Shown here: positions 1 through 57,695 of the stretch, in pieces
Position numbering within the stretch: the first letter of the stretch is position 1
How the letters are laid out: each line of letters starts with the position of its first letter
IMG/VR virus record: IMGVR_UViG_3300045988_076491
Source of the DNA: a virus
Strand: one strand, 5' to 3'
Length of the DNA stretch: 57,695 nucleotides
The notes under the pieces: generated by a model
The model's input: only the letters and a program-made list of their open reading frames with translations
What the model was told of the DNA's origin: nothing
The model's database searches: none
Translations under genes and position numbers: made by a program

Positions 1-2610
1 ATTCTTACGGCTGCATTGGCCGCTGCAGCGACAATGTGGGTACTATTCAAAGTTAAGGCTCTTGCTAGCGCTGTAGTTGCTGGTGTCATTGCTTTAATTT
101 CAAAAGCGTTAGCAGGTTTGTCAGCAATGCTTACATTCGTTGCTGCTCATCCATTCTGGTCAATGCTTATCGCTCTTACAGGACTGGTTGTAGGTCTCTC
201 TGGTGGTTTTGGAAAGTTAAGTAATGCAATTAGTGGTATGTTCAAAAAAGTAACAGCTATCAATGGTATAGACCCCGATAAAGTGCTGTTACCATCCCAG
301 AAGGAAAGAACTAATGATTTGAATAAATTTAACAAGGCTCTTGATACCACTAAAGATAACATGGATGACTTAGCTGATTCCACTGGTAAAGCTACTAAGG
401 CAGCTAAGGGCCTGCTTTCATTCGACGAAGTCTTTAAGCTTAATAAGCCTGATGAGGGTACTAAAAAAGGTATAAAGACTGATACAGATTTTGATATTCC
501 TGACTTATCAGGCTTAGATGCTAGTACGTTTATTCCTGAGATTCCTAGCTTTGAAGGTTTTGCTAGCAACTTTGTAACTGACATGATTGATGCTCTTAAA
601 GAGAAGTTCATAGGCGCTGGTATTGGAGCAATACTTGGTGGCATCCTAGGTGGAATACTTGGTGGACCACTCGGTGCAAAGATTGGTGCTATCGCTGGTG
701 CTATCGCTGGATGGTTCTGGAGTGACCTCGCCGATGCGTTAGGACTAACTGATGTAGGTACAGTTGCATTACCAATAGCCACTGGTCTTGGTGCAATAAT
801 TGGTGCTCTAATTGGAGGACCATTAGGGGCCGTTATTGGAGCCGGTATTGGTGCGTTAGTTGGCTGGATAATCGATTCAATAGCTAGAGGCTTTGAGACT
901 GGCGACTGGTCACATGTTGGTCTACCCATTGGTATAGGTATCGGGGCAGCCATTGGTATGATTGTAGGTGGTCCTGCTGGAGCTCTAATTGGTGCTGCAA
1001 TTGGCACTCTTGTAGGTTGGATTGCAGACATGCTTATTGATGGCTTTACTAATGGTAACTGGGATTTCTCTCAGTTAGGTCTTGGTATTGGTGGTGGTAT
1101 TGGTGCAGCAATTGGTATGATTGTAGGTGGTCCTGCAGGTGCTCTAATTGGTGCTGCAATTGGTGCTTTGATAGGTTGGCTTATTGGTCTCATAGTTGAT
1201 AACTGGGATAGCATCACTGATTGGTTCTCTGATGTATGGGATAATCTTACAACATTCTTTAGTAATATAGGCTCTTCTGTAGGCCAGTGGTTTGCAGACG
1301 TAGGAGAGTGGTTCTCACAAGGATGGTCTAGCCTAGTTGGAGGAGTAAGTGACTTCTTCACTGGTATTGGTGAAAAGTTTACAACAGGCCTTACAAATGT
1401 AAAAGAATGGCTTAGTGGAATATGGACTGCAATATCTACAAGTGTAGGTCAGTGGTTTGCACCCATTGGAACTTTCTTTACAGATGTAGGCACAGGCCTT
1501 GCAACATTTGCTTCAGACTTATGGACTGGTATTACAACTGTATTCAATGATATTGCTACTACTATAAGTACAGTTATGCAGGACATCTGGTCTGCTATTA
1601 CAACTGTATGGAATGATATAAGCTCTGCAGTAAGTACTGTATGTACAACCATATGGGAAACAATCTCTAACATATTTGGTTTTATCAAAGACTTGATTGT
1701 AAAGGTTGTAACTGATATATGGAATGCTATAGTTCAGTGGTTCACGCCTATTGCAGAAGAGATTGGTAGTGTATGTTCTAAAGCCTGGACAGCTGTTTCT
1801 ACGTGGTTCCAGAGTATATGGTCCACCATTTCAGAGAAGCTTTCTGGTGCATGGCAAACTGTTACTAAGTTCTTTGGTGATATTCTTTCTACTATCACTG
1901 GCAAGGTAAAAGAAGCCTGGACAGCTGTTTCTACTTGGTTCCAAAGTATTTGGGATGTAATAAAAGAAAAGATTTCTGGGGCGTATAACTCTGTTAAGTC
2001 TTATTTTGGAAACATCTACAAATCCATTAAGACGAAGGTATCAGATTCTTATAATGCAGTTAAAGACTTCTTTGGTAACATGTACACGTCAGTTAAAGAA
2101 AAGATTGGCAATATGTACACGTCAGTAAAGGATGGCATAGGTAATATTTACAATTCATTTAAGAATTGGATTTCTAACCTATGGGACAATGTATTTGGTA
2201 AGTTCTTTGACTGGATAAATACTGGTATTGATAAGCTTAGAGAATTCTTTGGTCTTAATGACAAAGCTAAGAGTACTGACACAAGCTATGCGAGCAATAA
2301 TAGCAAGCCTAAAGCAGGTCATGCTACTGGTGGTATTTTCAATAGAGAGCACGTTGCAAGATTTGCTGAAGGTAATAAGGCAGAAGCAGTTATTCCTCTT
2401 GAGAATGCTGGGGCAATGCAGCCATTTGTAGATGCCGTTGCCAATGGTATTACTGCTAGCTTAATGCCTATTGTAGCTAATATTTCTGGTAATCAAGGAC
2501 AGTTACAGCCACTATACGTTGGAACGCTAATTGCAGATGAAAGGAGCTTGAAAGAGCTTAACCGTAAAATGCAAGTTATTCAGCTTCAAGAGAATAAGAG
2601 GAGGGGTTAG
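1..2610 (+). CDS. Tail tape measure protein, C-terminal 869 codons (continues ORF 56504..57640 across the circular junction)
   Basis: Position 1 equals 57641 and codon phase is kept, giving about 1248 aa in total. Four glycine-zipper repeats (GGPxGAxIGAxIGxLxGW), then periodic W/F repeats (AWTAVSTWFQSIW twice). Lies directly after the tail chaperone frameshift pair. Confidence 0.9.
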   Translation: MLTAALAAAATMWVLFKVKALASAVVAGVIALISKALAGLSAMLTFVAAHPFWSMLIALTGLVVGLSGGFGKLSNAISGMFKKVTAINGIDPDKVLLPSQKERTNDLNKFNKALDTTKDNMDDLADSTGKATKAAKGLLSFDEVFKLNKPDEGTKKGIKTDTDFDIPDLSGLDASTFIPEIPSFEGFASNFVTDMIDALKEKFIGAGIGAILGGILGGILGGPLGAKIGAIAGAIAGWFWSDLADALGLTDVGTVALPIATGLGAIIGALIGGPLGAVIGAGIGALVGWIIDSIARGFETGDWSHVGLPIGIGIGAAIGMIVGGPAGALIGAAIGTLVGWIADMLIDGFTNGNWDFSQLGLGIGGGIGAAIGMIVGGPAGALIGAAIGALIGWLIGLIVDNWDSITDWFSDVWDNLTTFFSNIGSSVGQWFADVGEWFSQGWSSLVGGVSDFFTGIGEKFTTGLTNVKEWLSGIWTAISTSVGQWFAPIGTFFTDVGTGLATFASDLWTGITTVFNDIATTISTVMQDIWSAITTVWNDISSAVSTVCTTIWETISNIFGFIKDLIVKVVTDIWNAIVQWFTPIAEEIGSVCSKAWTAVSTWFQSIWSTISEKLSGAWQTVTKFFGDILSTITGKVKEAWTAVSTWFQSIWDVIKEKISGAYNSVKSYFGNIYKSIKTKVSDSYNAVKDFFGNMYTSVKEKIGNMYTSVKDGIGNIYNSFKNWISNLWDNVFGKFFDWINTGIDKLREFFGLNDKAKSTDTSYASNNSKPKAGHATGGIFNREHVARFAEGNKAEAVIPLENAGAMQPFVDAVANGITASLMPIVANISGNQGQLQPLYVGTLIADERSLKELNRKMQVIQLQENKRRG
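946..1182 (+). repeat. Two near-identical ~78-bp direct repeats inside the tape measure gene (946-1023 and 1105-1182, offset 159 bp)
   Basis: Both read gcagc(c/a)attggtatgattgtaggtggtcctgc.gg.gctctaattggtgctgcaattgg...; each encodes AAIGMIVGGPAGALIGAAIG. Confidence 0.85.
1781..1953 (+). repeat. Two ~41-bp direct repeats in the tape measure gene (1781-1821 and 1913-1953, offset 132 bp)
   Basis: aagcctggacagctgtttctac.tggttcca.agtat.tgg occurs twice, encoding KAWTAVSTWFQSIW. Confidence 0.85.
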
Positions 2611-2612
2611 TA

Positions 2613-2972
2613 ATGGCTAGTAATTTCACTGTGAACGGGAGGGCTATTAAGAATCCCTCCTCGTTCAAAATAGAAAGATATAATGTTACCAATATGGAGC
2701 GTCTTGCAAATGCTAAAATGGTTGGTGACTTAATTGCTAAAAAGCGAAAGTTCTACTTCACTTACGATGCTATTTCTGGTGATGATTTAGACAATATTCT
2801 AGAAGCAGTTTGGGAAACAAAATCGTTATTCTTTCCCCTTAAGTATAAGGAGAATGGTCAGTCAAAGTCTGCTACTGTGTATGTAGGTTCTATACCGACT
2901 GAATTGCATAAAGCAGGCAAGACTACAAACTGGGTTTGGAAAAACGTAACTTTCAACCTAATCGAACAATAA
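2613..2972 (+). CDS. Small tail protein, possibly a distal-tail (Dit-like) component
   Basis: GGAGG RBS 6 nt upstream; starts 3 nt after the tape measure stop. Function is inferred from position only. Confidence 0.5.
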   Translation: MASNFTVNGRAIKNPSSFKIERYNVTNMERLANAKMVGDLIAKKRKFYFTYDAISGDDLDNILEAVWETKSLFFPLKYKENGQSKSATVYVGSIPTELHKAGKTTNWVWKNVTFNLIEQ

Positions 2973-2984
2973 AGGAGGCGCCGC

Positions 2985-4340
2985 ATGGCAGATACAATCA
3001 TACGTGATGCTACAGATGAAGATTTCAATGCGCATAGTAGATGCATTCTGCTAAAGCTTGACATCTTCTTTGATGGCTTACAGAATGAACCATTGACGGT
3101 TACTAGAAGTGACTACCTGATAGACGCTGAGCTTCTTGAGGAAGCAGGTGCTGAAGACAATAATCCGCTTGGAGCTATCTCAGCTAATGAACTTTCATTT
3201 AGCTTGTATAATGATAATGGTATGTTTAATCCAACCAATCCTGAAAGTCCTTATTATGGTAAGATAAAAGCAAATGTCCCAATTATACCATACATGAAGC
3301 CAGACCTTGATGATGAGACTGAAGATGTCAATTGGATAAAAATGGGTGTATATTATGTTTCAGACTGGAACGCTACTATAACGGGCGCCGCTGCTTCTAT
3401 TACAGCAGATGATAAGTTACAGCAGGTATTCTTAGAGCCTGCGCCTACAATTCCTGTAGGTCTTAATAAGACCCAGGAAGAATTCTTTCAGGAAGTATTC
3501 GATGCGCTGGGCTACGCCGTCACAGTATCACACGAGTTAAATGCTAGACTTCTGTATACATTTACAGAGGGCGAACAGAAGAAGTATCTACAGGAGATGC
3601 TTCAAGGTGCAATAGCTTATTGTCTCTGTAATAAGAATGGGGATATTATCATTGAGCCACTGGATGGTAATAAACCTTTAAGAGCTACTATTACGGATGG
3701 TGACCAGATTATAAGTGTAGATGCAAAGCAGTCTATCATTAAGACGTATGGAGGCGTTGAGCTTACATACGTTTTGCCACAGTTAACAGAAGCAATACAG
3801 CTATTGCAGATTAAAGAAGCTAATGTGCCAGCTGGTGTATTTACGCATAATAAGGTTGCATTTAGTAAAGGTCCTGCTAAGACAGTTACGAATGTATATG
3901 CCCTTACTGAGAACAAAGAGGTTACTATTGTAGATTATGTTAATTCGCCATGGGATATAACTCTTGTTACAAGAAATGAAAGCACACAAACCACTTCTGA
4001 CCTTGCTGTGTATGGCATAGCTGTTGACTTTGTGCAGTCTATCCTCACAGACAATGCTTCTAATGTTCTAAAAGTTACGAACAGGTATGTTCAGACTACG
4101 GACTATGCAAAACAGTACAAGGCAATGCTTGAAGCGTTTGTTAATAGTGATATGCCCACTTTAACTTTACAGGTTAGGGGAAACCCACTACTTAATATAG
4201 GTGATAAGATACGCGTACAGAGTACTAAATATAATCTTGACTTTACAGGCATACTGCAGAGAGTAAAATACAACTATGTAGGTTCTCTGTCGTGTGAAAT
4301 AACCCTACTTAATTCAGAGATATTGGAGGTGAACAGATAA
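2985..4340 (+). CDS. Tail tip / baseplate hub-like protein (Tal position)
   Basis: 451 aa with an AAAGGAGG RBS; second gene after the tape measure gene. Function is positional inference. Confidence 0.5.
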   Translation: MADTIIRDATDEDFNAHSRCILLKLDIFFDGLQNEPLTVTRSDYLIDAELLEEAGAEDNNPLGAISANELSFSLYNDNGMFNPTNPESPYYGKIKANVPIIPYMKPDLDDETEDVNWIKMGVYYVSDWNATITGAAASITADDKLQQVFLEPAPTIPVGLNKTQEEFFQEVFDALGYAVTVSHELNARLLYTFTEGEQKKYLQEMLQGAIAYCLCNKNGDIIIEPLDGNKPLRATITDGDQIISVDAKQSIIKTYGGVELTYVLPQLTEAIQLLQIKEANVPAGVFTHNKVAFSKGPAKTVTNVYALTENKEVTIVDYVNSPWDITLVTRNESTQTTSDLAVYGIAVDFVQSILTDNASNVLKVTNRYVQTTDYAKQYKAMLEAFVNSDMPTLTLQVRGNPLLNIGDKIRVQSTKYNLDFTGILQRVKYNYVGSLSCEITLLNSEILEVNR

Positions 4341-7300
4341 TGGAATATTTAGCTAATGTCCTTCCTGTGGACCCTAAGTCCTGGACCTTAAGTAAAGCTA
4401 CCATGACTAAAAACTTGATTAAGCTTGAAGCAAACGGAACAGCCTCTACTACTTTAACGCATGACCAAGTTCAGTTCACTCCTAAAGCCTTTAAGGTAAC
4501 GGTTAAATTTACAGGTGAGTTCGACGAATTTTCACCTGCTGCTTTTGCAAAGTTACTGATTAAGGACAAAGATAAGAAGTACCAAGTTTTTACAGCACCT
4601 TTCCAAGTAACAAGCAAAACGTCTACTTCCTACTTTATGCAGGCAGAGCTCATTACTAATGTTGCAGACTTTGATACGCTAATCTTTCAGTTTAATACTG
4701 AAGAGTACGTTGAAATATTAGAATGGAAATTGTATCCTAGCTCAGACATTGATAAAAATACTCTTAATACTATTGAGTCTTTACTACCACAATTCCTGTC
4801 TACTTTTAATGAGAACGCTATTACAATCGGTACTGGCGAAACTGAAATTGTAAACTTACCTTTTGCAATGGGTGAAGCTGGAAACCTTTCTTGTCATTTA
4901 CTTTTCAGTTATGTAGTTGAGACTTCGTGTAGAATGATTGTAACTATTAAGGTAGATGGTTCACCTGAGCCGTACGCACCTATAGTTCTGCAAGCCCAGG
5001 AGGGGCCTGGCTTTGTAGGTATACCACATTCTTTCTTACAGGTACAAGCAGCTGCTCACCTAGTGTCAGTGACTGTCAGACTTGAAGCGTATGAAAGTAC
5101 TCCGACTGATGGAGTACTTAAGGCATCCATCCAGGCAAAAGCTGTAAGATACACATGTGAAGGTCGCGGTATTCTTAATGGTCAGGGTGGTGAATACCCT
5201 CATGCTGAAGTATCTGAAACGTATGAAGATTATCCTGCTCTTAAACTTGGACTTATACAGTGTAGTACAACTTGTGAAGTTACCTCCAGTGAGTATACCA
5301 GCATTGATAATATTGAGAGGTATACTTATCCAGGTGTAGATATTGAAGAGCTCGGTTATACTGCAGATATTCCTATTGCAGACGTCAAAGCATTTGGAGC
5401 CACTGAGTACTGGACGTACAATTCTTCAAAGGCAGAAGCAATACACATTACAGGTAACTTGTCTCTCACCAGCACTGGTCTTACTTTTGAAAATGGTGTA
5501 GGTGAAGGCATTGCCACATATGATGCACTTTATCCTACTGAGAGCTATGTCCCACTGATAAACTGTGTAGAGGCTAACGTATCTGGTACGCCTAACATGA
5601 AAGTTGCTTTCAGTACGAATGGTTCTAGCTGGTTTACAATAGATGAGAATAAGGAATGGCAGCCTATTGAACTTACTATATCTGCTCTAAGCCAAAGTGG
5701 TATAAGCCTTACTCAACTAGCTACGCTAAATAGTAATACATTCAAGAAGCTCTTTGAGCGCGGCGGCGCTAATAAACTTACTATAGCTGTTTACATGGTT
5801 TCGTCCATTCAACAAACGTCTTTCATTCTAAATAGCATTGTAGTTTATTACAGTACTGATGAGTCTAATCTTCCACTCAACGCTCCACTGCTTACTTTTG
5901 CTATTGCAGAGGACAGTAGAGCTAGAGTGCACTGGCAACCGCCTACAGGCCAACCAAGAGCTGTAAAGGTGTATTATGGAACCAGTGTAGATTTTGGCCA
6001 GTCAGTGCAATCAGATGTTGGTGCAACATTCTGCGAAATACCTGGCTTAGATAATAGAACGAAGTATTACTTCGCTGCTGCTACGCTCGGTTATGGTAGA
6101 GAAAGTGAAAAATCTAATGTGCTTAGTGCAGTGCCTACAACGCCTGTTCCTCGCTTCTTACTGTGCGAAGCAGACATTAGTAAGATTACACTTCAGTGGC
6201 AAATAGTAGGTGCAGTATATGATTCATACAACATATATCTTGGTACGTCTGAGGATAGCCTGCAACTGCTTAGTAATACTGATGAGATGCAGGCAGTACT
6301 TGAAAATCTGCAAAATAATGTAGAGTACTTTGTAGCTCTCACAGGAGTTAAGGCTAGCGAGGAAAGTTGGTTCTCTGAAATTCGCTCTGCTAGACCGCTG
6401 CTTCCTGTGCTTAGTATCTCTGATGTAAATACTGGACAAACGTCTGTTAGTATGATTGTCAACTTACCTGACAAGTATGCAGATTATGAAGGCTTTGTTA
6501 AATACAGAGTTTATTATGGTACTGACTCAGAGCACTTAACAGACTATATAGAAGTGACAGAGAAAAATGTATCTGTCACGAATCTGGTAACTGATACACA
6601 GTACTACTTCTATGCTACTGGATGTACCACAACAGAGGAAAGTACACCTAGCGAGGTTGTGTCAGCTGCAACAGATAGTAGCTTAAAGTTTACAACGCTT
6701 GGTCACACTGGTAAGGATAAGCCTGTGCAAGCTGATGCAGATGCTCAGTATGAACAGACCGTTGAAATTACCAATGGTATTCAGAAGTATATCGTTCCTG
6801 AAACCGGCAAGTACAAGATTGTAGCTATCGGTGCTGCCGGTGGCAAAGGTGGTGGTTCTAATGCTAACTGCATGGGAGGCTTTGGTGCTGTCATTAGTGG
6901 TGAGTTTGACCTGGCAGCCAACGATGAACTTTATTTATTAGTTGGTCAGAAGGGTACAGACAATCCTCAAACATCTGGTGATGCAACAACAGGTGCTGGT
7001 GGAGGAATGTCAGTAGTTGCAATTAAAGATGACACACAGACTGATATGCTGTTTGGTACAATTCCTGTAAGACCCCTTATTGTTGCTGGTGCGGGTAATG
7101 GTGGCGGAGACGCGGCTTATTCAGGAACCCCTGGTGATGATGCCCTACTTGATGAGGGTAATAGTGATGCATTCTTATCCAATGACTATTCTGGTGGTGG
7201 CTACAGGCAATACAGAAACAGTTCTTACTGTGGTAAATCATTCCTTGTAGGTGGCGACGCCGCATCTAACTACTATACACGTAACGGTAATGGTTCCTAT

Positions 7301-7492
7301 GCCGGCTTTGGTGGTGGAGGTTCCAATAAAGATGATGGTGATGGAGGCGGCGGAGGCGGCTACCGTGGCGGTGTGCTTGGTTCACACGGTGGTAGTTCCT
7401 ATAACGCTGGCGAAAATCCTACAGCAGAACTTAACACTGAAAGAACTGATGGCTTAATTAAAATTAAGAAGATTGGAGGAATTGAACAATGA
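4340..7492 (+). CDS. Tail fibre / receptor-binding protein with three FN3-like repeats and a C-terminal ALK/LTK-type glycine-rich domain
   Basis: Three ~90-aa repeats with FN3 hallmarks (W..P, YY/YF...A). C-terminus reads AIGAAGGKGGGS...LYLLVGQKG...GAGGGMSVV...PLIVAGAGNGGG...GFGGGGS...GGGGGGYRGG, matching the PF12810 pattern from memory. Confidence 0.7.
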   Translation: MEYLANVLPVDPKSWTLSKATMTKNLIKLEANGTASTTLTHDQVQFTPKAFKVTVKFTGEFDEFSPAAFAKLLIKDKDKKYQVFTAPFQVTSKTSTSYFMQAELITNVADFDTLIFQFNTEEYVEILEWKLYPSSDIDKNTLNTIESLLPQFLSTFNENAITIGTGETEIVNLPFAMGEAGNLSCHLLFSYVVETSCRMIVTIKVDGSPEPYAPIVLQAQEGPGFVGIPHSFLQVQAAAHLVSVTVRLEAYESTPTDGVLKASIQAKAVRYTCEGRGILNGQGGEYPHAEVSETYEDYPALKLGLIQCSTTCEVTSSEYTSIDNIERYTYPGVDIEELGYTADIPIADVKAFGATEYWTYNSSKAEAIHITGNLSLTSTGLTFENGVGEGIATYDALYPTESYVPLINCVEANVSGTPNMKVAFSTNGSSWFTIDENKEWQPIELTISALSQSGISLTQLATLNSNTFKKLFERGGANKLTIAVYMVSSIQQTSFILNSIVVYYSTDESNLPLNAPLLTFAIAEDSRARVHWQPPTGQPRAVKVYYGTSVDFGQSVQSDVGATFCEIPGLDNRTKYYFAAATLGYGRESEKSNVLSAVPTTPVPRFLLCEADISKITLQWQIVGAVYDSYNIYLGTSEDSLQLLSNTDEMQAVLENLQNNVEYFVALTGVKASEESWFSEIRSARPLLPVLSISDVNTGQTSVSMIVNLPDKYADYEGFVKYRVYYGTDSEHLTDYIEVTEKNVSVTNLVTDTQYYFYATGCTTTEESTPSEVVSAATDSSLKFTTLGHTGKDKPVQADADAQYEQTVEITNGIQKYIVPETGKYKIVAIGAAGGKGGGSNANCMGGFGAVISGEFDLAANDELYLLVGQKGTDNPQTSGDATTGAGGGMSVVAIKDDTQTDMLFGTIPVRPLIVAGAGNGGGDAAYSGTPGDDALLDEGNSDAFLSNDYSGGGYRQYRNSSYCGKSFLVGGDAASNYYTRNGNGSYAGFGGGGSNKDDGDGGGGGGYRGGVLGSHGGSSYNAGENPTAELNTERTDGLIKIKKIGGIEQ

Positions 7493-8967
7493 GAAATATG
7501 AGGCAGGTCATAAAGACTAATCATAACTTTGTTACAGGTGAGCATTACGAGCAGCGTATGCTCAAACCTGTACAGCAAGCACAGAATCGTGTTACAATTC
7601 AACTCTGCGACGCCGATACTGGTAGCATTATAGAAGAGGCAGTCACTGAGAATGCTATATCACCTTGCCTAGAATCTATGGCATATCGTAAAATTGCAAA
7701 TGTGCTAAACTATGATGGTTACCTTAATGGAAATAGTAGTGATATTGCCTTTAGTACTATAGCACTAAGCGACAGTGATATTGGTGAATTAGAGGACCCT
7801 TACTTTATACATGGAAGTATTGTAGGTTTTTGTAGTAGAACAGATACTAACTCTGCTGGTACTAATAAGTACAAAGGTATCTATAACTCTGCGGAAAGCT
7901 ATACAAAGATAGAAGATAATGGATACAAGCATATTCATCTTGTGTATGACTGGCAGACTTCAGCTGGTAATGGCAAGATTCAAAATATTTATTGGTATAA
8001 TCCCGCTATTTTAAGTAGCTATACTATACCTCCGTGCTTATACAGCGCCTCATCAATATCGTATAGCAACTCATTAGCTGATGTGTGCTTTGATAGAAGA
8101 GGTAATGCTTATAAGGTAGTTGATGGTAAGTACTACAAAGTACTTAACTTTGTTAAGTATGTTAATGGTATTGAAAGTATAAAGCTTGCTACTGAAGAAA
8201 GCTTTCATAATGCATATGAAGTTAATGGCTACTACTATACGTTTAGTTCTAATTATACTGGTGATGGTAGTACTTCATTTACTGCAACATTAACAATCAA
8301 TAAGCATGACACTAATGGAAATATTGTAGATACATGGAATGAGGACTTAGTATCAAGTGTGCCACAATTAGTAGAACTTAAAAATAGTTCAAAGTTAACA
8401 TACTTTAGAGCAACAGTAAGAGAATACTGCGACTATGATGGTTGGGTTGGATTCCAGATTAACTTTCAAGAAAACTCATCATATAAAGATTTTCCTACAC
8501 GGAATAGTGATGGTGAGTTAACTCCTAATAGTACATATTATGTTAATATATACTCAATGTACAATGTTCTTACAAAGCAGTGGCTGCACGTACCTAGCCC
8601 ATGGGATGTATGGTGCACATACGCACATTACACTAACTGTACATGCCTTAAAAAATTGACAGATAGACACATATGTGCATCTGACTATATTATAAAAGTA
8701 ACCTCTGATGATGTTGAGGCAGTACAATATGGCGGAGCATTATCTGATCGTTATGGATACCAGCACGCTGATAGTATTCATTCATCATTACCTATAATCA
8801 TACACAGTAACACTCCTTATGCAATTACGCCTATAGCCGCTCAGACACGCCTCGCATCGCCAATAACTAAGACATCACTGAATACAATGAAGATTCAGTA
8901 TGACTTCTTCTTTAAGATACCTCTTTCATACATGACACCAGAACATGCATGGGACTTGTATAAATAG
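7489..8967 (+). CDS. Tail-associated protein of unknown function (second fibre or receptor-binding candidate)
   Basis: 492 aa; ATGA overlap with the upstream gene; N/Y/S/T-rich composition typical of fibres. Confidence 0.45.
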   Translation: MRNMRQVIKTNHNFVTGEHYEQRMLKPVQQAQNRVTIQLCDADTGSIIEEAVTENAISPCLESMAYRKIANVLNYDGYLNGNSSDIAFSTIALSDSDIGELEDPYFIHGSIVGFCSRTDTNSAGTNKYKGIYNSAESYTKIEDNGYKHIHLVYDWQTSAGNGKIQNIYWYNPAILSSYTIPPCLYSASSISYSNSLADVCFDRRGNAYKVVDGKYYKVLNFVKYVNGIESIKLATEESFHNAYEVNGYYYTFSSNYTGDGSTSFTATLTINKHDTNGNIVDTWNEDLVSSVPQLVELKNSSKLTYFRATVREYCDYDGWVGFQINFQENSSYKDFPTRNSDGELTPNSTYYVNIYSMYNVLTKQWLHVPSPWDVWCTYAHYTNCTCLKKLTDRHICASDYIIKVTSDDVEAVQYGGALSDRYGYQHADSIHSSLPIIIHSNTPYAITPIAAQTRLASPITKTSLNTMKIQYDFFFKIPLSYMTPEHAWDLYK

Positions 8968-8988
8968 TCGCTGAAAGGAGGAACCAGT

Positions 8989-9309
8989 ATGGATGGAATC
9001 ACACCTGAAGCTTGGCTAAATCTTGGTATTCCAGGAGCTGCACTCTTCATTGTCTTGGTTATTGTAATATCAATGTTCAAGCAGCAAAGTAAGAGTGTAG
9101 ATAAGCTGTGCATCAAGATTGACGAGCTTGTTACTAGCTTCTCAGATAACAATCTGAAGCTCAACGAAGTCATCATTTCAAATGATAAGGACCAGAAAGA
9201 AGTTCTTAGAAAACTTGATGACATCAATGATGTTGTGCAAGATATGCACAAGCGAGTTGTTAGAATCGATACTCGGCTCTACGACCACAAATGTATAAAG
9301 GAGGAATAA
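8989..9309 (+). CDS. Small membrane protein next to the endolysin (holin or lysis-accessory candidate)
   Basis: One N-terminal TM segment (GIPGAALFIVLVIVISMF) followed by a charged helical tail. AAAGGAGG RBS. Immediately upstream of the amidase gene. Confidence 0.5.
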   Translation: MDGITPEAWLNLGIPGAALFIVLVIVISMFKQQSKSVDKLCIKIDELVTSFSDNNLKLNEVIISNDKDQKEVLRKLDDINDVVQDMHKRVVRIDTRLYDHKCIKEE

Positions 9310-9311
9310 GT

Positions 9312-10310
9312 ATGAGTAATAGCCCTTTAGTGAATTGTACTGTAAAAAGTCCAAATCACAGTGGTAAACGAACACACAAGATTGACCGTATTACACCGCA
9401 TTGCGTTGTAGGCCAGTTATCGGCTGAAGCTATTGGTGGTTGCTTTACAAGCGCCTCCAGACAGGCATCTTGTAACTATGGTATTGGTAAGGATGGTCGC
9501 GTATGCTTAATCGTTGATGAGGCAAATCGCAGCTGGTGTAGTTCCAGCAATGCAAATGACCAGCGTGCTATTACTATTGAGTGTGCCTCTGATAAATCAG
9601 AGCCTTACACTATGAATAGCCATGTCTATAATAAACTTGTAGATTTGTGCATTGACATTTGTAAGCGCAATGGTATAAAGAAGCTGCTTTGGTTCGCTGA
9701 TAAGAATAAGTCCTTATCTTATGAACCAGCAAATGGCGAGGTGGTGCTTACTGTACATCGCTGGTTCGCAAACAAATCTTGTCCTGGTGACTGGTTGTAT
9801 AGCCGACTTGGAGACCTTGCCTCTAAGGTAAATGCCGGCCTCGGCAATGCAGCGCCACAGCAACCTTCTAACCCTAAAGTTCTTTACAGAGTTCAGACTG
9901 GTGCTTTCAAGAATAAGGACAATGCTCAGGCTCTTGAAGCAAAGGTTAAGAAGGCAGGCTTTGATACTTACATCACAGTTGTAGATGGACTGTACAAAGT
10001 ACAGGTAGGAGCATACTCTAAGAAAGAGAATGCAAATGCACAGGTGGCGAAGCTTAAAGCTGCTGGCTTTGATTGCTTTGTAACTACAAATGGTTCGTCT
10101 GGCACGTCTAGTCCTGGTCCTGGTGCAACGATTAAAGCAGGCAGTAGAGTAAAGGTTAAGTCTGGTGCTAAGACTTACACTGGAGGTGGCGTTGCAAGTT
10201 TCATCTATAAAGGAACTTACACTGTAGATGAACTTAAGGGAGACCGTGCAGTGCTTGACAAAAGTGGCATTTGTACGCCGTTCAACGTAAAAGACCTTGT
10301 ATTAGCTTAA
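9312..10310 (+). CDS. Endolysin: N-acetylmuramoyl-L-alanine amidase with two SPOR repeats and a C-terminal SH3-like segment
   Basis: Start moved to the ATG at 9312 (AAGGAGG 7 nt upstream). Amidase_2/PGRP-like N-terminus (HCVVG...NYGIG.DG...NDQRAITIE). Two SPOR-like repeats (YRVQTGAFKNKDNAQALEAKVKKAGFD and YKVQVGAYSKKENANAQVAKLKAAGFD). Confidence 0.8.
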   Translation: MSNSPLVNCTVKSPNHSGKRTHKIDRITPHCVVGQLSAEAIGGCFTSASRQASCNYGIGKDGRVCLIVDEANRSWCSSSNANDQRAITIECASDKSEPYTMNSHVYNKLVDLCIDICKRNGIKKLLWFADKNKSLSYEPANGEVVLTVHRWFANKSCPGDWLYSRLGDLASKVNAGLGNAAPQQPSNPKVLYRVQTGAFKNKDNAQALEAKVKKAGFDTYITVVDGLYKVQVGAYSKKENANAQVAKLKAAGFDCFVTTNGSSGTSSPGPGATIKAGSRVKVKSGAKTYTGGGVASFIYKGTYTVDELKGDRAVLDKSGICTPFNVKDLVLA

Positions 10311-10320
10311 CTAAAACGGG

Positions 10321-10350
10321 ACCCGGTATGAAAATACCGGGTTTCTTCTT
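10321..10350 (+). terminator. Rho-independent terminator ending the late operon
   Basis: Stem acccggtat, loop gaaa, stem ataccgggt, followed by ttcttctt. Confidence 0.8.
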
Positions 10351-10366
10351 ATTAAAATATAAACGC

Positions 10367-10382
10367 GCAACACGTTCGTAAT
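10367..10382 (+). promoter_or_regulatory. 16-mer GCAACACGTTCGTAAT; an exact inverted copy lies at 45454-45469
   Basis: Exact 16-nt reverse-complement match between two intergenic regions that bracket the late module. Confidence 0.6.
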
Positions 10383-10514
10383 TATAAGGCGATTATTTAT
10401 ATTAAAACTTTATTACGAACCCGTATATAACAAGTTACGCGTTCATAGTTATGCCTATGTTATTTTTTGTATAATTATATTAAAGGCAGCCCTTCACGGT
10501 TTTCCACGGACGCG

Positions 10515-10543
10515 TTTACAACTTCTTTCTTATATACTATAAT
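10515..10543 (+). promoter_or_regulatory. Sigma-70-type promoter for the transglycosylase gene
   Basis: TTTACA (10515-10520), 17-nt spacer, TATAAT (10538-10543). Confidence 0.6.
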
Positions 10544-10569
10544 AAAGGAAGTAAAGGAGGTACAGAAAA

Positions 10570-11298
10570 ATGAGTACAAAGTACAAATACAGCGCCGCGG
10601 CGAGGCGACGCAGACAAAAAGTAATAATGCAGCGTCGAATAGCTTGCCTTGTAGTTTCCACAGGACTTATAGCTGGCACTGCATTCGCGTCTAATCACTT
10701 TCATCAAAAAGATGTACAAGCTCTAAATGATGAGATTTGTAGATTAAACGCCCAAGTAACGGAGTTGGCTAGTGAGAATCAGGAACTCAGCGCCGCACTG
10801 CCGCAATCCAATGATAAATTAAGATTGTTTGTAGATGACACAGAGGTGCGCGCCGCGGAGCCTACATACTATGACATTCCGTTGAGTAAAGACTTACAAC
10901 TTTACACCTACAACAGATGTGTAGAGTATGGTATTCCTGAGCATTACGAACTCGTGCTTGCCATGATGTGGCAAGAGAGTAACTACACAGCAAATCTTAT
11001 CAGCCCTACTGATGATTATGGTATCATGCAAATCAATTCTCGTAATCATTCCTGGCTAGTAGATTTACTTGGACCTACTAACTTTCTTGATGCTAGTGAC
11101 AACATCAATGCTGGCGTTTATGTCATATCTAAACTTCTTATTAAGTACGGTGATGAGCATAAAGCTCTTATGTCCTACAACATGGGTGAGCATGGCGCAT
11201 CACTTAATTGGCAGGCTGGAAACTACACAAGCAATTATAGTCGCAGCGTCGTGGCGAAGCGTGAAGCAATCAAAGCTAATAACTACAACGCTGATTAA
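10570..11298 (+). CDS. Membrane-anchored lytic transglycosylase (SLT domain)
   Basis: N-terminal RRRRQK plus a TM anchor. SLT motifs MMWQESNY and DYGIMQINS. AAAGGAGG RBS. Confidence 0.8.
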   Translation: MSTKYKYSAAARRRRQKVIMQRRIACLVVSTGLIAGTAFASNHFHQKDVQALNDEICRLNAQVTELASENQELSAALPQSNDKLRLFVDDTEVRAAEPTYYDIPLSKDLQLYTYNRCVEYGIPEHYELVLAMMWQESNYTANLISPTDDYGIMQINSRNHSWLVDLLGPTNFLDASDNINAGVYVISKLLIKYGDEHKALMSYNMGEHGASLNWQAGNYTSNYSRSVVAKREAIKANNYNAD

Positions 11299-11396
11299 GA
11301 ACTGATTAAAATTGTTAAAAATAGAGAATATATAAGGAAATAAATATAAATAAGAAAAAGCCCAAATATCAATATACAATCAGATTATCTTATTTT

Positions 11397-11428
11397 TTAA
11401 CTTTCTTAACATTCTTAACCTTCTTAAC
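11397..11428 (-). repeat. Array of four TTAAC/(TC)TTAAC units at an exact 9-bp period (locus A, left arm)
   Basis: TTAAC begins at 11397, 11406, 11415 and 11424. Read on the minus strand the unit is GTTAAGA. Confidence 0.85.
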
Positions 11429-11520
11429 TTTTTGGCAACTTTTGTTCGGTTTTCAATTTTCATTTTGAAAAACTTAAAAACAAATCCTTATAGACGATTT
11501 TTGAGGGAGTACGTCAAAAA

Positions 11521-11553
11521 GTTAGGAAGGTTAAGAAAGTTGAGATGTTAAGA
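11521..11553 (+). repeat. Array of four GTTAAGA-like units at an 8-9 bp period (locus A, right arm, inverted relative to 11397-11428)
   Basis: GTTAGGA, GTTAAGA, GTTGAGA and GTTAAGA begin at 11521, 11530, 11539 and 11547. Confidence 0.85.
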
Positions 11554-11633
11554 AAACGCCAAGGGCCTTGCTCACGCCAGATTGCTGGCAGCCCCGCAAA
11601 GGACATCTGTAGAAAATCCGTAAGGAAAAGGGG

Positions 11634-11662
11634 TTTACTTTTAGGGGTAGGGGGTGTATAAT
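11634..11662 (+). promoter_or_regulatory. Sigma-70-type promoter for the tRNA-containing early unit
   Basis: TTTACT (11634-11639), 17-nt spacer, TATAAT (11657-11662) preceded by TG. Confidence 0.55.
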
Positions 11663-11728
11663 AATATCATAAGGTGCAGGACACCTAATAGAGACAATAG
11701 TCGAATATAAGAAAGGATGGTAATTACC

Positions 11729-12118
11729 ATGGCAAAGAAATTTGAAGTTGAAGTAACTGTTCCTGAGGGACTGAGCGCTGGTGACAAGTTCACTATCGAA
11801 GTCGAGGCTCCTACTCCTGAGAAGAAACCGAGAGGCCAGCTGGCTGGTATCGCTTTGGAGGATATGACAGATGAGCAGCTTAAGCGTGAGCTTATCAATG
11901 CTAACTCTGTTCTTTACAAAGCTAAGCAGCGTGGTGCTTCTGAGGAAACTATCGCAGCTAACCAGGCACGTGTTGATGCAGCTAAGGCTGAGAAAGCTAA
12001 ACGTGCTGGTACTCCTGCAGAGAGTGAAGCTCCTAACGTTGAGGCAGCTATGGAGGGTAACACTGAAGCAGCTGGCGGAGACGGCGTGTATGACGAGCAG
12101 TCTGCTGCTGAGATGTAA
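11729..12118 (+). CDS. Small charged protein; possible divergent member of the family at 41490 and 44374
   Basis: ATG at 11729 chosen (GAAAGGA RBS). Segment TDEQLKRELINANSVLYKAKQRG resembles TAEQL...IRNVQSKKSIMKSK in the 41490 protein. Confidence 0.7.
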   Translation: MAKKFEVEVTVPEGLSAGDKFTIEVEAPTPEKKPRGQLAGIALEDMTDEQLKRELINANSVLYKAKQRGASEETIAANQARVDAAKAEKAKRAGTPAESEAPNVEAAMEGNTEAAGGDGVYDEQSAAEM

Positions 12119-12182
12119 TTTCTCACAGTATGAGGTGTAGTTGTTACACTTCATCAATCGGCGTGTATTCTTAGAATGTTCG

Positions 12183-12260
12183 CCGACTGATAAGAGCTCA
12201 TAAGGTCCTTAGCTATGATGAGACGCAGGACCTCACACAGTATGGGCTCTTATCAGTCGG
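12183..12260 (+). ncRNA. 78-nt perfect-stem hairpin element upstream of the tRNA-Met gene
   Basis: The 15-bp arm ccgactgataagagc (12183-12197) pairs perfectly with gctcttatcagtcgg (12246-12260). An inner 7-bp stem pairs aggtcct with aggacct. Confidence 0.4.
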
Positions 12261-12354
12261 TGAACATCTTCACAGGCTAGTAGCACCGTGGCATATGATT
12301 GAGTGTAGTTCATCCCTACTTCAACACAAGTATATGTCACGGCACTCCTTCTAT

Positions 12355-12428
12355 GGCGGGGTAGAGCAGCTTGGTAGCTCGCTGGGTTCATAACCCAGAG
12401 GTCGGTGGTTCAAATCCACTTCCCGCAA
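12355..12428 (+). tRNA. tRNA-Met (CAT) with initiator (fMet) hallmarks
   Basis: Cloverleaf folded by hand. Anticodon loop TTCATAA, GGG:CCC in the anticodon stem, A11:T24, unpaired 1:72 (G x A). Very similar to bacterial tRNA-fMet. No encoded CCA. Confidence 0.85.
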
Positions 12429-12574
12429 TTATTGTCCTGGCAGACGAAACCAAAGTAAAGGACCGGATGCATGAATGCGTTCATTGGGACATGGCAGTTA
12501 TGAAGCTGGGAAAGCTGTCAATCATGGGGCGTTAGCTCAGTTGGGAAAACATCACAGTAGATTGGAGGTACTAC

Positions 12575-12739
12575 ATGTCAAAGATAAATAAGAAGGCTTG
12601 GTCTAACTACTTTAAGTCTTATATTGTATGCGTTAAATACATATCCGATACTAATTGGTATTTTTACTTGTTAGGTAACAAAGGAAGAGTACTTAAAGCT
12701 CAGACGGCTTATTCTTATTTCGATTGGCAAGATTTGTAA
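12575..12739 (+). CDS. 54-aa hypothetical protein between the two tRNAs
   Basis: GGAGG lies 7 nt upstream of the ATG. Below the ORF-track size cutoff. Sequence MSKINKKAWSNYFKSYIVCVKYISDTNWYFYLLGNKGRVLKAQTAYSYFDWQDL. Confidence 0.45.
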   Translation: MSKINKKAWSNYFKSYIVCVKYISDTNWYFYLLGNKGRVLKAQTAYSYFDWQDL

Positions 12740-12742
12740 TAT

Positions 12743-12818
12743 GTACTTGTAGCTCAACGGATAGAGCGCTCGGTTGCGAACTGAGAAGATAGGGGTTCGA
12801 AACCCTTCAAGTGCGCCA
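12743..12818 (+). tRNA. tRNA-Arg (anticodon GCG by hand fold) with encoded CCA
   Basis: Acceptor GTACTTG/CAAGTGC, D arm GCTC/GAGC, anticodon stem CTCGG/CTGAG, loop TTGCGAA, T arm AGGGG-TTCGAAA-CCCTT, ends GCCA. Confidence 0.8.
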
Positions 12819-12890
12819 AAGTTCTAGCATTGGTCTTTGGGATAGTTTGCCATCTACCTTGCTTTCAGCCGATGCTAGAACTACAAGGAT

Positions 12891-12920
12891 GTCTGCATGA
12901 TAAGTGCAGACTATTCTTTG
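12891..12920 (+). terminator. Rho-independent terminator after the tRNA unit
   Basis: Stem gtctgca, loop tgataag, stem tgcagac, followed by tattctttg. Confidence 0.6.
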
Positions 12921-12958
12921 GATGAAAGTCTTAAAAGGCGGGTAACCAGTTTAAGGAG

Positions 12959-14668
12959 GTGTCCAGATTGAGAAACAGAATATTGATGTCTAGAAACTGC
13001 CTTGAAGTTCAGTGTGACCGCAATGACGTGGAAACACAAACTCTTATGTCTAGCATCTATCCTATTCATACAAACAGAATAAAGACAAGTTATAAGATGT
13101 CTATACATAAGGTTCCGGAGGTACTTAAGCTGCTGAGAGGAATTGGTGTAGATAATATAGATACTGCGCCACAGCAAGTTCAGGAATACTTTTACAATGA
13201 GCTGGCCATTAGAAGTAATGTTGAAGATTTGATTAAGAATGGGCCAAGAGAATCATGTGAAGTGAATGAACACTTAACTCTTATGCGTCATCAGCAGCTC
13301 GGCAGAGAAATAGCAAAGTATCAGGACAGATACGCTTTCTTTTATGATACACGTACAGGTAAGACTCCATTGTCATTAGCAATAATGTATGATGACATTG
13401 TAGCTAACCCTTCTCATAAGTGGCTAGTAGTTTGTCCATTGATTCTTATTGAGAATGCCTGGATTCCTGATGCTGCTGAGTTCATACCAGAGATTAAGAT
13501 AGTTAGCTGTCATGCATCTACACCTGCTAAACGAATTGAGCGTATCAATTCAGATGCTAATATTTATGTTACTAATACAGAATCATTTGTAAAGTATCGT
13601 GAGCACTTTGATAAGCTGCATCTTACTGGCTGCATAATTGATGAAAGCTCTGATATGAAGAGTCCAAAGTCAAAAGTCAGTAAAGAGCTTGTAGATTTTG
13701 CACAGACACTTAAGCGTTTCTACTTATTGTCTGGTACACCTGCACCTAATGGAGAACAGGAATATTACATGCAGCTTAAGGCTGTAGATTATTATGGTAT
13801 TCAGCAAAGCTACACTCAGTTTAAGGAGCACTACTTTGTCAATATGTCCTACAATCCACAGTTTGAAAAATTGGCTTTAAGGCCAGATAAAAAGGACGAG
13901 CTCTTTTCTCTGATTAGACAGTATGCACTTTATGTCGACAAGGAAGATGTGCTTACAACGCCAGGTAGAACATTTCATGAGGTAGAGTTTGAAATGCCAC
14001 CTGAGCTTAAGAAGCACTACAATAAACTTAAGAATGAGCTGTACATTGAGCTTGGTGATGGACTGCAAATTACAGCACCAAGTACAGCCGCAAAACTCAA
14101 TAAGCTAAACCAGGTAACATCTGGCTTTGTAATTGATACGCAGGCTGTAAAAGAAAATAAGTTCTACAATGAAGATAGAACAGAGCTGTACAATTTAAGC
14201 GGCTACCGTTTCGCAAAGCTTATTGATTTGCTTGGAGAAATAGGAGATGAGCAGGTTCTTATATGGGCTAACTACAAAGCAGAGTTCAAAATCATACGAG
14301 AAGCACTTGGAGACACGTGTAGATGTGTATATGGTGAAACTTCCATAACTGAAAAGAATGAAGCGATTCGTCTGTTCAAAGAAGGCAAGATTCAGTATTT
14401 GATTGCAAACCCAGCATCAGCTGACAAAGGTCTGACACTAACAAATGCCCATATATCAATTTACTTCAGCTTGAACTGGTCCTATGAACTTTTTAAGCAG
14501 TCAATGGAACGAATCTATGGAGACATTAAGAAGCAGCCAAAGCACTGTGATTATTATGTAATGATTGCTAAAGGAACAATAGATAGAGTGTTATACAGCG
14601 ACGTTCTTCAAGGTAAAGGAAGGGCAAGTTATGCAGTGCTTAACCACCTGAAAGGTGGTGCATTGTAG
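12959..14668 (+). CDS. SNF2-family DNA helicase / translocase
   Basis: Motifs DTRTGKT (I), IIDESSDMK (II), LSGTPAPN (III) and QSMERIYG (VI). Start is uncertain: GTG 12959, TTG 12968 or later ATGs. Confidence 0.85.
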   Translation: MSRLRNRILMSRNCLEVQCDRNDVETQTLMSSIYPIHTNRIKTSYKMSIHKVPEVLKLLRGIGVDNIDTAPQQVQEYFYNELAIRSNVEDLIKNGPRESCEVNEHLTLMRHQQLGREIAKYQDRYAFFYDTRTGKTPLSLAIMYDDIVANPSHKWLVVCPLILIENAWIPDAAEFIPEIKIVSCHASTPAKRIERINSDANIYVTNTESFVKYREHFDKLHLTGCIIDESSDMKSPKSKVSKELVDFAQTLKRFYLLSGTPAPNGEQEYYMQLKAVDYYGIQQSYTQFKEHYFVNMSYNPQFEKLALRPDKKDELFSLIRQYALYVDKEDVLTTPGRTFHEVEFEMPPELKKHYNKLKNELYIELGDGLQITAPSTAAKLNKLNQVTSGFVIDTQAVKENKFYNEDRTELYNLSGYRFAKLIDLLGEIGDEQVLIWANYKAEFKIIREALGDTCRCVYGETSITEKNEAIRLFKEGKIQYLIANPASADKGLTLTNAHISIYFSLNWSYELFKQSMERIYGDIKKQPKHCDYYVMIAKGTIDRVLYSDVLQGKGRASYAVLNHLKGGAL

Positions 14669-14847
14669 TGTACTACATAACAATTGGCGAAATAATAGAA
14701 AGCTTACAGGAGCTGCCAAAGAATACAGAAATTAGTTCATTCGGTACAGGTTACTGTAATGATAGACAGTACATAACTGTCAGTGATATAGATGGTAATG
14801 TACTTAAAGAAATAAATCTTAACAGGAGGGGCAATGATGCGCGTTAA
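14668..14847 (+). CDS. 59-aa hypothetical protein (GTG start overlapping the SNF2 stop)
   Basis: TAGTG overlap; the open frame fills the gap. Not in the ORF track because it is under 60 aa. Confidence 0.45.
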   Translation: MYYITIGEIIESLQELPKNTEISSFGTGYCNDRQYITVSDIDGNVLKEINLNRRGNDAR

Positions 14848-15058
14848 AACTGTCAATGTTACAAACCCTAGAAATGTGCTAGTGCAAATACCTAGCTTTG
14901 TTATTGCAGACTGGGGTACTACACTTGGCAGTCATTTAGAGGTATGTTATGATGAACAAAAACAGACAATTACCATCAGACCAGCAATACAGCGACGAGG
15001 GAACTCTACTGGAAAAAGTAATGCAATGGCTGGAACCGCAGAGGCGAGAGCGAATTAA
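14834..15058 (+). CDS. AbrB/SpoVT-like small DNA-binding protein (tentative)
   Basis: AGGAGGGG RBS. N-terminal VKTVNVTNPRNVLVQIPSFVIADWG...TITIRP resembles a looped-hinge-helix fold. The 3' 110 nt overlaps the next gene. Confidence 0.45.
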   Translation: MMRVKTVNVTNPRNVLVQIPSFVIADWGTTLGSHLEVCYDEQKQTITIRPAIQRRGNSTGKSNAMAGTAEARAN

Positions 15059-15284
15059 AGCTATTCGTGTGTGTGATAGATACAACAAGGGCTACTCTGA
15101 CGTATTCATATGTGTACACGGCATACTAGTGTTAGCTGAGCTTAAGGATGACACTGGCACACCGACGCCGCACCAGTTGAAGTTTCTTGAAGAGATGCGC
15201 GCCGCCGGAGCTATCGGAGGTGTGTGTAGGTCTGTAAAGGAAGTTTCTGACTTAGTTGAACAAGCTAAGCAACTAATTAAATAA
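14949..15284 (+). CDS. VRR-NUC domain nuclease
   Basis: GYSDVFICVHG...LAELKDDTGTPTPHQLKFLEEMRAAGAIGGV matches the VRR-NUC D...ExK...Q pattern. GAGG RBS. Confidence 0.7.
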   Translation: MMNKNRQLPSDQQYSDEGTLLEKVMQWLEPQRRERIKAIRVCDRYNKGYSDVFICVHGILVLAELKDDTGTPTPHQLKFLEEMRAAGAIGGVCRSVKEVSDLVEQAKQLIK

Positions 15285-15297
15285 AGGAGGGTATCTT

Positions 15298-15864
15298 ATG
15301 CAAGATGACATTAACGATAAGATAGCAAGTAATGTTGGTCTTATCTTTAATCAACTAAATAAGTTTAATCTTGCTAAGGACCCTGAAGCTGAGAGCATTG
15401 GTTATGAAGCACTTTACAATGCAATACTAACATATGACCAAAGCAAAAGCGTACAGTTTTCTACGTATGCTTCGGTATGTATCTACAATGCTTTAGGGTC
15501 ATATGTAAGAACGCAAAATAAGCAACGCCAACTGGAGGTAATATCTTACAACAATGTTGCTTACACAGAAGATGGAACAGACCATGAGTTTGTAGATTTT
15601 ATTTCTGCACCATCAGATGTTGAGCAGGACTACATGAAGAAAGAACTACACAGGTTGGTTAGAGAAGAATTTCAAAAACAGTATGATATACTGACAAATG
15701 AGAAGCATAAAAGTATCATATCACTGTGGCGCGATTCAGAGTATGAAGCGTCAATGGTATCGATAGCTAAACAAGTCGGAGTTTCTCAGCCATACGTCAG
15801 TCAAGTCATAAATAGCTTCAAATTTAATTTAAGAAAAAGATTGGAGGAACACTACTATGATTGA
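15298..15864 (+). CDS. Phage-encoded sigma-70-family sigma factor
   Basis: Region 2-like GYEALYNAILTYD...FSTYASVCIYNAL. Region 4 HTH SIAKQVGVSQPYVSQVINSFKFNLRKRL. Confidence 0.75.
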   Translation: MQDDINDKIASNVGLIFNQLNKFNLAKDPEAESIGYEALYNAILTYDQSKSVQFSTYASVCIYNALGSYVRTQNKQRQLEVISYNNVAYTEDGTDHEFVDFISAPSDVEQDYMKKELHRLVREEFQKQYDILTNEKHKSIISLWRDSEYEASMVSIAKQVGVSQPYVSQVINSFKFNLRKRLEEHYYD

Positions 15865-17212
15865 AGCCGCAAAAGTTATCAATCTAATCGGTAACACAAG
15901 CAGTAGCAATGATAAGTTGTACCTGCTTAAGAAGAACGAAAATGTGCCTGGACTTAAGACTATTCTTAAGTTTATCTATGACCCGTACACAAGAACAGGT
16001 ATTTCTAAAGCTAAGCTTGCTAAGGCACTTAAGATTGCAGACGCACGTGGTCCATACGTTATTGGTAATGAGCCATTTATCTCGTATACTGAGATGATTG
16101 ATTACTTAAAGACGCACACTACAGGAAATGATTGTGACATTACAATGGCAGCACGTTTCATTAACTGCACCAAAGTAATGTATCCTGAGGCTGAGGAGCT
16201 TGCAAAGGCAATTGTTACGCAGGACTTGAAGATTGGTGTTACGGCAACATCGCTGAATAAAGTGTATGGAGCAGATTTCATTCCTAAGATTGGTTGCATG
16301 CTTGGCACGCTGTATGGTGATGTTGGACCTGAGAAGACCAAGTGGCCTTGCATTGTTACAGAGAAACTTGACGGTATTCGTCGTATACTGGTTAAGGAGA
16401 ATGGTGTTTGTAGATGCTATAGTCGCTCAGGACATGAAGACACCGGTCTTATTGAAATTGTAGAAGATGCAAAGTATCTGCCTAACAACACCGTGTATGA
16501 TGGCGAGCTTTTAGCAGCTGGTACATTTAAGGATTGCATCGCCCAGCGCCAGGCTACAAACTCTATTGCAAACAGCAAAGGTGACAAAACAGGTCTTACA
16601 TTCAATGTGTTTGATATGGTGCCGCTTGATGAGTTCAGAGCTGGTATCTCTAACGATAAAGCCTTGGTTCGTAAAATCACACTAGGTGCAACTTTAATGG
16701 ATGAAAGCATCCAGCACCTTGAACCAGATAAGTGGCCTATGCTTATTCAGGCATTTGGTATTCATACAGAACTTAAGGCTATACGTCCAGTCCCTATTCT
16801 TGGACTTGTTAAGTGCATGGCTGACGTTGAGCCAATTGTCAATGAGATTTGGGCACGCGGCGGCGAAGGTGTAATGCTTAACTCTACTGTTGGTAAGTAT
16901 GAAATTAAGCGTTCAAAAGAGCTGCTTAAAGTTAAGCATACTGAAGAGCACGTTCTTGAAGTAGTAGACATTCTTGAAGGTACTGGCAAATTTGAAGGAA
17001 TGATGGGAGCACTTGTAGTTGACTATAATGGTAATAAGCTTGGTGTAGGTTCTGGCTTTAATGATGCTCAGAGAAAAGACATTTGGGACAATCCTGAAAA
17101 GTATCTTGGGCGCAGTATTGAAATTGACACATTTGGCGAATCTACAAATGCTCTTGGTGAGAAATCACTAAACTGTCCTATATTTAAGAGATTTGTTGGA
17201 GAGGAGGAATAA
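15857..17212 (+). CDS. lig: ATP-dependent DNA ligase
   Basis: Motif I KLDGIR, motif III DGELL, motif IV EGVMLN, motif V LLKVK. Confidence 0.85.
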   Translation: MIEAAKVINLIGNTSSSNDKLYLLKKNENVPGLKTILKFIYDPYTRTGISKAKLAKALKIADARGPYVIGNEPFISYTEMIDYLKTHTTGNDCDITMAARFINCTKVMYPEAEELAKAIVTQDLKIGVTATSLNKVYGADFIPKIGCMLGTLYGDVGPEKTKWPCIVTEKLDGIRRILVKENGVCRCYSRSGHEDTGLIEIVEDAKYLPNNTVYDGELLAAGTFKDCIAQRQATNSIANSKGDKTGLTFNVFDMVPLDEFRAGISNDKALVRKITLGATLMDESIQHLEPDKWPMLIQAFGIHTELKAIRPVPILGLVKCMADVEPIVNEIWARGGEGVMLNSTVGKYEIKRSKELLKVKHTEEHVLEVVDILEGTGKFEGMMGALVVDYNGNKLGVGSGFNDAQRKDIWDNPEKYLGRSIEIDTFGESTNALGEKSLNCPIFKRFVGEEE

Positions 17213-17214
17213 CA

Positions 17215-17379
17215 ATGCTTAACACAGACGTAAATATTTGTAACGCGTGTAGATGCACACACTTTGGTAATGAGCCTGCAAATACAAATGATGATAATCA
17301 GTGCAATGAAGAGGCATGTGCTGAAGCTACTCAGCATTACAATGAAGAGCAGAACAAGGAAAGTGAGGTGCATGAATAA
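17215..17379 (+). CDS. 54-aa Cys-rich acidic hypothetical protein
   Basis: ATG lies 3 nt after the ligase stop and the gene ends in a TAATG overlap with the next one. Under 60 aa, so absent from the track. Confidence 0.5.
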   Translation: MLNTDVNICNACRCTHFGNEPANTNDDNQCNEEACAEATQHYNEEQNKESEVHE

Positions 17380-17627
17380 TGGCTGGCTTAACAATGGACA
17401 TTTTAGCACCTCGCCGCAGCGCTGAAGTAAACATTGGCACCTACTGGCATAAAAAGTTGGGAGTAGATATGGGCATTACGCCTTGCCATGTACTTGGCTT
17501 ATTTCAGGAAAATGATGGGGAAGATTATTATCCAGTGTTTGTATGCGAATTAAATGATGGACATGTTCTTACCGTTGAACCATCGGACGTACGCTTCACA
17601 GATACAGAAGGAGGTGTTATATTATGA
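17379..17627 (+). CDS. Hypothetical protein
   Basis: 82 aa; translationally coupled on both sides. Confidence 0.6.
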   Translation: MAGLTMDILAPRRSAEVNIGTYWHKKLGVDMGITPCHVLGLFQENDGEDYYPVFVCELNDGHVLTVEPSDVRFTDTEGGVIL

Positions 17628-17785
17628 TTGCTACTACTGTAGTTCAATGTGCCTGCCTTATTTTTTCACTTGTTTGTCTTGGACAAGCAATTAATAATGG
17701 AGCTACAAAGTTTGACAAGATTTCATTCTGTGTATTTTGCCTTATATTCTTATTGCTGTGTGTATGCTTACAGGGGGTGAAATAA
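17624..17785 (+). CDS. 53-aa two-TM membrane protein
   Basis: ATGA overlap upstream and TAATG overlap downstream. Hydrophobic segments VVQCACLIFSLVCLG and FCVFCLIFLLLCVCL. Confidence 0.5.
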   Translation: MIATTVVQCACLIFSLVCLGQAINNGATKFDKISFCVFCLIFLLLCVCLQGVK

Positions 17786-18459
17786 TGCTACTGATTTCAA
17801 TAGACGGCGCGTGCCGCCGCAACGGTACACCTGATTGCGTTGCTGCTGGTGGAGTTTTTATCCAGCAGTTTGATAAAGACTTGCATCTTCAACAGACAAG
17901 CATTTTGTCTAATTATGAAATGTCATCTACAAATCAGCGTGGTGAGCTTCTTGCTTTACTCACTGCCTTGGATTATATCTGGTCAGCTAAGCAGTCCACA
18001 CAGATTGTAACAGACTCTGAATACTTATTCAATGCTATGACAAAAGAGTGGTACAAGAGTTGGCAACATAAAGGCTGGATTACAGTAATTGGCGAGCCAG
18101 TAAAGAACAAAGACTTATGGCAAGAAATTGCAAGTGCCTATTGTAGATGTGAAGATGCAGGCATTGACATTGTGTTCTACCACATTAAAGGTCACTGTAT
18201 TCCATTTGGTAAAGTAACAGCTAATACGCTTCTGACTAAAGATACTACAGGGGCCAGCCTTATGGCAGAAGTATTTATCAAGTATGATATGGTAAGCAAA
18301 ACTACAAAGAAGGACCAGTTAGAGCAAGCAAATACTTTATCAGAAAGAAACAATGGTTTCAAGCTTACACCTGACAAGATGAGACAATTTGTAGTTGCAA
18401 ACGTCATGGCAGATGCAGTAGCTACTAAGTGCGTAGAAGCAGCAGATGCACTAATGTAA
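17785..18459 (+). CDS. rnhA: RNase H (RNase HI-like)
   Basis: Start set to the ATG at 17785 (MLLISIDGACRRNG). Contains DGA...GGV...E(L)...TDSEY catalytic-type residues. Confidence 0.7.
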   Translation: MLLISIDGACRRNGTPDCVAAGGVFIQQFDKDLHLQQTSILSNYEMSSTNQRGELLALLTALDYIWSAKQSTQIVTDSEYLFNAMTKEWYKSWQHKGWITVIGEPVKNKDLWQEIASAYCRCEDAGIDIVFYHIKGHCIPFGKVTANTLLTKDTTGASLMAEVFIKYDMVSKTTKKDQLEQANTLSERNNGFKLTPDKMRQFVVANVMADAVATKCVEAADALM

Positions 18460-18491
18460 CAGGCAGTAACCAATGGTTCGTAAAATGTGGT

Positions 18492-18520
18492 TTTACAACT
18501 TCACATTTTTATGATATAAT
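18492..18520 (+). promoter_or_regulatory. Sigma-70-type promoter with extended -10
   Basis: TTTACA (18492-18497), 17-nt spacer, TGATATAAT (TATAAT at 18515-18520). Overlaps the hairpin aaatgtg/cacattt. Confidence 0.65.
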
Positions 18521-18574
18521 TAAATTATCTTAAGGGGACAAGCCTTAAGAACAAATCAGAAGGAGGATATTCAC

Positions 18575-19354
18575 ATGAGTACAGAAAACAAGAAAGCTAC
18601 TGAAGAAGCATTGGTAGCACAGCAGCAGGCAGAGCTTGCTACACAGTCCGAAGCACCTATGGGCTTTGAGGATGAAGACCCTGGGGATATGATTATTCCT
18701 AGAGTAAAAGTTGTACAAACCTTAAGTCCTGAAAGAAAGGACAAGCAGGCTAATGAAGGAGACATTATCAATTCTCTTACTAAGGAGCGTTTGAACGGTA
18801 AGACCTTTATTCCAGTATTCAAGTTCAATAACAACATTGATTGGAAGGACCGTGCAGACGGCGGTGGAATTCTGTGTATCGCTCGTGACGGTAAAGTTGG
18901 TGAGAAGTCAGACGGAACACAGTTAATGTGTGCATCCTGTAGACGTTGTGAATTTGATAACACCAAGCAGGGTAAGGAAGCACTTCCTAAGTGCACAAAG
19001 TACATCAATTTCTTTGGTTTCTTTGCTGGTGAGCGTATGCCTATCATTTTAAGCTTCGCTAAGACGAACTACAACGAGGGTAAGAAGCTGTACAGCCTTG
19101 CAAAGGTAACCATGCAGAACATGTGGAATTACGGCTATGTGCTTAATGAAAAGCTTATGGCAAAGAATGGTAATGAGTGGTACATTGCTACTGCTACTCC
19201 GGCAGGTGCTACAAGTGAAGAGGACCGTGCATTTGCATTGGAGCTTTACAAGTCATTCCGTAACACTATTCAGGATGTTAACTACGACATTGAAGATACG
19301 AGTTCTGAAGCATCTAGCGGTGCAACCCCTGACTTGGATAAGACTGAGTATTAA
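18575..19354 (+). CDS. Hypothetical Cys4 protein (possible DNA-binding or recombination accessory)
   Basis: AGGAGG RBS; CIARDG...CASCRRC...C cluster. No family recognised by eye. Confidence 0.6.
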   Translation: MSTENKKATEEALVAQQQAELATQSEAPMGFEDEDPGDMIIPRVKVVQTLSPERKDKQANEGDIINSLTKERLNGKTFIPVFKFNNNIDWKDRADGGGILCIARDGKVGEKSDGTQLMCASCRRCEFDNTKQGKEALPKCTKYINFFGFFAGERMPIILSFAKTNYNEGKKLYSLAKVTMQNMWNYGYVLNEKLMAKNGNEWYIATATPAGATSEEDRAFALELYKSFRNTIQDVNYDIEDTSSEASSGATPDLDKTEY

Positions 19355-19416
19355 TTCAAGTAATAAGCAACGTGGTGGTCTAGCGCCACTGCGTTGTATT
19401 TTAAGGGGGTTGCCAC

Positions 19417-22386
19417 ATGCGCTGGAGTGAATACACTAATCGTATTCTCGCTGAGATAGACAATGAAGCTTTCTTTATGAATGAGCTTAAGAATATCCAG
19501 CGAAGAGGGCAGGAGGTAAAAGCTGAATGTCCATTTAAGGAACTGCACGAGTCACAAACAGACAACAATCCCTCGCTTACAGTCAATTTAGCTAAAGGTG
19601 TTTACTACTGTAATAGCTGCCATTCTAAGGGCAACATACATACTATGTACAAGCACTTGTATGGCTTATCCAATGAAGAGGCCTGGTTCCAACTTGGTGA
19701 CGCTTTGAAAATCCCAAGACCTGATGGTACCAAACCTACACGACCAGAAATTGACGTTGGATTGATACAGGAGTACCATCAAAAGCTTATGAGTTTGACT
19801 GGTCCAATAAGGGACATGTTGAAAGAGCGAAGAGGTTTAACTGATGAGACTCTTAAAAGGTTTCAATTAGGTTGGGATGGAGAGCGTATCACCATTCCGA
19901 TATATGATGAGTTTAATACGCTTGTCAATTTCAGAAGGTACAAATGGAACTCTACAGATGACCAGTGGAAAGTACTTAACTATGTAGATGAATACAACAA
20001 CTCATACGGAGAAGTTCGTATCTTTGGTATCGACCAAGTTGTTGACCCAGATGTTGAGTACATAGTATGGGCTGAAGGAGAGATGGACCGTATATGTGCC
20101 GAGCAACATGGCTTTCCAACGGCATGCGCTACATCAGGTGCTGGTACATGGAAACCAGAATGGACAAAGCTTTTTAGGAATAAGAAGCGAGTTTACCTAG
20201 CTCAGGACAACGATGAAGCTGGACGTATTGCAACACAGAAATTGTGTGAGAAGCTATATCGTGTTGTAGATGTCTATGTAATAAACTGGCCTGAGAATTT
20301 TCCTGCTAAGGGAGATATTACAGATTTCTTTACAAAGTGTGGTCAAACGTCACAGGATTTCCAAGTACTTCTTGACAACGCCACGCGCTACATCGACCCA
20401 TCAATGGTAGAAGAGCGTGTAGCTGATGAAACAGAAGCACAAGAAGTTCATTTGTCAGATAGTTCAGAGGCAGGTTTCTTTGGAAAGCGATTAAGAATAC
20501 CTGTAATGGTAAGTGGTAAGGATAACACTCCTTATTTATGCCCTAAGGTAATAAAAGCTTTCTGTGGTGATGCAGCAGATGCTGATAATAAGAAGTGTGC
20601 TAATTGTCAACTTGCTTTGCATGCTGGTGAGATGGAAAAGACATTATCGTCAGTAGATAGTGATGTCATGAAACTTATCAAGTGTACAGAGAAGCAACAA
20701 AGAGCTGTCATATATGAAATGCTTGGAGTTAACCCAAGATGTGACAGATGTACTATAGAAGTAAAGGAACACATGAATCTTGAAGAGTTAAGGCTTATTC
20801 CAAAGGCTGAAGCTAACTTCGGATTTTCAAAAGAGCACGAATATGTAGTGCGTACGGGATATTACATAGGTAATAATCTCAAAACTAACAAAAGATACAC
20901 AATGGTTGGATACATGTATCCAGAGCCTAACTCGCAGTATGCTACGTATATTTTTGACAAGGCTTATCCAGAGAAAGACCTAATAAGTGACTTTGAACTT
21001 AACGATGAAACGCTTGGCTACTTGAATATGTTTAAGGTAAAGCCAGGTCAGACAGTTCGTGAAAAGTTTGATGAGATTCATACAGACCTTGAACGTAACG
21101 TTACATATATTTGGGAGAGACGAAATGTAGCTTTTGCAGTAGATTTGATTTATCATACTGTACTTAATTTCTACTTCCAAGAGCAGTACGTTAAACGTGG
21201 ATGGGGAGAACTACTTATCATAGGTGATTCAGGGCAGGCCAAAACTACAATTGTTGAAAGGCTAATGCATCATTACAGATTAGGAGAGTTGCATAGTGGT
21301 GAATCATCAAGAAGAACAGGACTTGTCTATAACATGCAGCAAAACAATAAAAGATGGTTTCTCGTTTGGGGAGCGTTTCCACTCAATGATGGAGGCTTGC
21401 TTACCATCGATGAACTTTCTGGCCTTAGCGAAGACGACCTGGCCGTTATGTCAGATGTACGTAGCTCAGGAATTGCAAAAGCAACAGGAGTTATTACAGC
21501 AGAAACTACAAGCAGAACAAGAGCTATATACATTTCAAATCCTAGGAATGGACGACAGCTCAATTCAGAAACTTATGGAGTTAATGCAGTCCTTAAGCTT
21601 ATGGGAAAGGCAGAAGATGTTAGACGTCTTGACATCGCTATGTCTGTCGCATCAGGAGACGTCGACCCGTCTCTCGTCAATAGGTCTCTCAAAGACTTAC
21701 CTCCAGTACCCCATGTGTACACCTCAGATTTATGCAACACGAGAGTGTTATGGGCATGGAGTCGCAAACCAGACGATGTCATCATCACTGATGAGGCGAC
21801 GCAACGCATCCTTGAGAGTGCAACAGAAATGGGTGCAAAGTACTCCTCGAAGATTCCTATAGTTGAAGCGGCTGACCAACGTATCAAAATTGCTCGTCTC
21901 GCCGTCGCCGCAGCGTGCTGTGTATTTTCATCAGACGAGACTGGCCAAAAGGTTATAGTTAAGCCTGAACATGTTGACTTTGTTGTAGATTTTATGAACG
22001 AGCTCTATTGTACAAAAAGCTTTGGCTATGACCGCCTGAGCGAACAAGATATGGTTACATCTGACACATCAGCTAATAACATTAGTAAGCTAAGGGCTCT
22101 GTTCTTAACACTGCCTCTTGTGGATGCTAATGAAATGGCTAAAATACTGTATCAGTTGCCATACTTCAGCAGAGCTACACTTGAAGACTATACTGGTCTT
22201 TCAAAGGATGACCTTAAGATGCTTCTGAAGTACATGACAAATAATCACCTGGTAGATAAGGTCAAGGGAGATTACAGAAGATTACCACTTGGTACAGAGT
22301 TGTTTGAGAATTTAACAACTGTGCCTATAACAAAAGCAGAAATTGAAGCAGCGAGAAAAGACTTCTATAGCGCTGCAGATATGTAG
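19417..22386 (+). CDS. DnaG-type primase (CHC2 zinc finger plus Toprim) fused to an AAA+ (MCM-like) helicase domain
   Basis: CPF...H...C..CH zinc finger; Toprim AEGEMD...DNDEAGR; Walker A IIGDSGQAKT; Walker B LLTIDELS. Confidence 0.75.
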   Translation: MRWSEYTNRILAEIDNEAFFMNELKNIQRRGQEVKAECPFKELHESQTDNNPSLTVNLAKGVYYCNSCHSKGNIHTMYKHLYGLSNEEAWFQLGDALKIPRPDGTKPTRPEIDVGLIQEYHQKLMSLTGPIRDMLKERRGLTDETLKRFQLGWDGERITIPIYDEFNTLVNFRRYKWNSTDDQWKVLNYVDEYNNSYGEVRIFGIDQVVDPDVEYIVWAEGEMDRICAEQHGFPTACATSGAGTWKPEWTKLFRNKKRVYLAQDNDEAGRIATQKLCEKLYRVVDVYVINWPENFPAKGDITDFFTKCGQTSQDFQVLLDNATRYIDPSMVEERVADETEAQEVHLSDSSEAGFFGKRLRIPVMVSGKDNTPYLCPKVIKAFCGDAADADNKKCANCQLALHAGEMEKTLSSVDSDVMKLIKCTEKQQRAVIYEMLGVNPRCDRCTIEVKEHMNLEELRLIPKAEANFGFSKEHEYVVRTGYYIGNNLKTNKRYTMVGYMYPEPNSQYATYIFDKAYPEKDLISDFELNDETLGYLNMFKVKPGQTVREKFDEIHTDLERNVTYIWERRNVAFAVDLIYHTVLNFYFQEQYVKRGWGELLIIGDSGQAKTTIVERLMHHYRLGELHSGESSRRTGLVYNMQQNNKRWFLVWGAFPLNDGGLLTIDELSGLSEDDLAVMSDVRSSGIAKATGVITAETTSRTRAIYISNPRNGRQLNSETYGVNAVLKLMGKAEDVRRLDIAMSVASGDVDPSLVNRSLKDLPPVPHVYTSDLCNTRVLWAWSRKPDDVIITDEATQRILESATEMGAKYSSKIPIVEAADQRIKIARLAVAAACCVFSSDETGQKVIVKPEHVDFVVDFMNELYCTKSFGYDRLSEQDMVTSDTSANNISKLRALFLTLPLVDANEMAKILYQLPYFSRATLEDYTGLSKDDLKMLLKYMTNNHLVDKVKGDYRRLPLGTELFENLTTVPITKAEIEAARKDFYSAADM

Positions 22387-22397
22387 GAGGAACAATT

Positions 22398-22649
22398 ATG
22401 GAGAATGAAATTCGTTTTTACCTTAAGCAGATTAAGAAGGCAATGGCAGAACCTACAGAGGTTGACGGAAAACCGTTTGAGCCACAGTACATTGTTACTG
22501 CAGTTAAGCTGCCAACAGGCGCAATTGAAATTGCAGTCAACGATAAGGAGATTGCAGGTAAGATTGATTACATCCTTGATGCATACGATAGTGATATGTG
22601 TCTTAAAACAAACAGAGAAATCTGCATGCAGAATATCATGATTGTATAA
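22398..22649 (+). CDS. Hypothetical protein
   Basis: 83 aa with a GGAGG RBS. Confidence 0.6.
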   Translation: MENEIRFYLKQIKKAMAEPTEVDGKPFEPQYIVTAVKLPTGAIEIAVNDKEIAGKIDYILDAYDSDMCLKTNREICMQNIMIV

Positions 22650-22912
22650 TGACCAGGATAGTGCATTGTAAAAAGGCACTATACGACGTGTATATAGGTA
22701 GGCCTTCCAAATGGGGTAACCCATATGTGATAGGTAAGGATGGCACCAGAGAAGAAGTTATTCAGAAGTATGAGGAGCATATACGTACAAGTCCAATACT
22801 TATGAGAGCTTTACCAAGTCTTGCTGGTAAGACACTTGGCTGCTGGTGTCCACCAAAGCCTTGCCACGGCGATGTGCTAATAAAAATATTAAAAGAAATG
22901 GGGTATGACTAA
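22649..22912 (+). CDS. DUF4326-family protein
   Basis: YDVYIGRPSKWGNPY...GKTLGCWCPPKPCHGDVL is the characteristic pattern. Confidence 0.65.
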   Translation: MTRIVHCKKALYDVYIGRPSKWGNPYVIGKDGTREEVIQKYEEHIRTSPILMRALPSLAGKTLGCWCPPKPCHGDVLIKILKEMGYD

Positions 22913-22914
22913 CA

Positions 22915-23943
22915 ATGATTAGTAAACAGTTATTGGATAAGTTGCCTAACTGCAAAGTAATATCGACAGTAAGGCAGGAAGACGATGAAGCTGCTTGGCT
23001 TAAAGCAAGAACAGGTGGTATAGGCGGTTCAGATGTTGGTGCTATATGTGGAGTTAGTCCATTTACATCAGCTCGTCAGATATACTTAAGAAAGACAGGA
23101 CAATATGATGACTCTACTGACAACATGAGTGATGCATCAAAAGAAAGAATGCACTTCGGGCACATGCTTGAGCCTATAGTAGCCGATGAATATGCGAGAA
23201 GAAAGCTTGATACTAATGAGGACTTTGTGGGTTGTCATTTGGTAGAGGCAGACGCAACGTTTGCTCATAAGGACTATCCATGGGCATTAGCTAATGTTGA
23301 CAGGCTTATTGTAGATGCCGAGGGTACCCCAGTTGGTATTCTTGAATGTAAAACTACAAGTGAGTACATGAATGAAGAATGGGAATCAGGCGAGATACTT
23401 ATGTCATACATCTATCAGCTTAATTGGTACATGTGGATTCTTGGTATTGAAAGAGGTGCATTTGCTTGCCTTGTAGGTGGTAATAAGTTTTACTCATATG
23501 AGGTGTTCAGAAATGATGAACTGCTTGAGAACACAATTATACCTGCAGCAAGGAGCTTCTGGTTTGACAATGTACTTACTCTTAAAGAACCTGAAATGCA
23601 GTCGACAGATACTGAATTTGCAAATGGCCTCTACAGTAAAGTAGTTAAGAACTCTGAAATCACACTGCCTGATGATGAGACAAATGAACTTGCTCATACA
23701 GTATTTGATTGTAAGGCAAAGATTAAAGAGCTCGAAAAAATTATGACTGAGGCACAGAATCGTATAAAGGACCGTCTTAAGGACAATGAGATTGGTTATA
23801 CAAAGGACTACACCATTAAGTGGTCGCCTCGCTCACAGACACGTGTCGACACTGACAAGCTCAAATCTGAATTTCCTGAAGTCTACGCTCAGGTTCAGAA
23901 GAAGATTGAGTTCAGAGCTATGTATGTGAAAGGAGCACAGTAA
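22915..23943 (+). CDS. YqaJ / lambda-Exo-like recombination exonuclease
   Basis: GIGGSDVGAI...FGHMLEP...D...ECK PD-(D/E)xK pattern. Confidence 0.75.
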   Translation: MISKQLLDKLPNCKVISTVRQEDDEAAWLKARTGGIGGSDVGAICGVSPFTSARQIYLRKTGQYDDSTDNMSDASKERMHFGHMLEPIVADEYARRKLDTNEDFVGCHLVEADATFAHKDYPWALANVDRLIVDAEGTPVGILECKTTSEYMNEEWESGEILMSYIYQLNWYMWILGIERGAFACLVGGNKFYSYEVFRNDELLENTIIPAARSFWFDNVLTLKEPEMQSTDTEFANGLYSKVVKNSEITLPDDETNELAHTVFDCKAKIKELEKIMTEAQNRIKDRLKDNEIGYTKDYTIKWSPRSQTRVDTDKLKSEFPEVYAQVQKKIEFRAMYVKGAQ

Positions 23944-24350
23944 TGAAAATAAAGCTTATTGACTTTGGCTATAAGAATGCACCAAGCAGAAAGCATGAGA
24001 ATGATGCAGGTGCTGATGTGTACTCTACTAAGAAGTTAGTAGTTTATCCACACACAACAGAAAAGATTCCACTTGGTTTTGGCCTTGAGTTACCCGATGG
24101 TTATGCAGCATACATCTTTCCACGTAGTGGCCTCTCATCACAGGGTATCGTGTGCGAATTACCACCTATTGATTCAGGTTACAGAGGTGAGGTACATGCT
24201 ATTGTATCTAACGTATCTGATAAACCATACCAGGTAGAAGAAGGAGACCGTATTGGTCAGCTGGTTATTATGCCAGTAGCTATTGCAGACTTTATCAACT
24301 ATGATATTAAAGAACGCGGTAATGGTGCATTTGCATCAACCGGAAAGTAG
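23943..24350 (+). CDS. dut: dUTPase
   Basis: GADVYS, PRSGLS, IDSGYRGEV and GDRIGQLV motifs. Confidence 0.85.
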   Translation: MKIKLIDFGYKNAPSRKHENDAGADVYSTKKLVVYPHTTEKIPLGFGLELPDGYAAYIFPRSGLSSQGIVCELPPIDSGYRGEVHAIVSNVSDKPYQVEEGDRIGQLVIMPVAIADFINYDIKERGNGAFASTGK

Positions 24351-24362
24351 GAGGACAAGAAT

Positions 24363-24548
24363 ATGGCAGGAGCAATCAAACATATGAAGCGTAGCCACCG
24401 CGCTACAGCGCTTAAGAGAAACTCAGGAGCATTCAATCAGTTCCACAGAAATGCATGTGCAGTAGCAGCTGTTAAGCAGCAGAGAAAAATGACACTTGGT
24501 CAGAAGCTTAAGAGTGCATTAAAACGTGCTACAAGAAAGGAGTCATAA
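24363..24548 (+). CDS. Small basic hypothetical protein
   Basis: 61 aa, K/R-rich, GGAGG RBS. Confidence 0.55.
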   Translation: MAGAIKHMKRSHRATALKRNSGAFNQFHRNACAVAAVKQQRKMTLGQKLKSALKRATRKES

Positions 24549-24549
24549 C

Positions 24550-24813
24550 ATGGGAGAAGAAAAGATTACCTGTACAGTCGAGATGGATGGTAAAACTACA
24601 ACATCTGATGATTTTGTAGCTATCCTGTCAAAAGAGAATGGAGATGCTTCAATCTTCTACAATACTGATGCTCTTACATTAGGCATGGCAATGAAGATGG
24701 TTGCTAGAGCTTTTGTAGAGTGTATGGACAAGTGTCCTGAAAAAGAACGTGAAGAAATCACTGAAATCTTAGGAGCTGCCTTTGTAGCAGACAAACCAGC
24801 AGAGGAGGAATAA
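24550..24813 (+). CDS. Hypothetical protein
   Basis: Start set to the ATG at 24550 (AAGGAG RBS). Confidence 0.55.
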   Translation: MGEEKITCTVEMDGKTTTSDDFVAILSKENGDASIFYNTDALTLGMAMKMVARAFVECMDKCPEKEREEITEILGAAFVADKPAEEE

Positions 24814-24814
24814 C

Positions 24815-25615
24815 ATGCGTAACATCGAAGTAGCAGTACTCGATGAAGCTCATGAATGTCCAGCAGGTATGATGATGTTTTTGGCCAAGCTTACACAGCG
24901 TGGCCATAACATCCATTGTATGGACGATTTGATGAAGCTTTATCATGATTCAATTGGTCATCACAAAACAGCTGAAGCTGTTGCAAATCTGCCACATGGT
25001 ACAATCAAAAGGTTTACACCTATTACAGTTGCAATAGTTGGTGCATCACGCCGATTCCTTGCACAGGCTAGAACACACCAGGTTGGCTTTAACTATGTAT
25101 CTGCATCATTGCAATACAGTGACTATTCTGGTAAGGCAGACTTTGTAGTTCCATATGAGCTAATTAAGACAGACCATGAAATAGGCTGTCCTAAGCTGGT
25201 TCCACTATACCTTGATAGCTGTAAAAAGTCTATGAAAGTATATGAGTACCTTGCAGCTGATACAGATAATGATACAGCTGGCTATGCTGCGCCGCAGGGC
25301 CTTAGAAACATTCTCATTATGCAGGCTAATCATGAAGCCTGGATGCACTTTATTCGTTTGCGTGGTTGTAACAGAAATACAGTTGAAACTCAATATGTCA
25401 CAATGCGCATTTGGGAAGAACTTCTGAAGACAGCAGATGGTAAAGAAATGTTTAAGTATGCAGGACCTGACTGTATGTATGGAATGTGCAGAGAAGGCAA
25501 GATGTGCTGTGGCAATACACTCAATGGTATGGATGTGTTAGCTGATGCAAATGGTGTAACTACACCAAGAATGATTATTGACAAAAAATGGCCATTATTA
25601 AAGGAGGACAAATAA
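24815..25615 (+). CDS. thyX: ThyX-like flavin-dependent thymidylate synthase (divergent)
   Basis: ARTHQVGFNYVSASLQYS resembles the RHRxxSxxxxSxRY signature. A later HFIRLR....ETQ segment also fits. Sits in the nucleotide-metabolism cluster. Confidence 0.6.
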   Translation: MRNIEVAVLDEAHECPAGMMMFLAKLTQRGHNIHCMDDLMKLYHDSIGHHKTAEAVANLPHGTIKRFTPITVAIVGASRRFLAQARTHQVGFNYVSASLQYSDYSGKADFVVPYELIKTDHEIGCPKLVPLYLDSCKKSMKVYEYLAADTDNDTAGYAAPQGLRNILIMQANHEAWMHFIRLRGCNRNTVETQYVTMRIWEELLKTADGKEMFKYAGPDCMYGMCREGKMCCGNTLNGMDVLADANGVTTPRMIIDKKWPLLKEDK

Positions 25616-25933
25616 ATGTATAAGAACAGAGAAGAATTACTTAAAGAGCTTGAAGATGTAAGGGCTAAAAGAGATGATGCACTTGCAAGTGCTGAAAAGT
25701 CTAAGAAGCGTATCATGGAGTTAAATGCTGAACTTGAGGAGTACAAGCAGCTTGAATGCATGAAAGCAGATTTTGACAAAGCTGCTAGTCAGGCTAAGAT
25801 GCTCAATGATAGCTTTGTAGAGGCTGGCTTCACTAATGAACAGGCCTTCGCTCTTATCACAGCTATTATTCCTGCAGTACTTAACCCAGCACAGGCTCCA
25901 AGTATTGATAGACTTTTAAGAGAGCTGCTGTAA
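25616..25933 (+). CDS. Coiled-coil hypothetical protein
   Basis: 105 aa with an AAGGAGG RBS. Confidence 0.6.
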   Translation: MYKNREELLKELEDVRAKRDDALASAEKSKKRIMELNAELEEYKQLECMKADFDKAASQAKMLNDSFVEAGFTNEQAFALITAIIPAVLNPAQAPSIDRLLRELL

Positions 25934-26145
25934 TGCAATTTGAAGATGCTTTAAGAGAAGTAAAAGCTGGTAAAGGCATGAGGCTACCTCAGTGGAGCCC
26001 TGAGGTAGTCATAAGGTGCCACGTGCCTGATGAGCATAGCAAAATGACTTCTCCATACTTGTATGTAGATAGCCGCTTCGGTAGAGTACCTTGGCGCGAA
26101 ACGTTTCCAGAAATGTTCGATTGTAGATGGGAGGTAGTCGAATGA
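25933..26145 (+). CDS. DUF2829-family small protein (the family that includes anti-Thoeris Tad2)
   Basis: MQFEDALREVKAGKGMRLPQW...PYLYV...VPW....F..RWEVV matches the DUF2829 pattern from memory. Confidence 0.55.
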   Translation: MQFEDALREVKAGKGMRLPQWSPEVVIRCHVPDEHSKMTSPYLYVDSRFGRVPWRETFPEMFDCRWEVVE

Positions 26146-26603
26146 TTATCATCATTGAAGGACCTGATGGTTCTGGAAAAACAACACTTGCAGAAAAACT
26201 TTCTAAGCAAACAAAGTACCCAATAATTCACAGAAGTCAGCCTAAGTCTGACGAAGAAAAGAAGCTGATGATGGGAGAGTACCTACAAACTATCCGTTCT
26301 GGTAAGAACATGATTTTTGACAGATGCTGGTATTCTGAAATGGCGTATGGTCCAGTTATGCGAGATGCATCAGTTATCAGCTATCCAGAGATGTATGAGC
26401 TTGAAGAGCACTTAGCTAAATGTGGTGCAATAATTATTTATGCTACTGGGCCAAAAGCTGCCTTATGGCAGCGCTGTCAGAAACGTGGCGAGGACTACAT
26501 AACATCACGTGATGACTTCAATGCAATCTGTGAAAACTTTGACAAGATTATGAATGTCCCTCATCATATTCCTGTTGTAAGATATGAATACAAAGACCTG
26601 TAA
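26142..26603 (+). CDS. dNMP / thymidylate kinase-like P-loop kinase
   Basis: Start at 26142. P-loop IIIEGPDGSGKTT. Confidence 0.7.
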   Translation: MIIIIEGPDGSGKTTLAEKLSKQTKYPIIHRSQPKSDEEKKLMMGEYLQTIRSGKNMIFDRCWYSEMAYGPVMRDASVISYPEMYELEEHLAKCGAIIIYATGPKAALWQRCQKRGEDYITSRDDFNAICENFDKIMNVPHHIPVVRYEYKDL

Positions 26604-27198
26604 GAAATGTGGTTGGGTATATCCTCTGATTACTCCGTACTCGACATGTCGCTTTTGCGGCATGGCGTTTACGGAGGGTATTTGTGCTAAGTGTGGAGAA
26701 CACTCAGATGATATAATTCCAAGCACAAGGTTATGCAGAAAGTGTTACAACAAGCGTAATGGCATTTATCAGAAGAGGGTACATTATACAACTGATGATA
26801 ATCAAAAGTATTACAGACGTTTGTGTAAAGAAGCTGATGAACGCTTCGCCGCTTGGACAGAGCTACTTAAGAACATAACTACACATACTCTTACAGAAGA
26901 TGAATGGTTAGAATGCTGTAGTTACTTTGGTGGGTGTGCACTTTGCAATAGTGACCAAATAGATGCAAGAGGTTACTTCATACGATTTGAAGATGGTGGC
27001 AAGTATAATGCTTGCAATGTAATTCCTATCTGTGATAAATGTGCCACGGCAATAAAATATCAGTCTAACCCATTCAGACAAATGAATCCGTTGATTAACA
27101 GAAACTTAGCAACTAGTAGAGGTTACTCAGTTGAGAAGCTTGAAAAGGTTGCTGGTTATCTACAAGGTAAGATTGGAGGTATTGTAGATGGACAGTAA
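26584..27198 (+). CDS. Multi-Zn-ribbon protein
   Basis: Several CxxC pairs (CKKCG, CRFCG, CAKCG, CRKCY, CALCN, CDKC). Confidence 0.6.
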   Translation: MNTKTCKKCGWVYPLITPYSTCRFCGMAFTEGICAKCGEHSDDIIPSTRLCRKCYNKRNGIYQKRVHYTTDDNQKYYRRLCKEADERFAAWTELLKNITTHTLTEDEWLECCSYFGGCALCNSDQIDARGYFIRFEDGGKYNACNVIPICDKCATAIKYQSNPFRQMNPLINRNLATSRGYSVEKLEKVAGYLQGKIGGIVDGQ

Positions 27199-27592
27199 AG
27201 CTAGAATGGCAGTCTTCAAAGACTTTACGAATAACTTAGCAAAGTTATCAAAATGTTCTGAGCGTCATGTAGCTGCTATAATTACAGACAAAGACTTAAC
27301 TCAGGTTTACAGTATAGGTATCAATGGTGGACCAAAAGGCTTAGCCGACTGTATGTGCATTATTGATGGTAAGTATGGTTGCTTACATGCAGAAATTAAC
27401 GCACTTATTAAATGTCGTACTGATAGTCCTGACAAGGTAATGTTTGTTACATTATCACCATGTAAGCAGTGTGCCGCAGCAATTATAAATGCTCCTGGAG
27501 GATTCTCAGCAGTTTACTACTTTGAGGAATGGAAAGATGATTCGGGTATTAAATTATTAAAGGCGGCTGGAATACATGTAGCACGTATCTAA
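27188..27592 (+). CDS. dCMP deaminase
   Basis: HAEINAL and PCKQCA zinc-binding motifs. Confidence 0.85.
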   Translation: MDSKARMAVFKDFTNNLAKLSKCSERHVAAIITDKDLTQVYSIGINGGPKGLADCMCIIDGKYGCLHAEINALIKCRTDSPDKVMFVTLSPCKQCAAAIINAPGGFSAVYYFEEWKDDSGIKLLKAAGIHVARI

Positions 27593-27680
27593 ACGCTCAT
27601 AGTAGGTTCGTAAAGCATTGAGCGTATATTTTATAGCCCTTATTCTACGGACTAGTAATGAGTAAATAAGCTAACCTGCT

Positions 27681-27742
27681 GCTTGTTCGTTGATACATTG
27701 TATATAGCTTATTATAAGCCTAAGGTACACAAACGAACAAGC
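27681..27742 (+). promoter_or_regulatory. Promoter flanked by a perfect 11-bp inverted repeat (operator candidate)
   Basis: TTGATA (27690-27695), 17-nt spacer, TATAAG (27713-27718). Arms gcttgttcgtt (27681-27691) and aacgaacaagc (27732-27742). Confidence 0.55.
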
Positions 27743-27771
27743 ATCAAGTTCGTAAATTTAAGGAGAGAACA

Positions 27772-27963
27772 ATGGGAATATATGCACCATGCAAAGATTG
27801 CAAAGAAAGAGCTGTAGGATGTCATGCAACTTGTGAAATCTACAAGAAATACAGAGAACAGCTTGAACAATTTAAGAAAGACAATAGGCCTGCACCGTCA
27901 ACGTTAGATGCAGCAAGAACAACTCATAATAGCTTGTCTAGACTTAGACATAGAAAAGATTAA
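27772..27963 (+). CDS. Small Cys-rich hypothetical protein
   Basis: 63 aa; CKDC...C..C cluster; AAGGAG RBS. Confidence 0.6.
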   Translation: MGIYAPCKDCKERAVGCHATCEIYKKYREQLEQFKKDNRPAPSTLDAARTTHNSLSRLRHRKD

Positions 27964-27979
27964 GTAAAGGAGGCTGAAT

Positions 27980-28216
27980 ATGGCACAGATTAACATAACT
28001 ACAACGGCTGAAGAACAGGACAGAGTATTAGAGGCACTTAGAAAACTGCATGGACAAACAGTTGCAGTATCCGCTATTGCTTCAATGGCTGGAATGAATC
28101 CGAGCAGAGTACGCTATGCAATTACTGACCTTGAAGAAGGCGGTAAGATAAAGCGTATACCAGTTAAGGCTTTCAATGTGCACTACATTCGCTATAAGTA
28201 TGAAGTGCTCATTTAA
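27980..28216 (+). CDS. Winged-helix DNA-binding protein (tentative)
   Basis: 78 aa. SAIASMAGMNPSRVRYAITDLEEGGKI resembles a wHTH. Confidence 0.5.
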   Translation: MAQINITTTAEEQDRVLEALRKLHGQTVAVSAIASMAGMNPSRVRYAITDLEEGGKIKRIPVKAFNVHYIRYKYEVLI

Positions 28217-28243
28217 GCAATATACATTACAAGGAGGTTTAGC

Positions 28244-28501
28244 ATGGACCAAGAACAAATCAAATTGTATGGCACTGCATCATGTCCGCAGTGTCAGGGT
28301 GCTAAAGCATTGCTTGAGCGTAGAAATGTACCATTTGAGTACATAGACGTACGCAAAGACGCAGTAGGTATGAACTACTTGCTAGAGCGAGGCTTGAGCA
28401 CTATTCCTGTTATTATTTGGAAAGACCAGTGTATCACTGGGTTTAGTCCAAAGCAGATTGACAAACTTATTATGGAGGTAATGAACAATGGCAATGCTTG
28501 A
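28244..28501 (+). CDS. nrdH: NrdH / glutaredoxin-like redoxin
   Basis: CPQC active site; TIPVI motif; upstream of nrdD. Confidence 0.75.
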   Translation: MDQEQIKLYGTASCPQCQGAKALLERRNVPFEYIDVRKDAVGMNYLLERGLSTIPVIIWKDQCITGFSPKQIDKLIMEVMNNGNA

Positions 28502-30257
28502 TACAAACAAAATTGTAGATGACTACATGCTTCAAAGAGACTGGAGAGTTAAAGAGAACAGTAATGCTCCATTTAGCTTCGGTCAAATGAACAAGTATAT
28601 TAACAGTGCCGTGTCAAAGCAGTACTGGGCTGAAAGAGTTTACGATGCATCGGCATCTGCAGCGCACAATGATGGCTTTATTCATATTCATGATATGAGT
28701 GGGCTTACCATTTACTGCTGTGGTTATTCTCTGCAGAAGGTACTTGACTATGGCGTTAAGGGGGTACCTAATATCCCTACATCAAAACCTGCTAAGCACT
28801 TCGACGCTGCACTTAATCAGCTTGCTAACATGCTTACTATTTTCCAGAATGAAATTATGGGTGCAGTTGCATTCAGTTCATTTGACACACTGCTTGCTCC
28901 ATTCATCAAGGTAGATAAGCTTACATTTGAGCAGGTTAAGCAGAACATTCAGAATTATATCTACTCAGTTAACTCTAACAGCAGAGCAGGCGCTGAGCCA
29001 GCTTTTAGCAATCTTACGTTTGACCTGTTTCCGCCTAAGGACCTTAAGGACCAGCCAGCACGTATTGCAAATGAGCTGCAGGACTTCACTTATGGTGACT
29101 GCCAGAAAGAGATGGATATGCTCAACAAGGCATTCTTCGAAGTAATGCTTGAAGGAGACGCTAATGGTAAACCATTCGCATACCCTATTCCAACGTACTC
29201 AATTATGGACGGCTTTGACTGGGACAATCCTAACAATGATTTGTTATGGGAGATGGCAGGTAAATATGGCTATCCATACTTTAGTAACTTCATGGGTAGT
29301 GATATGGACCCAAGTGATGTACGCTCTATGTGTTGCAGGTTAAGACTTGACCTTTCAGAGCTTCAACGCCGCAACGGTGGCCTGTTTGGTTCAGGTGACA
29401 GTACTGGTTCTATTGGTGTAGTTACACTTAACTTACCACGTATAGGCTACCTTACAAAAGGTCAGTCAGAAGATTCATTGATGTCTATGATTAAAGACTT
29501 TATGAACATTGCTAAGGATAGCCTTGAAGAAAAGCGTAACTGGCTTGATATGCACTTAATAGGCACTGGCATGATTCCTGCATTTGACACATATGTTGGC
29601 ACACTTAATAACCACTTCAGTACAATTGGCTATGTAGGTATGAATGAGATGTGCGAGAACTTCATGGGCAAAGGTATCATTACAGAAGAGGGCAAGGCCC
29701 TTGCAGAGCGCGTACTTGACTTTATGCGCGATGTGCTACTTTCATTCCAGAAATCAACTGGTCATCTGTACAACCTTGAAGCTACACCTGCAGAGTCAAC
29801 ATGTTACAGACTGGCTAAGCTTGATAAGAAGCTTTATCCTGATATTATCACGCAGGGTAGTGGTGACAGTGTATACTACACCAATTCATGCCATATACCT
29901 GTAAAGGAAGTTGAAGGTATTGCTGCACTGCTTAACCACCAGGATTCATTGCAGGTTAAAATGACAGGTGGTACTGTAGTACATTTGTACCTTGCAAAAG
30001 GAATCAGTGACAAGCAGGCAAAGAACATTGTAAGGCATACATGTGAGAACTACTCATTGCCATACATTTCACTCTCACCAGTAATTTGTTACTGTCCTGA
30101 CTGTGGTGTTATTGATGAGCCTGCAGATGTATGTCCACATTGTGGAGGCATCACTCATTATATGCAGCGTATAACTGGTTACATCAGAGATGTTGATAAC
30201 TACAATCCTGGCAAGCTGCAAGAGTTCCGCGATAGAAAGCAGATTCATGTTAAATAA
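28488..30257 (+). CDS. nrdD: Anaerobic ribonucleoside-triphosphate reductase
   Basis: CCRLRLD motif; C-terminal Zn site CPDCG...CPHCG; glycyl-radical RITGY. Confidence 0.9.
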   Translation: MAMLDTNKIVDDYMLQRDWRVKENSNAPFSFGQMNKYINSAVSKQYWAERVYDASASAAHNDGFIHIHDMSGLTIYCCGYSLQKVLDYGVKGVPNIPTSKPAKHFDAALNQLANMLTIFQNEIMGAVAFSSFDTLLAPFIKVDKLTFEQVKQNIQNYIYSVNSNSRAGAEPAFSNLTFDLFPPKDLKDQPARIANELQDFTYGDCQKEMDMLNKAFFEVMLEGDANGKPFAYPIPTYSIMDGFDWDNPNNDLLWEMAGKYGYPYFSNFMGSDMDPSDVRSMCCRLRLDLSELQRRNGGLFGSGDSTGSIGVVTLNLPRIGYLTKGQSEDSLMSMIKDFMNIAKDSLEEKRNWLDMHLIGTGMIPAFDTYVGTLNNHFSTIGYVGMNEMCENFMGKGIITEEGKALAERVLDFMRDVLLSFQKSTGHLYNLEATPAESTCYRLAKLDKKLYPDIITQGSGDSVYYTNSCHIPVKEVEGIAALLNHQDSLQVKMTGGTVVHLYLAKGISDKQAKNIVRHTCENYSLPYISLSPVICYCPDCGVIDEPADVCPHCGGITHYMQRITGYIRDVDNYNPGKLQEFRDRKQIHVK

Positions 30258-30711
30258 GCTTGTTAGTTATAAAGGCATAGTTCATGAACGGGCAGAAGAT
30301 GCTCCGTTTATGGGCGCCTTGATAATATCTGTTTCATGTAGCAATAATTGCCGGGATTGCTTTAATCAGCACTTGAAAGATACTAAGACATACATACGCT
30401 ATGCTGATGAAATAATTGAAGAGGTTAAGCAAAATCATTTCAATGATGGTATTATACTTGGTGGCTTAGAATGGTCTGAACAACCTGATGATACAATATC
30501 ACTTATAAGCTGTGCCGCAGCTGCTGGCTTAAAAGTAATGCTATACACAGGCCTGACTGAAGAAGAGCTCTTTCGTAGAATACCAGTTGATTACCTGCAT
30601 AACTGTTATGTTAAATTTGGTAAGTATGACAATAAACACTTATCTGATAATTACACTTCACATGGCGTAAAGCTTGCTAGCACAAACCAGTATATCAAGT
30701 ATATATCATAA
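30247..30711 (+). CDS. nrdG: Anaerobic RNR activating protein (radical SAM)
   Basis: CSNNCRDC is a Cx3Cx2C cluster. Start set to the ATG at 30247, overlapping the nrdD end. Confidence 0.75.
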   Translation: MLNKLVSYKGIVHERAEDAPFMGALIISVSCSNNCRDCFNQHLKDTKTYIRYADEIIEEVKQNHFNDGIILGGLEWSEQPDDTISLISCAAAAGLKVMLYTGLTEEELFRRIPVDYLHNCYVKFGKYDNKHLSDNYTSHGVKLASTNQYIKYIS

Positions 30712-30764
30712 CACAGGTAGTAGAGGGCAGCGCAGTAAGTAGCTACACAAATTATTAGAATACG

Positions 30765-30793
30765 TTTACGGCTGCCTTCTTATATGATATAAT
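30765..30793 (+). promoter_or_regulatory. Sigma-70-type promoter with extended -10, upstream of polA
   Basis: TTTACG, 17-nt spacer, TGATATAAT. Same TTTACGGCTGC core as the promoter at 34876. Confidence 0.6.
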
Positions 30794-30812
30794 TATAATA
30801 GAAAGGAGAGTG

Positions 30813-32861
30813 ATGACTTTGGCAGTAATACAAGCAAAGAAACGACCTGTTATTCAAAAAGGTAACGGATACGTTTATAATCCACAAACTTTTGCCAAAG
30901 AGCATAAGGTTAGCAACTTCCATGTAGTTGAAGACCCACAAGAACTTCTTAGTCTTGTAAAACCATTTGAGTTCAGAGGTAGAAAATTCATAACGTTCGA
31001 TACTGAGACACATCCTGAATTTCCAAGCAGTCATGTAGTTCCAAGTACAGTAGTAAGACGTTGGGTTGGTACTGGTAAGAAAGCAGTTCCTCAGGACTTT
31101 CCATTTTGTATATCAATTTGTGATGGTAAAGATTCCTACACAATATTTGATACTGTACGAAATGGCTTTGAAAAGTTTAAACAACTGGCACCTTTATTTG
31201 AGGACCCGACAATTGAAAAGATTGCACATAACACTAAGTTTGATATGCATATGTTTGCTAATGCAGGTTTAAAGATTGTAGGTAGACTTCATGATACAGT
31301 AGTACTTGCAAAGCTTGCAAATGAAAACAGAACGTCTTTTCAGTTAAGAGATTTGGCTGCAAGAAAAAAGGGAGGCATTGTCAAGTTTGAATACATGGTT
31401 GATGCCTACAAGCAAATGAATAAGGTTAGTGATTATCGACAGATTCCAAGAGAATTACTTAGTGAATATGCAAATGCCGACGTATGGAACTGTTACCTGA
31501 CCTTCATTACTGAGTATGAGAAAATTGAGCAAGATGAACTTGTAGATTTGTATGACAATGAATGTGAGCTTATGATTGCTTTGTATGCTATGGAACGTTA
31601 TGGCATGAGAACAGACATTGAATACGAGAAGCCTCTTAAAGAAGAGTTACAACAGCTTACTGATGATGCAGAACGTGCGATTTATGAAGAGGCTGGTTAC
31701 ATGTTCAATATCAACTCTGGTAAGCAGCTATATGAAGTTCTTATGAAGCTTAATGTTGACCCAACACTTATTAAAAAGACTGACAAGGGTAATCCTAAAC
31801 TTGACAAGGATGCATTGGCAAATCTTGCTGAAGTTCATGATGTTTCAATTGTCAAGAAAATCTTGGAATACAGAAAGTACGAGAAGCTTCTATCTACATA
31901 TGCTGATGGTATATATGACCAGCGTGATGCAGAGAACAGAGTACACGGTTCAATAAATCAGACTGAGGCTACAACAGGCCGTATGTCAATTACGAAACCT
32001 GCACTTCAGACTCTTCCAAAGAAGGACAAGCGTATTCGTAGAATCTTCTTGCCGGATGATAACTATGAACTATGGTTCATGGACCTTGACCAGGTTGAGT
32101 ATCGTCTATTTGCACACTATGCGAAGATTCCTGGATTGATTGAATCCATCAAAAATGGCTATGATGTCCACGCAGCAACTGCAGCACTTCTATTTAATAA
32201 AGATGTGGACGAGCTTATAGAAAAGGTGCATAAAGGTGATGAAGAGGCAAGCTCACTTCGTTCAAGGGCAAAGACTATTAACTTTGCACTTATCTATGGT
32301 GTTGGTCAGGACCATCTTGCAGAGATGCTTAAGTGTACGCCTACTGAAGCTTCTGAGATTAAGGCAAGATACTTCTCTACAATGCCAGAGGCTAGAATAT
32401 TCATCAATACAGTTTACCAGGTAATTAAGCTTAGAGGCTTTGTAAAGAACTTCTATGGAAGACGTCGCCGCCTCGACTCTGATGACTGTTACAAAGCACC
32501 AAATGCATTGATTCAAGGTTGCGCTGCAGACTATATCAAGTACAAAGTGGTTGACATCTACAAGTATCTGATGTATCATCATCTTAAGACGCACTTAATC
32601 AACATTGTACATGATGAGCTTGTAATTGACTTCAATAAGGATGAGCTTGAGCATGTGCCAGTGCTTAGATGGATGCTGTCTGAATTCTCTGCGTTTAGAT
32701 GTCCTATCACAGCAGGTGTAGAACGCGGTGAACCTTCTTGGGGCCAGAAAGTGGAACCTGAAGGAGTAGAGTTCAAGGAGCCTGAAGACAAATCATACAA
32801 GAACTATAATGTATATGACGGTTCAGTATTTGACATTTATAGGGAGGCTGTATATGAGTAG
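30813..32861 (+). CDS. polA: Family A DNA polymerase with 3'-5' exonuclease domain
   Basis: ExoI FDTET; motif A DLDQVEYRL; motif B RSRAKTINFALIYG; motif C VHDE. Confidence 0.9.
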   Translation: MTLAVIQAKKRPVIQKGNGYVYNPQTFAKEHKVSNFHVVEDPQELLSLVKPFEFRGRKFITFDTETHPEFPSSHVVPSTVVRRWVGTGKKAVPQDFPFCISICDGKDSYTIFDTVRNGFEKFKQLAPLFEDPTIEKIAHNTKFDMHMFANAGLKIVGRLHDTVVLAKLANENRTSFQLRDLAARKKGGIVKFEYMVDAYKQMNKVSDYRQIPRELLSEYANADVWNCYLTFITEYEKIEQDELVDLYDNECELMIALYAMERYGMRTDIEYEKPLKEELQQLTDDAERAIYEEAGYMFNINSGKQLYEVLMKLNVDPTLIKKTDKGNPKLDKDALANLAEVHDVSIVKKILEYRKYEKLLSTYADGIYDQRDAENRVHGSINQTEATTGRMSITKPALQTLPKKDKRIRRIFLPDDNYELWFMDLDQVEYRLFAHYAKIPGLIESIKNGYDVHAATAALLFNKDVDELIEKVHKGDEEASSLRSRAKTINFALIYGVGQDHLAEMLKCTPTEASEIKARYFSTMPEARIFINTVYQVIKLRGFVKNFYGRRRRLDSDDCYKAPNALIQGCAADYIKYKVVDIYKYLMYHHLKTHLINIVHDELVIDFNKDELEHVPVLRWMLSEFSAFRCPITAGVERGEPSWGQKVEPEGVEFKEPEDKSYKNYNVYDGSVFDIYREAVYE

Positions 32862-33264
32862 TACTAGACCGTGCGTTATTAAAGTGGATAAGAATAAAAG
32901 TGTACAAGCTACATTTCATCGCTTTTGTGAACATGCCTATGTAGTGGAGCCATCACCAATGATTGGTGGTGCTCCTGGTGGGCAGATAAGTATACCAGTA
33001 GCTATAGTAGAATACGAGGATGGCACTGTACATTATGTGGAGCCATCACAGATTACCTTTACTGACCGTCTGAAAGTAGTAGTTAGCTCTGACACTGAGA
33101 AAGTAAATGCTATTCGTAAGGCGCTGAAGGAGAATGATGGCTACTGTCCATGTGAGCTACAACAGACACCAGATACTAAGTGCATGTGTAAAGCTTTCAG
33201 GGAGCAGACAACACCCGGACCATGTCATTGTGGTCTATATGTTAAGGAGGTGCAAAATGGATAA
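32854..33264 (+). CDS. Hypothetical Cys-rich protein
   Basis: Start at 32854 (GGGAGG RBS). C-terminal CPCE...CMC...CHCG cluster. Confidence 0.55.
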   Translation: MSSTRPCVIKVDKNKSVQATFHRFCEHAYVVEPSPMIGGAPGGQISIPVAIVEYEDGTVHYVEPSQITFTDRLKVVVSSDTEKVNAIRKALKENDGYCPCELQQTPDTKCMCKAFREQTTPGPCHCGLYVKEVQNG

Positions 33265-33565
33265 AGCACTATCTCAGCAAATAGCTGATGCTCAAAAAGA
33301 CTTGCTTAGTGTCATTGATAGTTACAGTGTACCACAGGCAGTTAGTTTTAAGATTGGCCAGATTTGTGGTAAGCTTGATATAGCCCATAAAGAAGCTGTA
33401 AAGCAAGAAGATAACTACACTAACTTGGTTCAGTTATGTGTAGCTAGAAATCCAGATAAATTAAAGAGTCTGATACAAAACTTATCAGAGCTTATATCTG
33501 GTGATAATACTGACAAAGAAAAGGAGGATGTTAACGATGGCAGAGCAGAAGAGAATTTGGGATAA
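33257..33565 (+). CDS. Hypothetical protein
   Basis: Start at 33257 (AAGGAGG RBS). Confidence 0.55.
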   Translation: MDKALSQQIADAQKDLLSVIDSYSVPQAVSFKIGQICGKLDIAHKEAVKQEDNYTNLVQLCVARNPDKLKSLIQNLSELISGDNTDKEKEDVNDGRAEENLG

Positions 33566-33869
33566 CTTTAAGGAGATTGGTGAAGTACGCAAGTCGGACT
33601 CAATTAAGTTTGTTATTGCTGCAGCAATCAGAGATGGTGTTAAGTACATTAACATCAGAGAGTTCTACAAGCGCAAAAGAGATGAGGTATGGATGCCTGG
33701 CAGAGATGGTATTACAATACCACTTGTAGTTCCTGTAAACAATGGAGCTGACAGACTGACACCTTATTCAGAGATGGTTGAGCTTATTAGTAAAGCTGCT
33801 ACAGAACTTGAAACAATGGAACTCGCTGACGAAGCACATGCTGTGTATATTACAAAGAAGGAGAAGTAA
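33537..33869 (+). CDS. PC4/YdbC-like ssDNA-binding protein (tentative)
   Basis: KFVIAAAIRDGVKYINIREFYKRKRDEVWMPGRDGITIP resembles the PC4-like pattern. Confidence 0.45.
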   Translation: MAEQKRIWDNFKEIGEVRKSDSIKFVIAAAIRDGVKYINIREFYKRKRDEVWMPGRDGITIPLVVPVNNGADRLTPYSEMVELISKAATELETMELADEAHAVYITKKEK

Positions 33870-33872
33870 ACA

Positions 33873-34844
33873 ATGAAGATTAGAGAACTTGAAGTAAATC
33901 AAATAGTTACAATCACACTTGTTGTTAAGTCTGCATCAGCTCGTGAGACTAAAGCTAAGAAGCCTTATTTACAGCTTGAGTTCTTTGATGGTGTAGATAC
34001 AATCAGTGGAAACTACTGGGACTGGGGTGGAACAAATATTCCACAGGCTAATGCGGTATTAGATGTTAAAGCGCAGGTTACAGAATGGCAGGGAGCTAAG
34101 CAGCTTAATGTGAAGGGTATGACAACAAATACTGAGGTACCACTTAGTGACTTCGCACCTTCATCTGGTATTGATGCAAATGAAGTTTACAGCAACGCTT
34201 ATGCTTTAATCACTGAAGTTAAGGACGACTTTTTAAGAAGCATCACGCTGGCAGTGCTTGAAGAGCTTTATGATAAATGGCTTACTGTGCCAGGCGCTAA
34301 GGGGGTACACCATGCCTACACAGCTGGTACGCTTATCCATAGCTACTCTGTAGCATGCATTGCAAAGGCAATTGCTGAGCATACACCAGGTGCAAATGTT
34401 GACTTGTGCACCGTTGGTGGCATGTTACATGACATTGGTAAGCTATATACATACAAGCTTAACGGTGTAGCTATTGACATGACAGACGAAGGTATGATGT
34501 ATGACCACATTTTTATGGGTGCGGAATTTATTGGCAACTATGCTGACAATCACTACATGATGGACGAAACATGCATGCTTAAGCTTGAGATGCTTCGCCA
34601 CATCATCTTGGCACATCATGGTAAACTTGAGTATGGCTCAGTAACTGTTCCATTAAGTATCGAAGCACACATTGTATATCATGCAGATGCTATTGATGCA
34701 GCAGCTGAGCAAGTTAGAAGTCAAAGTGCTAAGGTTGGTAATGCTAAATGGACAGACCGTATCTGGCCACTTGAAAACAGACCACACTTAACTACTCAGT
34801 ATGTAGCAGAAGTGATGAAGCCTAGCACGAAAGAGAAAGAATAA
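33873..34844 (+). CDS. OB-fold plus HD-domain phosphohydrolase (YhaM-like nuclease)
   Basis: N-terminal OB-like region; HHAYTAGTLIHS...GGMLHDIGK...HHGKLEYGS. Confidence 0.7.
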   Translation: MKIRELEVNQIVTITLVVKSASARETKAKKPYLQLEFFDGVDTISGNYWDWGGTNIPQANAVLDVKAQVTEWQGAKQLNVKGMTTNTEVPLSDFAPSSGIDANEVYSNAYALITEVKDDFLRSITLAVLEELYDKWLTVPGAKGVHHAYTAGTLIHSYSVACIAKAIAEHTPGANVDLCTVGGMLHDIGKLYTYKLNGVAIDMTDEGMMYDHIFMGAEFIGNYADNHYMMDETCMLKLEMLRHIILAHHGKLEYGSVTVPLSIEAHIVYHADAIDAAAEQVRSQSAKVGNAKWTDRIWPLENRPHLTTQYVAEVMKPSTKEKE

Positions 34845-34875
34845 TACAGCCACTGCATTGTTTCTCCTATTTCTA

Positions 34876-34904
34876 TTTACGGCTGCATATTTTCGTGATA
34901 TAAT
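34876..34904 (+). promoter_or_regulatory. Sigma-70-type promoter with extended -10 for the small-gene cluster
   Basis: TTTACG, 17-nt spacer, TGATATAAT. A 9-bp hairpin (gcccggcaa/ttgccgggc) lies in the leader at about 34952-34977. Confidence 0.6.
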
Positions 34905-35001
34905 AAGAATAGAGTGTGAGAGTAATAGCAGTCTCCACTTGGACATTACAACGCCCGGCAAGTTTGTTTGCCGGGCAAATAAAGACTAGGAGGTCGTGAG
35001 T

Positions 35002-35202
35002 ATGTGGACATGCATGAATGAAAAGACTAAAGAAAGTATTGGAACTATCGGCGAAAATGTACTAGCAATAAGTTCTGTAAGAAGCTTCTGCGCAAAGGCG
35101 GGTTTTCCAATGAGTACACCAGATACTGACTGGTTAAAAGAAATGCCTATTGGTGGTCAGTTTAAGGTAGGACCTATTACTATAACAAGAAAGGAGGTAT
35201 GA
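35002..35202 (+). CDS. Hypothetical protein
   Basis: ATG at 35002 with a GGAGG RBS. Confidence 0.55.
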   Translation: MWTCMNEKTKESIGTIGENVLAISSVRSFCAKAGFPMSTPDTDWLKEMPIGGQFKVGPITITRKEV

Positions 35203-35205
35203 TTC

Positions 35206-35418
35206 GTGAGTTTGACTGATATGTTTGTGTCAACAAAAGATACTGACACGCATCGTGTCTGTGGTACTTGTGGCAAATTGAAGCCAGTTGAGGATTTCTA
35301 CAAAGATGGCAAAGACAAGAAAACAGGCAAACCAAAGTACAGGCGTGATTGTAAAGACTGTTACAAAGCAACGCGTATTCATGAAGCTGAAATGAAGAAA
35401 GGAAGGAACAAGAAATGA
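35206..35418 (+). CDS. Zn-ribbon protein (CxxCG..KP...F....CKxCY module)
   Basis: GTG start with an AAGGAGG RBS. Contains CGTCGKLKPVEDF...CKDCY. Confidence 0.6.
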   Translation: MSLTDMFVSTKDTDTHRVCGTCGKLKPVEDFYKDGKDKKTGKPKYRRDCKDCYKATRIHEAEMKKGRNKK

Positions 35419-35630
35419 GTAGACCAGTAAATGAAAATAGCACTGATATGTGCGCAGCATGCGACACGGACCTTGCTACATGTGAAACTATTTGGGCAGC
35501 AGAAGGTATATTGTACTGTTCGCGTGAATGTGGCATTAACGACTTTAAATATGCTTATGGTGATAATGCTGAAAAACACTTTGATGAAGTTGCAGAAGAA
35601 ATCAATCCAAGAGACATTGGAATTAATTAA
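35415..35630 (+). CDS. Hypothetical Cys-containing protein
   Basis: ATGA overlap; 71 aa. Confidence 0.55.
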   Translation: MSRPVNENSTDMCAACDTDLATCETIWAAEGILYCSRECGINDFKYAYGDNAEKHFDEVAEEINPRDIGIN

Positions 35631-35645
35631 TAGGAGGATAAAGCT

Positions 35646-35978
35646 ATGTCTAAGAAAACTATGACATTAGAACAGTTGTTGGCTAAGACATCTGATGGAG
35701 ACTTACTCGATATTCAGGAGGAGCTACTCTCAGGAGTCGTACCTGCAACAGGTTATGCTCATCATTTCTGCCGTAAAGTTAATCGTATGATTGATAAGGG
35801 AGAGCTTTGCATCAACCCAACAACATATCGCAAGGTATATTTACCAACACTTGCAAAAGCTGTTCAGAAGGAACTTGCTAGTCGTTACACATCAATCTTG
35901 AAAGGTAAGTCTTTCGTTTCGGAATCTGACAATAGCTCTTGCGAACAATTAGCACTTGACCTCGTTGGTAATAAATAA
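35646..35978 (+). CDS. Hypothetical protein
   Basis: GGAGG RBS; 110 aa. Confidence 0.6.
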   Translation: MSKKTMTLEQLLAKTSDGDLLDIQEELLSGVVPATGYAHHFCRKVNRMIDKGELCINPTTYRKVYLPTLAKAVQKELASRYTSILKGKSFVSESDNSSCEQLALDLVGNK

Positions 35979-36005
35979 ACAGGTCAACAAGGAGGAATCT
36001 GATAA

Positions 36006-36377
36006 ATGAAGCGAGTAAAGACAACAGTAAACTACAAAGTGCCTGATTGGGAATTTTGTAACTGCTCAAGGCTTGGAAAACCAACAAAAGATATGTGTAG
36101 ATTCTGTGTAAAGCACGGCAAGAACTATGTATGTGTATTACACAACATGCCACTTGATGTTGTAGAAGGTATACTTGTCAAAAAGGATATGACATGTATC
36201 AAAGCAACTGCAGGATTTCCAAGTGAAGTTGAAGATACAATTCAGGTTGACCCTAAGACTGTAATGAAGATGACATTGCAGGAGTACAGAAAGGCTTACA
36301 AGCAGCTTATTGCTCAGGGCTATCCTGATAGCATGGCTGATAAGCTTGCACAGCAAATGACAATGGGAGGTGCATAA
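36006..36377 (+). CDS. Hypothetical Cys-rich protein
   Basis: AAGGAGG RBS; 123 aa. Confidence 0.6.
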   Translation: MKRVKTTVNYKVPDWEFCNCSRLGKPTKDMCRFCVKHGKNYVCVLHNMPLDVVEGILVKKDMTCIKATAGFPSEVEDTIQVDPKTVMKMTLQEYRKAYKQLIAQGYPDSMADKLAQQMTMGGA

Positions 36378-36378
36378 T

Positions 36379-36558
36379 ATGTCTGACAGTGATAAGCCAA
36401 ATGTGTATAAGCAGAAAGGCTACAAAGATAGATATGACTATATTGAAAGTTTGGCTGACGAATATGGCGTATCAAAGATGGTTGTGTATAGCTTAGCTGA
36501 TATGCTTGGACCATCTGAGGATTTCGATGGGCTGATAAATGCTCTTGAAGATATGTAA
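36379..36558 (+). CDS. Hypothetical acidic protein
   Basis: ATG at 36379 with a GGGAGG RBS. Confidence 0.5.
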   Translation: MSDSDKPNVYKQKGYKDRYDYIESLADEYGVSKMVVYSLADMLGPSEDFDGLINALEDM

Positions 36559-36571
36559 GGAGGATAACATC

Positions 36572-37150
36572 ATGAATGCAAAAACATGTAAACAGTGTGG
36601 AGAACTGAAACCTATTGAGCAGTTCCGTAAATACTATGGTGGTCGTAAGGGCACCTACACCACTTGCAAGACTTGCGAGAAAATTAACTCACGTGCTAAG
36701 TATCTGACAAACAAAGGAGACAAGTGTAGTGAAGCTGAGCTCACGGAACTTGCAAAGATTCATGAATTGTGGGAGGTTCAAAGAGCTGCTGGGCTGCAGC
36801 CACCTAGAGAGAATGCTGGTCGTACAGTGCCTTTGTCAGAGAGCTTAGATGATATGATTGGCAAATACAAGCAGCAGGCAGAAGCAGTGCAAGAAGTTGT
36901 ACAAGCCGTGAGTGCTCCTGAGATACCTGCAGAACTCAGCAAGTGGCTTACTGAACCATTAACAGAAGAGCCAGAATACTATCAAGATGAGATATACGAG
37001 CAGTTAAAGACTAAGTACAGGCCTAAGACCAAGATTGACCAGGATACTATGCTGCCAGTATACGACGACACCTACAAGCCTATCCTTGATAAGATACTTG
37101 AACGCTTTGACAATTATGAGGATACGTACTATAACAGTGAGGAGGACTAA
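36572..37150 (+). CDS. Zn-ribbon protein with an acidic C-terminal tail
   Basis: ATG at 36572 (AAGGAGG RBS). Contains CKQCGELKPIEQF...CKTCE. Confidence 0.6.
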   Translation: MNAKTCKQCGELKPIEQFRKYYGGRKGTYTTCKTCEKINSRAKYLTNKGDKCSEAELTELAKIHELWEVQRAAGLQPPRENAGRTVPLSESLDDMIGKYKQQAEAVQEVVQAVSAPEIPAELSKWLTEPLTEEPEYYQDEIYEQLKTKYRPKTKIDQDTMLPVYDDTYKPILDKILERFDNYEDTYYNSEED

Positions 37151-37152
37151 TT

Positions 37153-37452
37153 ATGAAAGCTATTGTAGAGTACACAAAAGAAGAAGCCGAGGCTATGACA
37201 AAGAAGTATCATGAGCTGCGTGATAAGACAAATGGCATGGCTAGAAGTGAACTATTTGATAACTACACAAGAACCAGTGGTTATGCACACTATACGTTCT
37301 CTGGTGATATTACAGATAAACTTGTTGAGGTGCTTGGTCATGAGCCAAGCCCTGACGAGATTATCATGCTTGTAGATGATGGTTTCAGTCACTTTGGCGC
37401 TAGCTGCTCAATAAGTGGTAGACACTTCAGTGGTCGTGTCAATATAGATTAA
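37153..37452 (+). CDS. Hypothetical protein
   Basis: GAGGAGG RBS; 99 aa. Confidence 0.6.
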   Translation: MKAIVEYTKEEAEAMTKKYHELRDKTNGMARSELFDNYTRTSGYAHYTFSGDITDKLVEVLGHEPSPDEIIMLVDDGFSHFGASCSISGRHFSGRVNID

Positions 37453-37464
37453 GGAGATGATTGT

Positions 37465-38550
37465 ATGTCAAAGATAGAATTAACAATTGCACCTAACTAT
37501 GTACCTAACTGGACATATGTAGATGCTGTGCGTGAATTATTCCAAAATGCTTTGGACCAGCAAAAGCAAAACAATGAAAATGAGGCAAGCTGGAGTTATG
37601 ATGATGTTACAGGTGTGCTTACAATCAGCAACGCAACATCTAAGTTAACTGCAGCATCGCTGCTTCTTGGACAGACTACTAAGGCTGATGATAAATCTAC
37701 AATTGGTCAGTTTGGTGAGGGCTATAAGATTGCAACGTTAGTATTGCTGCGCGAAGGCAAGAACGTTGTATTCTACAACTATGGTGCGAGAGAAATATGG
37801 AGGCCAAGATTTGTTAAGTCGCGTCGCTTCGGCACCGACATCTTAACATTCTTCATCGAGAAGAAAGCTATATGGGAGAAGGTACCATCAGCAGACTTAG
37901 TCATAGCTATTGAGGGTATCTCAGCTGATGAATACTACAATCAGATTGTACCGTCAAACTTACATCTGCGTAGTGACTTCGAAGACATCGAAGAGACTGA
38001 ATATGGTAACATTATTAACTTACCAGGCAAAGTATTTGTTAATGGTCTGTATGTTTGTGACTACGAGCCATATACGTATGGTTACAACTTCAAGCCTGAG
38101 CATATACGCCTGGACCGTGACCGTAAGATGGTTAGTGACTTTGACCTTCGCTGGATGGCATCAAAGATGTGGAGTACCTGCAAAGACACTGACAAGGTAC
38201 TCGAGATGATTGCAGAAGATAAAGCTGACGTTGCTTTCATTGATAGTGTAAGTTACACATCAAGCTGGCGTGACCTCGCCGCCGATAAGTTCAAGAGCGT
38301 GTATGGTCCAGAGGCCATACCAGTATCTAACCAGGAAGAGCTTGACGAAGTGCCTACTGGCTACAAAGGCGTTGTAGTTAGTGAGAGTTACTGCTCATTA
38401 GTCAGGAAAAGCTCAAGCTTCATAATGCCAGCACCCGACGAGCACTCACCAATTGATGCCCTACAAGACTGGTATGACAGCATAAAGCATAAGCTTGATA
38501 GTGATGAGCAGGAGCAGTTCGAAGCTATCATGGATGACTTGTGTAGTTAG
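37465..38550 (+). CDS. GHKL-superfamily (HSP90/MORC/histidine-kinase-like) ATPase candidate
   Basis: N-box-like VRELFQNALDQ and G-box-like IGQFGEGYKIATL. Confidence 0.5.
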   Translation: MSKIELTIAPNYVPNWTYVDAVRELFQNALDQQKQNNENEASWSYDDVTGVLTISNATSKLTAASLLLGQTTKADDKSTIGQFGEGYKIATLVLLREGKNVVFYNYGAREIWRPRFVKSRRFGTDILTFFIEKKAIWEKVPSADLVIAIEGISADEYYNQIVPSNLHLRSDFEDIEETEYGNIINLPGKVFVNGLYVCDYEPYTYGYNFKPEHIRLDRDRKMVSDFDLRWMASKMWSTCKDTDKVLEMIAEDKADVAFIDSVSYTSSWRDLAADKFKSVYGPEAIPVSNQEELDEVPTGYKGVVVSESYCSLVRKSSSFIMPAPDEHSPIDALQDWYDSIKHKLDSDEQEQFEAIMDDLCS

Positions 38551-38564
38551 AAAGGAGTAACAGA

Positions 38565-38930
38565 ATGAAAGGACCTGAGAGAGTAAGCTGGCTGAAATAC
38601 TACATTGCTCAGCCGATAAAAAGCATCTGCGATGCGCTTGGTGAACACATATCTGCCCTGTGGATAAAGCTCAAGGGTGGTTGGTACTGTGAATACTGTC
38701 ATAAGGTGCATAGCCGCCGCATCTATAAGTACAATTGCCTGGATGCCATTCTTGGTACTGCTGCTGGGTCGCTGCGTGACATCAGTGATGAGCCTGGTAG
38801 ATTTGTTTGTAGTCTTGGCCGCGACGCTGCACTTAATGAAGGTTGGAAACCTCAGAACATTATGATAGGAGACAAGATAATCTCCGACCTAATGAATGCA
38901 TATAGAGCATTCAATAACAGAGATAATTGA
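38565..38930 (+). CDS. Hypothetical protein
   Basis: AAAGGAG RBS; 121 aa. Confidence 0.6.
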   Translation: MKGPERVSWLKYYIAQPIKSICDALGEHISALWIKLKGGWYCEYCHKVHSRRIYKYNCLDAILGTAAGSLRDISDEPGRFVCSLGRDAALNEGWKPQNIMIGDKIISDLMNAYRAFNNRDN

Positions 38931-39111
38931 TTTGAGCAGAACACCGAAGATATGCTCAGTGTGTGGCAAGAGGTTCATCCCTGGAGCTTGCCACATATAT
39001 AAGACAAAGATTGGACATGTAAAGCTACAATGTAGTTATACATGCTGGTGTAAAGCCAAATCTACAAACAATCATAAAGACTATGCGTCACGTCGGCGTG
39101 AGCAAGGATAA
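38896..39111 (+). CDS. Small Zn-ribbon protein (start uncertain)
   Basis: CSVCGKRF...C...CSYTCWC. The ATG at 38896 overlaps the upstream gene; TTG at 38932 is an alternative start. Confidence 0.45.
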   Translation: MHIEHSITEIIDLSRTPKICSVCGKRFIPGACHIYKTKIGHVKLQCSYTCWCKAKSTNNHKDYASRRREQG

Positions 39112-39114
39112 AGT

Positions 39115-39145
39115 AAGGACCCGGAATAACATCCGGGTCCTTTTG
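39115..39145. terminator. Bidirectional terminator between convergent units
   Basis: Stem aaggacccgga, loop ataaca, stem tccgggtcctt. T-run on the plus strand and a U-rich tail on the minus strand. Confidence 0.75.
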
Positions 39146-39586
39146 CTATTTGTCTTTATTGTGCGGTCCAATTCTCTTATCAGGCTTAGTGGTAAATGTT
39201 ACCGACCCACGCTTTGAGCCCTTGTCAGAACGTTGCTTTCTATTAGAGCCTTTTGGTATGCTTCTGCTTCTTCGTATCTCATCAGCGCAGGTTGTACAAT
39301 AATTTGTATAGTTGAAGTCTCGGTCAGCAATAGCGACCTTTCCACACTTCTTGCAGTGCCACTGCGGGGCTGGCTTCAAGTGTGCAAGCTTTCGTCTCAT
39401 AGCTACAGGCACAAACATTCCGTGCTTGATGTTAAATTCACACATCTCATTGTGCCACTCAAGCTCTTCTTGTGTGCTGCGTCCCTGCCTTACTTTCTCA
39501 AGCACTCTGTAACATCTGGCACACAGTGAGTCCCTGTTAATGTGCGTAGTTTCTTCTGTAATTCCGCAAAACTTACATACTTTCAT
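39146..39586 (-). CDS. Zn-ribbon protein with a basic C-terminal tail
   Basis: CKFCG...CARCY and CKKCG...CTTCA pairs; GGAGGAG RBS. Confidence 0.65.
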   Translation of the reverse strand: MKVCKFCGITEETTHINRDSLCARCYRVLEKVRQGRSTQEELEWHNEMCEFNIKHGMFVPVAMRRKLAHLKPAPQWHCKKCGKVAIADRDFNYTNYCTTCADEIRRSRSIPKGSNRKQRSDKGSKRGSVTFTTKPDKRIGPHNKDK

Positions 39587-40250
39587 TTGTTAGCTCCTCC
39601 AATCTATCTTGTGTACGACTGCGCCACTTTGGCACTTGTGGAGCCCAGTAGCCTCGCTTCTTTAACACTTCATATTCGTCAAGCAGCATCAATAGACTAA
39701 CGCACTCTGCCATGTCTAGCACAGCAATCCTTGCACGTAGTGCTTTATACTCCTTGTAACGCTTCTGACATGCAGGGCACCGCTTAGTTGTATCTTGTCC
39801 TACTGGCAGAAGGTGTGCTTCACCGCAGTATCTACACTTAACTGTAAGCATATCTTGCGCTGCAACTTCTTGAAGACGCTTCTTGCTTAGTGCTTCTTTA
39901 GAAAGTTCCTCAAACTGTACGTACCTCTGTGCCGCGGCGTACAGTTCATCTATCCAATCAGGTACCAGTCCGCCATTGTTCTTAATATCTACGAAGTACT
40001 GTAATCTGCCTAGTTGGCGCTTCACAGCGTCTAATGTGCTGTGCCTGCTAAGTCTAGATTTGGCCAACGTTATGCCCTGCACCCTACGAGAGCAATCACA
40101 GCAAAGTTTATTACCGTGGACTGACCTGTTACCTGCTGGTACGTTTGTGGCGCCACAGCAAGGACATCTGGCCATTTCATACGTTAAGTGCCCCTTAGTA
40201 TCTACAAGAATATTTCTGCCTTTGTTATCTTTTCCTGTACATTTGTACAT
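39573..40250 (-). CDS. Zn-ribbon protein
   Basis: CPCCG...CCDC and CRYCG...CPAC pairs. AGGAGGTGATT leader identical to the terS leader. Confidence 0.65.
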   Translation of the reverse strand: MYKCTGKDNKGRNILVDTKGHLTYEMARCPCCGATNVPAGNRSVHGNKLCCDCSRRVQGITLAKSRLSRHSTLDAVKRQLGRLQYFVDIKNNGGLVPDWIDELYAAAQRYVQFEELSKEALSKKRLQEVAAQDMLTVKCRYCGEAHLLPVGQDTTKRCPACQKRYKEYKALRARIAVLDMAECVSLLMLLDEYEVLKKRGYWAPQVPKWRSRTQDRLEELTNESM

Positions 40251-40269
40251 ACAATCACCTCCTAATTAT

Positions 40270-40298
40270 ATTATACGCAATTTAGTTCAGTGATATAA
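40270..40298 (-). promoter_or_regulatory. Promoter of the shared late-type family (minus strand)
   Basis: Minus strand reads TTATAT, 17-nt spacer, TATAATATAATTAGGAGGTGATT. 25 nt are identical to 45561-45585. Confidence 0.6.
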
Positions 40299-40340
40299 CA
40301 TCAGTTGAATTAAATATATTACATTACTTGACGTTAGTAT

Positions 40341-40405
40341 AAAATACGTTAAGATACTTGTTACGAGTTGTTTTCCTTAACTTTCTAGACATCTTAACGT
40401 ATTTT
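40341..40405. repeat. Perfect 15-bp inverted repeat AAAATACGTTAAGAT / ATCTTAACGTATTTT enclosing TTAAC-type units (locus B, left arm)
   Basis: Arms at 40341-40355 and 40391-40405. TTAAC at 40377 and 40394, with a degenerate unit between them. Confidence 0.85.
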
Positions 40406-40535
40406 TGAGGCCACTCAATAAGTATATATGATATTTAGTATAAAAATATTTTTGAGTACTAATTTGATATTATATCAGTGGTAGTATAAAAAATTGTTGA
40501 GGCGTCGCATAGATTATGATGATATAAAAAAATAC

Positions 40536-40582
40536 GTTAAAATGTTAAGATTGTTAAGATTGTTAAAAAGTTAAAAAGTTGA
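40536..40582 (+). repeat. Array of six GTTAA(G/A)A-type units at an 8-9 bp period (locus B, right arm)
   Basis: GTTAA/GTTGA begin at 40536, 40544, 40553, 40562, 40570 and 40578. Confidence 0.85.
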
Positions 40583-40788
40583 ATAAACTATGAAGGTCAA
40601 GATGTCTGTACTGCTGTGCCGCTGCGTATATATCTACTAGCTTATTAGAATAGAACTAATAATTAAAGTCAAATCAAAAACCAATATTTGGGCTTTTTTC
40701 AATATATAAAATATATCCTATATATATACTTATTTTTTTCAAAATTTGATTGGAAAGAAGGAACATGAAGTCTTCTGAATCTTTGTAG

Positions 40789-40817
40789 GTTTAACACGTC
40801 CGTGATATCCATATAAT
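40789..40817 (+). promoter_or_regulatory. Possible promoter reading into the GC-rich island
   Basis: TATAAT at 40812-40817 with TTTAAC/TTAACA 15-16 nt upstream. The -35 is weak. Confidence 0.3.
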
Positions 40818-40859
40818 TATACAGCACCGTGATGAGAATGGTCTGTAGAAAATCCGCTA

Positions 40860-41430
40860 GGCTTGACGTCGCTCGGGGTCGCTGCGGCGACGAGTTCAGT
40901 GGAAGTCTTATAGTTCAACACTAGTCTTTTTAAGCCAAACAAGCCTCTGCACGGATATAGAATACTCTGACATACAGCGTCGCGGCGTCCCTGGGCTGAT
41001 ACAGACTGAAGGATTGTAGATACACAGGCAGTGAGTCACAGTGCCACCCGGCCGCGGCTCTACTCCTTAAAAGAAGTGCAGCCACAGTCAGACGAGGCAA
41101 GGGTTTTAGCAGCTGCGGAGCAGCGGCGCATGGTCGCAGCGGCGCTATTACGACTAGACCAGCACGGATGCCAGGCTGAGCCTATTTTGTGCAGCGCCGC
41201 CGCGACATTGACTGGCCATGACTGTGGAGGGTTTTAGCCGCCGCATCCCGGCCTCCGTACGGCCGGAGCTGACGTCAGTTCTACAAGCTAGTAGATTACA
41301 GCTGGTCCAATCCAACCCCGCACCACGGTGGCCCAGGCCCACTTGCTTACGCTGAACTTGACTTCCACAAGCTAGTAGATGTCCCGGCCAGGCGGCGCTT
41401 GAGCCAGGCTGCACCAAAGGGCATATCAAA
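40860..41430 (+). ncRNA. GC-rich non-coding island A' (candidate structured RNA or protein-binding array)
   Basis: No RBS-preceded ORF. 38/60 G+C in 41101-41160 by hand count. Contains two GGGTTTTAGC, two GCTAGTAGAT and the palindrome CTGACGTCAG (41269-41278). Confidence 0.35.
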
Positions 41431-41460
41431 GCCCAGCTGGCTGACAAGACCAGCTGGGCT
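41430..41460 (-). terminator. Terminator of the 41490 gene (minus strand)
   Basis: Stem agcccagctgg, 9-nt loop, stem ccagctgggct. The minus-strand tail is UUUGAUAU. Confidence 0.6.
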
Positions 41461-41489
41461 TCAATTGAAAGTGAGTATTCAGTTGTATG

Positions 41490-42248
41490 TTATCCAAGCA
41501 TTTCTTTAATCTGTGCAAGCAGCGCTTTGCTGTCTTTTGCATTCATGTGCTCAAGGTCGACGTCTGCGAGCTTCTCAGTTAATGCGTCCTTGGTCTCATC
41601 AACCTTCACAACCTGTGTACGACCTGTAGAAACTCTGATTGCCTTGAGCTGCTCTTCAGCTACGAGCAATGCCTGCCAACGTGGGTCCTCTTCACTGAAG
41701 TCAGCTTTTGACTTCATGATAGACTTCTTGGACTGAACGTTGCGGATTTCCTTCTTAAGTCTGTCCTGGTCCTCTTTGAGCTCTTCAAGCTGCTCAGCAG
41801 TAAAATCTACTGAACCAGACATGCGGCGTGCACCACCTGCGGACTTAACCTTGCCAGTAGCCTTTCTGATAAGGTTCTCAGCAATCGCACCAGCCATCAT
41901 ACTCTTGTAGTTATCCATTGTCATGGCCTTGCTCTTTGCACGAGAACGCTTAGACTGCTGACTCTTCAACATACCATCAACAGTTGCTTCTTCAAGCTCC
42001 TTGATGAACTCAACATCTACAGTGTCATAGTCAATCAACTTTGCAAGCAGTGCATCCATTGCGTTGTGGTCATGCTTTGAAGCTTCGAAGTCTTCACGGT
42101 ACTCATCAAGGTTGTCATTCAACTTCTTGATGCACTCAGCAACAAGCTCATTTGCAACAGTTGTAAGCTGTGCAGTACCTGCAAGATTTCTTGCGTTTGT
42201 AGTTGTTTCATTGTTTTCAGTTGTGTTGAACATTTCGTTAATAGACAT
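41490..42248 (-). CDS. 252-aa charged helical protein; paralogue family with a duplicated QSK(K/R) basic motif
   Basis: ATG at 42248 (AAGGAG RBS). Motifs MLKSQQSKRSRAKSK and IRNVQSKKSIMKSK. Alignable with the 44374 protein. Confidence 0.75.
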   Translation of the reverse strand: MSINEMFNTTENNETTTNARNLAGTAQLTTVANELVAECIKKLNDNLDEYREDFEASKHDHNAMDALLAKLIDYDTVDVEFIKELEEATVDGMLKSQQSKRSRAKSKAMTMDNYKSMMAGAIAENLIRKATGKVKSAGGARRMSGSVDFTAEQLEELKEDQDRLKKEIRNVQSKKSIMKSKADFSEEDPRWQALLVAEEQLKAIRVSTGRTQVVKVDETKDALTEKLADVDLEHMNAKDSKALLAQIKEMLG

Positions 42249-42320
42249 AGTAGTCTCCTTTCTGTCCGCGTCATCCACGCGGCTGCCACACTTTGCAGTG
42301 GCCTGCGTATTTGGTTAAGC

Positions 42321-42520
42321 TTTATTTCCTTAACTCTATACATATTATATCATGAATTTTTGCGGCTGTACATATGTTTTGTAAATTCAATGTGGTCACT
42401 GTACAGTCTTTATTCAATTTTGTATAACTGCTAGAATCAAGTACTTATTTCTTAACTCTATAGATATTATACTATGGAACTTTGCAGTTGTACATATGTT
42501 CTTCAAATTCAATACAGTGG
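42321..42520 (-). repeat. Tandem ~80-bp duplication, each copy carrying a minus-strand promoter (units 42321-42400 and 42444-42520)
   Basis: Both units contain cttaactctata.atattata and gtacatatgtt. The minus-strand -10 elements are TGATATAAT (42344-42352) and TAGTATAAT (42466-42474). Confidence 0.7.
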
Positions 42521-42540
42521 CTGCACCAACTATTTGTAAC

Positions 42541-42830
42541 TGAGTGAGGCGGCGAGGTGGCGCAGCCTTGTCAGGTCAAGCTAAGGTTTTAGCCGTCGTG
42601 GCATAGCCAAGTCCGACTAGGGTTTTAGCGACTGCTGTGTTGCACTGTTGAGTTGAGACTGCAGCAGTCAGGTCCAGCGCTGCCAGGCTGAGGCTGGGTT
42701 TTAGCCGCAGTGGTAAAGCGCAGTCTTGCTGCGGCTGCACGGATTGCTCACGCTGCATCGGGCTGCAGGCTAGTAGATAGCCGACGGCCGCCCGGCTGAG
42801 GCTGAACTGTGGTTGGTGCAGCAGTTAAAA
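42541..42830 (+). other. GC-rich non-coding island B
   Basis: Three (G/A)GGTTTTAGC copies (42584, 42620, 42696), GCTAGTAGAT (42769) and GCTGAGGCTGAACTGT (42795). Lies between divergent promoters. Confidence 0.5.
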
Positions 42831-42865
42831 ATATTTCTGAAACTGACACCAAACTGCAAGATATT

Positions 42866-42874
42866 TGATATAAT
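42866..42874 (+). promoter_or_regulatory. Extended -10 promoter TGATATAAT of cassette 1
   Basis: Part of a ~55-bp block (aaaaatatttctgaaactga...tgatataata) repeated at 43475-43525. Confidence 0.6.
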
Positions 42875-42920
42875 ATAATTGTAAGAAATAATAAAGACAG
42901 TATGAAAGTGAGGTACAACT

Positions 42921-43292
42921 ATGAACAACCTAAAAACAATCGAAAGTGCTATTCAAAGGCTCAAGGCCATGTATGACTGTAACTATGAATGCATGGATGC
43001 AGATGACAGTGGCGACTTACTGACAACTATTTATGAGCTTGAACAAATGAAGAGAGACTTACTACATGATGACTACATTAAGAAAGTTACAGACTTCAGA
43101 GACCACGTGGTATCTACAATGCCAGAGTCAACTGAAAAAGAAGATGAGCACAGCCTAAAGGCTTGGGAAGACTTCTATGGACTGAAGTGGACAATTAGTT
43201 TTGCAGGCAAAGAAGTAACTCTTGACAATGAGGCTGGTACATGGCAACCAATTGTTGACATGCTTACTGATTATCTTGACAATTATCTTTAA
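42921..43292 (+). CDS. 123-aa acidic hypothetical protein (cassette 1)
   Basis: GAAAGTGAGG RBS; D/E-rich; has its own promoter and terminator. Confidence 0.75.
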   Translation: MNNLKTIESAIQRLKAMYDCNYECMDADDSGDLLTTIYELEQMKRDLLHDDYIKKVTDFRDHVVSTMPESTEKEDEHSLKAWEDFYGLKWTISFAGKEVTLDNEAGTWQPIVDMLTDYLDNYL

Positions 43293-43300
43293 GAGTAAGT

Positions 43301-43331
43301 ACACAGCAGTTATCTGCTGTGTATTTCTTTG
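43301..43331 (+). terminator. Terminator of cassette 1
   Basis: Stem acacagcag, loop ttat, stem ctgctgtgt, followed by atttctttg. Confidence 0.75.
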
Positions 43332-43470
43332 CCTTGAAGTGCAGCTACTGCATTGTCAAGCCATGACTGGGTTTTAGCCGCCGTGGCCTGAGGCCACTAA
43401 GCTGAGGCTGTCCACATGCTGGTAGATAGCCTTGCACTGACTAGCTGAGGCTGAACTGTATTTGATGCAG
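43332..43470 (+). other. GC-rich non-coding island C
   Basis: GGGTTTTAGCCGCCGTGGC (43369), GCTGGTAGAT (43418) and GCTGAGGCTGAACTGT (43444). Confidence 0.5.
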
Positions 43471-43513
43471 TCATAAAAATATTTCTGAAACTGATAACAA
43501 ACTGCAATAGATA

Positions 43514-43522
43514 TGATATAAT
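43514..43522 (+). promoter_or_regulatory. Extended -10 promoter TGATATAAT of cassette 2
   Basis: Homologous to the promoter block of cassette 1. Confidence 0.6.
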
Positions 43523-43561
43523 ATATATATAGAATAAAGAAAAGAAAGTGAGGATATTAAA

Positions 43562-43882
43562 ATGAAAGATGAATTGTGTACTATTGCTGGAGAAGACCTG
43601 GTTGGCCTCATCGAGAAGATAGCCTATGAAGACTATGCTAAGGCCTATAGAAAGCTGCATAGGGCTGGACTTAATCGTAGACCTACATATGAAGACTTCA
43701 TTCGTAGCTGTCCGGCTTTTGTAGCATTTCCATCAATACCTGATGATGCATGGCATCAGGCCTATGAATTCATAGCCGACTTGTTTGATGACAATGAAAA
43801 GAATGGAACGCCTTGCGATGAAGAGGCGAAGTTCAACCAGAATGTAGCAGAGCTACTGATGATGTTCAACAACAGAAAATAA
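43562..43882 (+). CDS. 106-aa acidic hypothetical protein (cassette 2)
   Basis: GAAAGTGAGG RBS; has its own promoter and terminator. Confidence 0.75.
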   Translation: MKDELCTIAGEDLVGLIEKIAYEDYAKAYRKLHRAGLNRRPTYEDFIRSCPAFVAFPSIPDDAWHQAYEFIADLFDDNEKNGTPCDEEAKFNQNVAELLMMFNNRK

Positions 43883-43890
43883 TAGCAGGT

Positions 43891-43921
43891 ACACGGCAAG
43901 CAATTGCCGTGTATTTCTTTG
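43891..43921 (+). terminator. Terminator of cassette 2
   Basis: Stem acacggcaa, loop gcaa, stem ttgccgtgt, followed by atttctttg. Same frame as the cassette 1 terminator but with compensatory stem changes. Confidence 0.75.
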
Positions 43922-44170
43922 CCTGCAGATGCAGCCTTGCATTATCAAGCCAGGACTGGGTTTTAGCGGCCGTGGCACGCCATTATCAAGCCAGAGCTGG
44001 GTTTTAGCGGCCGGGTGCAGCTTGCCAAGCTGAGGCTGGGTTTTAGCGGCCGTGGCACGCCTACTGCATGGCCGCGGCTGAGCTGCGTACGCAGCAGAAC
44101 GTACGTTCCACTGGCTAGTAGATAGCCTAGCGCAGTCCGGCTGTGGCTGAGCTGCAGCTGTGGCGATGTG
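43922..44170 (+). other. GC-rich non-coding island D
   Basis: Three GGGTTTTAGCGGCCG copies (43958, 43999, 44038). Palindromes gctgcgtacgcagc and gaacgtacgttc. GCTAGTAGAT at 44114. Confidence 0.5.
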
Positions 44171-44200
44171 CAAAAGAAAAGACCGGTCTTTCGACCGGTC
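44171..44200 (-). terminator. Minus-strand terminator
   Basis: Stem gaccggtc, loop tttc, stem gaccggtc. The minus strand follows with UUUUCUUUUG. Confidence 0.65.
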
Positions 44201-44207
44201 ATGTATT

Positions 44208-44315
44208 TTATACTAGAATAAAGTCCTTTTCATATCTCCTTATATCAGTAGCATCAATTGTTATTGTACCTACATACAGGCCTGAATTCTTTTCATATAC
44301 ATTGAATGTTCTCAC
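44208..44315 (-). CDS. 35-aa micro-ORF between two terminators (tentative)
   Basis: GTG start 9 nt after AGGAG. Peptide (M)RTFNVYEKNSGLYVGTITIDATDIRRYEKDFILV. Confidence 0.3.
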   Translation of the reverse strand: MRTFNVYEKNSGLYVGTITIDATDIRRYEKDFILV

Positions 44316-44340
44316 TTTTATTATCTCCTTTCATTTAAGA

Positions 44341-44368
44341 AGGGACCTGGCCTGTGGACCAGGTCCCT
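44341..44368 (-). terminator. Terminator of the 44374 gene
   Basis: Stem agggacctgg, 8-nt loop, stem ccaggtccct, immediately after the stop codon. Confidence 0.65.
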
Positions 44369-44373
44369 CATTC

Positions 44374-44889
44374 TTACATCAGACTTTTCAGAAGTTCTAC
44401 AACCTTTTCTTGACTCAGATTTCCTGAACTTTCAATTGTATCAATGATGGTCTGTACATCTGTTTTTCTAACATATTCATTATCAACAGGTTTTGTAGAT
44501 TCTCTTCTTTCAATCAGCATCTTTTCAATCTCACAGGCTTTTCTGTACTCATCATTATCACCCTCAACATCTGTCAACCATTTGGTAAGTGTCTTTTTTG
44601 ATTGAATACTTCTAATGGCCTTTATGGTCTCATCATAATCTAACTGGTCAACATCTTCCTGTGTGTACATTGTAACTGGCTTTTCTTTAGGGTCAAGTAA
44701 CTGTCTAACCTCTTTTAAGACCTGCTCATATTTTACTACCTCAGTCATCTCTTCCTCATAGGTCTTCTTGCCCTTCTGCTTTTTAAGGCGGCACTTCAGA
44801 GACTGCACCCTTTTAAGCTCCTTTGCTACAAGGTCCACATTGTTCTCGAACTTTTCTGCAACCTTTTCGATTTCTTTCATGTTTGTCAT
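44374..44889 (-). CDS. 171-aa charged helical protein; paralogue of the 41490 product
   Basis: ATG at 44889 (GAAAGTGAGG RBS). Motifs LKRVQSLKCRLKKQKG and IRSIQSKKTLTKW. Confidence 0.75.
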   Translation of the reverse strand: MTNMKEIEKVAEKFENNVDLVAKELKRVQSLKCRLKKQKGKKTYEEEMTEVVKYEQVLKEVRQLLDPKEKPVTMYTQEDVDQLDYDETIKAIRSIQSKKTLTKWLTDVEGDNDEYRKACEIEKMLIERRESTKPVDNEYVRKTDVQTIIDTIESSGNLSQEKVVELLKSLM

Positions 44890-44950
44890 TTTGATTTCCT
44901 CACTTTCAATATTATTTTTGTAAGTCATTCATTACTCACTTACAATATAA

Positions 44951-44979
44951 ATTATATCGTGGATTTTGGAATTTGTAAA
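44951..44979 (-). promoter_or_regulatory. Sigma-70-type promoter (minus strand)
   Basis: Minus strand reads TTTACA (44974-44979), 17-nt spacer, TATAAT (44951-44956). Confidence 0.65.
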
Positions 44980-45453
44980 TAGTTTCTTTCAAAAAAGTTG
45001 CACAAAGAACTATACAATTTCCTATGCAATTTGACAGAACATTTGTTCTGTGCATACCGCCCAAAAATTGCGCCGGATTCTGTGCAGTTTTGCCGGCCCC
45101 TTAGCGCGGTGGCGCTTGCACAAGTTAACTTTGCCAAAAATAAACAAATAAAAGAAGATGCAAAGTCTAGCATAACTGCAGCATCACAGCCTAAATGAGA
45201 CTCAGCAGCCCGACGCCACGTAGCCGCCCTTCGCTGCTTAGACAAATAGACAATCCAAAGATTACAGGAAGCTATAGTAGTTACAGAAGCGACCTTTTCC
45301 GGCAAAAAATCTAGAGGAATTGTAGATAAACTGGAAAGAAAATAGTTATTTTGTTTATTATATGTGTTAATATTGTAAAAATTAACTTGCAGCATGTACT
45401 TGGTACTTGTAACGAGCTCGTGAGCATCCCAGAAGAGATTTTATAAGGTGTAT

Positions 45454-45469
45454 ATTACGAACGTGTTGC
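45454..45469 (-). promoter_or_regulatory. Inverted copy of the 16-mer GCAACACGTTCGTAAT
   Basis: The plus strand reads ATTACGAACGTGTTGC, the exact reverse complement of 10367-10382. Confidence 0.6.
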
Positions 45470-45539
45470 ACGTAAGGCCTTTTTAAGGAAAAATCTACTA
45501 TTTCTCTCGATTTTGCTGACTATTGGATAACACTTGTAG

Positions 45540-45568
45540 CTATACACGGCAGCCAAACAACGTATAAT
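45540..45568 (+). promoter_or_regulatory. Late-type promoter upstream of terS
   Basis: CTATAC, 17-nt spacer, TATAAT, then ATAATTAGGAGGTGATT. The same cassette occurs at 40270 (minus strand) and 50633. Confidence 0.6.
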
Positions 45569-45586
45569 ATAATTAGGAGGTGATTT

Positions 45587-46411
45587 ATGATGGGAGACCA
45601 GGAGCTTATGCGTCACGGTGACATTGCAGAACCAGTACTAATGGTGCATTGCCCAAGATGTGGTCAATACAAACCAGCTCATCATATTGACAAACACCTC
45701 TGCGTTGACTGTGCGAATGCTGAGAATACGCGTGTGACTTACTACAGGCAACACCAGGATGATTGGATAGCGAATGCCAAGGAGAATGGTATTGACCTTT
45801 GGTCGCAGCAGCCCGGCGAGACACAGTGGGAGTTCACAGTCTGGACAGCTTATAGAGACTCGTATCCAGGAAAGAAGCCTACATATGGTGATGTAGCTCG
45901 TCAGCTTAATACTACCTACAACTCTGTCAAGAAGATTGCACAGCGTTGGTCATTCCAGTTGCGTATGCAGGCCTGGATGAAGTATTGTGATGACATCACG
46001 CTGCAGCAGCGCAGGCAAGAAATCTTGGATATGAATAAGGACCATGTAGATATGGCGGCTAGGTTGCGCTCGAAGCTCAGCACCGCTATTGACATGATTG
46101 ACCCGATGTCGCTTAAGCCTGGTGAGATTGCTTCCCTTGCTAAGTTAGCAGCAGACATGGAACGCAAAGCTCGTACTGACACTATTGCTCAGGAAGAGAT
46201 GCGTCGCGATGCTATGGTTGATACAGAGAACCCAGACATCAAGAAGAGTCCTACAAAGCAGGCTGACTTGAGTGAGGTAGTCGGAATACTCCTTAAGGCA
46301 GGGGCACTTGGTGACATCACACAGATTGGTGTTCGCCAGACCAAGACAACCGAAGTCGCACTTGTAGATGCTAATGGCAACTCATCTAGTGTGACAATGG
46401 ATGATGAGTAA
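45587..46411 (+). CDS. terS: Terminase small subunit candidate (N-terminal Zn ribbon plus HTH)
   Basis: CPRCGQYKP...CVDC; HTH-like TYGDVARQLNTTYNSVKKIAQRW. First gene of the packaging cluster. Confidence 0.6.
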   Translation: MMGDQELMRHGDIAEPVLMVHCPRCGQYKPAHHIDKHLCVDCANAENTRVTYYRQHQDDWIANAKENGIDLWSQQPGETQWEFTVWTAYRDSYPGKKPTYGDVARQLNTTYNSVKKIAQRWSFQLRMQAWMKYCDDITLQQRRQEILDMNKDHVDMAARLRSKLSTAIDMIDPMSLKPGEIASLAKLAADMERKARTDTIAQEEMRRDAMVDTENPDIKKSPTKQADLSEVVGILLKAGALGDITQIGVRQTKTTEVALVDANGNSSSVTMDDE

Positions 46412-46427
46412 AGAAAGGTAGAGAAGT

Positions 46428-47000
46428 ATGGGCAAGAGTCGTAACACAAGGATGTACGGCACTTATCCGTCTGAGACATTTAAGGAGCACGGTCAACTCT
46501 TTCGTCGCTGTGTATTTTGTGGCGAGGTAAAGCCTATTACTGACTTTCATCGTAATGGCACAGATAAGAAAGGCCGTCCTGAATGGAGACAGGACTGTAA
46601 GTGTTGTTACAATATCCGTAGGAAAGAAAACAGAACAAAGAAAAAGCATTCTGACTTTATTGGAGGTCAGAAGCGCCGTGGTGAGGAAAATCCAGAGTTC
46701 ACTCATCAAGAGTGGAAAGAAGCATTGATTTTCTTCGGTGGAGAGTGTGCTTATTGTGGATGCACTCCGCGTAAGGGTCAGAGAATGACTCGTGACCATC
46801 TTGAGCCGGTTAGCGAGGGTGGACGTACTATTCAGAGTAACATCGTACCGGCATGCCAGTCATGTAACAGCTCTAAAGGTGCTGAGGACTTTAAAGACTG
46901 GTTTATGAAGCAGCCATTCTTTAGTCAGGAGAGACTTAACAGAATATTTAAGTGGCGCACTATTATCCGACAGGTAGAAGGAGGTGTTAAGAATGATTAG
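46428..47000 (+). CDS. HNH endonuclease with an N-terminal Zn ribbon
   Basis: CAYCG...TRDHLEPVSEGG...NIVPACQSCNSSKG; N-terminal CVFCGEVKPITDF...CKCCY. Confidence 0.85.
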   Translation: MGKSRNTRMYGTYPSETFKEHGQLFRRCVFCGEVKPITDFHRNGTDKKGRPEWRQDCKCCYNIRRKENRTKKKHSDFIGGQKRRGEENPEFTHQEWKEALIFFGGECAYCGCTPRKGQRMTRDHLEPVSEGGRTIQSNIVPACQSCNSSKGAEDFKDWFMKQPFFSQERLNRIFKWRTIIRQVEGGVKND

Positions 47001-47316
47001 TATTACGGCTGAAGCATTACCTCAGCTGGTAGTTGCGATTGGTGCCTTGGCATTTATCGTATCTGTCATCACTGAGGTAATTAAAAGCATTGGCGTTATG
47101 AAGAAGGTACCTACTGACATTGTAGTTCTTGCATTATCTATGGTCCTTACTGTAGTAGCATTTCTTGCATATGCACAGTATGCATCTATTACTATTGTGT
47201 GGTACTGGGTTGTAGCAGCTATTATCTGTGGCTTCTTTGTAGCATTCATTGCTATGTATGGTTGGAGTAAGCTCACTGAGCTTTGGGCCAGATTTAATCC
47301 GAATAGCAAAGAGTAA
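46993..47316 (+). CDS. Three-TM holin-like membrane protein
   Basis: ATG at 46993 (GGAGG RBS). TM segments LVVAIGALAFIVSVI, IVVLALSMVLTVVAFLAY and VWYWVVAAIICGFFVAFIAMY, with a charged C-terminus. Confidence 0.55.
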   Translation: MISITAEALPQLVVAIGALAFIVSVITEVIKSIGVMKKVPTDIVVLALSMVLTVVAFLAYAQYASITIVWYWVVAAIICGFFVAFIAMYGWSKLTELWARFNPNSKE

Positions 47317-47330
47317 GGAGGTAATGGGTC

Positions 47331-48698
47331 ATGAGTATAGACTTGAATGGAATTGACCTGCAACAGCTGCAGGGAATTTTAACGCCACGTCTGACTAAGT
47401 ATATCCCTTATGACCCTACACCTAAACAGCGAGCTTTCTTACTTATGAATGATACGAAAGAGATTTTGTATGGTGGAGCAGCCGGTGGAGGTAAGTCTGT
47501 AGCACAGCTTATGGCAGCGTTACAGTATGTAGATATACCAGGCTACTCCGCTATACTTTTTCGTAAGACATATGCTGATTTATCATTGCCTGGTGCATTG
47601 ATAGATATGTCTAAACAATGGCTGATGCCTTTTGTTGATAGTAAGGAAGTTAAGTGGTCTGAAAAGGAAAAGCAGTATGTTTTTCCTTCAGGTGCCACAC
47701 TGAACTTTGGTTATCTTGAGTCAGCTAACGATTGTTATCGTTACCAAGGTGCTGAATTTCAGTATATAGGAATGGATGAGGTTACGCATATAGACCCTAC
47801 TAACTACAGGTATCTATTCTCACGTTTACGTAAGCCAAAGACATTGCAAGTACCTTTAAGATTTAGAGCTACAGCAAACCCTGGTGGACAATTTGGTGAA
47901 TACTATTACCAAAGATTCTTTGTTGAGGGTAAAGATGCTGGGCGTATTTTTATAGGTGCAGGTATTGATGATAACCCATATCTTGATGCTGAAGCTTATA
48001 AAGAATCACTTGCAGAGTTGGACCCTATAGAACGTGAGCGTTTATTGAATGGTAACTGGGAAATTAAAGCATCTGGTGATATGCTTAATAGGCACTGGTT
48101 TACTATAGTACCTGCATCTGAAGTTCCTGCTGCTGCTAGAAGGGTACGATACTGGGATATGGCGTCTACAGACCCTAAGAAGCGCAAAGGTAAGAATAAG
48201 CGAGAGCCAGACTGGACAGTTGGATTTAAGCTTGCGCACTACCAGGGTATGTATTGGATTGAGGACATTATACGAGAACAAAAAATGCCTGGCGATTTGG
48301 AGAAGCTTTTAGGCGAAACAGCACGAGCAGATGGATATGACGTAGCAATACGTATGGAGGAAGAGCCAGGTTCTTCTGGTAAGATTACTACTGACCACTA
48401 TGCAAGGCATGTACTGCAAGGGTATGACTTTATTGGCGTATCCTCTACAGGTTCTAAGGTTGAAAGAGCTAGAACAGCATCAGCAGCAGCACAAAGGGGT
48501 AATGTGCACATTGTACAAGGATGCAGAAACATTCTACCTTTTCTTGATGAGGCTGACTTATTTCCTTATGGTATTCATGATGATACAATAGATGGCTTCT
48601 CTGGAGCTTTCAATTACTTTAGAGGGCCTACACTTAATAGGGTTCCATCTGGTATAAAGAAAACAGGTGGTTCTTACTGGACAAAATTTAGGAGGTGA
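47331..48698 (+). CDS. terL: Terminase large subunit
   Basis: Walker A GGAAGGGKS; Walker B YIGMDEV; C-terminal nuclease-like region with conserved D residues. Confidence 0.9.
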   Translation: MSIDLNGIDLQQLQGILTPRLTKYIPYDPTPKQRAFLLMNDTKEILYGGAAGGGKSVAQLMAALQYVDIPGYSAILFRKTYADLSLPGALIDMSKQWLMPFVDSKEVKWSEKEKQYVFPSGATLNFGYLESANDCYRYQGAEFQYIGMDEVTHIDPTNYRYLFSRLRKPKTLQVPLRFRATANPGGQFGEYYYQRFFVEGKDAGRIFIGAGIDDNPYLDAEAYKESLAELDPIERERLLNGNWEIKASGDMLNRHWFTIVPASEVPAAARRVRYWDMASTDPKKRKGKNKREPDWTVGFKLAHYQGMYWIEDIIREQKMPGDLEKLLGETARADGYDVAIRMEEEPGSSGKITTDHYARHVLQGYDFIGVSSTGSKVERARTASAAAQRGNVHIVQGCRNILPFLDEADLFPYGIHDDTIDGFSGAFNYFRGPTLNRVPSGIKKTGGSYWTKFRR

Positions 48699-48703
48699 TA
48701 TAA

Positions 48704-50095
48704 ATGCAAAATGGTAAAAAGCCTGTTAACTTTAAGCAATTAGGTACTACAGGTCTTAAACGATATGGTCCGTATGTATACGAAGAGTTCCTTCCTGAAT
48801 TACGTTGGCCATACGCTGGTAAAATATACCAAGAAATGGCTGATAATGACCCAGTTATTGGCGCTATTTTGTACTTAGCTGAAATGCTTATTAGAGGAAC
48901 TACATGGACTGTAGAACCTGCTAGTACATCTGCAGAAGATGTAGAGGCTGCTAAGTTTCTTGAAAGCTGTATGAATGATATGGATATGTCATGGGCAAAT
49001 ACCATATCTGAAATTCTGTCTATGCTTACGTATGGATTCAGCTTTCATGAAATTGTATATAAGGTTAGGCGTGGACCAAATGAAGTAAGTCCTAGATACA
49101 AAAGTGAGTACTCTGATGGACGTATTGGTTGGAGACGTTTGCCTATTAGAGCACAGACATCGTTGCATGAATGGAAATTCAACGATGAAGGTGACGTTAT
49201 TGCATTCGTTCAGATGGCTGAGCCTGACTTCAAGCTTGTAACAATTCCTATGTCAAAAGGTCTACTATTTAGAACAAGAGTTAGTAGAGACAACCCTGAA
49301 GGTAAATCTTTACTGCGTAATGCTTACAGACCTTGGTTCTTCAAAAAGCATTTTGAAGAAATTGAAGGTATTGGAATTGAACGTGACCTTGCTGGTTTTC
49401 CTGTTCTTAAGGCTCCACAGGACCTGGACCTTTGGAATGAAGATGATGAGAGAATGGTTGCCTTAAGAACTAGAGCTGAAGAGCTTGTAGCTTCTGTAAG
49501 ACGTGACAGTGAAGAAGGTATTCTGCTTCCTTACGGATGGGAATTATCACTTCTTTCATCTGGTTCATCAAGACAAATTAACATTGGAGAAACAATTGAC
49601 AGGTATGATAATAGAATAGCTATTACGATGCTTTCTGACATTATTTTGATTGGTAATAATAAGGCTGGTTCTTTTGCATTAGCTGATACAAAGCAGTCTA
49701 TGCTTGCTGCTGCTTTACAAGCACAACTCCAGAATATATCTGATGTGTTCAATAATAAGGCAGTACCCGATTTGTTTAGCTACAATTACTTTCCTAATAT
49801 TACTGGTCTTCCTAAGATTGTTCCTGGTCAAATTCAGACGCCATCACTTAAGGAACTTGCACTTGTACTTCGTGCTATGGGACTTAATATTGCAGGCGAT
49901 ATGAAGCTGCAAAATTACTTACGTCATATACTTGGCATGCCAGACCTTGACGAAGAGACATTTGAGTCAGTATATCAGGGTCAAACAAGTGCCAATAATA
50001 ATAACGCTGGTAATAATACAGATGAATTTGATGACACTGCGGAGAACGACTTTGAACAGAATGATTTAAGCTATACCGGAAGCGGAGGTGAATAA
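48704..50095 (+). CDS. Portal protein
   Basis: 463 aa, immediately after terL, with an acidic C-terminus. Call rests on position and size. Confidence 0.75.
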   Translation: MQNGKKPVNFKQLGTTGLKRYGPYVYEEFLPELRWPYAGKIYQEMADNDPVIGAILYLAEMLIRGTTWTVEPASTSAEDVEAAKFLESCMNDMDMSWANTISEILSMLTYGFSFHEIVYKVRRGPNEVSPRYKSEYSDGRIGWRRLPIRAQTSLHEWKFNDEGDVIAFVQMAEPDFKLVTIPMSKGLLFRTRVSRDNPEGKSLLRNAYRPWFFKKHFEEIEGIGIERDLAGFPVLKAPQDLDLWNEDDERMVALRTRAEELVASVRRDSEEGILLPYGWELSLLSSGSSRQINIGETIDRYDNRIAITMLSDIILIGNNKAGSFALADTKQSMLAAALQAQLQNISDVFNNKAVPDLFSYNYFPNITGLPKIVPGQIQTPSLKELALVLRAMGLNIAGDMKLQNYLRHILGMPDLDEETFESVYQGQTSANNNNAGNNTDEFDDTAENDFEQNDLSYTGSGGE

Positions 50096-50096
50096 G

Positions 50097-50630
50097 ATGA
50101 GTGTTGTAGTTACCAATAGGGAAATACATGATACGCAGCAAATCAGTGTATATAATGAAGACGGTTCTACAAAGACTGTGTCTCGTAGCGAATCTGTTTA
50201 TATAACTGAGGAGCAGCCTGTACCTGACGAGTGTGCTGTTGATGTGCTGTTTGACATTACAAAGTCAAACAGTGATGAAGGCTTAGTTAGTGGATGGGCA
50301 AGTGTAGCAGTCAATGCTAACGGCTCTTTACCACTTGATTGGCAGGATGACATTATAAGACCTGAGGTGCTTGAAAAAGCAGCTATAAAGTTTATGATGG
50401 ACTACCGTGCAAGTGGTGTTATGCATGAAGGCGAATCTAAGAGCGTAGTAGTTGAATCTATTGTGTTCACAAAAGAAAAGCAAGCATGCATAGGTATTCC
50501 TGAAGGGACTGTTCCTGAAGGATGGTTTATTACTGTTAAAGTTTTGGACCCAGATGTATTTGCTAAAGTTAAGAATGGAACATTTAAGATGTTTTCAATA
50601 CAGGGCGATGCAAAACGAATTAAGCTTTAG
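50097..50630 (+). CDS. XkdF-like putative prohead protease
   Basis: ATG at 50097. VSGWASVAV...DWQDD...MHEG...VVES resembles the XkdF family. Lies between the portal and scaffold genes. Confidence 0.55.
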   Translation: MSVVVTNREIHDTQQISVYNEDGSTKTVSRSESVYITEEQPVPDECAVDVLFDITKSNSDEGLVSGWASVAVNANGSLPLDWQDDIIRPEVLEKAAIKFMMDYRASGVMHEGESKSVVVESIVFTKEKQACIGIPEGTVPEGWFITVKVLDPDVFAKVKNGTFKMFSIQGDAKRIKL

Positions 50631-50632
50631 TG

Positions 50633-50661
50633 TTATATAATCGGGCCAAACAACGTATAAT
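50633..50661 (+). promoter_or_regulatory. Late-type promoter upstream of the scaffold and capsid genes
   Basis: TTATAT, 17-nt spacer, TATAAT, within gccaaacaacgtataatataa, which is shared with 45550-45570. Confidence 0.6.
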
Positions 50662-50681
50662 ATAAATAGGGGGTGTGACAA

Positions 50682-51548
50682 ATGCCATACTTACTTGAGG
50701 ACTTGGTTATAAACCGAGTTGATTTAGTTGATGAAGGAGCCAATTCGGCAGCTTTCATAGAACTTTATAAAAGAAAGGAGCGAAGTGCAACCATGGATAT
50801 TAAGGAAATCCTTAGTAAAATGAAGCCAGAGCATTCAGTGGTCATTCAGGCTGAGCTTGATAAATTGTCAGGTGAAGTTACAAAGGCTAAAGAAGATTTG
50901 GCAACAGTAACCACTGAGTGTAGCACAGCTAAGCAGGACCTTGAGAAGGCTAAAGAAGACCTGAAGGCGGCAAATGAAGGCAAGGAGAAAGCTGAGTCTG
51001 AACTTGAAACGCTTAAGGCTAAAAAGTCTGAAGAGTGTGAATGCGATGGTGAAGCTGATGAGAATGGTATGTGCAAGGTTTGTGGAAAGCCTAAGAAGAA
51101 AGCAGCATTTGACGAAGAGGAAACTCTGAAGAGTATGCCGGCTGCAGCACGTGCTATGTTTATTAAGATGCGTACTCAGAAAGAAGCAGCTGAGGAAGAG
51201 GTGCGTAAAGCAAAAGATGCTGAGGCACAGGCTGAGGCAGTTGCAAAGGCTGCAGAGCTTAAGGCATTACCTATCGAGACTGATAAGCTCGTTGGTGTTC
51301 TTAAGAATTGTAGCGCTGAAACGGTAGATGTACTTACAACTATCAATGCAGCAATTGAAGGAACAGTTCTTGATGAAGTCGGCAAGAGCAACCCTGGAAG
51401 CAAGGGAGCAGATGCTTGGGCAAAGATTGAAGCTAAGGCTGATGAGATTGCTAAGCGTGACAGTGTAACCAAGCAGAAGGCTGTGTCAATTGCCATCAAG
51501 GAAAATCCTGAACTTTACAAAGAATATTTACAGGGAGGTGCAAACTAA
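50682..51548 (+). CDS. Scaffolding protein
   Basis: 288 aa, A/E/K-rich coiled coil, upstream of the capsid gene. Confidence 0.7.
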   Translation: MPYLLEDLVINRVDLVDEGANSAAFIELYKRKERSATMDIKEILSKMKPEHSVVIQAELDKLSGEVTKAKEDLATVTTECSTAKQDLEKAKEDLKAANEGKEKAESELETLKAKKSEECECDGEADENGMCKVCGKPKKKAAFDEEETLKSMPAAARAMFIKMRTQKEAAEEEVRKAKDAEAQAEAVAKAAELKALPIETDKLVGVLKNCSAETVDVLTTINAAIEGTVLDEVGKSNPGSKGADAWAKIEAKADEIAKRDSVTKQKAVSIAIKENPELYKEYLQGGAN

Positions 51549-51883
51549 TGAACGCTTATGAAATTCCTGGCCTTAGATATAGCTTACCAGCTGGTGGAGC
51601 TGTTGAAAGACATCGTTTCGTTACTGTTGATGAGAACAGTAATGGCATTCAGGCTGTTGCAGATTCTAACATTATCGGTGTGTCCATGAATAAGACCTCT
51701 GCTGGTCAGGTTCTTGAGATTGCTGATGGTATTGTTATGGTTGAAGCAGCTAAAGCTGTTACAGCAGGTAAGATTGCCTATGCTGATGCTAACGGCAAGG
51801 TAACTGATACTGGTACTGTAGTTGCCGGTATTGTAATCACTTCTGCTGTTGCAGGTGGTCTTGCAGCAGTTAAGATTAACTAA
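51548..51883 (+). CDS. DUF2190-like capsid accessory or decoration protein
   Basis: 111 aa with TAATG coupling. The G/A/V-rich beta pattern (RHRFVTVD...GV...AG...VEA) is typical of DUF2190. Confidence 0.55.
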   Translation: MNAYEIPGLRYSLPAGGAVERHRFVTVDENSNGIQAVADSNIIGVSMNKTSAGQVLEIADGIVMVEAAKAVTAGKIAYADANGKVTDTGTVVAGIVITSAVAGGLAAVKIN

Positions 51884-51903
51884 TTGAAAGGAGATGCAAA
51901 ATA

Positions 51904-52881
51904 ATGCCTACTATGCAGAACGCTCATATTGATAGAGCATTAACCAATACGTCCGTTGCTTATATGCAGGATGCGTCTGCTTTCATTGCAGACAAAGTTT
52001 TCCCGATTGTCCCTGTTAAGAGACAGTCAGACGTTTTCTACATCTACAACAAAGGAGACTTCATGCGTGATGAAGCTCAGGTACGTGGCGCAGCAAGTGA
52101 GTCTGCCGGTGGCGATTACGGTGTTGAAGCAAGCGACCCGTACTACTGCCGTAAGCATGCATTCCATAAGGATGTTACTCCTGAGGAGCGTGCAAACTAC
52201 GACGAGCCGCTTGATGCTGACACTGATGCAACTGATTTCGTATCTCAGAAGATGCTTATCCGTCGCGAGATGGAATGGGCTACTAAGTTCTTCAAGGCTG
52301 GAGTATGGGGTCGTGAGATTTCTGGTGTAGATGCTTCTCCGTCTACTAACCAGGCTATCAAGTGGAATAAGGATACATCTAATCCTATTAAGGACATTAC
52401 TGAAGCAGGCGTTCAGATGGCATCTGAGACTGGATACAAGCCTAACACACTTGTTCTTTCTCCGTTTGCTTTCAATGCACTTAAGAACCACTTTGATATT
52501 CTTGACCGTATCAAGTATACTCAGAAGGGTATCGTTACGGCTGACCTGCTTGCTACACTGTTTGAAGTTGAACATGTGTATGTTGCATGGGCTGTAGTTA
52601 ACTCTGCAGACAAGAATGCACAAGACAATGTTGGATTCATTATGGGTAAGCATGCTTTACTGTGTTACAGCAATCCTCGTCCGGCTCTTAAGAAACCTTC
52701 CGCAGGTTATATCTTTGCATGGACCGGCCTTGAAGGTTCTGGTGCGTATGGTAACCGTATCGTTAGACTGCCTATGGATATGCTCGGCCTTGGCACTGAA
52801 CGTATTGAAGGTGAGATTGCGTTTGACGCTAAGAAAATCTGTGGTGACCTTGGTACGTTCTTCAAGGACATTGTTGACTAA
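51904..52881 (+). CDS. Major capsid protein
   Basis: 325 aa, following the scaffold and DUF2190 genes, with a strong RBS. Call rests on position and size. Confidence 0.8.
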   Translation: MPTMQNAHIDRALTNTSVAYMQDASAFIADKVFPIVPVKRQSDVFYIYNKGDFMRDEAQVRGAASESAGGDYGVEASDPYYCRKHAFHKDVTPEERANYDEPLDADTDATDFVSQKMLIRREMEWATKFFKAGVWGREISGVDASPSTNQAIKWNKDTSNPIKDITEAGVQMASETGYKPNTLVLSPFAFNALKNHFDILDRIKYTQKGIVTADLLATLFEVEHVYVAWAVVNSADKNAQDNVGFIMGKHALLCYSNPRPALKKPSAGYIFAWTGLEGSGAYGNRIVRLPMDMLGLGTERIEGEIAFDAKKICGDLGTFFKDIVD

Positions 52882-53180
52882 TGTTTGTAGTTAAGCGTAC
52901 TTTTAGAGATGCTTCGGGTATGATTCCTGCTGGTTCTATTGTTGAGCCAGCAGGCATTAAAAGATTTAAGCATAGACTCTTAGAAGGTCATATTGTTGAA
53001 GTTAACGAGCAAAACTTTGATAAGTATGCTGATTTCTTTAAGCAGAGATATGGTATTGACCTTCCTGCTATTAAGCAGCCTGAAGTTAAACAAGAAAAAG
53101 TTGAGCAGCCTAAGGCGTCTACACCTGCAACTGCTAAAAAGACTGAAGTTAAGAAGGTAGTTGCAGCAGTAACTAAGTAG
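52881..53180 (+). CDS. Hypothetical head-associated protein with a K/E/P-rich tail
   Basis: TAATG coupling to the capsid gene. Confidence 0.6.
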   Translation: MFVVKRTFRDASGMIPAGSIVEPAGIKRFKHRLLEGHIVEVNEQNFDKYADFFKQRYGIDLPAIKQPEVKQEKVEQPKASTPATAKKTEVKKVVAAVTK

Positions 53181-53191
53181 GAGGTGATTTG

Positions 53192-53587
53192 ATGTCTTGG
53201 TCATATTCTGGCAATCCAGCTAGTAGTCAGGTTGATGAGTGTAGATTCCTATTAGGAGACACAAATGAGTCTGAGCCTATTATGCAGGATGAAGAGATTC
53301 AGTACATCATTGATACCTATGGTTCTAGCAAGAATCAGGTATTATACCAGCTATTTAGTAGAGCAGCAACAATCTTTGCAAGGGACATTAAGAGAAGTCT
53401 TGGTCCACAATCTGAAGACCCAACTGAAAGACTGAAGTACTTTAAGGAGCAGGCGGCTAGCTATAAAGCTAAGCTTACGTCTGCTGGTTTGTCTCTTCCT
53501 AAGTATGCATATCCAAAGGTATTCAGAAAAGGAATGCAGAATAATCCTCCTTATCCTATTCCTAAGGGGGGTGACTACCGTGTATGA
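53192..53587 (+). CDS. Head-tail connector / adaptor candidate
   Basis: ATG at 53192 with an AGGAGG RBS. Function is positional. Confidence 0.5.
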   Translation: MSWSYSGNPASSQVDECRFLLGDTNESEPIMQDEEIQYIIDTYGSSKNQVLYQLFSRAATIFARDIKRSLGPQSEDPTERLKYFKEQAASYKAKLTSAGLSLPKYAYPKVFRKGMQNNPPYPIPKGGDYRV

Positions 53588-53888
53588 AAGTCTTAAGAAA
53601 TGGATTAATCTTCCAGCACAGATAAAACCGTTCATAAGAAGAAACGGAACTGGTACTAAGCTGTATGGGGATGCAGTTGATATTAAGTGTTATGCTGAAG
53701 GTAAAGTAACTACTGTCACTGATAACAAAGGTGCTGAAGTTGTTTCAAACAAGCAGCTGTACATTAATGGTTCAGTGCCCATCGCAGAACTTGATTGCAT
53801 TATATTTGAAAACTCAGAGCACAGCATCAAAAGTATCAATACGTTTTATAGAAATGGCAAACCAGACATCAAGGTGGTGTATCTGTAA
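53580..53888 (+). CDS. Head closure / neck protein candidate
   Basis: GTG at 53580, 8 nt after AGGGGGG, overlapping the upstream stop. Confidence 0.45.
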   Translation: MYESLKKWINLPAQIKPFIRRNGTGTKLYGDAVDIKCYAEGKVTTVTDNKGAEVVSNKQLYINGSVPIAELDCIIFENSEHSIKSINTFYRNGKPDIKVVYL

Positions 53889-54346
53889 TGAAAGGTACAT
53901 TTAGCTTTGATTTTGACCAAAAGAGCCTCAACAATTTTGAAGCGCAGTGTGAAGCTGCGATTAGAAATTTAGGTAATGGTACTAAGGAAGCTACAACTAC
54001 TGCATGTCAAGAAATTCTTGGAAACAGCATGGCTGAGGTACCTAAAGATACCTACACACTGCTGATGAGTGCATTTTATGAAGTGTCAAGAAGAACAGAT
54101 ACATCTGCTTCTACTTATGCTTATGAAGCAATCATTGGTTATGGTGGAAATGGTGACCCAGTCAATCCAAAGACTGGTCGCAGAGCTTCATCCTATATGG
54201 TAGAGGTTCATGAAGACTTATCAGTATATCATCCTACTGGTAAAGCCAAATTTTTGGAAGACCCTGTACGAGAGTATGCTAGAGAAAACTTTACAAGAAC
54301 CGTATTTACTTACGCACAGGAATCTTTAGCTACAATGAGTGATTAA
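53888..54346 (+). CDS. HK97 gp10-like neck / tail-completion protein
   Basis: MAEVPKDTYTLLMS resembles the gp10-family aP.dTG.L motif. Confidence 0.55.
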   Translation: MKGTFSFDFDQKSLNNFEAQCEAAIRNLGNGTKEATTTACQEILGNSMAEVPKDTYTLLMSAFYEVSRRTDTSASTYAYEAIIGYGGNGDPVNPKTGRRASSYMVEVHEDLSVYHPTGKAKFLEDPVREYARENFTRTVFTYAQESLATMSD

Positions 54347-54361
54347 GAGAGGAGGTGCCGT

Positions 54362-54754
54362 ATGGCTAATCCATTGCTACTAGACATTGTTATGTTCCTT
54401 ACGGACAATGGTATGGTTCAGGGTGATGGTGTAGATGCCTTCAGAGACTTCACGCCAGAAGCACCCGATTCTCTTGTAGCTCTACATGAGTACAAGGGAG
54501 ACCCTGCAGTAGCATATGACTCAAATGTTAACAGGTCAGTGCAAGTAACTGTTAGGGATAAAGACGCTGATGTTGCAAGGCAAAGAGCTTTGGATATTTA
54601 TAAATTGTTCATATCTGACAACTTAATCGTGAATTTCACGCCTGATAGGTGGGGCCAAGTGCATCTTAGGCAACCACCATTTAAGATTAGTCAGGATAAC
54701 AATGACAGAGTTACTTATGGCTTCAACGTTGGAATAACAACAACTATTGAATAG
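54362..54754 (+). CDS. Tail terminator / neck protein candidate
   Basis: Lies immediately upstream of the major tail gene; GAGGAGG RBS. Confidence 0.45.
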   Translation: MANPLLLDIVMFLTDNGMVQGDGVDAFRDFTPEAPDSLVALHEYKGDPAVAYDSNVNRSVQVTVRDKDADVARQRALDIYKLFISDNLIVNFTPDRWGQVHLRQPPFKISQDNNDRVTYGFNVGITTTIE

Positions 54755-54766
54755 GAGGAATGAAAC

Positions 54767-55360
54767 ATGGCTACAAGAATTGGTTGTGATAATCTTGTGT
54801 ATGCTATTATGACTACAGAAGATTCTGCCAAAAAAGCACCTGTGTATGCTGTACCTAAAACAGCACCTGGTGTAATGTCAGTGAACATCAACCCGAATGC
54901 CTCACAGGAAACCTTGTTTGCCGATGATGGTCCTATGGAGACTGCTACAACTCTTGGTAAGATTGACGTTGAAATTAAAAAGAACGAACTTACTACTGAG
55001 AATAAAGCAGACCTTCTTGGCCATACCATCGATGGTGACGGAGGTCTTGTGTTTGGTGATTCTGACGTTCCACCGTTTGTTGCTATTGGCTTCAGGTCTT
55101 TGAAGTCTAATGGTAACTATCGCTATGTCTGGCTGTACAAAGGTAAGTTTACTGACCCTGAGGACCAGAACGAAACAAAGGGTGACAGCATTAACTTCCA
55201 GGCTGATACAATTAAGGGTCAGTTTGTTAAGCTTAATTATCCTGTTACCGTTGGTAGCAAAAAGATTCGTATGTGGAAGTACGAACTTGATGGTGATAAC
55301 CCTGGAGCTAGCGAGTCTGCTATGTCAACTTGGTTTGATGCCGTTAAAATGCCGAGCTAA
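54767..55360 (+). CDS. Major tail protein
   Basis: 197 aa, upstream of the chaperone pair. The N-terminus resembles phi13-family major tail proteins. Confidence 0.7.
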   Translation: MATRIGCDNLVYAIMTTEDSAKKAPVYAVPKTAPGVMSVNINPNASQETLFADDGPMETATTLGKIDVEIKKNELTTENKADLLGHTIDGDGGLVFGDSDVPPFVAIGFRSLKSNGNYRYVWLYKGKFTDPEDQNETKGDSINFQADTIKGQFVKLNYPVTVGSKKIRMWKYELDGDNPGASESAMSTWFDAVKMPS

Positions 55361-55373
55361 GGAGGGATAACGA

Positions 55374-55847
55374 ATGAGTGCATTGAATATTACTACTGAT
55401 GCGACTGGTAAGGTTACTAAGGTAATGGTAGATGACAAAGTCATTGACAATGTGTCTGATGTTTCCCAGAACCTTTCCCGTGGCACACTGGTTGCTACTA
55501 TCAAGGCTACTTTTGATAGCATTACAGTTACAGAGCAGGCTGGTACTCCGGCTCCTGCTTTGACTGTAGCTTTTGCAGCTGGTACAGTTACTGGTTCTAC
55601 TAAGGCTACTATTACTGGAGATGCTGAGCCTGGAAATCACTTTGCTTATGCAGTTGCTAATACAACGCAGGCTACTCCTAATGTAGGTGATGTAGTATCT
55701 GGTGCTACAACCTATGTATCTGGTAACAATATTACAGGTGTTACAGCTGGTAAGAGCGTAGCAGTATATGAGCTTACTACTGCTAATGAAGTAGTTAAGT
55801 TTACAGCTCATACTCTCATTGGTAGCGAGATTAAAGCTACTGAGTAA
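55374..55847 (+). CDS. Ig-like domain tail protein
   Basis: T/A/G/V-rich beta pattern (TVTGSTKATITGDAEPG...AVYELT) typical of Big/Ig-like phage domains. Confidence 0.55.
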   Translation: MSALNITTDATGKVTKVMVDDKVIDNVSDVSQNLSRGTLVATIKATFDSITVTEQAGTPAPALTVAFAAGTVTGSTKATITGDAEPGNHFAYAVANTTQATPNVGDVVSGATTYVSGNNITGVTAGKSVAVYELTTANEVVKFTAHTLIGSEIKATE

Positions 55848-55877
55848 TTATTCCGTAAAATGATTGGAGGTAACGTA

Positions 55878-56246
55878 ATGTCTAATGTAAAAGATGTAAA
55901 ATCTAAGGACATTAAGATTACCCTTAATGACGGCGTTGAGCGTACTATAAAGTTTACGCTCAATGCTTTGGCTGAACTCGAAGACAGATATGGTTCAGTT
56001 GATGAAGCGTTTAAGCAGCTTGACAACAACAGTATTAAAGCTGTACGTTGCATCCTTTGGGCTGGTCTTATTCATGAAGACCCTGAGCTTACAGAGCAGC
56101 AAGTCGGTAATCTTATTGATATTCAGTATATGCAGGAACTTATGGCGTCTCTCAACGATGCATTCGATTCAGATATGCCTGTTGCAGAAAAGATTCCTGA
56201 TAATGCAGAGCCTAAGCTGGACGGTGCACAGGACCCAAACGCCTAA
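55878..56246 (+). CDS. Tail assembly chaperone (gpG-like)
   Basis: ATG at 55878 (GGAGG RBS). Precedes the slippery site and the tape measure gene. Confidence 0.7.
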   Translation: MSNVKDVKSKDIKITLNDGVERTIKFTLNALAELEDRYGSVDEAFKQLDNNSIKAVRCILWAGLIHEDPELTEQQVGNLIDIQYMQELMASLNDAFDSDMPVAEKIPDNAEPKLDGAQDPNA

Positions 56247-56488
56247 ATCCCAGCAATAAAGATGGGGCCAATCCGTTCGCCACAGACGACTGGGATTGGC
56301 CCTATATTTTATATGTTGGGAGAGTATGGTTGCATTATACTGATGAAGAAGTAATGAGTATGACTCCTAGAAAGTTCAAGTCACAACTTGATGTGCACTA
56401 TGATGTACAACAAAGAATGCATGGAGAAAAGTCACAAAGAAATTATGCTGACCAGGTTGGTTATATTGACCAAATTCCAGGTTGGTAA
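56216..56488 (+). CDS. -1 frame extension (gpT-like) of the tail chaperone, expressed as a fusion with 55878..56240
   Basis: 90-codon open -1 frame with no start or RBS of its own. Contains DDWDWPYILY...MTPRKF, typical of chaperone extensions. Confidence 0.65.
   Translation, partial: AGRCTGPKRLNPSNKDGANPFATDDWDWPYILYVGRVWLHYTDEEVMSMTPRKFKSQLDVHYDVQQRMHGEKSQRNYADQVGYIDQIPGW
56234..56240 (+). promoter_or_regulatory. -1 programmed frameshift slippery heptamer C CCA AAC
   Basis: X XXY YYZ in the zero frame, 4 nt before the stop. The -1 frame is open from 56216 to 56488. Confidence 0.7.
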
Positions 56489-56503
56489 TAGGGAGGTGTT
56501 ACA

Positions 56504-57695
56504 ATGGCTAGCTTTGCAAATTTGACAGCAAACCTTAATCTTAATATTCAAAACTTTGCTAGCAATATGCGTAGAGCAGCTAGCTTAGCAAATCAATTCT
56601 CTGCTAACCTAAAGGGTCAGATTAACGATGGTCTTGTAGAACCAGCTAAGAAGTCAAAGTTTGAATTTAAGGATGTTGCACGTATTGTGCAAGGTATTAT
56701 GATTTCTAAAGTATTCTATGGAGGATTGAATGCTATTAGAAATGCTTCTAATGCAGTCTGGGAATTTAGTCAGGAACTTGAGTATGCAAAGATTGCTTAC
56801 TCTAACTTATTTGGTGACACTGCCTTAGCAGACGAATTCATCAATGTACTTAAGGACTTTGCAGCTAAAACACCATTCTCTTTCCAAGAGTCTGAGGCTG
56901 CGGCGAAGCGTTTACTCGCATATGGTATTCAGTACAAAAATGTCATGTATGTAATGCAAGGCGTTCTAGCTGCATCATCTATGCAAGGAAACCCACAGGC
57001 AATTGAGTCTGTCTCAAGGGCGCTTGGACAAATCTACACCAAAGGCAGATTGATGAATGAAGAGATGAGGCAGCTTGCTGAAGCAGGAATTCCTGCCTAT
57101 GAAATCTTACAGGAGAAACTTGGCCTTACTAACAAACAGTTACAAAATCTTGGTAAGGAACGCATCCCTGCAAGTAAAGCCATCAATGCATTAGTAGATG
57201 GTATGAACGAGCGCTTTGGCGGAGTAGTAGCTGCTTCATCTAAAACATTAAAAGGTATTATCAGTAATATCAAAGATAATGCTACTATGCTTGTATCTGG
57301 TGCATTTGAGCCACTGATTACTTACATCAAGTCTGGTTTGAATGAGCTTGGCGAGTTCTTATTTAAGATGCGAGAAATATTCGAGCTTAAGGGCTTAGGT
57401 GGTGTATTTGAAGCAATCTTTCCACCTGAGCTACACTCTACAATCAGGCAGTTTGTAGCTAACCTTGGTACACTGTTTCAGGCAGTCGTAAGATTAGTAG
57501 GCACACTTGGCGGATTACTTAGACCAGTACTTGAGGCGCTTATTAGAGTGTTTAATGCCTTTGCACCTATTCTTACTACTGTGCTTAATGTACTGTCTGT
57601 TATGGTATCTTGGATTACGCAAAATGCAACAGCCATGAGGATTCTTACGGCTGCATTGGCCGCTGCAGCGACAATGTGGGTACTATTCAAAGTTA
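56504..57695 (+). CDS. Tail tape measure protein, N-terminal part (runs off the window end and continues at position 1)
   Basis: GGGAGG RBS. LAEAGIPAYEILQEKLGLT and related TMP core-region motifs. No stop before the window end. Confidence 0.9.
   Translation, partial: MASFANLTANLNLNIQNFASNMRRAASLANQFSANLKGQINDGLVEPAKKSKFEFKDVARIVQGIMISKVFYGGLNAIRNASNAVWEFSQELEYAKIAYSNLFGDTALADEFINVLKDFAAKTPFSFQESEAAAKRLLAYGIQYKNVMYVMQGVLAASSMQGNPQAIESVSRALGQIYTKGRLMNEEMRQLAEAGIPAYEILQEKLGLTNKQLQNLGKERIPASKAINALVDGMNERFGGVVAASSKTLKGIISNIKDNATMLVSGAFEPLITYIKSGLNELGEFLFKMREIFELKGLGGVFEAIFPPELHSTIRQFVANLGTLFQAVVRLVGTLGGLLRPVLEALIRVFNAFAPILTTVLNVLSVMVSWITQNATAMRILTAALAAAATMWVLFKV
57641..57695. repeat. Exact 55-nt copy of positions 1-55 (circular closure or assembly overlap)
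   Basis: attcttacggctgcattggccgctgcagcgacaatgtgggtactattcaaagtta occurs at both ends. Confidence 0.95.

What the first reader, a model, noticed from the sequence alone, without database searches (positions are those of the whole stretch)
40341..40856. Locus B: paired inverted arrays of 9-bp-phased GTTAAGA repeats in a very AT-rich 500-bp region
The perfect 15-bp inverted repeat AAAATACGTTAAGAT / ATCTTAACGTATTTT (40341-40355 and 40391-40405) encloses TTAAC units. About 130 bp further on, a third AAAATACGTTAAaAT copy leads into six GTTAA(G/A)A units starting at 40536, 40544, 40553, 40562, 40570 and 40578. The same architecture occurs at locus A (11397-11553). Both loci also share AAAAAGCCCAAATAT (11355-11369, inverted at 40684-40698) and TCTGTAGAAAATCCG (11606-11620, direct at 40842-40856). 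The locus centres (about 11,475 and about 40,470) are 28,995 bp apart on a 57,640-bp circle, so they lie almost exactly opposite each other, and each sits at a boundary between transcription modules. Short iterons with a sub-helical period beside easily melted AT-rich DNA fit a replication origin, a partition or centromere-like site, or a polymerising regulator site. No initiator or ParB-like gene is recognisable, so the binding protein would be new.
Basis: partly seen in the sequence, partly recalled or inferred. Interest (0 to 1): 0.7.

Follow-up and report, generated by a model that had tools for sequence, protein, structure and literature searches.

The report
Paired inverted iteron arrays, likely origins
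Two sites on opposite sides of this circular phage genome each carry mirror-image rows of a 9-base motif around easily melted DNA; they are conserved across a whole group of uncultured phages and most likely mark where DNA copying starts, though no experiment has tested this.

Summary
Every coordinate checks out, except that the sixth unit at 40578 is degenerate (GTTGAAT) and the period is 8-9 bp, not a strict 9.

Phased GTTAA clusters occur only at these two loci, against none in 300 simulated genomes.

Each locus has two arms of 8-9-bp units (consensus GTTRAGAAn). The arms are inverted copies of each other, unit by unit, around a non-palindromic AT-rich spacer. Both loci also carry a shared AT-rich flank that ranks among the three least stable stretches of the genome.

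Locus A lies upstream of the first early gene in about 25-28 of about 33 relatives (SNF2 53-100% identical). Locus B was found in 6 relatives, with more variable units. Units at A and B co-vary within a genome.

The best reading (about 0.45) is a pair of origin-type protein-DNA sites. The architecture matches the SaPI ori, where inverted iteron sets flank an AT-rich centre. The two-site layout recalls SPP1 oriL/oriR. The phage encodes a DnaG-primase-MCM helicase fusion.

Third-codon GC skew fits two origins best at phase 11.4-11.6 kb. That signal is confounded with transcription modules and is weak at four-fold degenerate sites.

The binding protein was not identified. I rate this a new variant of a known kind.

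The parts
11316..11369 (-). AT-rich element 'E' at locus A (ATATTTGGGCTTTTT plus an AT-rich tail, read on the minus strand). It abuts the stop codon of the last late gene.
   Evidence: The 15-mer is shared with 40684-40698. There is a roughly 55-nt, 80% match between the B flank and the A flank of relative L002. The region 11294-11353 is the third least stable 60-bp window of the genome.
11393..11434 (.). Locus A left arm: TTTTTTAAC, TTTCTTAAC, ATTCTTAAC, CTTCTTAAC, then the inner unit TTTTTGGCA.
   Evidence: I1; TRF period 9. Conserved in relatives.
11435..11514 (.). Locus A spacer: 80 bp, 70% AT, with no dyad symmetry.
   Evidence: Mirrored complementarity is 0.20 against 0.29 in shuffles. 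Spacer length in relatives is 67-107 bp.
11515..11556 (.). Locus A right arm: (CGT)CAAAAA, GTTAGGAAG, GTTAAGAAA, GTTGAGAT, GTTAAGAAAA.
   Evidence: The best register is 31 nt with 28 Watson-Crick pairs and 2 G.T pairs.
11607..11620 (+). Conserved motif CTGTAGAAAATCCG, about 25 nt upstream of the early promoter -35.
   Evidence: There are two exact copies in the genome. It is kept across the clade.
11634..11662 (+). Sigma-A-type early promoter (TTTACT-17-TATAAT) for the first early gene at 11717.
   Evidence: 10 of 12 matches. Conserved in relatives. Its distance from the right arm varies from 40 to 100 bp.
40253..40300 (-). Promoter and RBS block of the leftward Zn-ribbon gene (39573-40250), next to locus B.
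   Evidence: A 25-nt stretch is 100% identical to the block before terS at 45561-45585 (I5).
40341..40372 (+). Extra partial arm of locus B: AAAATACGTTAAGAT plus GTTACGA and GTTGTTT. It duplicates the start of the right arm.
   Evidence: D2: 40329-40355 against 40517-40543, 78% identical. I3: perfect 15-nt inverted repeat with 40391-40405.
40375..40406 (.). Locus B left arm: CCTTAAC, TCTAGAC, TCTTAAC, then GTATTTTT.
   Evidence: I1 (31 nt, 84% complementary to 40528-40558). Also.
40407..40527 (.). Locus B spacer: 121 bp, holding about 2.6 loose copies of a roughly 46-bp unit. It contains the least stable 60 bp of the genome (40415-40474).
   Evidence: (D3, D7, D9).
40528..40586 (.). Locus B right arm: AAAAATACGTTAAAAT, GTTAAGAT, GTTAAGAT, GTTAAAAA, GTTAAAAA, GTTGAATAA.
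40684..40737 (+). AT-rich element 'E' at locus B, in the opposite orientation to the copy at A.
   Evidence: The region 40693-40752 is the second least stable 60-bp window. It is conserved right of the array in L006, L008, L009 and L016.
40843..40856 (+). Second exact copy of CTGTAGAAAATCCG.
19417..22386 (+). Candidate trans factor (by inference only): DnaG Zn-ribbon and Toprim primase fused to an MCM-clade AAA+ helicase.
   Evidence: Pfam PF00493 at 47.6 bits plus PF01807 and PF13155. All 44 PDB sequence hits are MCMs. No co-variation with unit type was detected.
14834..15058 (+). Candidate DNA-binding protein (by inference only): a 74-aa protein with a SpoVT/AbrB fold, conserved across the clade.
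   Evidence: AlphaFold2 model with pLDDT 75. Foldseek hits to Sso7c4, AbrB-N, MazE and SpoVT, with probability up to 0.99 and E-values of 0.06 or weaker. The N-terminus is invariant whatever the unit type.

Best explanation
Loci A and B are two copies of one cis-acting, origin-type protein-DNA site of a circularising, probably cos-packaging, lytic phage.

Each site has two opposed sets of 8-9-bp iterons. A sequence-specific phage protein is proposed to occupy these cooperatively. The iterons bracket a 70-120-bp AT-rich spacer, and beside them lies an even more AT-rich element ('E'). Melting is proposed to start in this AT-rich DNA.

The phage replicative helicase is a DnaG-primase-MCM fusion. 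It is proposed to be loaded once per arm, in opposite orientations, to start bidirectional replication. This follows the model proposed for SaPI Rep at its origin. With two such sites half a circle apart, the genome would be copied as four arcs. One of the two sites could instead, or also, act as a fork barrier, as proposed for SPP1 oriR.

Shown:
- the anatomy of the sites;
- their restriction to two loci;
- conservation across the clade;
- mirror symmetry of the arms;
- low helix stability;
- co-variation of units between A and B;
- presence of the primase-MCM gene.

Inferred:
- protein binding;
- the identity of the binder;
- melting;
- helicase loading;
- origin activity.
For: 1. Iteron anatomy. 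Arms of 3-7 units have the consensus GTTRAGAAn. Spacing is 9 bp in 32 cases and 8 bp in 8. Such clusters occur only at the two loci.

2. Conservation.
- The A array is present upstream of the first early gene in about 25-28 of about 33 relatives, down to 53% SNF2 identity.
- The B array is present in L006, L008, L009, L016, L018 and L020.
- The arrays are better conserved than the spacer sequence.

3. Unit types co-vary between A and B of the same genome.
- The window has GTTAAGA at both loci.
- Genome 037502_002662 has GTAGCAAAA at A (L052) and GTAGCGAAA at B (L020).
- Genome 092460 shares CGTCAAAAA-type units.

4. Helix stability. The three least stable 60-bp windows of the genome are the B spacer and the E element at B and at A.

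5. Architecture. It matches the SaPI ori: short iterons, an AT-rich centre, at least two iterons on each side pointing in opposite directions, bound by a self-loading Rep helicase that in SaPI5 is fused to its primase (PMC9371898). The phage encodes a primase-MCM fusion.

6. Precedent for two origins. SPP1 has two similarly built origins bound by one protein, one of them in an intergenic segment with moron genes (PMC6316719). Locus B likewise adjoins a swappable Zn-ribbon gene cassette.

7. GC3 skew.
- Skew is +0.110 and +0.176 in the sectors to the right of A and B, against +0.056 and -0.006 in the sectors to their left.
- In a model with two origins half a circle apart, the best of 145 phases is 11,400-11,600.
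- Gene-label permutation reached the observed difference in 106 of 20,000 trials.
- The real pair ranks in the top 0.27% of freely placed origin pairs.
- Skew is higher to the right of A than to its left in 16 of 17 relatives.

8. Packaging. An HNH endonuclease lies between terS and a Terminase_6N terL. This points to cos packaging near terS, so a circular replicating form is plausible.
Against: - No canonical initiator (Rep, O, DnaA, DnaD-like) was found among about 55 proteins scanned.
- The arrays are 8 kb from the primase-MCM gene, whereas the SaPI ori lies immediately downstream of rep.
- No protein co-varies with unit type. This was checked for the primase-MCM segments, for the proteins encoded at 9-33 kb, and for the AbrB-like protein.
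- The skew signal is confounded. A and B also mark the starts of the early and late regions, and a third local minimum lies at 31-32 kb next to a promoter.
- With four-fold degenerate sites only, the real pair ranks in the top 14%. With all sites it ranks in the top 5%.
- Whole-sequence GC skew simply follows gene strand.
- The spacer of locus A is only in the top 2-10% for instability.
- B arrays were not found next to the 262-aa homologue in L010, L011 and L013-L015, where the gene order also differs.
- Many lytic phages start replication from transcripts or by recombination, without iterons (established knowledge of T7 and T4).
Confidence: 0.45

Rival explanations
1. Operator or architectural arrays for transcription control. 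A phage protein polymerises on the phased units and represses, insulates or loops the neighbouring outward-facing promoters: the early promoter at 11634 and the leftward promoter at 40277. This would help time the switch from early to late expression.
For: - Both arrays have a promoter pointing away from them within about 50-100 bp.
- A sits exactly at the boundary between late and early genes.
- Short-period arrays in direct and inverted orientation that act as operators are known from pSM19035 omega heptads, ParR-parC and ParG (own knowledge).
- The phage encodes a conserved AbrB-fold protein and its own sigma factor.
- The skew step at A could reflect transcription.
Against: - The distance from array to promoter varies from 40 to 100 bp among relatives, and the arrays never overlap the -35 or -10.
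- The B array persists in L009 with no leftward gene or promoter beside it.
- No promoter is conserved inside the spacer.
- This reading does not explain the constrained 67-107-bp AT-rich spacer or the adjacent least stable DNA.
Confidence: 0.22
2. Replication fork barriers or termination sites. Oppositely oriented protein-bound arrays stop forks from either side, as inverted Ter sites do in R6K and Bacillus subtilis, or trigger the theta-to-sigma switch as proposed for gp38 bound at SPP1 oriR.
For: - Inverted arrays separated by about 60-75 bp are the layout of the R6K and B. subtilis Ter sites (own knowledge).
- The SPP1 oriR precedent applies.
- The phage encodes a RecE-like exonuclease, a VRR-NUC nuclease and an endonuclease VII-like protein that could process stalled forks.
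Against: - A model with one origin and the terminus opposite gets no support from skew: A ranks 105 of 289 phases.
- Fork traps do not need adjacent easily melted DNA.
- No Tus- or RTP-like protein was found.
Confidence: 0.1
3. A long hairpin in RNA or single-stranded DNA, for example an RNase III processing site, a transcript end, or a single-strand initiation signal. In this reading the pairing of the arms is the function, not protein binding to the units.
For: - The arms are mirror copies unit by unit. The mirror register beats registers shifted by 9 in all 12 loci.
- Irregular units are mirrored exactly: L028 27 of 27, L042 48 nt at 95%, L201 66 nt at 100%.
- Compensatory changes are seen in L001.
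- Mismatches are G.T more often than A.C on the plus strand (28 against 12).
Against: - A hairpin needs no 9-nt internal periodicity and no shared unit type between the two loci.
- Arm lengths are unequal (L026 has 5 units against 7; the window's locus B has 3 against 6).
- There is no GC-rich stem and no U tract.
- In L006 the mismatches split 6 G.T to 5 A.C.
- The G.T excess is what the G- and T-enriched synonymous composition of the plus strand predicts.
- There was no Rfam match.
Confidence: 0.08
4. A packaging (pac or cos) recognition site for the small terminase, or a plasmid-prophage partition centromere.
For: - Phased short repeats that could wrap a protein ring fit models of small-terminase binding (own knowledge).
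- Dispersed centromere sites exist in phage N15 (own knowledge).
Against: - The sites are 5 kb and 23 kb from terS.
- The HNH-terL arrangement points to cos next to terS.
- There are two sites half a genome apart.
- No ParA, ParM, TubZ, integrase or repressor was found.
Confidence: 0.05
5. A selfish or neutral palindromic repeat, such as a MITE-like element or slippage product, with no function for the phage.
For: - The form resembles a MITE: terminal inverted arms around a short AT-rich core.
- Unit number varies through apparent slippage (L026, L052).
Against: - The element keeps the same syntenic position in relatives down to 53% SNF2 identity, while its sequence turns over.
- There are only two copies per genome.
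- In 120 bacterial-genome hits to the tandem motif, none has the inverted partner array.
Confidence: 0.04

Closest known systems
SaPI replication origin with its Rep or PriRep self-loading helicase-initiator (Staphylococcus aureus pathogenicity islands; PMC9371898)
   Same: - Six to twelve short iterons are split into two sets around a central AT-rich region.
- At least two iterons on each side point in opposite directions.
- The helicase belongs to the AAA+ group that includes MCM, and in SaPI5 it is fused to its primase.
- The SaPI model proposes one hexamer loaded on each side.
   Different: - SaPI iterons are 5-6 nt and lie immediately downstream of rep. Here the units are 8-9 bp and lie 8 kb from the helicase gene.
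- There are two copies per genome.
- No sequence similarity to the solved Rep structures was detected.
- No winged-helix iteron reader was shown.
- The helicase does not co-vary with unit type.
Bacillus phage SPP1 oriL and oriR with the origin-binding protein gp38 (PMC6316719)
   Same: - A virulent phage whose DNA circularises has two distant sites of similar build: repeats plus an AT-rich unwinding element.
- Both sites are bound by one phage protein.
- One site sits in an intergenic segment with moron genes.
- AT-rich islands mark both sites.
   Different: - SPP1 uses direct repeats, and oriL lies inside the initiator gene.
- SPP1 has a DnaB-type helicase with a loader.
- No gp38-like gene was found here.
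- The SPP1 sites are about 13 kb apart on a 44-kb circle, not diametrically opposite.
Archaeal origins (ORB or mini-ORB elements in inverted orientation around an unwinding element, where MCM is loaded) and the herpes simplex oriS and oriL palindromes (own knowledge)
   Same: - Inverted initiator sites flank an AT-rich centre.
- The helicase is an MCM or is loaded in two opposed copies.
- In HSV oriS, complementary boxes pair within one strand after melting. This is a possible reason for the strict arm symmetry seen here.
   Different: - Those systems use Orc1/Cdc6 or UL9 initiators, and no such gene is present here.
- Their sites are single long boxes, not phased 9-bp arrays.
Short-period operator and centromere arrays bound by ribbon-helix-helix proteins: pSM19035 omega (7 bp), TP228 ParG (8 bp), R1 ParR-parC (11 bp, two sets around a promoter) (own knowledge)
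   Same: - Contiguous repeats with a sub-helical period occur in direct and inverted orientation.
- They are occupied cooperatively.
- They occur at several loci of one replicon.
   Different: - Those arrays overlap promoters and work with a partition NTPase. Here no such gene is seen, and the arrays stay clear of the -35 and -10.
Inverted Ter sites of plasmid R6K and the Bacillus subtilis terminus (own knowledge)
   Same: Two oppositely oriented protein-binding elements are separated by about 60-75 bp.
   Different: - Each Ter element is a single 22-30-bp site.
- There is no adjacent unwinding element.
- They need Tus or RTP, which were not found here.

Membership tests
Iteron-type origin (SaPI, SPP1, lambda, iteron-plasmid kind) | Several phased repeats of one short sequence | tested here: met
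   There are 3-7 units per arm. The period is 9 bp in 32 cases and 8 bp in 8. The consensus is GTTRAGAAn.
Iteron-type origin (SaPI, SPP1, lambda, iteron-plasmid kind) | AT-rich DNA unwinding element within or beside the repeats | tested here: met
   The three least stable 60-bp windows of the genome lie in the B spacer and in the E element at B and A. Melting itself was not tested.
Iteron-type origin (SaPI, SPP1, lambda, iteron-plasmid kind) | Cognate initiator gene encoded by the same element, usually adjacent | tested here: not met
   No Rep, O, DnaA, DnaD-like or gp38-like family was found among about 55 proteins. A primase-MCM fusion exists 8 kb away, but its initiator role is only an analogy.
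Iteron-type origin (SaPI, SPP1, lambda, iteron-plasmid kind) | Replication starts there (marker-frequency peak, autonomous replication) | not testable with these tools
   No read data or experiments were available.
Iteron-type origin (SaPI, SPP1, lambda, iteron-plasmid kind) | Strand-composition switch at the site | tested here: inconclusive
   The GC3 two-origin phase is best at 11.4-11.6 kb (permutation 106 of 20,000), and the real pair is in the top 0.27% of freely placed pairs. With four-fold degenerate sites it is only in the top 14%, and the signal is confounded with transcription modules.
Iteron-type origin (SaPI, SPP1, lambda, iteron-plasmid kind) | Specificity of repeats and binder co-evolve | tested here: inconclusive
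   Units co-vary between A and B within a genome. No protein was found that co-varies with them.
Partition centromere (parS, parC, tubC) | Partition NTPase (ParA, ParM or TubZ) and an adaptor gene on the same replicon | tested here: not met
   None was found in the Pfam and PHROG scans of early, inter-module and packaging genes. Tail genes were not scanned.
Partition centromere (parS, parC, tubC) | Plasmid-prophage or other stably maintained lifestyle | tested here: not met
   No integrase, repressor or plasmid replication gene was seen. The gene content is that of a lytic phage with its own replisome.
Packaging site (pac or cos) | Located in or next to the small-terminase gene, one per genome | tested here: not met
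   The arrays are 5 kb and 23 kb from terS (45587). There are two copies. The HNH-terL arrangement suggests cos beside terS.
Intrinsic terminator or structured RNA | GC-rich stem with a U tract, or a match to a known RNA family | tested here: not met
   No terminator-like site lies in either locus. Rfam finds only the two tRNAs.
CRISPR array | Repeats of 20 nt or more separated by unique spacers of similar length | tested here: not met
   The units are 8-9 bp and contiguous, with no spacers.
MITE or transposon ends | Copies at non-syntenic sites, with target-site duplications | tested here: not met
   There are two copies at fixed syntenic positions across the clade. No inverted partner was present in the 120 bacterial hits.

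The most novel reading that the evidence does not exclude
The two palindromic iteron sites are the licensing sites of a bacterial-virus MCM. The DnaG-primase-MCM fusion, with or without a small adaptor protein, reads the phased units and self-loads as two opposed hexamers across the AT-rich spacer. After melting, the strictly complementary arms pair within each strand and hold the bubble open, as in HSV oriS*. The two diametrically placed origins fire together, so the circle is copied as four arcs. That would make this clade a simple bacterial model of archaeal- and eukaryote-style double-hexamer loading.
Probability: 0.12. Interest if true: 0.8.

Novelty: new variant of a known kind. Interest (0 to 1): 0.5.

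Why it matters
If these are origins, an abundant clade of uncultured phages from anaerobic habitats would have its replication start sites mapped from sequence alone. The clade carries NrdD and its primase-helicase falls into hundreds of clusters.

It would also offer a compact system in which an MCM-family helicase fused to a DnaG primase is targeted to inverted iteron sets. That links the SaPI and plasmid style of origin recognition with the opposed-hexamer logic of archaeal and eukaryotic origins.

Two practical uses follow:
- The arrays give a marker for estimating replication activity from metagenome coverage.
- They give a bait sequence for finding the binding protein.

If instead they are regulatory or fork-barrier sites, they are still a clade-defining cis element with an unidentified reader.

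Tried and rejected
- Close relatives in GenBank phages: none by megablast or blastn. The polymerase and primase find only relatives at 32% identity or less.
- Bacterial genomes scanned for three phased TCTTAAC units: 120 hits, mostly simple tandem repeats in cyanobacteria and Bacteroidales. None has the inverted partner array. Dead end.
- Rfam, at gathering thresholds on the whole window and at E<=1 on 40.2-45.6 kb: only two tRNAs.
- Whole-sequence GC skew follows gene strand only. The model with one origin and an opposite terminus is not supported.
- Dyad symmetry of the spacers is at chance in all 17 loci tested. The element is therefore not one long palindrome.
- RNA hairpin reading: the G.T against A.C mismatch asymmetry is weak and is explained by the composition of the plus strand.
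- The neighbouring Zn-ribbon genes (39146-40250) as the binder: they are absent beside the array in L009 and L020, and they look like swappable cargo.
- The AbrB-like 74-aa protein as the specificity determinant: its N-terminus is invariant whatever the unit type.
- Primase-MCM segments, and all proteins encoded at 9-33 kb, tested against unit type: no selective divergence.
- PDB sequence searches of the 133-aa and 262-aa neighbours were uninformative. These two proteins and the 184-aa protein share only a short motif.
- Promoter scans inside the loci give only weak matches typical of AT-rich DNA.
Full report
WHAT THE WINDOW IS

The window is a 57,640-bp circle with a 55-bp assembly overlap and 41% GC. 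It is a phage genome with almost all genes on the plus strand. Its layout is as follows.
- terS is at 45587, followed by an HNH endonuclease, terL (Terminase_6N) and a Mu-type portal.
- Structural and tail genes run across the coordinate origin.
- Lysis genes (an amidase-like gene and an SLT transglycosylase) end at 11298.
- An early and replication region spans 11717-38930. It encodes:
  - an SNF2 helicase, a VRR-NUC nuclease and a sigma factor;
  - an ATP-dependent ligase, an RNase H-like nuclease and a RecE-like exonuclease;
  - nucleotide-metabolism enzymes including NrdD;
  - a family-A DNA polymerase;
  - a 989-aa protein that fuses a DnaG Zn-ribbon and Toprim primase to an MCM-clade AAA+ helicase.
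  All 44 PDB sequence hits of the helicase half are MCMs.
- Between 39.1 and 45.5 kb lie a few small genes on both strands and much repeat-rich non-coding DNA.
- No cultured relative exists in GenBank phages.

CHECK OF THE OBSERVATION

- The sixth unit, at 40578, is GTTGAAT.
- The period is 8-9 bp: spacings are 8, 9, 9, 8, 8 at B and 9, 9, 9 and 9, 9, 8 at A. TRF reports periods 9 and 8.

Clusters of phased GTTAA occur only at these two places. None occurred in 300 simulated genomes, and none in simulations trained on the AT-rich loci themselves. A general scan for inverted repeats with 27-nt arms 55-135 bp apart finds only A, B and one element next to a tRNA.

ANATOMY

Each locus consists of a left arm of units written TTTCTTAAC on the plus strand, an AT-rich spacer, and a right arm of GTTAAGAAA units.
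- A: arms 11393-11434 and 11515-11556, 80-bp spacer.
- B: arms 40375-40406 and 40528-40586, 121-bp spacer.
- B also has an extra partial arm at 40341-40372.
- The consensus over 55 units from the window and close relatives is G-T-T-R-A-G-A-A-n.
- The innermost unit is usually TTTTGAC(G) on the left and (C)GTCAAAA on the right.

Three further points were not in the finding.

First, the arms are true inverted copies unit by unit.
- In all 12 loci examined, the mirror register scores well above registers shifted by 9 bp. Examples: L009 34 against 13.5, L006 34.5 against 14, L028 31.5 against 18.
- Irregular units are mirrored exactly: L028 27 of 27, L042 48 nt at 95%, L201 66 nt at 100%.

Second, the spacer has no dyad symmetry at all.

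- E lies left of A and, inverted, right of B.
- Together with the B spacer, the two E copies are the three least stable 60-bp stretches of the whole genome.

The other shared 15-mer is part of the motif CTGTAGAAAATCCG(T). At A this motif sits about 25 nt upstream of the -35 of the early promoter TTTACT-17-TATAAT. It is kept across the clade.

RELATIVES

Anchoring on neighbouring proteins in IMG/VR gave more than 100 loci.

Locus A.
- It is present between the end of the late genes and the first early gene in about 25-28 of about 33 evaluable relatives, down to 53% SNF2 identity.
- Arms are 31-66 nt and 77-100% complementary. Spacers are 67-107 bp with 59-90% AT.
- The arrays are better conserved than the spacer sequence.
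- Unit variants include GTTRAGAAn (most genomes), yTRAGATAA, TTAAGTTAAGAAA, GTTGATTT and GTAGCAAAA.
- The first three variants share the core T[TA]RAGA.

Locus B.
- It is found about 0.8-1.1 kb downstream of the 262-aa gene in L006, L008, L009, L016, L018 and L020.
- Its units are more varied: GCTCAGAAA, GTTGAGTTT, CGTCAAAAA, GTTGAAAAT, GYGACAAAT and GTAGCGAAA.
- It was not found at that position in L010, L011 and L013-L015, where the gene order also differs.
- Several other loci are cut by contig ends.

Co-variation. Where both loci of one genome are available, their units agree.
- Window: GTTAAGA at A and GTTAAGA at B.
- 037502_002662: GTAGCAAAA at A and GTAGCGAAA at B.
- 092460: CGTCAAAAA-type units in both.
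- 029305_2760: TGTTAAGAT-type at A and TGTTGAAAA-type at B.
- 125582: only partial agreement.
This argues for a common reader encoded by the genome, or for sequence exchange between the two sites.

The Zn-ribbon genes left of B (39146-40250) belong to a swappable cassette.
- Homology with the closest relative breaks at about 39141 and about 40712.
- Related single- or double-module Zn-ribbon genes flank the array in L006, L008, L016 and L018, but not in L009 or L020.

FUNCTION

Phased, sequence-conserved units are the signature of cooperative protein binding. A hairpin needs no internal period, no shared unit type between loci and no particular number of units, and here the arm lengths are often unequal. 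There is no GC-rich stem or U tract and no Rfam match. The modest excess of G.T over A.C mismatches on the plus strand (28 against 12; 6 against 5 in L006) is what the G- and T-enriched synonymous composition of that strand predicts.

The arrangement of opposed short iterons around an AT-rich centre is that of the SaPI origin.
- In SaPIs, a self-loading Rep helicase reads the iterons through a C-terminal winged helix.
- In SaPI5 that helicase is fused to its primase.
The phage carries a primase-MCM fusion.

Two similarly built origins bound by one protein are documented for SPP1. One of them sits in an intergenic segment with moron genes and possibly acts as a fork barrier (PMC6316719).

The HNH-terL arrangement suggests cos packaging beside terS. 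That argues against a packaging role for the arrays and in favour of a circular replicating form.

Whole-sequence GC skew only follows gene strand.

Third-codon skew of plus-strand genes gives more.
- It is +0.110 (11.5-26 kb) and +0.176 (40.5-54.8 kb) to the right of the loci.
- It is +0.056 and -0.006 to their left.
- For a square wave with two origins half a circle apart, the best of 145 phases is 11,400-11,600. Locus A is at 11,475. The difference is 0.106.
- Gene-label permutation reached that difference in 106 of 20,000 trials.
- Among 7,665 freely placed origin pairs, the real pair is in the top 0.27%.
- Skew is higher to the right of A than to its left in 16 of 17 relatives.

The caveats are serious.
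- A and B are also near the starts of the early and late regions.
- A third local minimum lies at 31-32 kb beside a promoter.
- With four-fold degenerate sites the real pair falls to the top 14%, and with all sites to the top 5%.

I count this as suggestive only.

WHO BINDS

This was not resolved.
- No Rep, O, DnaA, DnaD-like, ParB, ParA, ParM or TubZ family was found.
- The 74-aa ORF at 14834-15058 is a real gene restricted to the clade. Its model (pLDDT 75) matches only SpoVT/AbrB-fold DNA binders, at weak E-values.
- Its N-terminus, VTNP[RK]NV[LV]VQIP, is invariant even in genomes with deviant units.
- The primase-MCM protein is 72-97% identical across the clade. None of its segments diverges with unit type.
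- No protein encoded between 9 and 33 kb does so either.
Because most unit types share one core, a conserved reader remains possible.

VERDICT

The finding is a genuine cis element, conserved across the clade and present at two loci. The best-supported mechanism is an origin-type protein-DNA site: opposed iteron sets plus an unwinding element, possibly serving the MCM-type helicase. My confidence in that is about 0.45.

The rivals are as follows.
- Transcriptional or architectural operator arrays: 0.22.
- Fork barriers: 0.10.
- A functional hairpin: 0.08.
- A packaging or partition site: 0.05.
- A neutral repeat: 0.04.

The element is a new variant of a known kind. It has SaPI-like architecture, an SPP1-like duplication, 9-bp units, strict arm symmetry and an MCM-type helicase in the same genome. 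It is not a new category.

Noticed in passing
window 40800-45500: A mostly non-coding, GC-richer stretch is packed with repeat families.
- Eight copies of a roughly 39-nt unit with core GGGTTTTAGC[CG]GCCGTGGC, at 41081, 41209, 42564, 42676, 43349, 43938, 43979 and 44018.
- A 65-nt unit in three copies.
- A 25-nt unit containing CTAGTAGAT in three copies.
There is no Rfam match. The stretch 40712-41500 is 88% identical in relative L006. A sigma-A-like promoter (TTTAAC-16-TATAAT, about 40791-40817) may drive a non-coding RNA into this region.
   Followed up: partly
window 19417-22386 (+): A DnaG-type primase (Zn-ribbon plus Toprim) is fused to an MCM-clade AAA+ helicase. It is at least 80% identical in more than 120 protein clusters from contigs of about 55-62 kb. 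More distant homologues occur in Microbacterium, Cutibacterium and Pseudomonas phages, where they are annotated as primase/helicase.
   Followed up: partly
window 40253-40277 (-), 45561-45585 (+), 50645-50675 (+): A near-identical promoter-plus-RBS block, CGTATAATATAATTAGGAGGTGATT, precedes the Zn-ribbon gene, terS and a head gene. It is a candidate late-promoter class, perhaps read by the phage sigma factor at 15298-15864.
   Followed up: no
window 10515, 18492, 30765, 34876 (+); 42326-42404 and 42448-42526 (read on -): There is a family of sigma-A-like promoters, TTTACrgCTgC...TGATATAAT. The copy before the leftward 262-aa gene is duplicated in tandem with a 122-bp period.
   Followed up: no
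window 39146-40250 (-): Two genes are built from repeated modules, each a Zn-ribbon (CxxC...CxxC) followed by a helical segment. The cassette is replaced by other members of the same module family in relatives, with break points at about 39141 and about 40712. There are weak PHROG hits to endonuclease families.
   Followed up: partly
window 14834-15058 (+): A 74-aa gene restricted to the clade is predicted to have a SpoVT/AbrB swapped-hairpin DNA-binding fold. Its N-terminus, KTVNVTNPRNVLVQIP, is invariant. The gene overlaps the annotated start of the VRR-NUC gene.
   Followed up: yes
window 46428-47000 (+): An HNH endonuclease gene lies between terS and terL (Terminase_6N type). This arrangement is typical of HK97-like cos packaging.
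   Followed up: no
window 12176-12267; tRNAs at 12354-12429 and 12743-12818: A 27-nt inverted repeat (93% complementary, 38-nt loop) lies between the first early gene and tRNA-Met. Equivalent inverted repeats, often containing TGTAGA, lie at the same place in relatives. tRNA-Met(CAT) and tRNA-Arg(GCG) follow.
   Followed up: no
window 11717-12118 (+), 41490-42278 (-), 44374-44928 (-): Three conserved early proteins of unknown function lie next to A, next to B and in the repeat region. They share only a short motif, T-x-E-Q/D-L ... I-R-x-x-Q-S-K-K. They have no family or structure match.
   Followed up: partly
window 37465-38550 (+): A 361-aa protein (PHROG 6077, function unknown) carries motifs that look like a GHKL/Bergerat ATPase fold (ELFQNALDQ, GQFGEGYK). 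This is from reading the sequence only.
   Followed up: no

What the first reader, a model, noticed from the sequence alone, without database searches (positions are those of the whole stretch)
41101..45115. Strand-oriented GC-rich motif families confined to five non-coding islands upstream of the packaging genes
GGGTTTTAGC (one copy is AGGTTTTAGC) occurs nine times, at 41101, 41229, 42584, 42620, 42696, 43369, 43958, 43999 and 44038. Every copy is on the plus strand. It usually sits inside a longer unit, YCAAGCC-N5-CTGGGTTTTAGC(C/G)GCCGTGGC. A degenerate tenth copy (TTAGCGCGGTGGCGC) lies at 45101. GCTAGTAGAT (one copy is GCTGGTAGAT) occurs five times, at 41287, 41371, 42769, 43418 and 44114, again only on the plus strand. 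GCTGAGGCTG-type units recur as well. I noticed none of these motifs in coding DNA, although a partial GCTAGTAGC-ACCGTGGCA occurs at 12276 next to the tRNA unit. The islands (40860-41430, 42541-42830, 43332-43470, 43922-44170, about 45050-45240) are roughly 60% GC in a roughly 40% GC genome and lie between terminators and promoters. Strict orientation with no coding potential suggests a directional process. Three options are: (a) structured RNA modules, since several units can fold as a ~10-bp stem closing a GGUUUUAG loop, and some of those pairs are G:U and so exist only in the plus-strand RNA; (b) TerS recognition or cos-proximal sites, because terS-HNH-terL lie just downstream; (c) Chi-like protection sites, since several copies contain AGCGG, the Bacillus subtilis Chi. 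I know of no described element with this signature.
Basis: partly seen in the sequence, partly recalled or inferred. Interest (0 to 1): 0.85.

Follow-up and report, generated by a model that had tools for sequence, protein, structure and literature searches.

The report
One-strand GC-rich repeat arrays before terminase
An uncultured 57-kb phage and its relatives carry non-coding GC-rich arrays of a conserved ~25-base motif, always on one strand just upstream of the DNA-packaging genes; no known element matches them, and they look more like a directional DNA signal (Chi-like) than a folded RNA.

Summary
The main observation is real. GGGTTTTAGC sits at all nine stated positions, plus strand only, in islands of 53-61% GC in a 41% GC genome.

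The arrays recur in about 25 related viral contigs. TTTTAGC occurs 105 times on the array strand and never on the other. The arrays always lie 1-6 kb upstream of terS, on the terS strand.

A unit is a conserved linear block (CAAGCYGNRGCTG-GGTTTTAGC-SGC) plus a variable GC-rich spacer, repeating every 34-48 nt. Copy number differs between close relatives.

no covariation.
- **Other helices:** no tested helix, alifold run or strand comparison supports a conserved plus-strand RNA fold.
- **Known families:** Rfam, CRISPR-repeat mimicry, antitoxin mimicry and boxA all fail.
- **AGCGG:** present in only about 40% of units.
- **GCTAGTAGAT:** two more exact copies exist, one on the minus strand.

Three of the four islands lie outside every predicted sigma-70 transcript.

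My best reading, at low confidence (0.3), is a directional DNA signal read by a translocating enzyme at the free end left upstream of terS. This resembles the Chi clusters at the right end of some cos phages. A transcribed RNA array remains a serious rival. Function is unproven.

The parts
40830..41430 (+). Island A. It is the largest island, with two GGGTTTTAGC units (41101, 41229), two CTAGTAGAT motifs (41288, 41372), TTGCTTACGC (41343), and a 14-nt inverted repeat GTCGCAGCGGCGCT (41133-41146) / AGCGCCGCCGCGAC (41193-41206).
   Evidence: (I18). The block order is conserved in L002, L005, L006, L116 and L137. GC is 57.4%.
40791..40820 (+). Promoter-like site in front of island A (TTAACA-18-AATTAT; a perfect TATAAT lies at 40812-40817). 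Island A is the only island with a plausible plus-strand promoter of its own.
   Evidence: A TAATTAT(A)-like box recurs at the same place in relatives.
41430..41465 (.). Hairpin AGCCCAGCTGG-N9-CCAGCTGGGCT, a bidirectional terminator between island A and the 3' end of the minus-strand gene 41490-42278.
   Evidence: Conserved in relatives.
42541..42830 (+). Island B. It has three units (cores at 42584, 42620, 42696) followed by the 3' module TTGCTCACGC (42744), CTAGTAGAT (42770) and GGCTGAGGCTGAACTG (42794). It lies between the two minus-strand promoters of gene 41490-42278 and the plus-strand cassette promoter.
   Evidence: Orthologues are aligned. GC is 59.0%.
43332..43470 (+). Island C, the minimal island. 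It has one unit (core at 43369), then AAGCTGAGGCTG + TCCACATGCTGGTAGATAGCC, then AGCTGAGGCTGAACTG. It sits between terminator 43297-43326 and promoter 43494-43522.
   Evidence: The orthologous island has three units in L001, L003 and L004.
43922..44170 (+). Island D. It has three tandem units (cores at 43958, 43999, 44038; spacing 41 and 39 nt), then CTAGTAGATAGCC (44115) and GGCTGTGGCTGAGCTGCAGCTG (44139-44160).
   Evidence: GC is 61.0%. L001 has two units here and L003 three.
43297..43326 (+). Intrinsic terminator of cassette gene 42921-43292, immediately followed by island C. A paralogous hairpin with a T-run at about 43890-43920 follows gene 43562-43882 and precedes island D.
   Evidence: (D10, 75% identical copies).
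44181..44200 (.). Bidirectional terminator GACCGGTC-N4-GACCGGTC that closes island D against the minus-strand unit of gene 44374-44928.
42865..42892 (+). Cassette promoter downstream of island B. Its paralogue at 43494-43522 lies downstream of island C. Both are part of a 76-nt repeat (42826-42901 and 43474-43549).
   Evidence: D6.
45587..46411 (+). terS. It is followed by an HNH endonuclease (46428-47000) and terL (47331-48698). The arrays are co-oriented with terS and lie upstream of it in every related locus.
45098..45115 (+). It is a separate conserved element in the terS-proximal non-coding stretch and not a member of the array family. It may be part of cos.

Best explanation
The islands are arrays of a directional signal that acts on DNA rather than as a folded RNA.

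**What each unit is.** A unit presents a conserved linear block (CAAGCYGNRGCTG-GGTTTTAGC-SGC) on the top strand. That is the strand whose 3' end points toward terS. The variable GC-rich sequence between blocks is filler.

**Proposed mechanism.** When terminase cuts the concatemer next to terS and packages rightward, it leaves a free double-strand end on the upstream side. The same end is probably the last packaged and the first injected. A helicase-nuclease of the RecBCD/AddAB kind, or another enzyme that tracks along DNA, would enter at that end. It would meet 9 to about 20 copies of the signal from their 3' side within the first 1.5-4.5 kb, and would be switched from degradation to recombination or repair, as at Chi.

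**What is shown:**
- the motif family and its absolute strand polarity;
- its fixed position and orientation relative to terS across the phage family;
- its exclusion from predicted transcripts;
- flexible unit spacing;
- the absence of a conserved RNA structure.

**What is inferred:**
- that the action is on DNA;
- that the genome end or cos site lies between gene 44374-44928 and terS;
- that the reader of the signal is a translocating nuclease.
For: **1. Polarity.**
- GGTTTTAGC is 9/0 in the window.
- In related loci it is 8/0, 9/0, 8/0, 8/0, 16/0 and 10/0.
- TTTTAGC is 105 top / 0 bottom over 16 loci.

**2. Position.**
- In all ~20 loci that hold terS, the arrays are 1-6 kb upstream of it on its strand.
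- The neighbouring 262-aa gene flips orientation in L147-L152 without the arrays flipping.

**3. Transcription.**
- Islands B, C and D lie outside every predicted sigma-70 unit.
- They sit behind terminators, upstream of the local promoters, or between divergent promoters.
- They occupy convergent, divergent and tandem intergenic gaps alike.

**4. A linear motif rather than a structure.**
- No covariation appeared in any tested helix.
- alifold z was -1.4 on the plus strand and -1.5 on the minus strand.
- Spacers fold barely better than shuffles, on both strands.

**5. Spacing.** Units repeat at 35-36, 39-42 or 45-48 nt, which is not phased with the helix. This suits a scanning reader, not cooperative binding to duplex DNA.

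**6. Copy number.** It varies between phages whose flanking proteins are 92-94% identical: 1 versus 3 units in island C, and 3 versus 2 in island D.

**7. Precedent.** Cos phage LLS has 20 of 23 Chi sites on the top strand, concentrated at the right end. Phage MD8 has 32/0, and P1 has similar clusters near its terminal repeats. The published rationale is that the right end is the one open to RecBCD after terminase cuts (PMC12315714).

**8. Composition.** The block is G/T-rich and contains GCTGG-type strings (GCTGGG is 62 top / 8 bottom).
Against: - Known Chi sites are 5-8 nt and sit inside genes. Here a ~25-nt block is conserved and confined to dedicated non-coding GC-rich islands. Chi alone does not explain this.
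- The other conserved pieces (CTAGTAGAT, TTGCTYACGC, the GC-rich filler) are unexplained.
- AGCGG, the B. subtilis Chi, is present in only about 40% of units.
- The phage encodes a RecE-like exonuclease. In lambdoid phages a Rec module goes with few Chi sites (PMC12315714).
- The host, its Chi sequence and the physical genome ends are all unknown.
- Island A does have a promoter-like site and a terminator, so at least that island may be transcribed.
- Self-complementarity is above mononucleotide shuffles (z about -2 on both strands), so some folding of a single strand, DNA or RNA, is not excluded.
Confidence: 0.3

Rival explanations
1. The islands are transcribed on the plus strand, and the tandem units act as RNA. 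They could be a sponge or decoy that presents many copies of a single-stranded GGGUUUUAGC motif to a host or phage RNA-binding protein or RNase. Alternatively they could be cis-acting modules that make RNA polymerase arriving from upstream read through the many terminators of this region, working like nut or put sites. Each island lies before the next terminator and upstream of the local promoter.
For: - GC-rich islands in an AT-rich genome are typical of structured RNA.
- The orientation matches nearly all genes.
- Island A has a promoter-like site and a terminator.
- Purines are favoured at -7 to -4 of the upstream block, which could pair with UUUU through G.U or A-U.
- RNAalifold on island B gives 12 pairs with a compensatory change and a covariation term of 3.57 on the plus strand against 0.10 on the minus strand.
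- The plus strand folds more stably in 40 of 43 islands.
Against: - No sigma-70 promoter lies upstream of B, C or D, which sit behind terminators or between divergent promoters.
- No Rfam match.
- No covariation in four explicit helix tests.
- alifold z is not significant and is equal on both strands.
- MFE z-scores are equal on both strands; the plus-strand energy advantage reflects base composition.
- The G.U:A.C ratio is not above the shuffled ratio.
- The boxA consensus GYTCTTTAANA, with its critical C4, is not matched.
- terS has its own strongly conserved promoter-like TATAAT, so read-through from upstream is not required.
Confidence: 0.25
2. The units are single-strand initiation (ssi-like) priming or replisome signals on the lagging-strand template next to the replication origin. 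The phage's own 989-aa primase would read them once the rightward fork exposes the plus strand.
For: - An origin-like AT-rich region (26% GC) with GTTAAGAT iterons lies immediately left of island A. Relatives have lineage-specific iterons at the same place.
- The phage encodes a primase, a helicase and a PolA-type polymerase.
- The signals are strand-specific, about 40 nt long, and some carry a nearby hairpin, as in plasmid ssi signals (my own knowledge of RSF1010 ssiA/ssiB).
- The lack of a G.U preference fits DNA rather than RNA hairpins.
Against: - Hairpins in the spacers are only marginally above chance and have no fixed position.
- Twenty-odd priming signals packed into 3 kb and absent from the other 54 kb have no precedent.
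- The origin assignment is itself an inference.
Confidence: 0.1
3. The arrays are binding sites on duplex DNA for a phage protein: an early-gene regulator, TerS, or one of the conserved flanking proteins 41490-42278 and 44374-44928.
For: - The architecture is direct repeats with a conserved block and a variable spacer.
- The arrays lie next to early promoters and packaging genes.
- The core changes along with divergence of the flanking protein: GGGTTTTAGC where identity is 61% or more (also in L139 at 58% and L120 at 49%), TGTTTTAGC/GCTTTTAGC at 52-57%, and GCTTTTATGC in other lineages at 48-57%.
Against: - Absolute polarity across 3-5 separate clusters per genome is not something a duplex-binding regulator needs.
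- Spacing of 36, 41 or 46 nt breaks helical phasing.
- Two of the four islands are not next to a downstream promoter.
- The flanking proteins are all-helical with no recognisable DNA-binding fold or family.
Confidence: 0.1
4. The islands are mainly recombination scaffolds or selfish repeats. Conserved intergenic modules (terminator, island, promoter) flank small variable early genes and drive cassette shuffling, as proposed for PeSL elements of T4-type phages. Unit number drifts by slippage.
For: - The promoter and terminator flanks are themselves repeated (D6 at 80%, D10 at 75%).
- Cassette content differs between close relatives while the islands persist.
- Unit number varies.
- One terminator-promoter junction in L001 has no island, so islands are optional.
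- The phage has a RecE-like exonuclease.
Against: - This does not explain a 9-nt core that is invariant in more than 100 copies, nor the block conserved down to about 50% protein identity.
- It does not explain the GC-richness or the fixed relation to terS.
- It is compatible with any of the other functions rather than an alternative to them.
Confidence: 0.1
5. The units mimic a host RNA array, either CRISPR repeats (RNA anti-CRISPR) or a type III antitoxin such as ToxI or CptI, to disarm a defence system.
For: - The units are tandem and 34-48 nt long, with copy-number variation.
- TCYAC-N6-GTAGAT superficially resembles the 3' end of a Cas12a repeat, and GTTTTAG the start of a type II repeat (my own knowledge).
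Against: - A scan of 185,579 species' genomes for two cores 38-68 nt apart found no CRISPR array or toxin-linked array with this unit. The only true matches were three small phage-like contigs (L064, L074, L077). The other hits were unrelated repeats.
- No Rfam CRISPR-DR or ToxI hit even at E<=10.
- Units are not uniform in length or sequence, unlike antitoxin repeats.
- GTAGAT is common genome-wide as the Val-Asp codon pair.
Confidence: 0.03

Closest known systems
Terminally clustered Chi sites of cos phages (E. coli phage LLS, P. aeruginosa phage MD8; also P1), PMC12315714
   Same: Both are many copies of a G-rich motif, all or nearly all on the top strand. Both concentrate at the genome end opposite the terminase genes, which is the end left open after terminase cuts. 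Copy number is high relative to genome size.
   Different: - Chi is 8 nt and embedded in genes. Here a ~25-nt block sits in dedicated non-coding GC-rich tandem arrays together with extra conserved motifs.
- Those phages lack a Rec module. This phage has a RecE-like exonuclease.
- No cognate nuclease or host is known here.
PeSL mobile regulatory cassettes of T4-type phages (Arbiol et al. 2010; cited from my own knowledge)
   Same: Both are repeated intergenic modules (promoter plus stem-loop or terminator) that flank small, variable early genes in a hyperplastic region.
   Different: PeSLs are AT-rich promoter and stem-loop units. They have no GC-rich tandem arrays, no conserved 25-nt block, and no fixed relation to the packaging genes.
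nut/boxA and put processive antitermination RNA elements
   Same: Both are polar, cis-acting and placed ahead of terminators. boxA is a linear, protein-read motif and so shows no covariation.
   Different: - The core does not match GYTCTTTAANA, and the critical C4 is absent.
- The elements lie upstream of, not downstream of, the local promoters.
- There is no put-like conserved fold.
Plasmid single-strand initiation signals (ssiA/ssiB of RSF1010; G4-type sites)
   Same: Both are strand-specific units of about 40 nt that combine a conserved single-stranded stretch with a hairpin. Both lie next to an iteron plus AT-rich origin and are read by an element-encoded primase.
   Different: ssi signals occur once or twice per replicon, not 9-20 times. 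Their hairpins are fixed, whereas here hairpins are inconsistent.

Membership tests
Chi (RecBCD/AddAB hotspot) sites | All copies are on the strand whose 3' end is at the DNA end the nuclease enters, and they cluster near that end. | tested here: met
   9/0 in the window and 105/0 family-wide. The arrays are upstream of terS on its strand in all ~20 loci. That the end lies next to terS is an inference.
Chi (RecBCD/AddAB hotspot) sites | A short (5-8 nt) sequence recognised by the host helicase-nuclease, over-represented and skewed in the host chromosome. | not testable with these tools
   The position after AGC is C 54%, G 40%, A 7%.
Chi (RecBCD/AddAB hotspot) sites | In phages, Chi abundance goes with absence of the phage's own recombination module. 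| tested here: not met
   A RecE-like exonuclease is present (phrog_434, E = 2.5e-82). The rule is taken from PMC12315714.
Structured non-coding RNA (any Rfam family) | A match to a curated covariance model. | tested here: not met
   Only two tRNAs reach gathering score. Nothing is credible at E<=10 in 40700-45400.
Structured non-coding RNA (new family) | Helices supported by compensatory changes beyond chance, on one strand. | tested here: not met
   Searches found none. alifold z was -1.4 (plus) and -1.5 (minus). MFE z was -2.10 and -1.93.
Structured non-coding RNA (new family) | Its own promoter and terminator. | tested here: inconclusive
   Island A has both. B, C and D have no upstream plus-strand promoter. 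No expression data are available.
CRISPR repeat mimic (RNA anti-CRISPR) or mini-array | The unit matches the repeat of a CRISPR array in bacterial genomes. | tested here: not met
   The CRISPR arrays among the listed hits (109 stretches found) that contain the 10-mer have unrelated repeats. There is no CRISPR-DR hit in Rfam.
Type III antitoxin (ToxI/CptI-like) mimic | Near-identical tandem repeats of fixed length, with a host counterpart next to a toxN-like gene. | tested here: not met
   Units are 34-48 nt with variable spacers. No host array was found.
boxA / nut antitermination site | A match to the boxA consensus GYTCTTTAANA, including C4. | tested here: not met
   GGGTTTTAGCS matches 5 of 10 specified positions and has T at position 4. 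The GCTTTTATGC variant is one T short.
Iterons or cooperative duplex-DNA binding arrays | Spacing phased with the DNA helix (multiples of about 10.5 bp). | tested here: not met
   Spacing peaks at 35-36, 39-42 and 45-48 nt, in steps of about 5.
PeSL-like mobile regulatory cassettes | Repeated promoter and terminator modules flanking variable small early genes. | tested here: met
   D6 and D10 repeats. Cassette content differs among relatives. Sequence relationship to T4 PeSLs was not tested.

The most novel reading that the evidence does not exclude
The arrays are a new class of polar, non-coding tandem element specific to this abundant family of uncultured phages. It would be a dedicated multi-copy landing strip with a ~25-nt recognition block, read on single-stranded nucleic acid by a still unidentified host or phage machine: a nuclease, a primase or an RNA-binding factor. 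It would not be a member of Chi, boxA, ssi, CRISPR or antitoxin families.
Probability: 0.35. Interest if true: 0.8.

Novelty: new variant of a known kind. Interest (0 to 1): 0.6.

Why it matters
- **How common the family is.** The gene flanking the islands has 1,557 homologues in public metagenomes. Neither a DNA search with the island region nor a protein search with its conserved flanking gene finds a relative among GenBank phage records.
- **If the arrays are Chi-like.** They would show that virulent phages can carry dedicated non-coding cassettes to manage host helicase-nucleases at the exposed genome end. The core sequence would then point directly at the unknown recognition sequence of the host enzyme.
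- **If the arrays are RNA.** They would be a new multi-copy protein-titrating or antitermination element.
- **Either way.** The 9-nt core (105 top-strand copies, none on the bottom strand) is a clean, testable handle and a diagnostic marker for this phage family.

Tried and rejected
Pairing equals the composition expectation.
2. **Pairing of the downstream block with the next unit's upstream block.** No antidiagonal signal against partner shuffles.
3. **Pairing of the core with the next unit's GCURRRGCU (seen in RNAfold).**
   - It cannot be tested because the core is invariant.
   - The variants found gave no compensation; an apparent C-G switch was a register artefact.
   - Position -8 is C in 44% of units, opposite an invariant A.
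4. **Mini-hairpin GCUU-GCC-AAGC.** Present in 21 of 151 units, which is the chance rate.
5. **RNAalifold.**
   - The 3' modules gave one invariant 4-bp hairpin.
   - Island B orthologues were not significant on either strand.
6. **Strand asymmetry by G.T versus A.C mismatches and by MFE z-scores.** None beyond base composition.
7. **Hairpins in the spacers.** Marginal, and on both strands.
8. **Rfam at gathering thresholds and at E<=10.** Nothing.
9. **CRISPR or antitoxin mimicry.** The genome scan found only unrelated repeats.
10. **Cas12a-like GTAGAT.**
    - TGTAGAT is the commonest heptamer and TTGTAGAT the commonest octamer genome-wide, because GTA-GAT encodes Val-Asp.
    - The TCCRC/GUAGR 'stem' has a C.A mismatch and is strand-ambiguous (by inspection).
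11. **boxA.** The consensus is not met.
12. **Sigma-54 or sigma-70 promoter inside the unit.** The spacing is wrong, judged by inspecting the consensus.
13. **Function of the flanking proteins.**
    - No Pfam, PHROG or PDB match.
    - The AF2 model is all-helical (pLDDT 76). Foldseek returns only one uncharacterised gut phage protein.
14. **Literature search for the motif string.** Only irrelevant primer hits.
15. **Search for the element in other genomic contexts.** A CTAGTAGATAGYC..GGCTG scan found only family members plus chance hits in coding DNA.
16. **A first MFE script timed out.** It was rerun with mononucleotide shuffles.

Full report
**1. The observation**

There are eight exact copies and one AGGTTTTAGC, all on the plus strand between 41101 and 44047. 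Allowing one mismatch gives 11 matches against 3.2 expected, and no shuffle out of 100 reaches that number. The islands are 53-61% GC in a 41.1% GC genome, and all plus-strand reading frames in them are closed by stop codons.

The second motif is weaker than described. GCTAGTAGAT also occurs exactly at 11055 (+), inside a gene, and at 40632 (-). The 'tenth copy' at 45101 belongs to a different conserved element.

**2. Genome context**

The window is a whole phage genome of virulent type, with almost every gene on the plus strand. It encodes:
- terS, an HNH endonuclease and terL at 45.6-48.7 kb;
- a helicase, ligase, primase, RecE-like exonuclease, NrdD and a PolA-type polymerase.

With terminase placed at the left, as is the convention, the islands occupy the last 4.5 kb. 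They lie between an AT-rich region with iterons (40.25-40.8 kb, 26% GC) and the non-coding gap in front of terS.

**3. Anatomy**

Each island has two parts:
- a variable number of units;
- a 3' module made of TTGCTYACGC, TCCRC-N3-CTAGTAGAT(AGCC) and TCCGGCTGAGGCTG(A/C)ACTG.

A unit is a conserved linear block, G.CAAGCYGNRGCTG|GGTTTTAGC|SGC, followed by a GC-rich spacer of 12-26 nt. Units repeat every 35-36, 39-42 (mode 41) or 45-48 nt.

The upstream block also occurs without the core, in front of the CTAGTAGAT piece and at the end of the island.

**4. Distribution**

Pattern scans and a search with the flanking protein found the same arrays in about 25 IMG/VR contigs of 4.6-62 kb that share the window's gene order where flanking genes are present. 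These are L001-L006, L116, L118, L120, L127, L128, L130, L132, L134, L135, L137, L139, L140, L147-L152, L155 and L160. A single locus can hold up to 16 units.

More distant lineages carry variant cores: TGTTTTAGC, CTGCTTTTAGC/T and GTGCTTTTATGC. They keep the 3' module.

Several searches came back empty or nearly so:
- A scan of one genome for each of 185,579 bacterial and archaeal species returned only three small phage-like contigs with the true unit (L064, L074, L077). The other hits were unrelated repeats or CRISPR arrays that happen to contain the 10-mer.
- There is no relative in GenBank phage records, whether searched with the island-region DNA or with the flanking protein.
- The element was not found in any other genomic context.

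The flanking 253-aa protein has 1,557 metagenomic homologues, so the phage family is common.

**5. Polarity and position**

The core is never on the other strand: 9/0 in the window, and TTTTAGC is 105/0 over 16 loci.

In every locus that contains terS, the arrays lie 1-6 kb upstream of it on the same strand, with the 184-aa gene antisense in between. The 262-aa gene is inverted in L147-L152, yet the arrays keep their orientation.

Within the window the islands fill a convergent gap (A and D), a divergent gap (B) and a tandem gap (C). Polarity is therefore tied to the genome axis, not to the neighbouring genes.

**6. Is it a folded RNA?**

Its eight proposed pairs are complementary at the rate expected from base composition. 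Other tests gave the same answer:
- Pairing between the downstream block and the next unit's upstream block shows no signal.
- A small GCUU/AAGC hairpin occurs at the chance rate.
- RNAalifold on 16 copies of the 3' module finds only an invariant 4-bp hairpin.
- Six orthologous copies of island B give 85 predicted pairs, 12 with a compensatory change. The energy is only 1.4 standard deviations below column-shuffled alignments, and the minus strand gives 1.5.
- Across 43 islands the MFE z-score is -2.10 on the plus strand and -1.93 on the minus strand. The plus strand's lower absolute energy reflects its G+T richness.
- G.T mismatches do not exceed A.C mismatches beyond the shuffled ratio.
- Spacers are barely more foldable than shuffles, on both strands.

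RNAfold does pair GGUUUUAGC with the next GCURRRGCU through G.U pairs, and purines are favoured there. The invariant core prevents a covariation test, and position -8 is C in 44% of units, opposite an invariant A.

In short, the islands hold more self-complementarity than chance, but I found no conserved, strand-specific structure.

**7. Are the islands transcribed?**

Only island A has a promoter-like site (a perfect TATAAT at 40812-40817) and a downstream terminator. Both are conserved in relatives.
- Island C starts right after the terminator of gene 42921-43292 and ends before the next promoter.
- Island D starts after the paralogous terminator and ends at a bidirectional terminator.
- Island B lies between the duplicated minus-strand promoters and the plus-strand cassette promoter.

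B, C and D are thus outside all predicted sigma-70 transcripts on both strands. This is a prediction from sequence, not a measurement.

**8. Known families ruled out**

| Family | Result |
|---|---|
| Rfam | No match |
| CRISPR-repeat or antitoxin mimic | No host array; units are not uniform |
| Cas12a-like GTAGAT | Explained by Val-Asp codon usage and an ambiguous stem |
| boxA | Consensus GYTCTTTAANA not met |
| Phased duplex-binding arrays | Spacing is not phased with the helix |

The flanking proteins gave no functional clue.

**9. Best explanation**

What remains is a linear motif, indifferent to spacing, absolutely polar along the genome axis, kept out of transcripts, and multiplied next to the packaging genes. 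That suggests a reader that tracks along nucleic acid.

The closest documented case is the clustering of Chi on the top strand at the right end of cos phages: LLS with 20 of 23 sites, MD8 with 32/0, and P1. The published explanation is that the right end is the one open to RecBCD after terminase cuts (PMC12315714). The islands have the same position and polarity.

I therefore rank a Chi-like DNA signal first, at 0.3. The main weaknesses are:
- the conserved block is three to five times longer than any known Chi;
- it lives in dedicated GC-rich non-coding arrays with extra motifs;
- AGCGG is not conserved;
- the phage has a RecE-like exonuclease;
- the host and the genome ends are unknown.

**10. 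Rivals**

| Rival | Confidence | Main point |
|---|---|---|
| Plus-strand RNA array (protein sponge, or nut/put-like read-through module) | 0.25 | Transcription cannot be excluded and island A looks like a gene |
| ssi-like priming signals beside the origin-like region | 0.1 | Strand-specific ~40-nt units next to iterons |
| Duplex-DNA binding sites | 0.1 | Direct-repeat architecture near promoters |
| PeSL-like recombination cassettes | 0.1 | Compatible with any of the others |
| Mimicry of host arrays | 0.03 | Largely refuted here |

**11. Verdict**

This is a real, family-wide and undescribed element. The proposed RNA stem is rejected. The Chi idea survives in general form but not through AGCGG. 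Function is unproven, and section 'decisive next steps' lists the experiments that would settle it.

Noticed in passing
window 40290-40600: An AT-rich region (26% GC) carries direct and inverted copies of GTTAAGAT / ATCTTAAC, including the tandem run GTTAAAATGTTAAGATTGTTAAGATTGTTAAAAAGTTAAAAAGTT at 40536-40580. Relatives have different short iterons at the same place: TTCAACAT in L153, TTTTCGCTAC in L157, ACGTCAAAA in L146 and AATGTGACA in L155. This looks like a replication origin with lineage-specific initiator sites.
   Followed up: partly
window 45034-45051 and 45078-45086: A perfect palindrome ACAGAAC-ATTT-GTTCTGT lies just downstream of the strongest promoter in the region (44979-44951, minus strand, 11 of 12 matches). 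TTCTGTGCA is repeated nearby. The GTTCTGTGCA half-site is conserved in most relatives, which suggests an operator.
   Followed up: partly
window 45060-45115: CCCAAAAATTGCGCC...CCCTTAGCGCGGTGGCGC is conserved in L004, L006 and L134, and its 3' part also in L005, in the non-coding gap before terS. It is a candidate for cos or a terminase recognition site, and it is distinct from the array motif.
   Followed up: partly
window 42326-42404 and 42448-42526: A 79-nt duplication (77% identity) gives gene 41490-42278 two tandem minus-strand promoters (TGTACA-17-TATAAT).
   Followed up: no
window 41490-42278 (-), 44374-44928 (-), possibly 11717-12118 (+): The two conserved minus-strand proteins flanking the islands share a ~60-aa segment (...IRNVQSKKS... 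/ ...IRSIQSKKT...; BLASTP E = 0.001). The small protein at 11717-12118 has a similar-looking stretch by eye. None has a Pfam, PHROG or PDB match. The AF2 model of the first is all-helical.
   Followed up: partly
window 12182-12261: A 16-nt inverted repeat, GCCGACTGATAAGAGC (12182-12197) / GCTCTTATCAGTCGGT (12246-12261), encloses an inner hairpin (GGTCC...GGACC) just upstream of tRNA-Met. It could be a structured RNA linked to the tRNA genes. There is no Rfam match.
   Followed up: no
window 12527-12570: GGGCGTTAGCTCAGTTGGGAAAACATCACAGTAGATTGGAGG looks like the 5' half (acceptor stem and D arm) of a tRNA, between tRNA-Met and tRNA-Arg. Neither ARAGORN nor Rfam calls it. It may be a decayed tRNA gene.
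   Followed up: no
whole window: TGTAGAT (42 plus / 19 minus) is the commonest heptamer in the genome and TTGTAGAT (23 plus / 13 minus) the commonest octamer. Nearly all copies are inside genes, with GTA-GAT read as Val-Asp. This is a codon-pair effect, not a regulatory motif.
   Followed up: yes
L132 (minus strand), about 10790-10900 in reverse-complement coordinates: A related phage carries three tandem copies of TTTTGGTCATTTTTGGCAGCGCCGCCGCACACA. This is another lineage-specific repeat array in the same general region.
   Followed up: no
L120 7955-8410: One relative has, between terS and the HNH gene, an ORF whose translation resembles by eye a response-regulator receiver domain (not checked against any family library). 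The window has no counterpart.
   Followed up: no

What the first reader, a model, noticed from the sequence alone, without database searches (positions are those of the whole stretch)
40860..41470. About 600 nt of GC-rich, ORF-free sequence with a possible promoter and a terminator: candidate large structured ncRNA
This is the longest non-coding stretch in the genome; 40251-41489 contains no credible gene. The ORF-track entries 41031..41237(+) and 41154..41447(-) lack Shine-Dalgarno sites, overlap each other, and have Ala/Arg/Gly-rich sequences of the kind GC-rich DNA produces by chance. A hand count gives 38/60 G+C for 41101-41160, against 23/60 for a typical coding line (13201-13260). The segment is dense in local helices and palindromes, including cgtcgc/gcgacg at 40867-40891, CTGACGTCAG at 41269-41278 and ccggcc..ggccgg around 41249-41268. 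It follows a possible promoter (TATAAT at 40812) and ends at the hairpin 41430-41460. GC-rich intergenic islands in AT-rich genomes are a known enrichment signal for structured RNAs. Large ornate RNAs of similar size (ROOL about 580 nt, GOLLD about 800 nt) are typically phage-associated. I cannot match this sequence to either by eye.
Basis: partly seen in the sequence, partly recalled or inferred. Interest (0 to 1): 0.8.

Follow-up and report, generated by a model that had tools for sequence, protein, structure and literature searches.

The report
Repeated GC-rich spacer cassette, phage early region
The GC-rich, gene-free 600 bases are real and conserved, but they are one of four copies of a modular repeat cassette that separates swappable early genes in a common group of uncultured gut/rumen phages, not a single large folded RNA like ROOL or GOLLD.

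Summary
Bases 40860-41470 are 57% G+C in a 41% genome. No reading frame survives in relatives. A promoter-like site and a strong hairpin flank the region.

There is no Rfam match, even at E<=10. The region is not unique. The 9-mer GGTTTTAGC occurs nine times in the window, all on the + strand and all within 41102-44047, in four GC-rich islands (A, the finding; B; C; D). Each island ends in a second module, CTAGTAGAT.

The same cassettes occur in many related uncultured phage contigs. There they form arrays of up to nine ~41-nt units. They usually lie between one small early gene's terminator and the next gene's promoter, and always read in the local direction of transcription. The genes between cassettes are exchanged among ~88%-identical phages, while the cassettes are kept.

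What is conserved is primary sequence, not pairing:
- Unit-level covariation tests are negative.
- 25 diverse copies of the second module give no consensus fold.
- In region A only about six hairpins are robust, and they fit both strands equally.

Best reading, at moderate confidence: cis-acting, multi-copy factor-binding boundary elements that also serve as recombination arms. A trans-acting decoy RNA remains possible, because region A alone has its own promoter.

The parts
40790..40817 (+). Promoter-like site P_A: TTTAAC, 16-nt spacer, TATAAT. It reads into the GC-rich region.
   Evidence: Sequence. The scan flags an overlapping site. Identical in L122 and L159; TTTCAC..TATAGT in L124. Function not shown.
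40824..41428 (+). Cassette A, the finding: a GC-rich non-coding body made of a ~280-nt lineage-specific 5' part, two M units and two S modules. The transcribed strand is unresolved.
40867..40889 (.). Local hairpin CGTCGC / GCGACG. One of the ~six helices predicted on both strands.
40946..41005 (.). Helix 40946-40954 with 40996-41005. Three consecutive fully compensated pairs distinguish the two sub-clades.
   Evidence: helix 4 (215:289 CG:8/AU:4; 216:288 UA:6/CG:4/UG:3). Coordinates.
41082..41125 (+). M unit 1 of cassette A (core GGGTTTTAGC at 41101-41110).
41133..41206 (.). Inverted repeat GTCGCAGCGGCGCT / AGCGCCGCCGCGAC (14 nt, 93% complementary). The RNAalifold helix within it (41133-41143 with 41196-41206) is nearly invariant.
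   Evidence: I14; helix 9.
41215..41253 (+). M unit 2 of cassette A (core GGGTTTTAGC at 41229-41238).
41279..41296 (+). First S core, TTCTACAAGCTAGTAGAT.
41341..41415 (+). Complete S module: CTTGCTTACGC .. TTCCACAAGCTAGTAGAT .. GCCAGGCTGCAC.
41429..41461 (.). 12-bp hairpin, 30 nt downstream of the stop codon of the minus-strand 262-aa gene. Candidate bidirectional terminator, with a weak U-tract.
   Evidence: I21. Compensatory pairs AU:9/GC:4 and CG:9/AU:4 (helix 18). Not flagged by the terminator scan.
42565..42810 (+). Cassette B: M units with the 9-mer GGTTTTAGC at 42585, 42621 and 42697 (the first is preceded by A rather than G); S at 42763-42778; GGCTGAGGCTGAACTG at 42794-42809. The early promoter and the gene starting at 42921 follow.
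43335..43460 (+). Cassette C: one M unit (43369-43378) and an S core (GCTGGTAGAT, 43418-43427). It lies between terminator 43297-43326 and the promoter of the gene starting at 43562.
43925..44170 (+). Cassette D: three M units (43958, 43999, 44038) and S (44107-44123). It lies between hairpin 43889-43913 and bidirectional terminator 44181-44200, with no downstream promoter.
   Evidence: The same layout appears in the distant relative L150.
40632..40641 (-). Isolated S-like core (GCTAGTAGAT on the minus strand) inside the AT-rich block.
   Evidence: I17, I18. Conserved in L122, L159 and L124.

Best explanation
Region 40860-41470 is the largest and most derived copy of a modular, non-coding, GC-rich boundary cassette. 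These cassettes punctuate the early/accessory-gene region of an abundant clade of uncultured ~57-60 kb phages of anaerobes.

A cassette is n tandem M units followed by one S module. An M unit is ~41 nt (34-48), with consensus ..CAAGCYGWGGCTG-GGTTTTAGC-SGCCG... The S module reads ..TTGCTYACGC..TCCACANGCTAGTAGRT..GGCTGAGGCTGAACTG.

Shown:
- The modules are conserved as primary sequence.
- They are always co-oriented with local transcription.
- They usually sit between a terminator and the next early promoter.
- They are retained while the genes between them are exchanged.
- They show no unit-level base-pair covariation.

Inferred:
- They act in cis as multi-copy binding platforms for a sequence-specific factor, either on DNA or on read-through RNA.
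- This insulates or tunes adjacent early transcription units.
- Their conserved 250-600 nt also supply homology arms for cassette exchange.

Region A would be such a cassette in inverted position. It converges on the 262-aa gene and has acquired its own promoter-like site. It carries a few conserved hairpins but no global fold.
For: - Motif distribution. GGTTTTAGC occurs 9 times exactly, all on the + strand and all within 41102-44047. GCTAGTAGAT closes each cluster. GGCTGWGGCTG has 10 hits against 1.9 expected.
- Family. At least 15 distinct related viral contigs (several were fetched as more than one locus) carry three or more GGTTTTAGC copies on one strand, with up to nine consecutive ~41-nt units. 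A set of 142 distinct units gives the consensus, with G10 at 98% and C11 at 94%.
- Architecture. Of 49 arrays, 37 are followed by S, 22 by an extended -10 promoter 131-293 nt (commonly ~145-175) after the last M unit, and 18 are preceded by a hairpin plus T-run 35-86 nt (mostly 41-48) upstream.
- Orientation. The order M..S..P..gene always follows local transcription, on either genome strand in different phages. Some relatives carry a variant core, CTTTTATGCG.
- Cassette exchange. Homology between the window and L122 runs 40712-42929 at 88% and stops 8 nt into the gene starting at 42921. It resumes only in cassette pieces.
- Sequence, not pairing, is conserved. There is no -5:+9 covariation and no diagonal excess in a pair-frequency matrix. 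Chimeric halves fold as well as native ones (-11.28 against -11.19 kcal/mol, p=0.61). The S-module alignment of 25 copies gives 0 consensus pairs.
- Selection on composition. The variable middles are 62% G+C in a 41% genome.
- Conservation. Most of region A is 88-92% identical to L122 (one 200-nt tile at 77%), close to the adjacent gene at 89-96%.
Against: - No binding factor is identified.
- Unit spacing is irregular (34-48 nt; octamer spacing 17-25 and 40-41), which is unusual for phased DNA operators.
- Cassettes A and D have no downstream promoter, and the D layout is conserved in a distant relative. A purely promoter-upstream role therefore fails for them.
- Region A has its own conserved promoter-like site, a closing hairpin and no ORF. 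That is the architecture of an RNA gene.
- A few helices in A do covary above the controls: 15 pairs with double changes against 9.3+/-1.7 in shuffles and 2-7 in slid controls.
- Selection for high G+C in unconstrained positions points to a thermodynamic role in a single strand.
- No transcript data were available.
Confidence: 0.42

Rival explanations
1. Trans-acting decoy or sponge RNA. Region A, and read-through transcripts of B-D, are expressed early. They display many copies of the single-stranded motifs GGGUUUUAGC and CUAGUAGAU between generic GC-rich hairpins, and so titrate a host RNA-binding protein, a ribonuclease or a defence effector.
For: - Region A has a promoter-like site, no ORF and a closing hairpin, all conserved in relatives.
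- Motifs are multi-copy, with flexible spacing and expanding arrays, including near-identical neighbouring units in L040.
- The cassettes are always sense to local transcription.
- Spacers are GC-rich, with generic rather than specific hairpin potential.
- The location is an early region full of small, acidic, rapidly exchanged genes.
Against: - Many arrays lie directly downstream of intrinsic terminators (18 of 49 by a crude scan), so their transcription should be low.
- Region A has only two M and two S motifs.
- The minus strand folds as well or better.
- There is no evidence that the motif sits in loops.
- No transcript evidence is available.
Confidence: 0.25
2. Repeats spread by slippage and recombination, with no molecular function of their own (REP- or MITE-like). 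They are tolerated between transcription units and matter only as substrates for mosaicism.
For: - Copy number varies between close relatives (cassette D: 3 units in the window and L062, 2 in L054), and L124 carries more arrays.
- Adjacent units are near-identical in L040.
- Assemblies of relatives break inside these regions.
- Gene exchange is bounded by cassettes.
Against: - The core 10-mer is invariant and the S module is conserved across phages whose 262-aa protein is only ~50-60% identical.
- Module order and orientation are fixed.
- G+C is 62% at variable positions, against the genome's AT bias.
- No transposase was found among the proteins scanned.
Confidence: 0.15
3. One reading: one large (~600 nt), intricately folded ncRNA comparable to ROOL, GOLLD or HEARO.
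For: - It is a GC-rich island in an AT-rich phage genome, non-coding and conserved.
- MFE z-score is -2.9.
- Some compensatory pairs occur.
Against: - There is no Rfam hit.
- The composition is modular and shared with arrays elsewhere.
- Only ~33 strand-independent pairs are found in ~650 nt, and the reverse strand scores better.
- A ~100-nt segment is simply absent in the L124 sub-clade.
- The module alignments give no consensus fold.
Confidence: 0.06
4. Mimic of an immune RNA. [quoted passage not shown]
For: - Copy 41279-41296 reads UUCUAC-AAGCUA-GUAGAU.
- Tandem repeat periods of 34-48 nt overlap the type III antitoxin range (own knowledge).
- The elements sit in the early region of a phage.
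Against: - In most S copies the third stem position is a C.A mismatch (UCCAC/GUAGA), the loop is 6 nt, and many copies end in GUAGGU.
- Only ~12-19 nt of M is conserved, too little for a repeat:anti-repeat duplex.
- Type III antitoxins have an A-rich stretch and a pseudoknot (PMC12283969). Nearly identical units and an adjacent toxin gene are also typical (own knowledge). None of these is seen here.
Confidence: 0.05
5. Replication origin or primer transcript. An AT-rich, iteron-bearing block (40251-40830) is followed by a promoter reading into GC-rich DNA, which could form a persistent R-loop primer as in ColE1 RNA II or the T4 and T7 origins.
For: - The AT-rich block contains repeated ACGTTAA/GTTAAAAAG motifs, and iterated equivalents occur in L125.
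- The phage encodes a Pol I-type polymerase and an RNase H/FEN-type nuclease.
Against: - GC skew across A is near zero.
- The same modules occur in three other islands with no AT-rich neighbour.
- No origin data are available.
Confidence: 0.05

Closest known systems
PeSL (promoter-early stem-loop) regulatory cassettes of T4-type phages (PMC2839356, PMC4122927; from titles and abstracts)
   Same: Repeated intergenic promoter/terminator cassettes flank small, hypervariable early genes and mark the breakpoints of gene exchange between close relatives.
   Different: As I recall, a PeSL is only a promoter plus a stem-loop of tens of nt. Here a 100-600 nt GC-rich array of conserved M and S modules lies between terminator and promoter. 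The sequences are unrelated, and the host is different.
REP/BIME extragenic palindrome clusters of enterobacteria (own knowledge)
   Same: Both are ~35-40-nt GC-rich units in intergenic clusters, often at 3' ends of transcription units, with hairpin potential. They have proposed roles in mRNA stabilisation, gyrase binding and recombination.
   Different: REP units alternate in orientation and are true palindromes tied to RAYT transposases. Here all units are direct, the conserved core is asymmetric, and no transposase was found among the proteins scanned.
Protein-sequestering RNAs (CsrB/RsmZ type) (own knowledge)
   Same: Many copies of a short conserved motif are separated by hairpins, with variable spacing and copy number.
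   Different: There is no evidence that the motif sits in loops. Most arrays lie behind terminators. The partner protein is unknown.
ROOL, GOLLD and HEARO large phage-associated RNAs (Rfam)
   Same: Size range, phage association, and a GC-rich, ORF-free island.
   Different: No covariance-model match, and no extensive strand-specific covarying fold.
ToxI/CptI/TenpI antitoxin repeat arrays and phage pseudo-ToxI (PMC3401426, PMC12283969)
   Same: Tandem direct repeats of 34-48 nt, transcribable from an upstream promoter and ending at a terminator (region A). Array expansion is seen in phages.
   Different: The units are divergent, U-rich rather than A-rich, and lack the pseudoknot signature. No toxin gene is nearby.
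RNase III processing sites between T7 early genes (own knowledge)
   Same: Structured intergenic elements in a phage early operon, sense to transcription.
   Different: The T7 sites are single conserved hairpins with a defined structure. Here there are arrays of sequence motifs without conserved pairing.

Membership tests
ROOL / GOLLD / HEARO / raiA (Rfam large RNAs) | Match to the family covariance model at or near the gathering score | tested here: not met
   The whole window at gathering score finds only two tRNAs. Interval 40200-43000 at E<=10 gives only chance-level hits of 15-19 bits, none to these families.
Large structured ncRNA (generic) | Multi-helix fold supported by compensatory changes on one strand | tested here: inconclusive
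   With 13 homologues there are 15 of 85 pairs with double changes, against 9.3 in shuffles. The mirrored alignment folds better on the reverse strand (-82.6 against -68.7 kcal/mol). Only 33 pairs are shared between strands, and G.U usage is symmetric at 155 against 163.
Large structured ncRNA (generic) | Non-coding, with promoter and terminator | tested here: met
   The ORFs are broken in relatives. The promoter-like site and hairpin are conserved. Transcription itself was not testable.
Cas12a-repeat mimic (RNA anti-CRISPR / solitary repeat unit) | Conserved 5-bp stem UCUAC/GUAGA with a 4-5-nt loop and a 3' GUAGAU | tested here: not met
   Most of the family S copies among the 115 pattern hits read UCCAC or UCCGC (a C.A mismatch). 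The loop is 6 nt, and many copies end in GUAGGU.
Cas12a-repeat or type II repeat mimic | Identity to the CRISPR repeat of the host | not testable with these tools
   The host genome is unknown. One related contig is binned with an Oscillospiraceae MAG.
Type III toxin-antitoxin antitoxin array (ToxI-like) or phage mimic | Tandem direct repeats of ~35-45 nt | tested here: met
   Spacing is 34-48 nt, with the mode at 41.
Type III toxin-antitoxin antitoxin array (ToxI-like) or phage mimic | Near-identical units with an A-rich stretch and pseudoknot-forming stems | tested here: not met
   In this window the units are 64-76% identical to the reference copy. The core is U-rich (GGGUUUUAGC), and no conserved pairing is found. 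Family features are taken from PMC12283969.
PeSL-type mobile regulatory cassettes | Repeated promoter/terminator modules flank variable genes, with exchange breakpoints inside the modules | tested here: met
   Homology to L122 ends at 42929, 8 nt into the gene.
REP/BIME | Imperfect palindromic units in alternating orientation, with an associated RAYT transposase | tested here: not met
   All units in an array are direct. No Y1 transposase appears among the proteins scanned.
Iteron or operator arrays on DNA | Direct repeats with constant helical phasing next to the controlled promoter or origin | tested here: inconclusive
   The period is 34-48 nt, and octamer spacing is 17-25 and 40-41 nt. S lies 80-102 nt upstream of the -10 element in most cassettes, but A and D have no promoter.
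CsrB-like sponge RNA | Motif presented in hairpin loops or single-stranded linkers, with own promoter and terminator | tested here: inconclusive
   Only A has its own promoter and terminator. Loop presentation is not supported.

The most novel reading that the evidence does not exclude
The M/S arrays, with region A as their dedicated transcription unit, are a new class of phage-encoded multi-site decoy nucleic acid. Expressed at the start of infection, they would titrate a host RNA- or DNA-binding regulator or defence protein through the invariant GGGUUUUAGC and CUAGUAGAU cores.
Probability: 0.2. Interest if true: 0.8.

Novelty: new variant of a known kind. Interest (0 to 1): 0.5.

Why it matters
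The phage clade is very common in public anaerobic, gut and rumen metagenomes. The adjacent 262-aa protein has 1553 database relatives at E<=1e-20.

Its early, probably host-takeover region is organised by a repeat cassette that is absent from Rfam. It matched nothing in 50,697 deposited phage genomes, and the two literature searches made here found no description of it.

If the cassettes are boundary elements and recombination arms, they explain how these phages shuffle accessory genes, and they give a handle for finding such genes in metagenomes. If they are decoys, they would be a new anti-host strategy.

For the scan itself, the lesson is that a GC-rich, ORF-free island is not enough to call an ornate RNA. 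Checking for repeats within the same genome changed the reading.

Tried and rejected
- Rfam gave nothing at gathering score or at E<=10.
- BLAST of regions A and B, and of a 22-kb stretch, against 50,697 phage records found no match.
- A hidden gene is rejected: all four ORFs checked are broken in relatives, and none has a Pfam match. The 31-aa ORF at 40829 shows about 10 non-synonymous to 4 synonymous changes against L123 (by eye).
- A hairpin presenting GGGUUUU in its loop is rejected: positions -5:+9 pair in only 37% of units, with no covariation.
- A fixed-register hairpin between motifs is rejected: there is no diagonal excess, and chimeric halves fold equally well.
- A consensus fold of the S module is rejected: 0 pairs in 25 copies.
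- A genome-wide strand bias (Chi-like, packaging or replication direction) is rejected, because orientation follows local transcription and differs between phages.
- A Cas12a-repeat mimic is rejected on the stem mismatch.
- A type III antitoxin mimic is unlikely.
- Three readings were set aside on sequence inspection alone:
  - A sigma-54 or tandem-promoter reading of the M units has spacings that do not fit.
  - TAG-recoded coding repeats are rejected because 41 nt is not a multiple of 3 and no suppressor tRNA is present.
  - Backup terminators are rejected because only 3-bp mini-hairpins precede UUUU.
- The genome-collection scan for host copies found only phage-like small contigs, L148/L150 and L151.
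- The literature search for the motif strings found nothing relevant.
- The neighbouring conserved proteins were uninformative: no PDB, Pfam or PHROG match for the 262-aa protein, no Pfam or PHROG match for the 184-aa protein, and an AF2 model of the 184-aa protein with pLDDT 48.

Full report
**Setting**

The window is a phage genome of about 58 kb and 41% G+C. Identified genes are:
- tape measure protein, 16-2610;
- SNF2 helicase, 12959-14668;
- sigma factor, 15298-15864;
- ligase, 15857-17212;
- primase-MCM helicase, 19417-22386;
- anaerobic ribonucleotide reductase, 28488-30257;
- family A DNA polymerase, 30810-32861;
- small and large terminase, 45587-46411 and 47331-48698.

No deposited phage is similar at the DNA level. 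The best cultured match to the large terminase is 44% identical.

The finding lies in a region of mixed orientation (39-45.5 kb). This region holds small genes with strong extended -10 promoters, between the replication module and the terminase.

**The observation**

The interval is 57.3% G+C. The most GC-rich 300-nt windows of the genome all fall here or in two nearby islands.

None of the four ORFs checked in the interval survives in relatives that are 77-91% identical. They acquire stop codons and indels of 1, 7, 10 and 16 nt. None has a credible Pfam match.

A promoter-like site precedes the region: TTTAAC, 16 nt, then TATAAT at 40790-40817. It is conserved in L122, L159 and, in weaker form, L124. 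The 12-bp hairpin at 41429-41461 is kept by compensatory changes (helix 18). It has a poor U-tract in both directions and is also the natural terminator of the converging 262-aa gene.

The 9-mer GGTTTTAGC occurs nine times exactly. All copies are on the + strand and all lie within 41102-44047, in four clusters. Each cluster is followed by GCTAGTAGAT.

Region A (the finding) therefore belongs with B (42565-42810), C (43335-43460) and D (43925-44170). B and C continue into a shared promoter block and the next small gene. C and D begin just after the terminator of the previous gene. D ends at a bidirectional terminator.

**The family**

A pattern scan of viral contigs returned more than 119 stretches. 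At least 15 distinct related contigs, mostly from ~57-60 kb phage genomes, carry three or more copies on one strand, with up to nine consecutive ~41-nt units.

A set of 142 distinct units gives the consensus G.CAAGCyG.GGCTG-GGTTTTAGC-sGCcG.gGc, with a modal period of 41 nt and a range of 34-48.

The second module (S) has its own extended consensus: TTGCTYACGC, a variable stretch, TCCACANGCTAGTAGRT, about 10 nt, then CCGGCTGAGGCTGAACTG.

Of 49 arrays surveyed:
- 37 are followed by S;
- 22 are followed by an extended -10 promoter 131-293 nt (commonly ~145-175) after the last M unit;
- 18 are preceded by a hairpin plus T-run 35-86 nt (mostly 41-48) upstream.

Orientation is local, not genome-wide. 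In relatives where the 262-aa gene lies in a co-directional series, the arrays lie on the gene's strand, some with the variant core CTTTTATGCG. In the window's own sub-clade, B-D diverge from that gene and A converges on it.

A 1.5-kb contig labelled Hymenobacter is really a fragment of such a phage. It shows the D layout: four M units, S, the same bidirectional terminator, and converging genes.

**Gene exchange**

Homology between the window and L122 runs without a break from 40712 to 42929 at 88% identity. It stops 8 nt into the gene that starts at 42921, and resumes only in cassette pieces. The small genes are unrelated. The minus-strand genes at 39146-40250 are replaced in L122 as well. 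Most of region A is 88-92% identical to L122, close to the neighbouring conserved gene at 89-96%.

**Is it a folded RNA?**

Rfam says no.

At the level of the repeated units, pairing is not what is conserved:
- Positions flanking the core do not covary.
- A full matrix of left-anchored against right-anchored positions shows no diagonal excess.
- Inter-motif segments fold only slightly better than shuffles (mean z -0.77).
- Chimeras made of halves from different units fold as well as native units.
- The hairpin potential comes from the family consensus itself (GCYGWGGC is quasi-palindromic through G.U pairs) and from G+C, which is 62% even at variable positions.
- Twenty-five diverse S modules give an RNAalifold consensus of zero pairs.

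For region A as a whole I enlarged the homologue set to 13. I searched for relatives of the 262-aa protein (1553 at E<=1e-20) and fetched their contigs. The results:
- RNAalifold predicts 85 pairs over ~650 nt, with a covariation term of -3.5 kcal/mol.
- Counted on that structure, 15 pairs carry double changes, against 9.3+/-1.7 in shuffles and 2-7 in slid controls.
- The signal sits mainly in helix 40946-40949/41002-41005 and in the terminal hairpin.
- The exact mirror of the alignment folds better on the other strand (-82.6 against -68.7 kcal/mol).
- Only 33 pairs are common to both strands. They form about six hairpins: 40867-40889, 40979-40989, 41133-41206, 41162-41171, 41240-41252 and 41429-41461.
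- G.U usage is symmetric, at 155 against 163 cells.
- Single-sequence folding also favours neither strand.
- A ~100-nt segment that includes the first S core is simply missing in the L124 sub-clade.

This is a set of conserved local inverted repeats inside a modular sequence. It is not an ornate global fold, and the functional strand cannot be called.

**Interpretation**

Shown:
- There is a conserved, oriented, multi-copy family of sequence modules.
- Module order is fixed, and so is position relative to terminators and promoters.
- The modules are retained while the genes between them are exchanged.
- G+C is high even at unconstrained positions.

Inferred: the cassettes are cis-acting boundary elements. 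Their invariant cores would be multi-copy binding sites for a factor, on DNA or on read-through RNA. Their length gives homology for cassette exchange, as proposed for the much simpler PeSL cassettes of T4-type phages (PMC2839356, PMC4122927).

I hold this at about 0.4. Cassettes A and D lack a downstream promoter, A has the architecture of an RNA gene, and unit spacing is irregular.

The main rival, at about 0.25, is a trans-acting decoy RNA. A selfish-repeat reading (0.15) must explain the invariant cores across phages whose marker protein is only ~50-60% identical.

**Verdict**

The element is a new variant of a known kind, namely phage intergenic regulatory or repeat cassettes. It is undescribed in Rfam, in deposited phage genomes and in the two literature searches made here, and it is widespread. 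Interest is 0.5. It would rise sharply if transcript data showed that the arrays are abundant early RNAs.

Noticed in passing
window 40251-40830: AT-rich block of 27% G+C. It holds a perfect 15-nt inverted repeat, AAAATACGTTAAGAT (40341-40355 / 40391-40405), with a third copy at 40528-40543, and tandem GTTAAGATT/GTTAAAAAG repeats at 40545-40590. L125 has iterated ACGTCAAAA at the same place. The sub-block 40700-40790 (ATATATAAAATATATCCTATATATATAC..TTGATTGGAAAGAAGGAAC) is conserved even in the distant L125. Candidate operator set or replication origin.
   Followed up: partly
window 42326-42404 and 42448-42526: A 79-nt direct repeat (77% identical). Each copy carries a minus-strand promoter (TGTACA, 17 nt, TATAAT) for the 262-aa gene, giving tandem duplicated promoters.
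   Followed up: partly
window 42921-43292, 43562-43882, 39146-40250: Small early genes, two of them acidic and two rich in CxxC motifs, are replaced by unrelated ORFs in ~88%-identical relatives. The one breakpoint mapped lies just inside the start codon (homology to L122 ends at 42929). This is a probable accessory or anti-host cassette region.
   Followed up: partly
window 41490-42278 (-) and 44374-44928 (-): These are the two conserved proteins of the region (262 and 184 aa). Both are helical and highly charged, share a short motif (IRNVQSKKS / IRSIQSKKT), and have no Pfam or PHROG match (the 262-aa protein also has no PDB match). The 262-aa protein has 1553 database relatives. They are possible partners of the cassettes.
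   Followed up: partly
window 23943-30711: Nucleotide-metabolism cluster: dUTPase, a thymidylate-synthase-like protein, dNMP kinase, dCMP deaminase, and NrdD with its activase. The cluster raises the possibility of a modified base in the phage DNA (my speculation).
   Followed up: no
window 44930-45586: A second ORF-poor stretch of ~650 nt lies between divergent promoters upstream of the small terminase gene. The 147-aa minus-strand ORF listed there looks spurious. It could hold the packaging site.
   Followed up: no
L120, L121, L128, L133, L172, L173 (relatives): Several independent assemblies of related phages end inside or just beyond the equivalent of region A. These are most likely assembly breaks at the repeated modules rather than true genome ends.
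   Followed up: no
window 12354-12429 and 12743-12818: The phage encodes two tRNAs, tRNA-Met (CAT) and tRNA-Arg (GCG). They are the only Rfam hits in the window.
   Followed up: no
L148, L150 (NZ_JAGEMO020000175/176, Hymenobacter terricola assembly): These small contigs in a Bacteroidota isolate assembly are fragments of a phage of this family, with low-GC coding sequence and the same terminator and array. This is probable contamination or mis-binning.
   Followed up: partly
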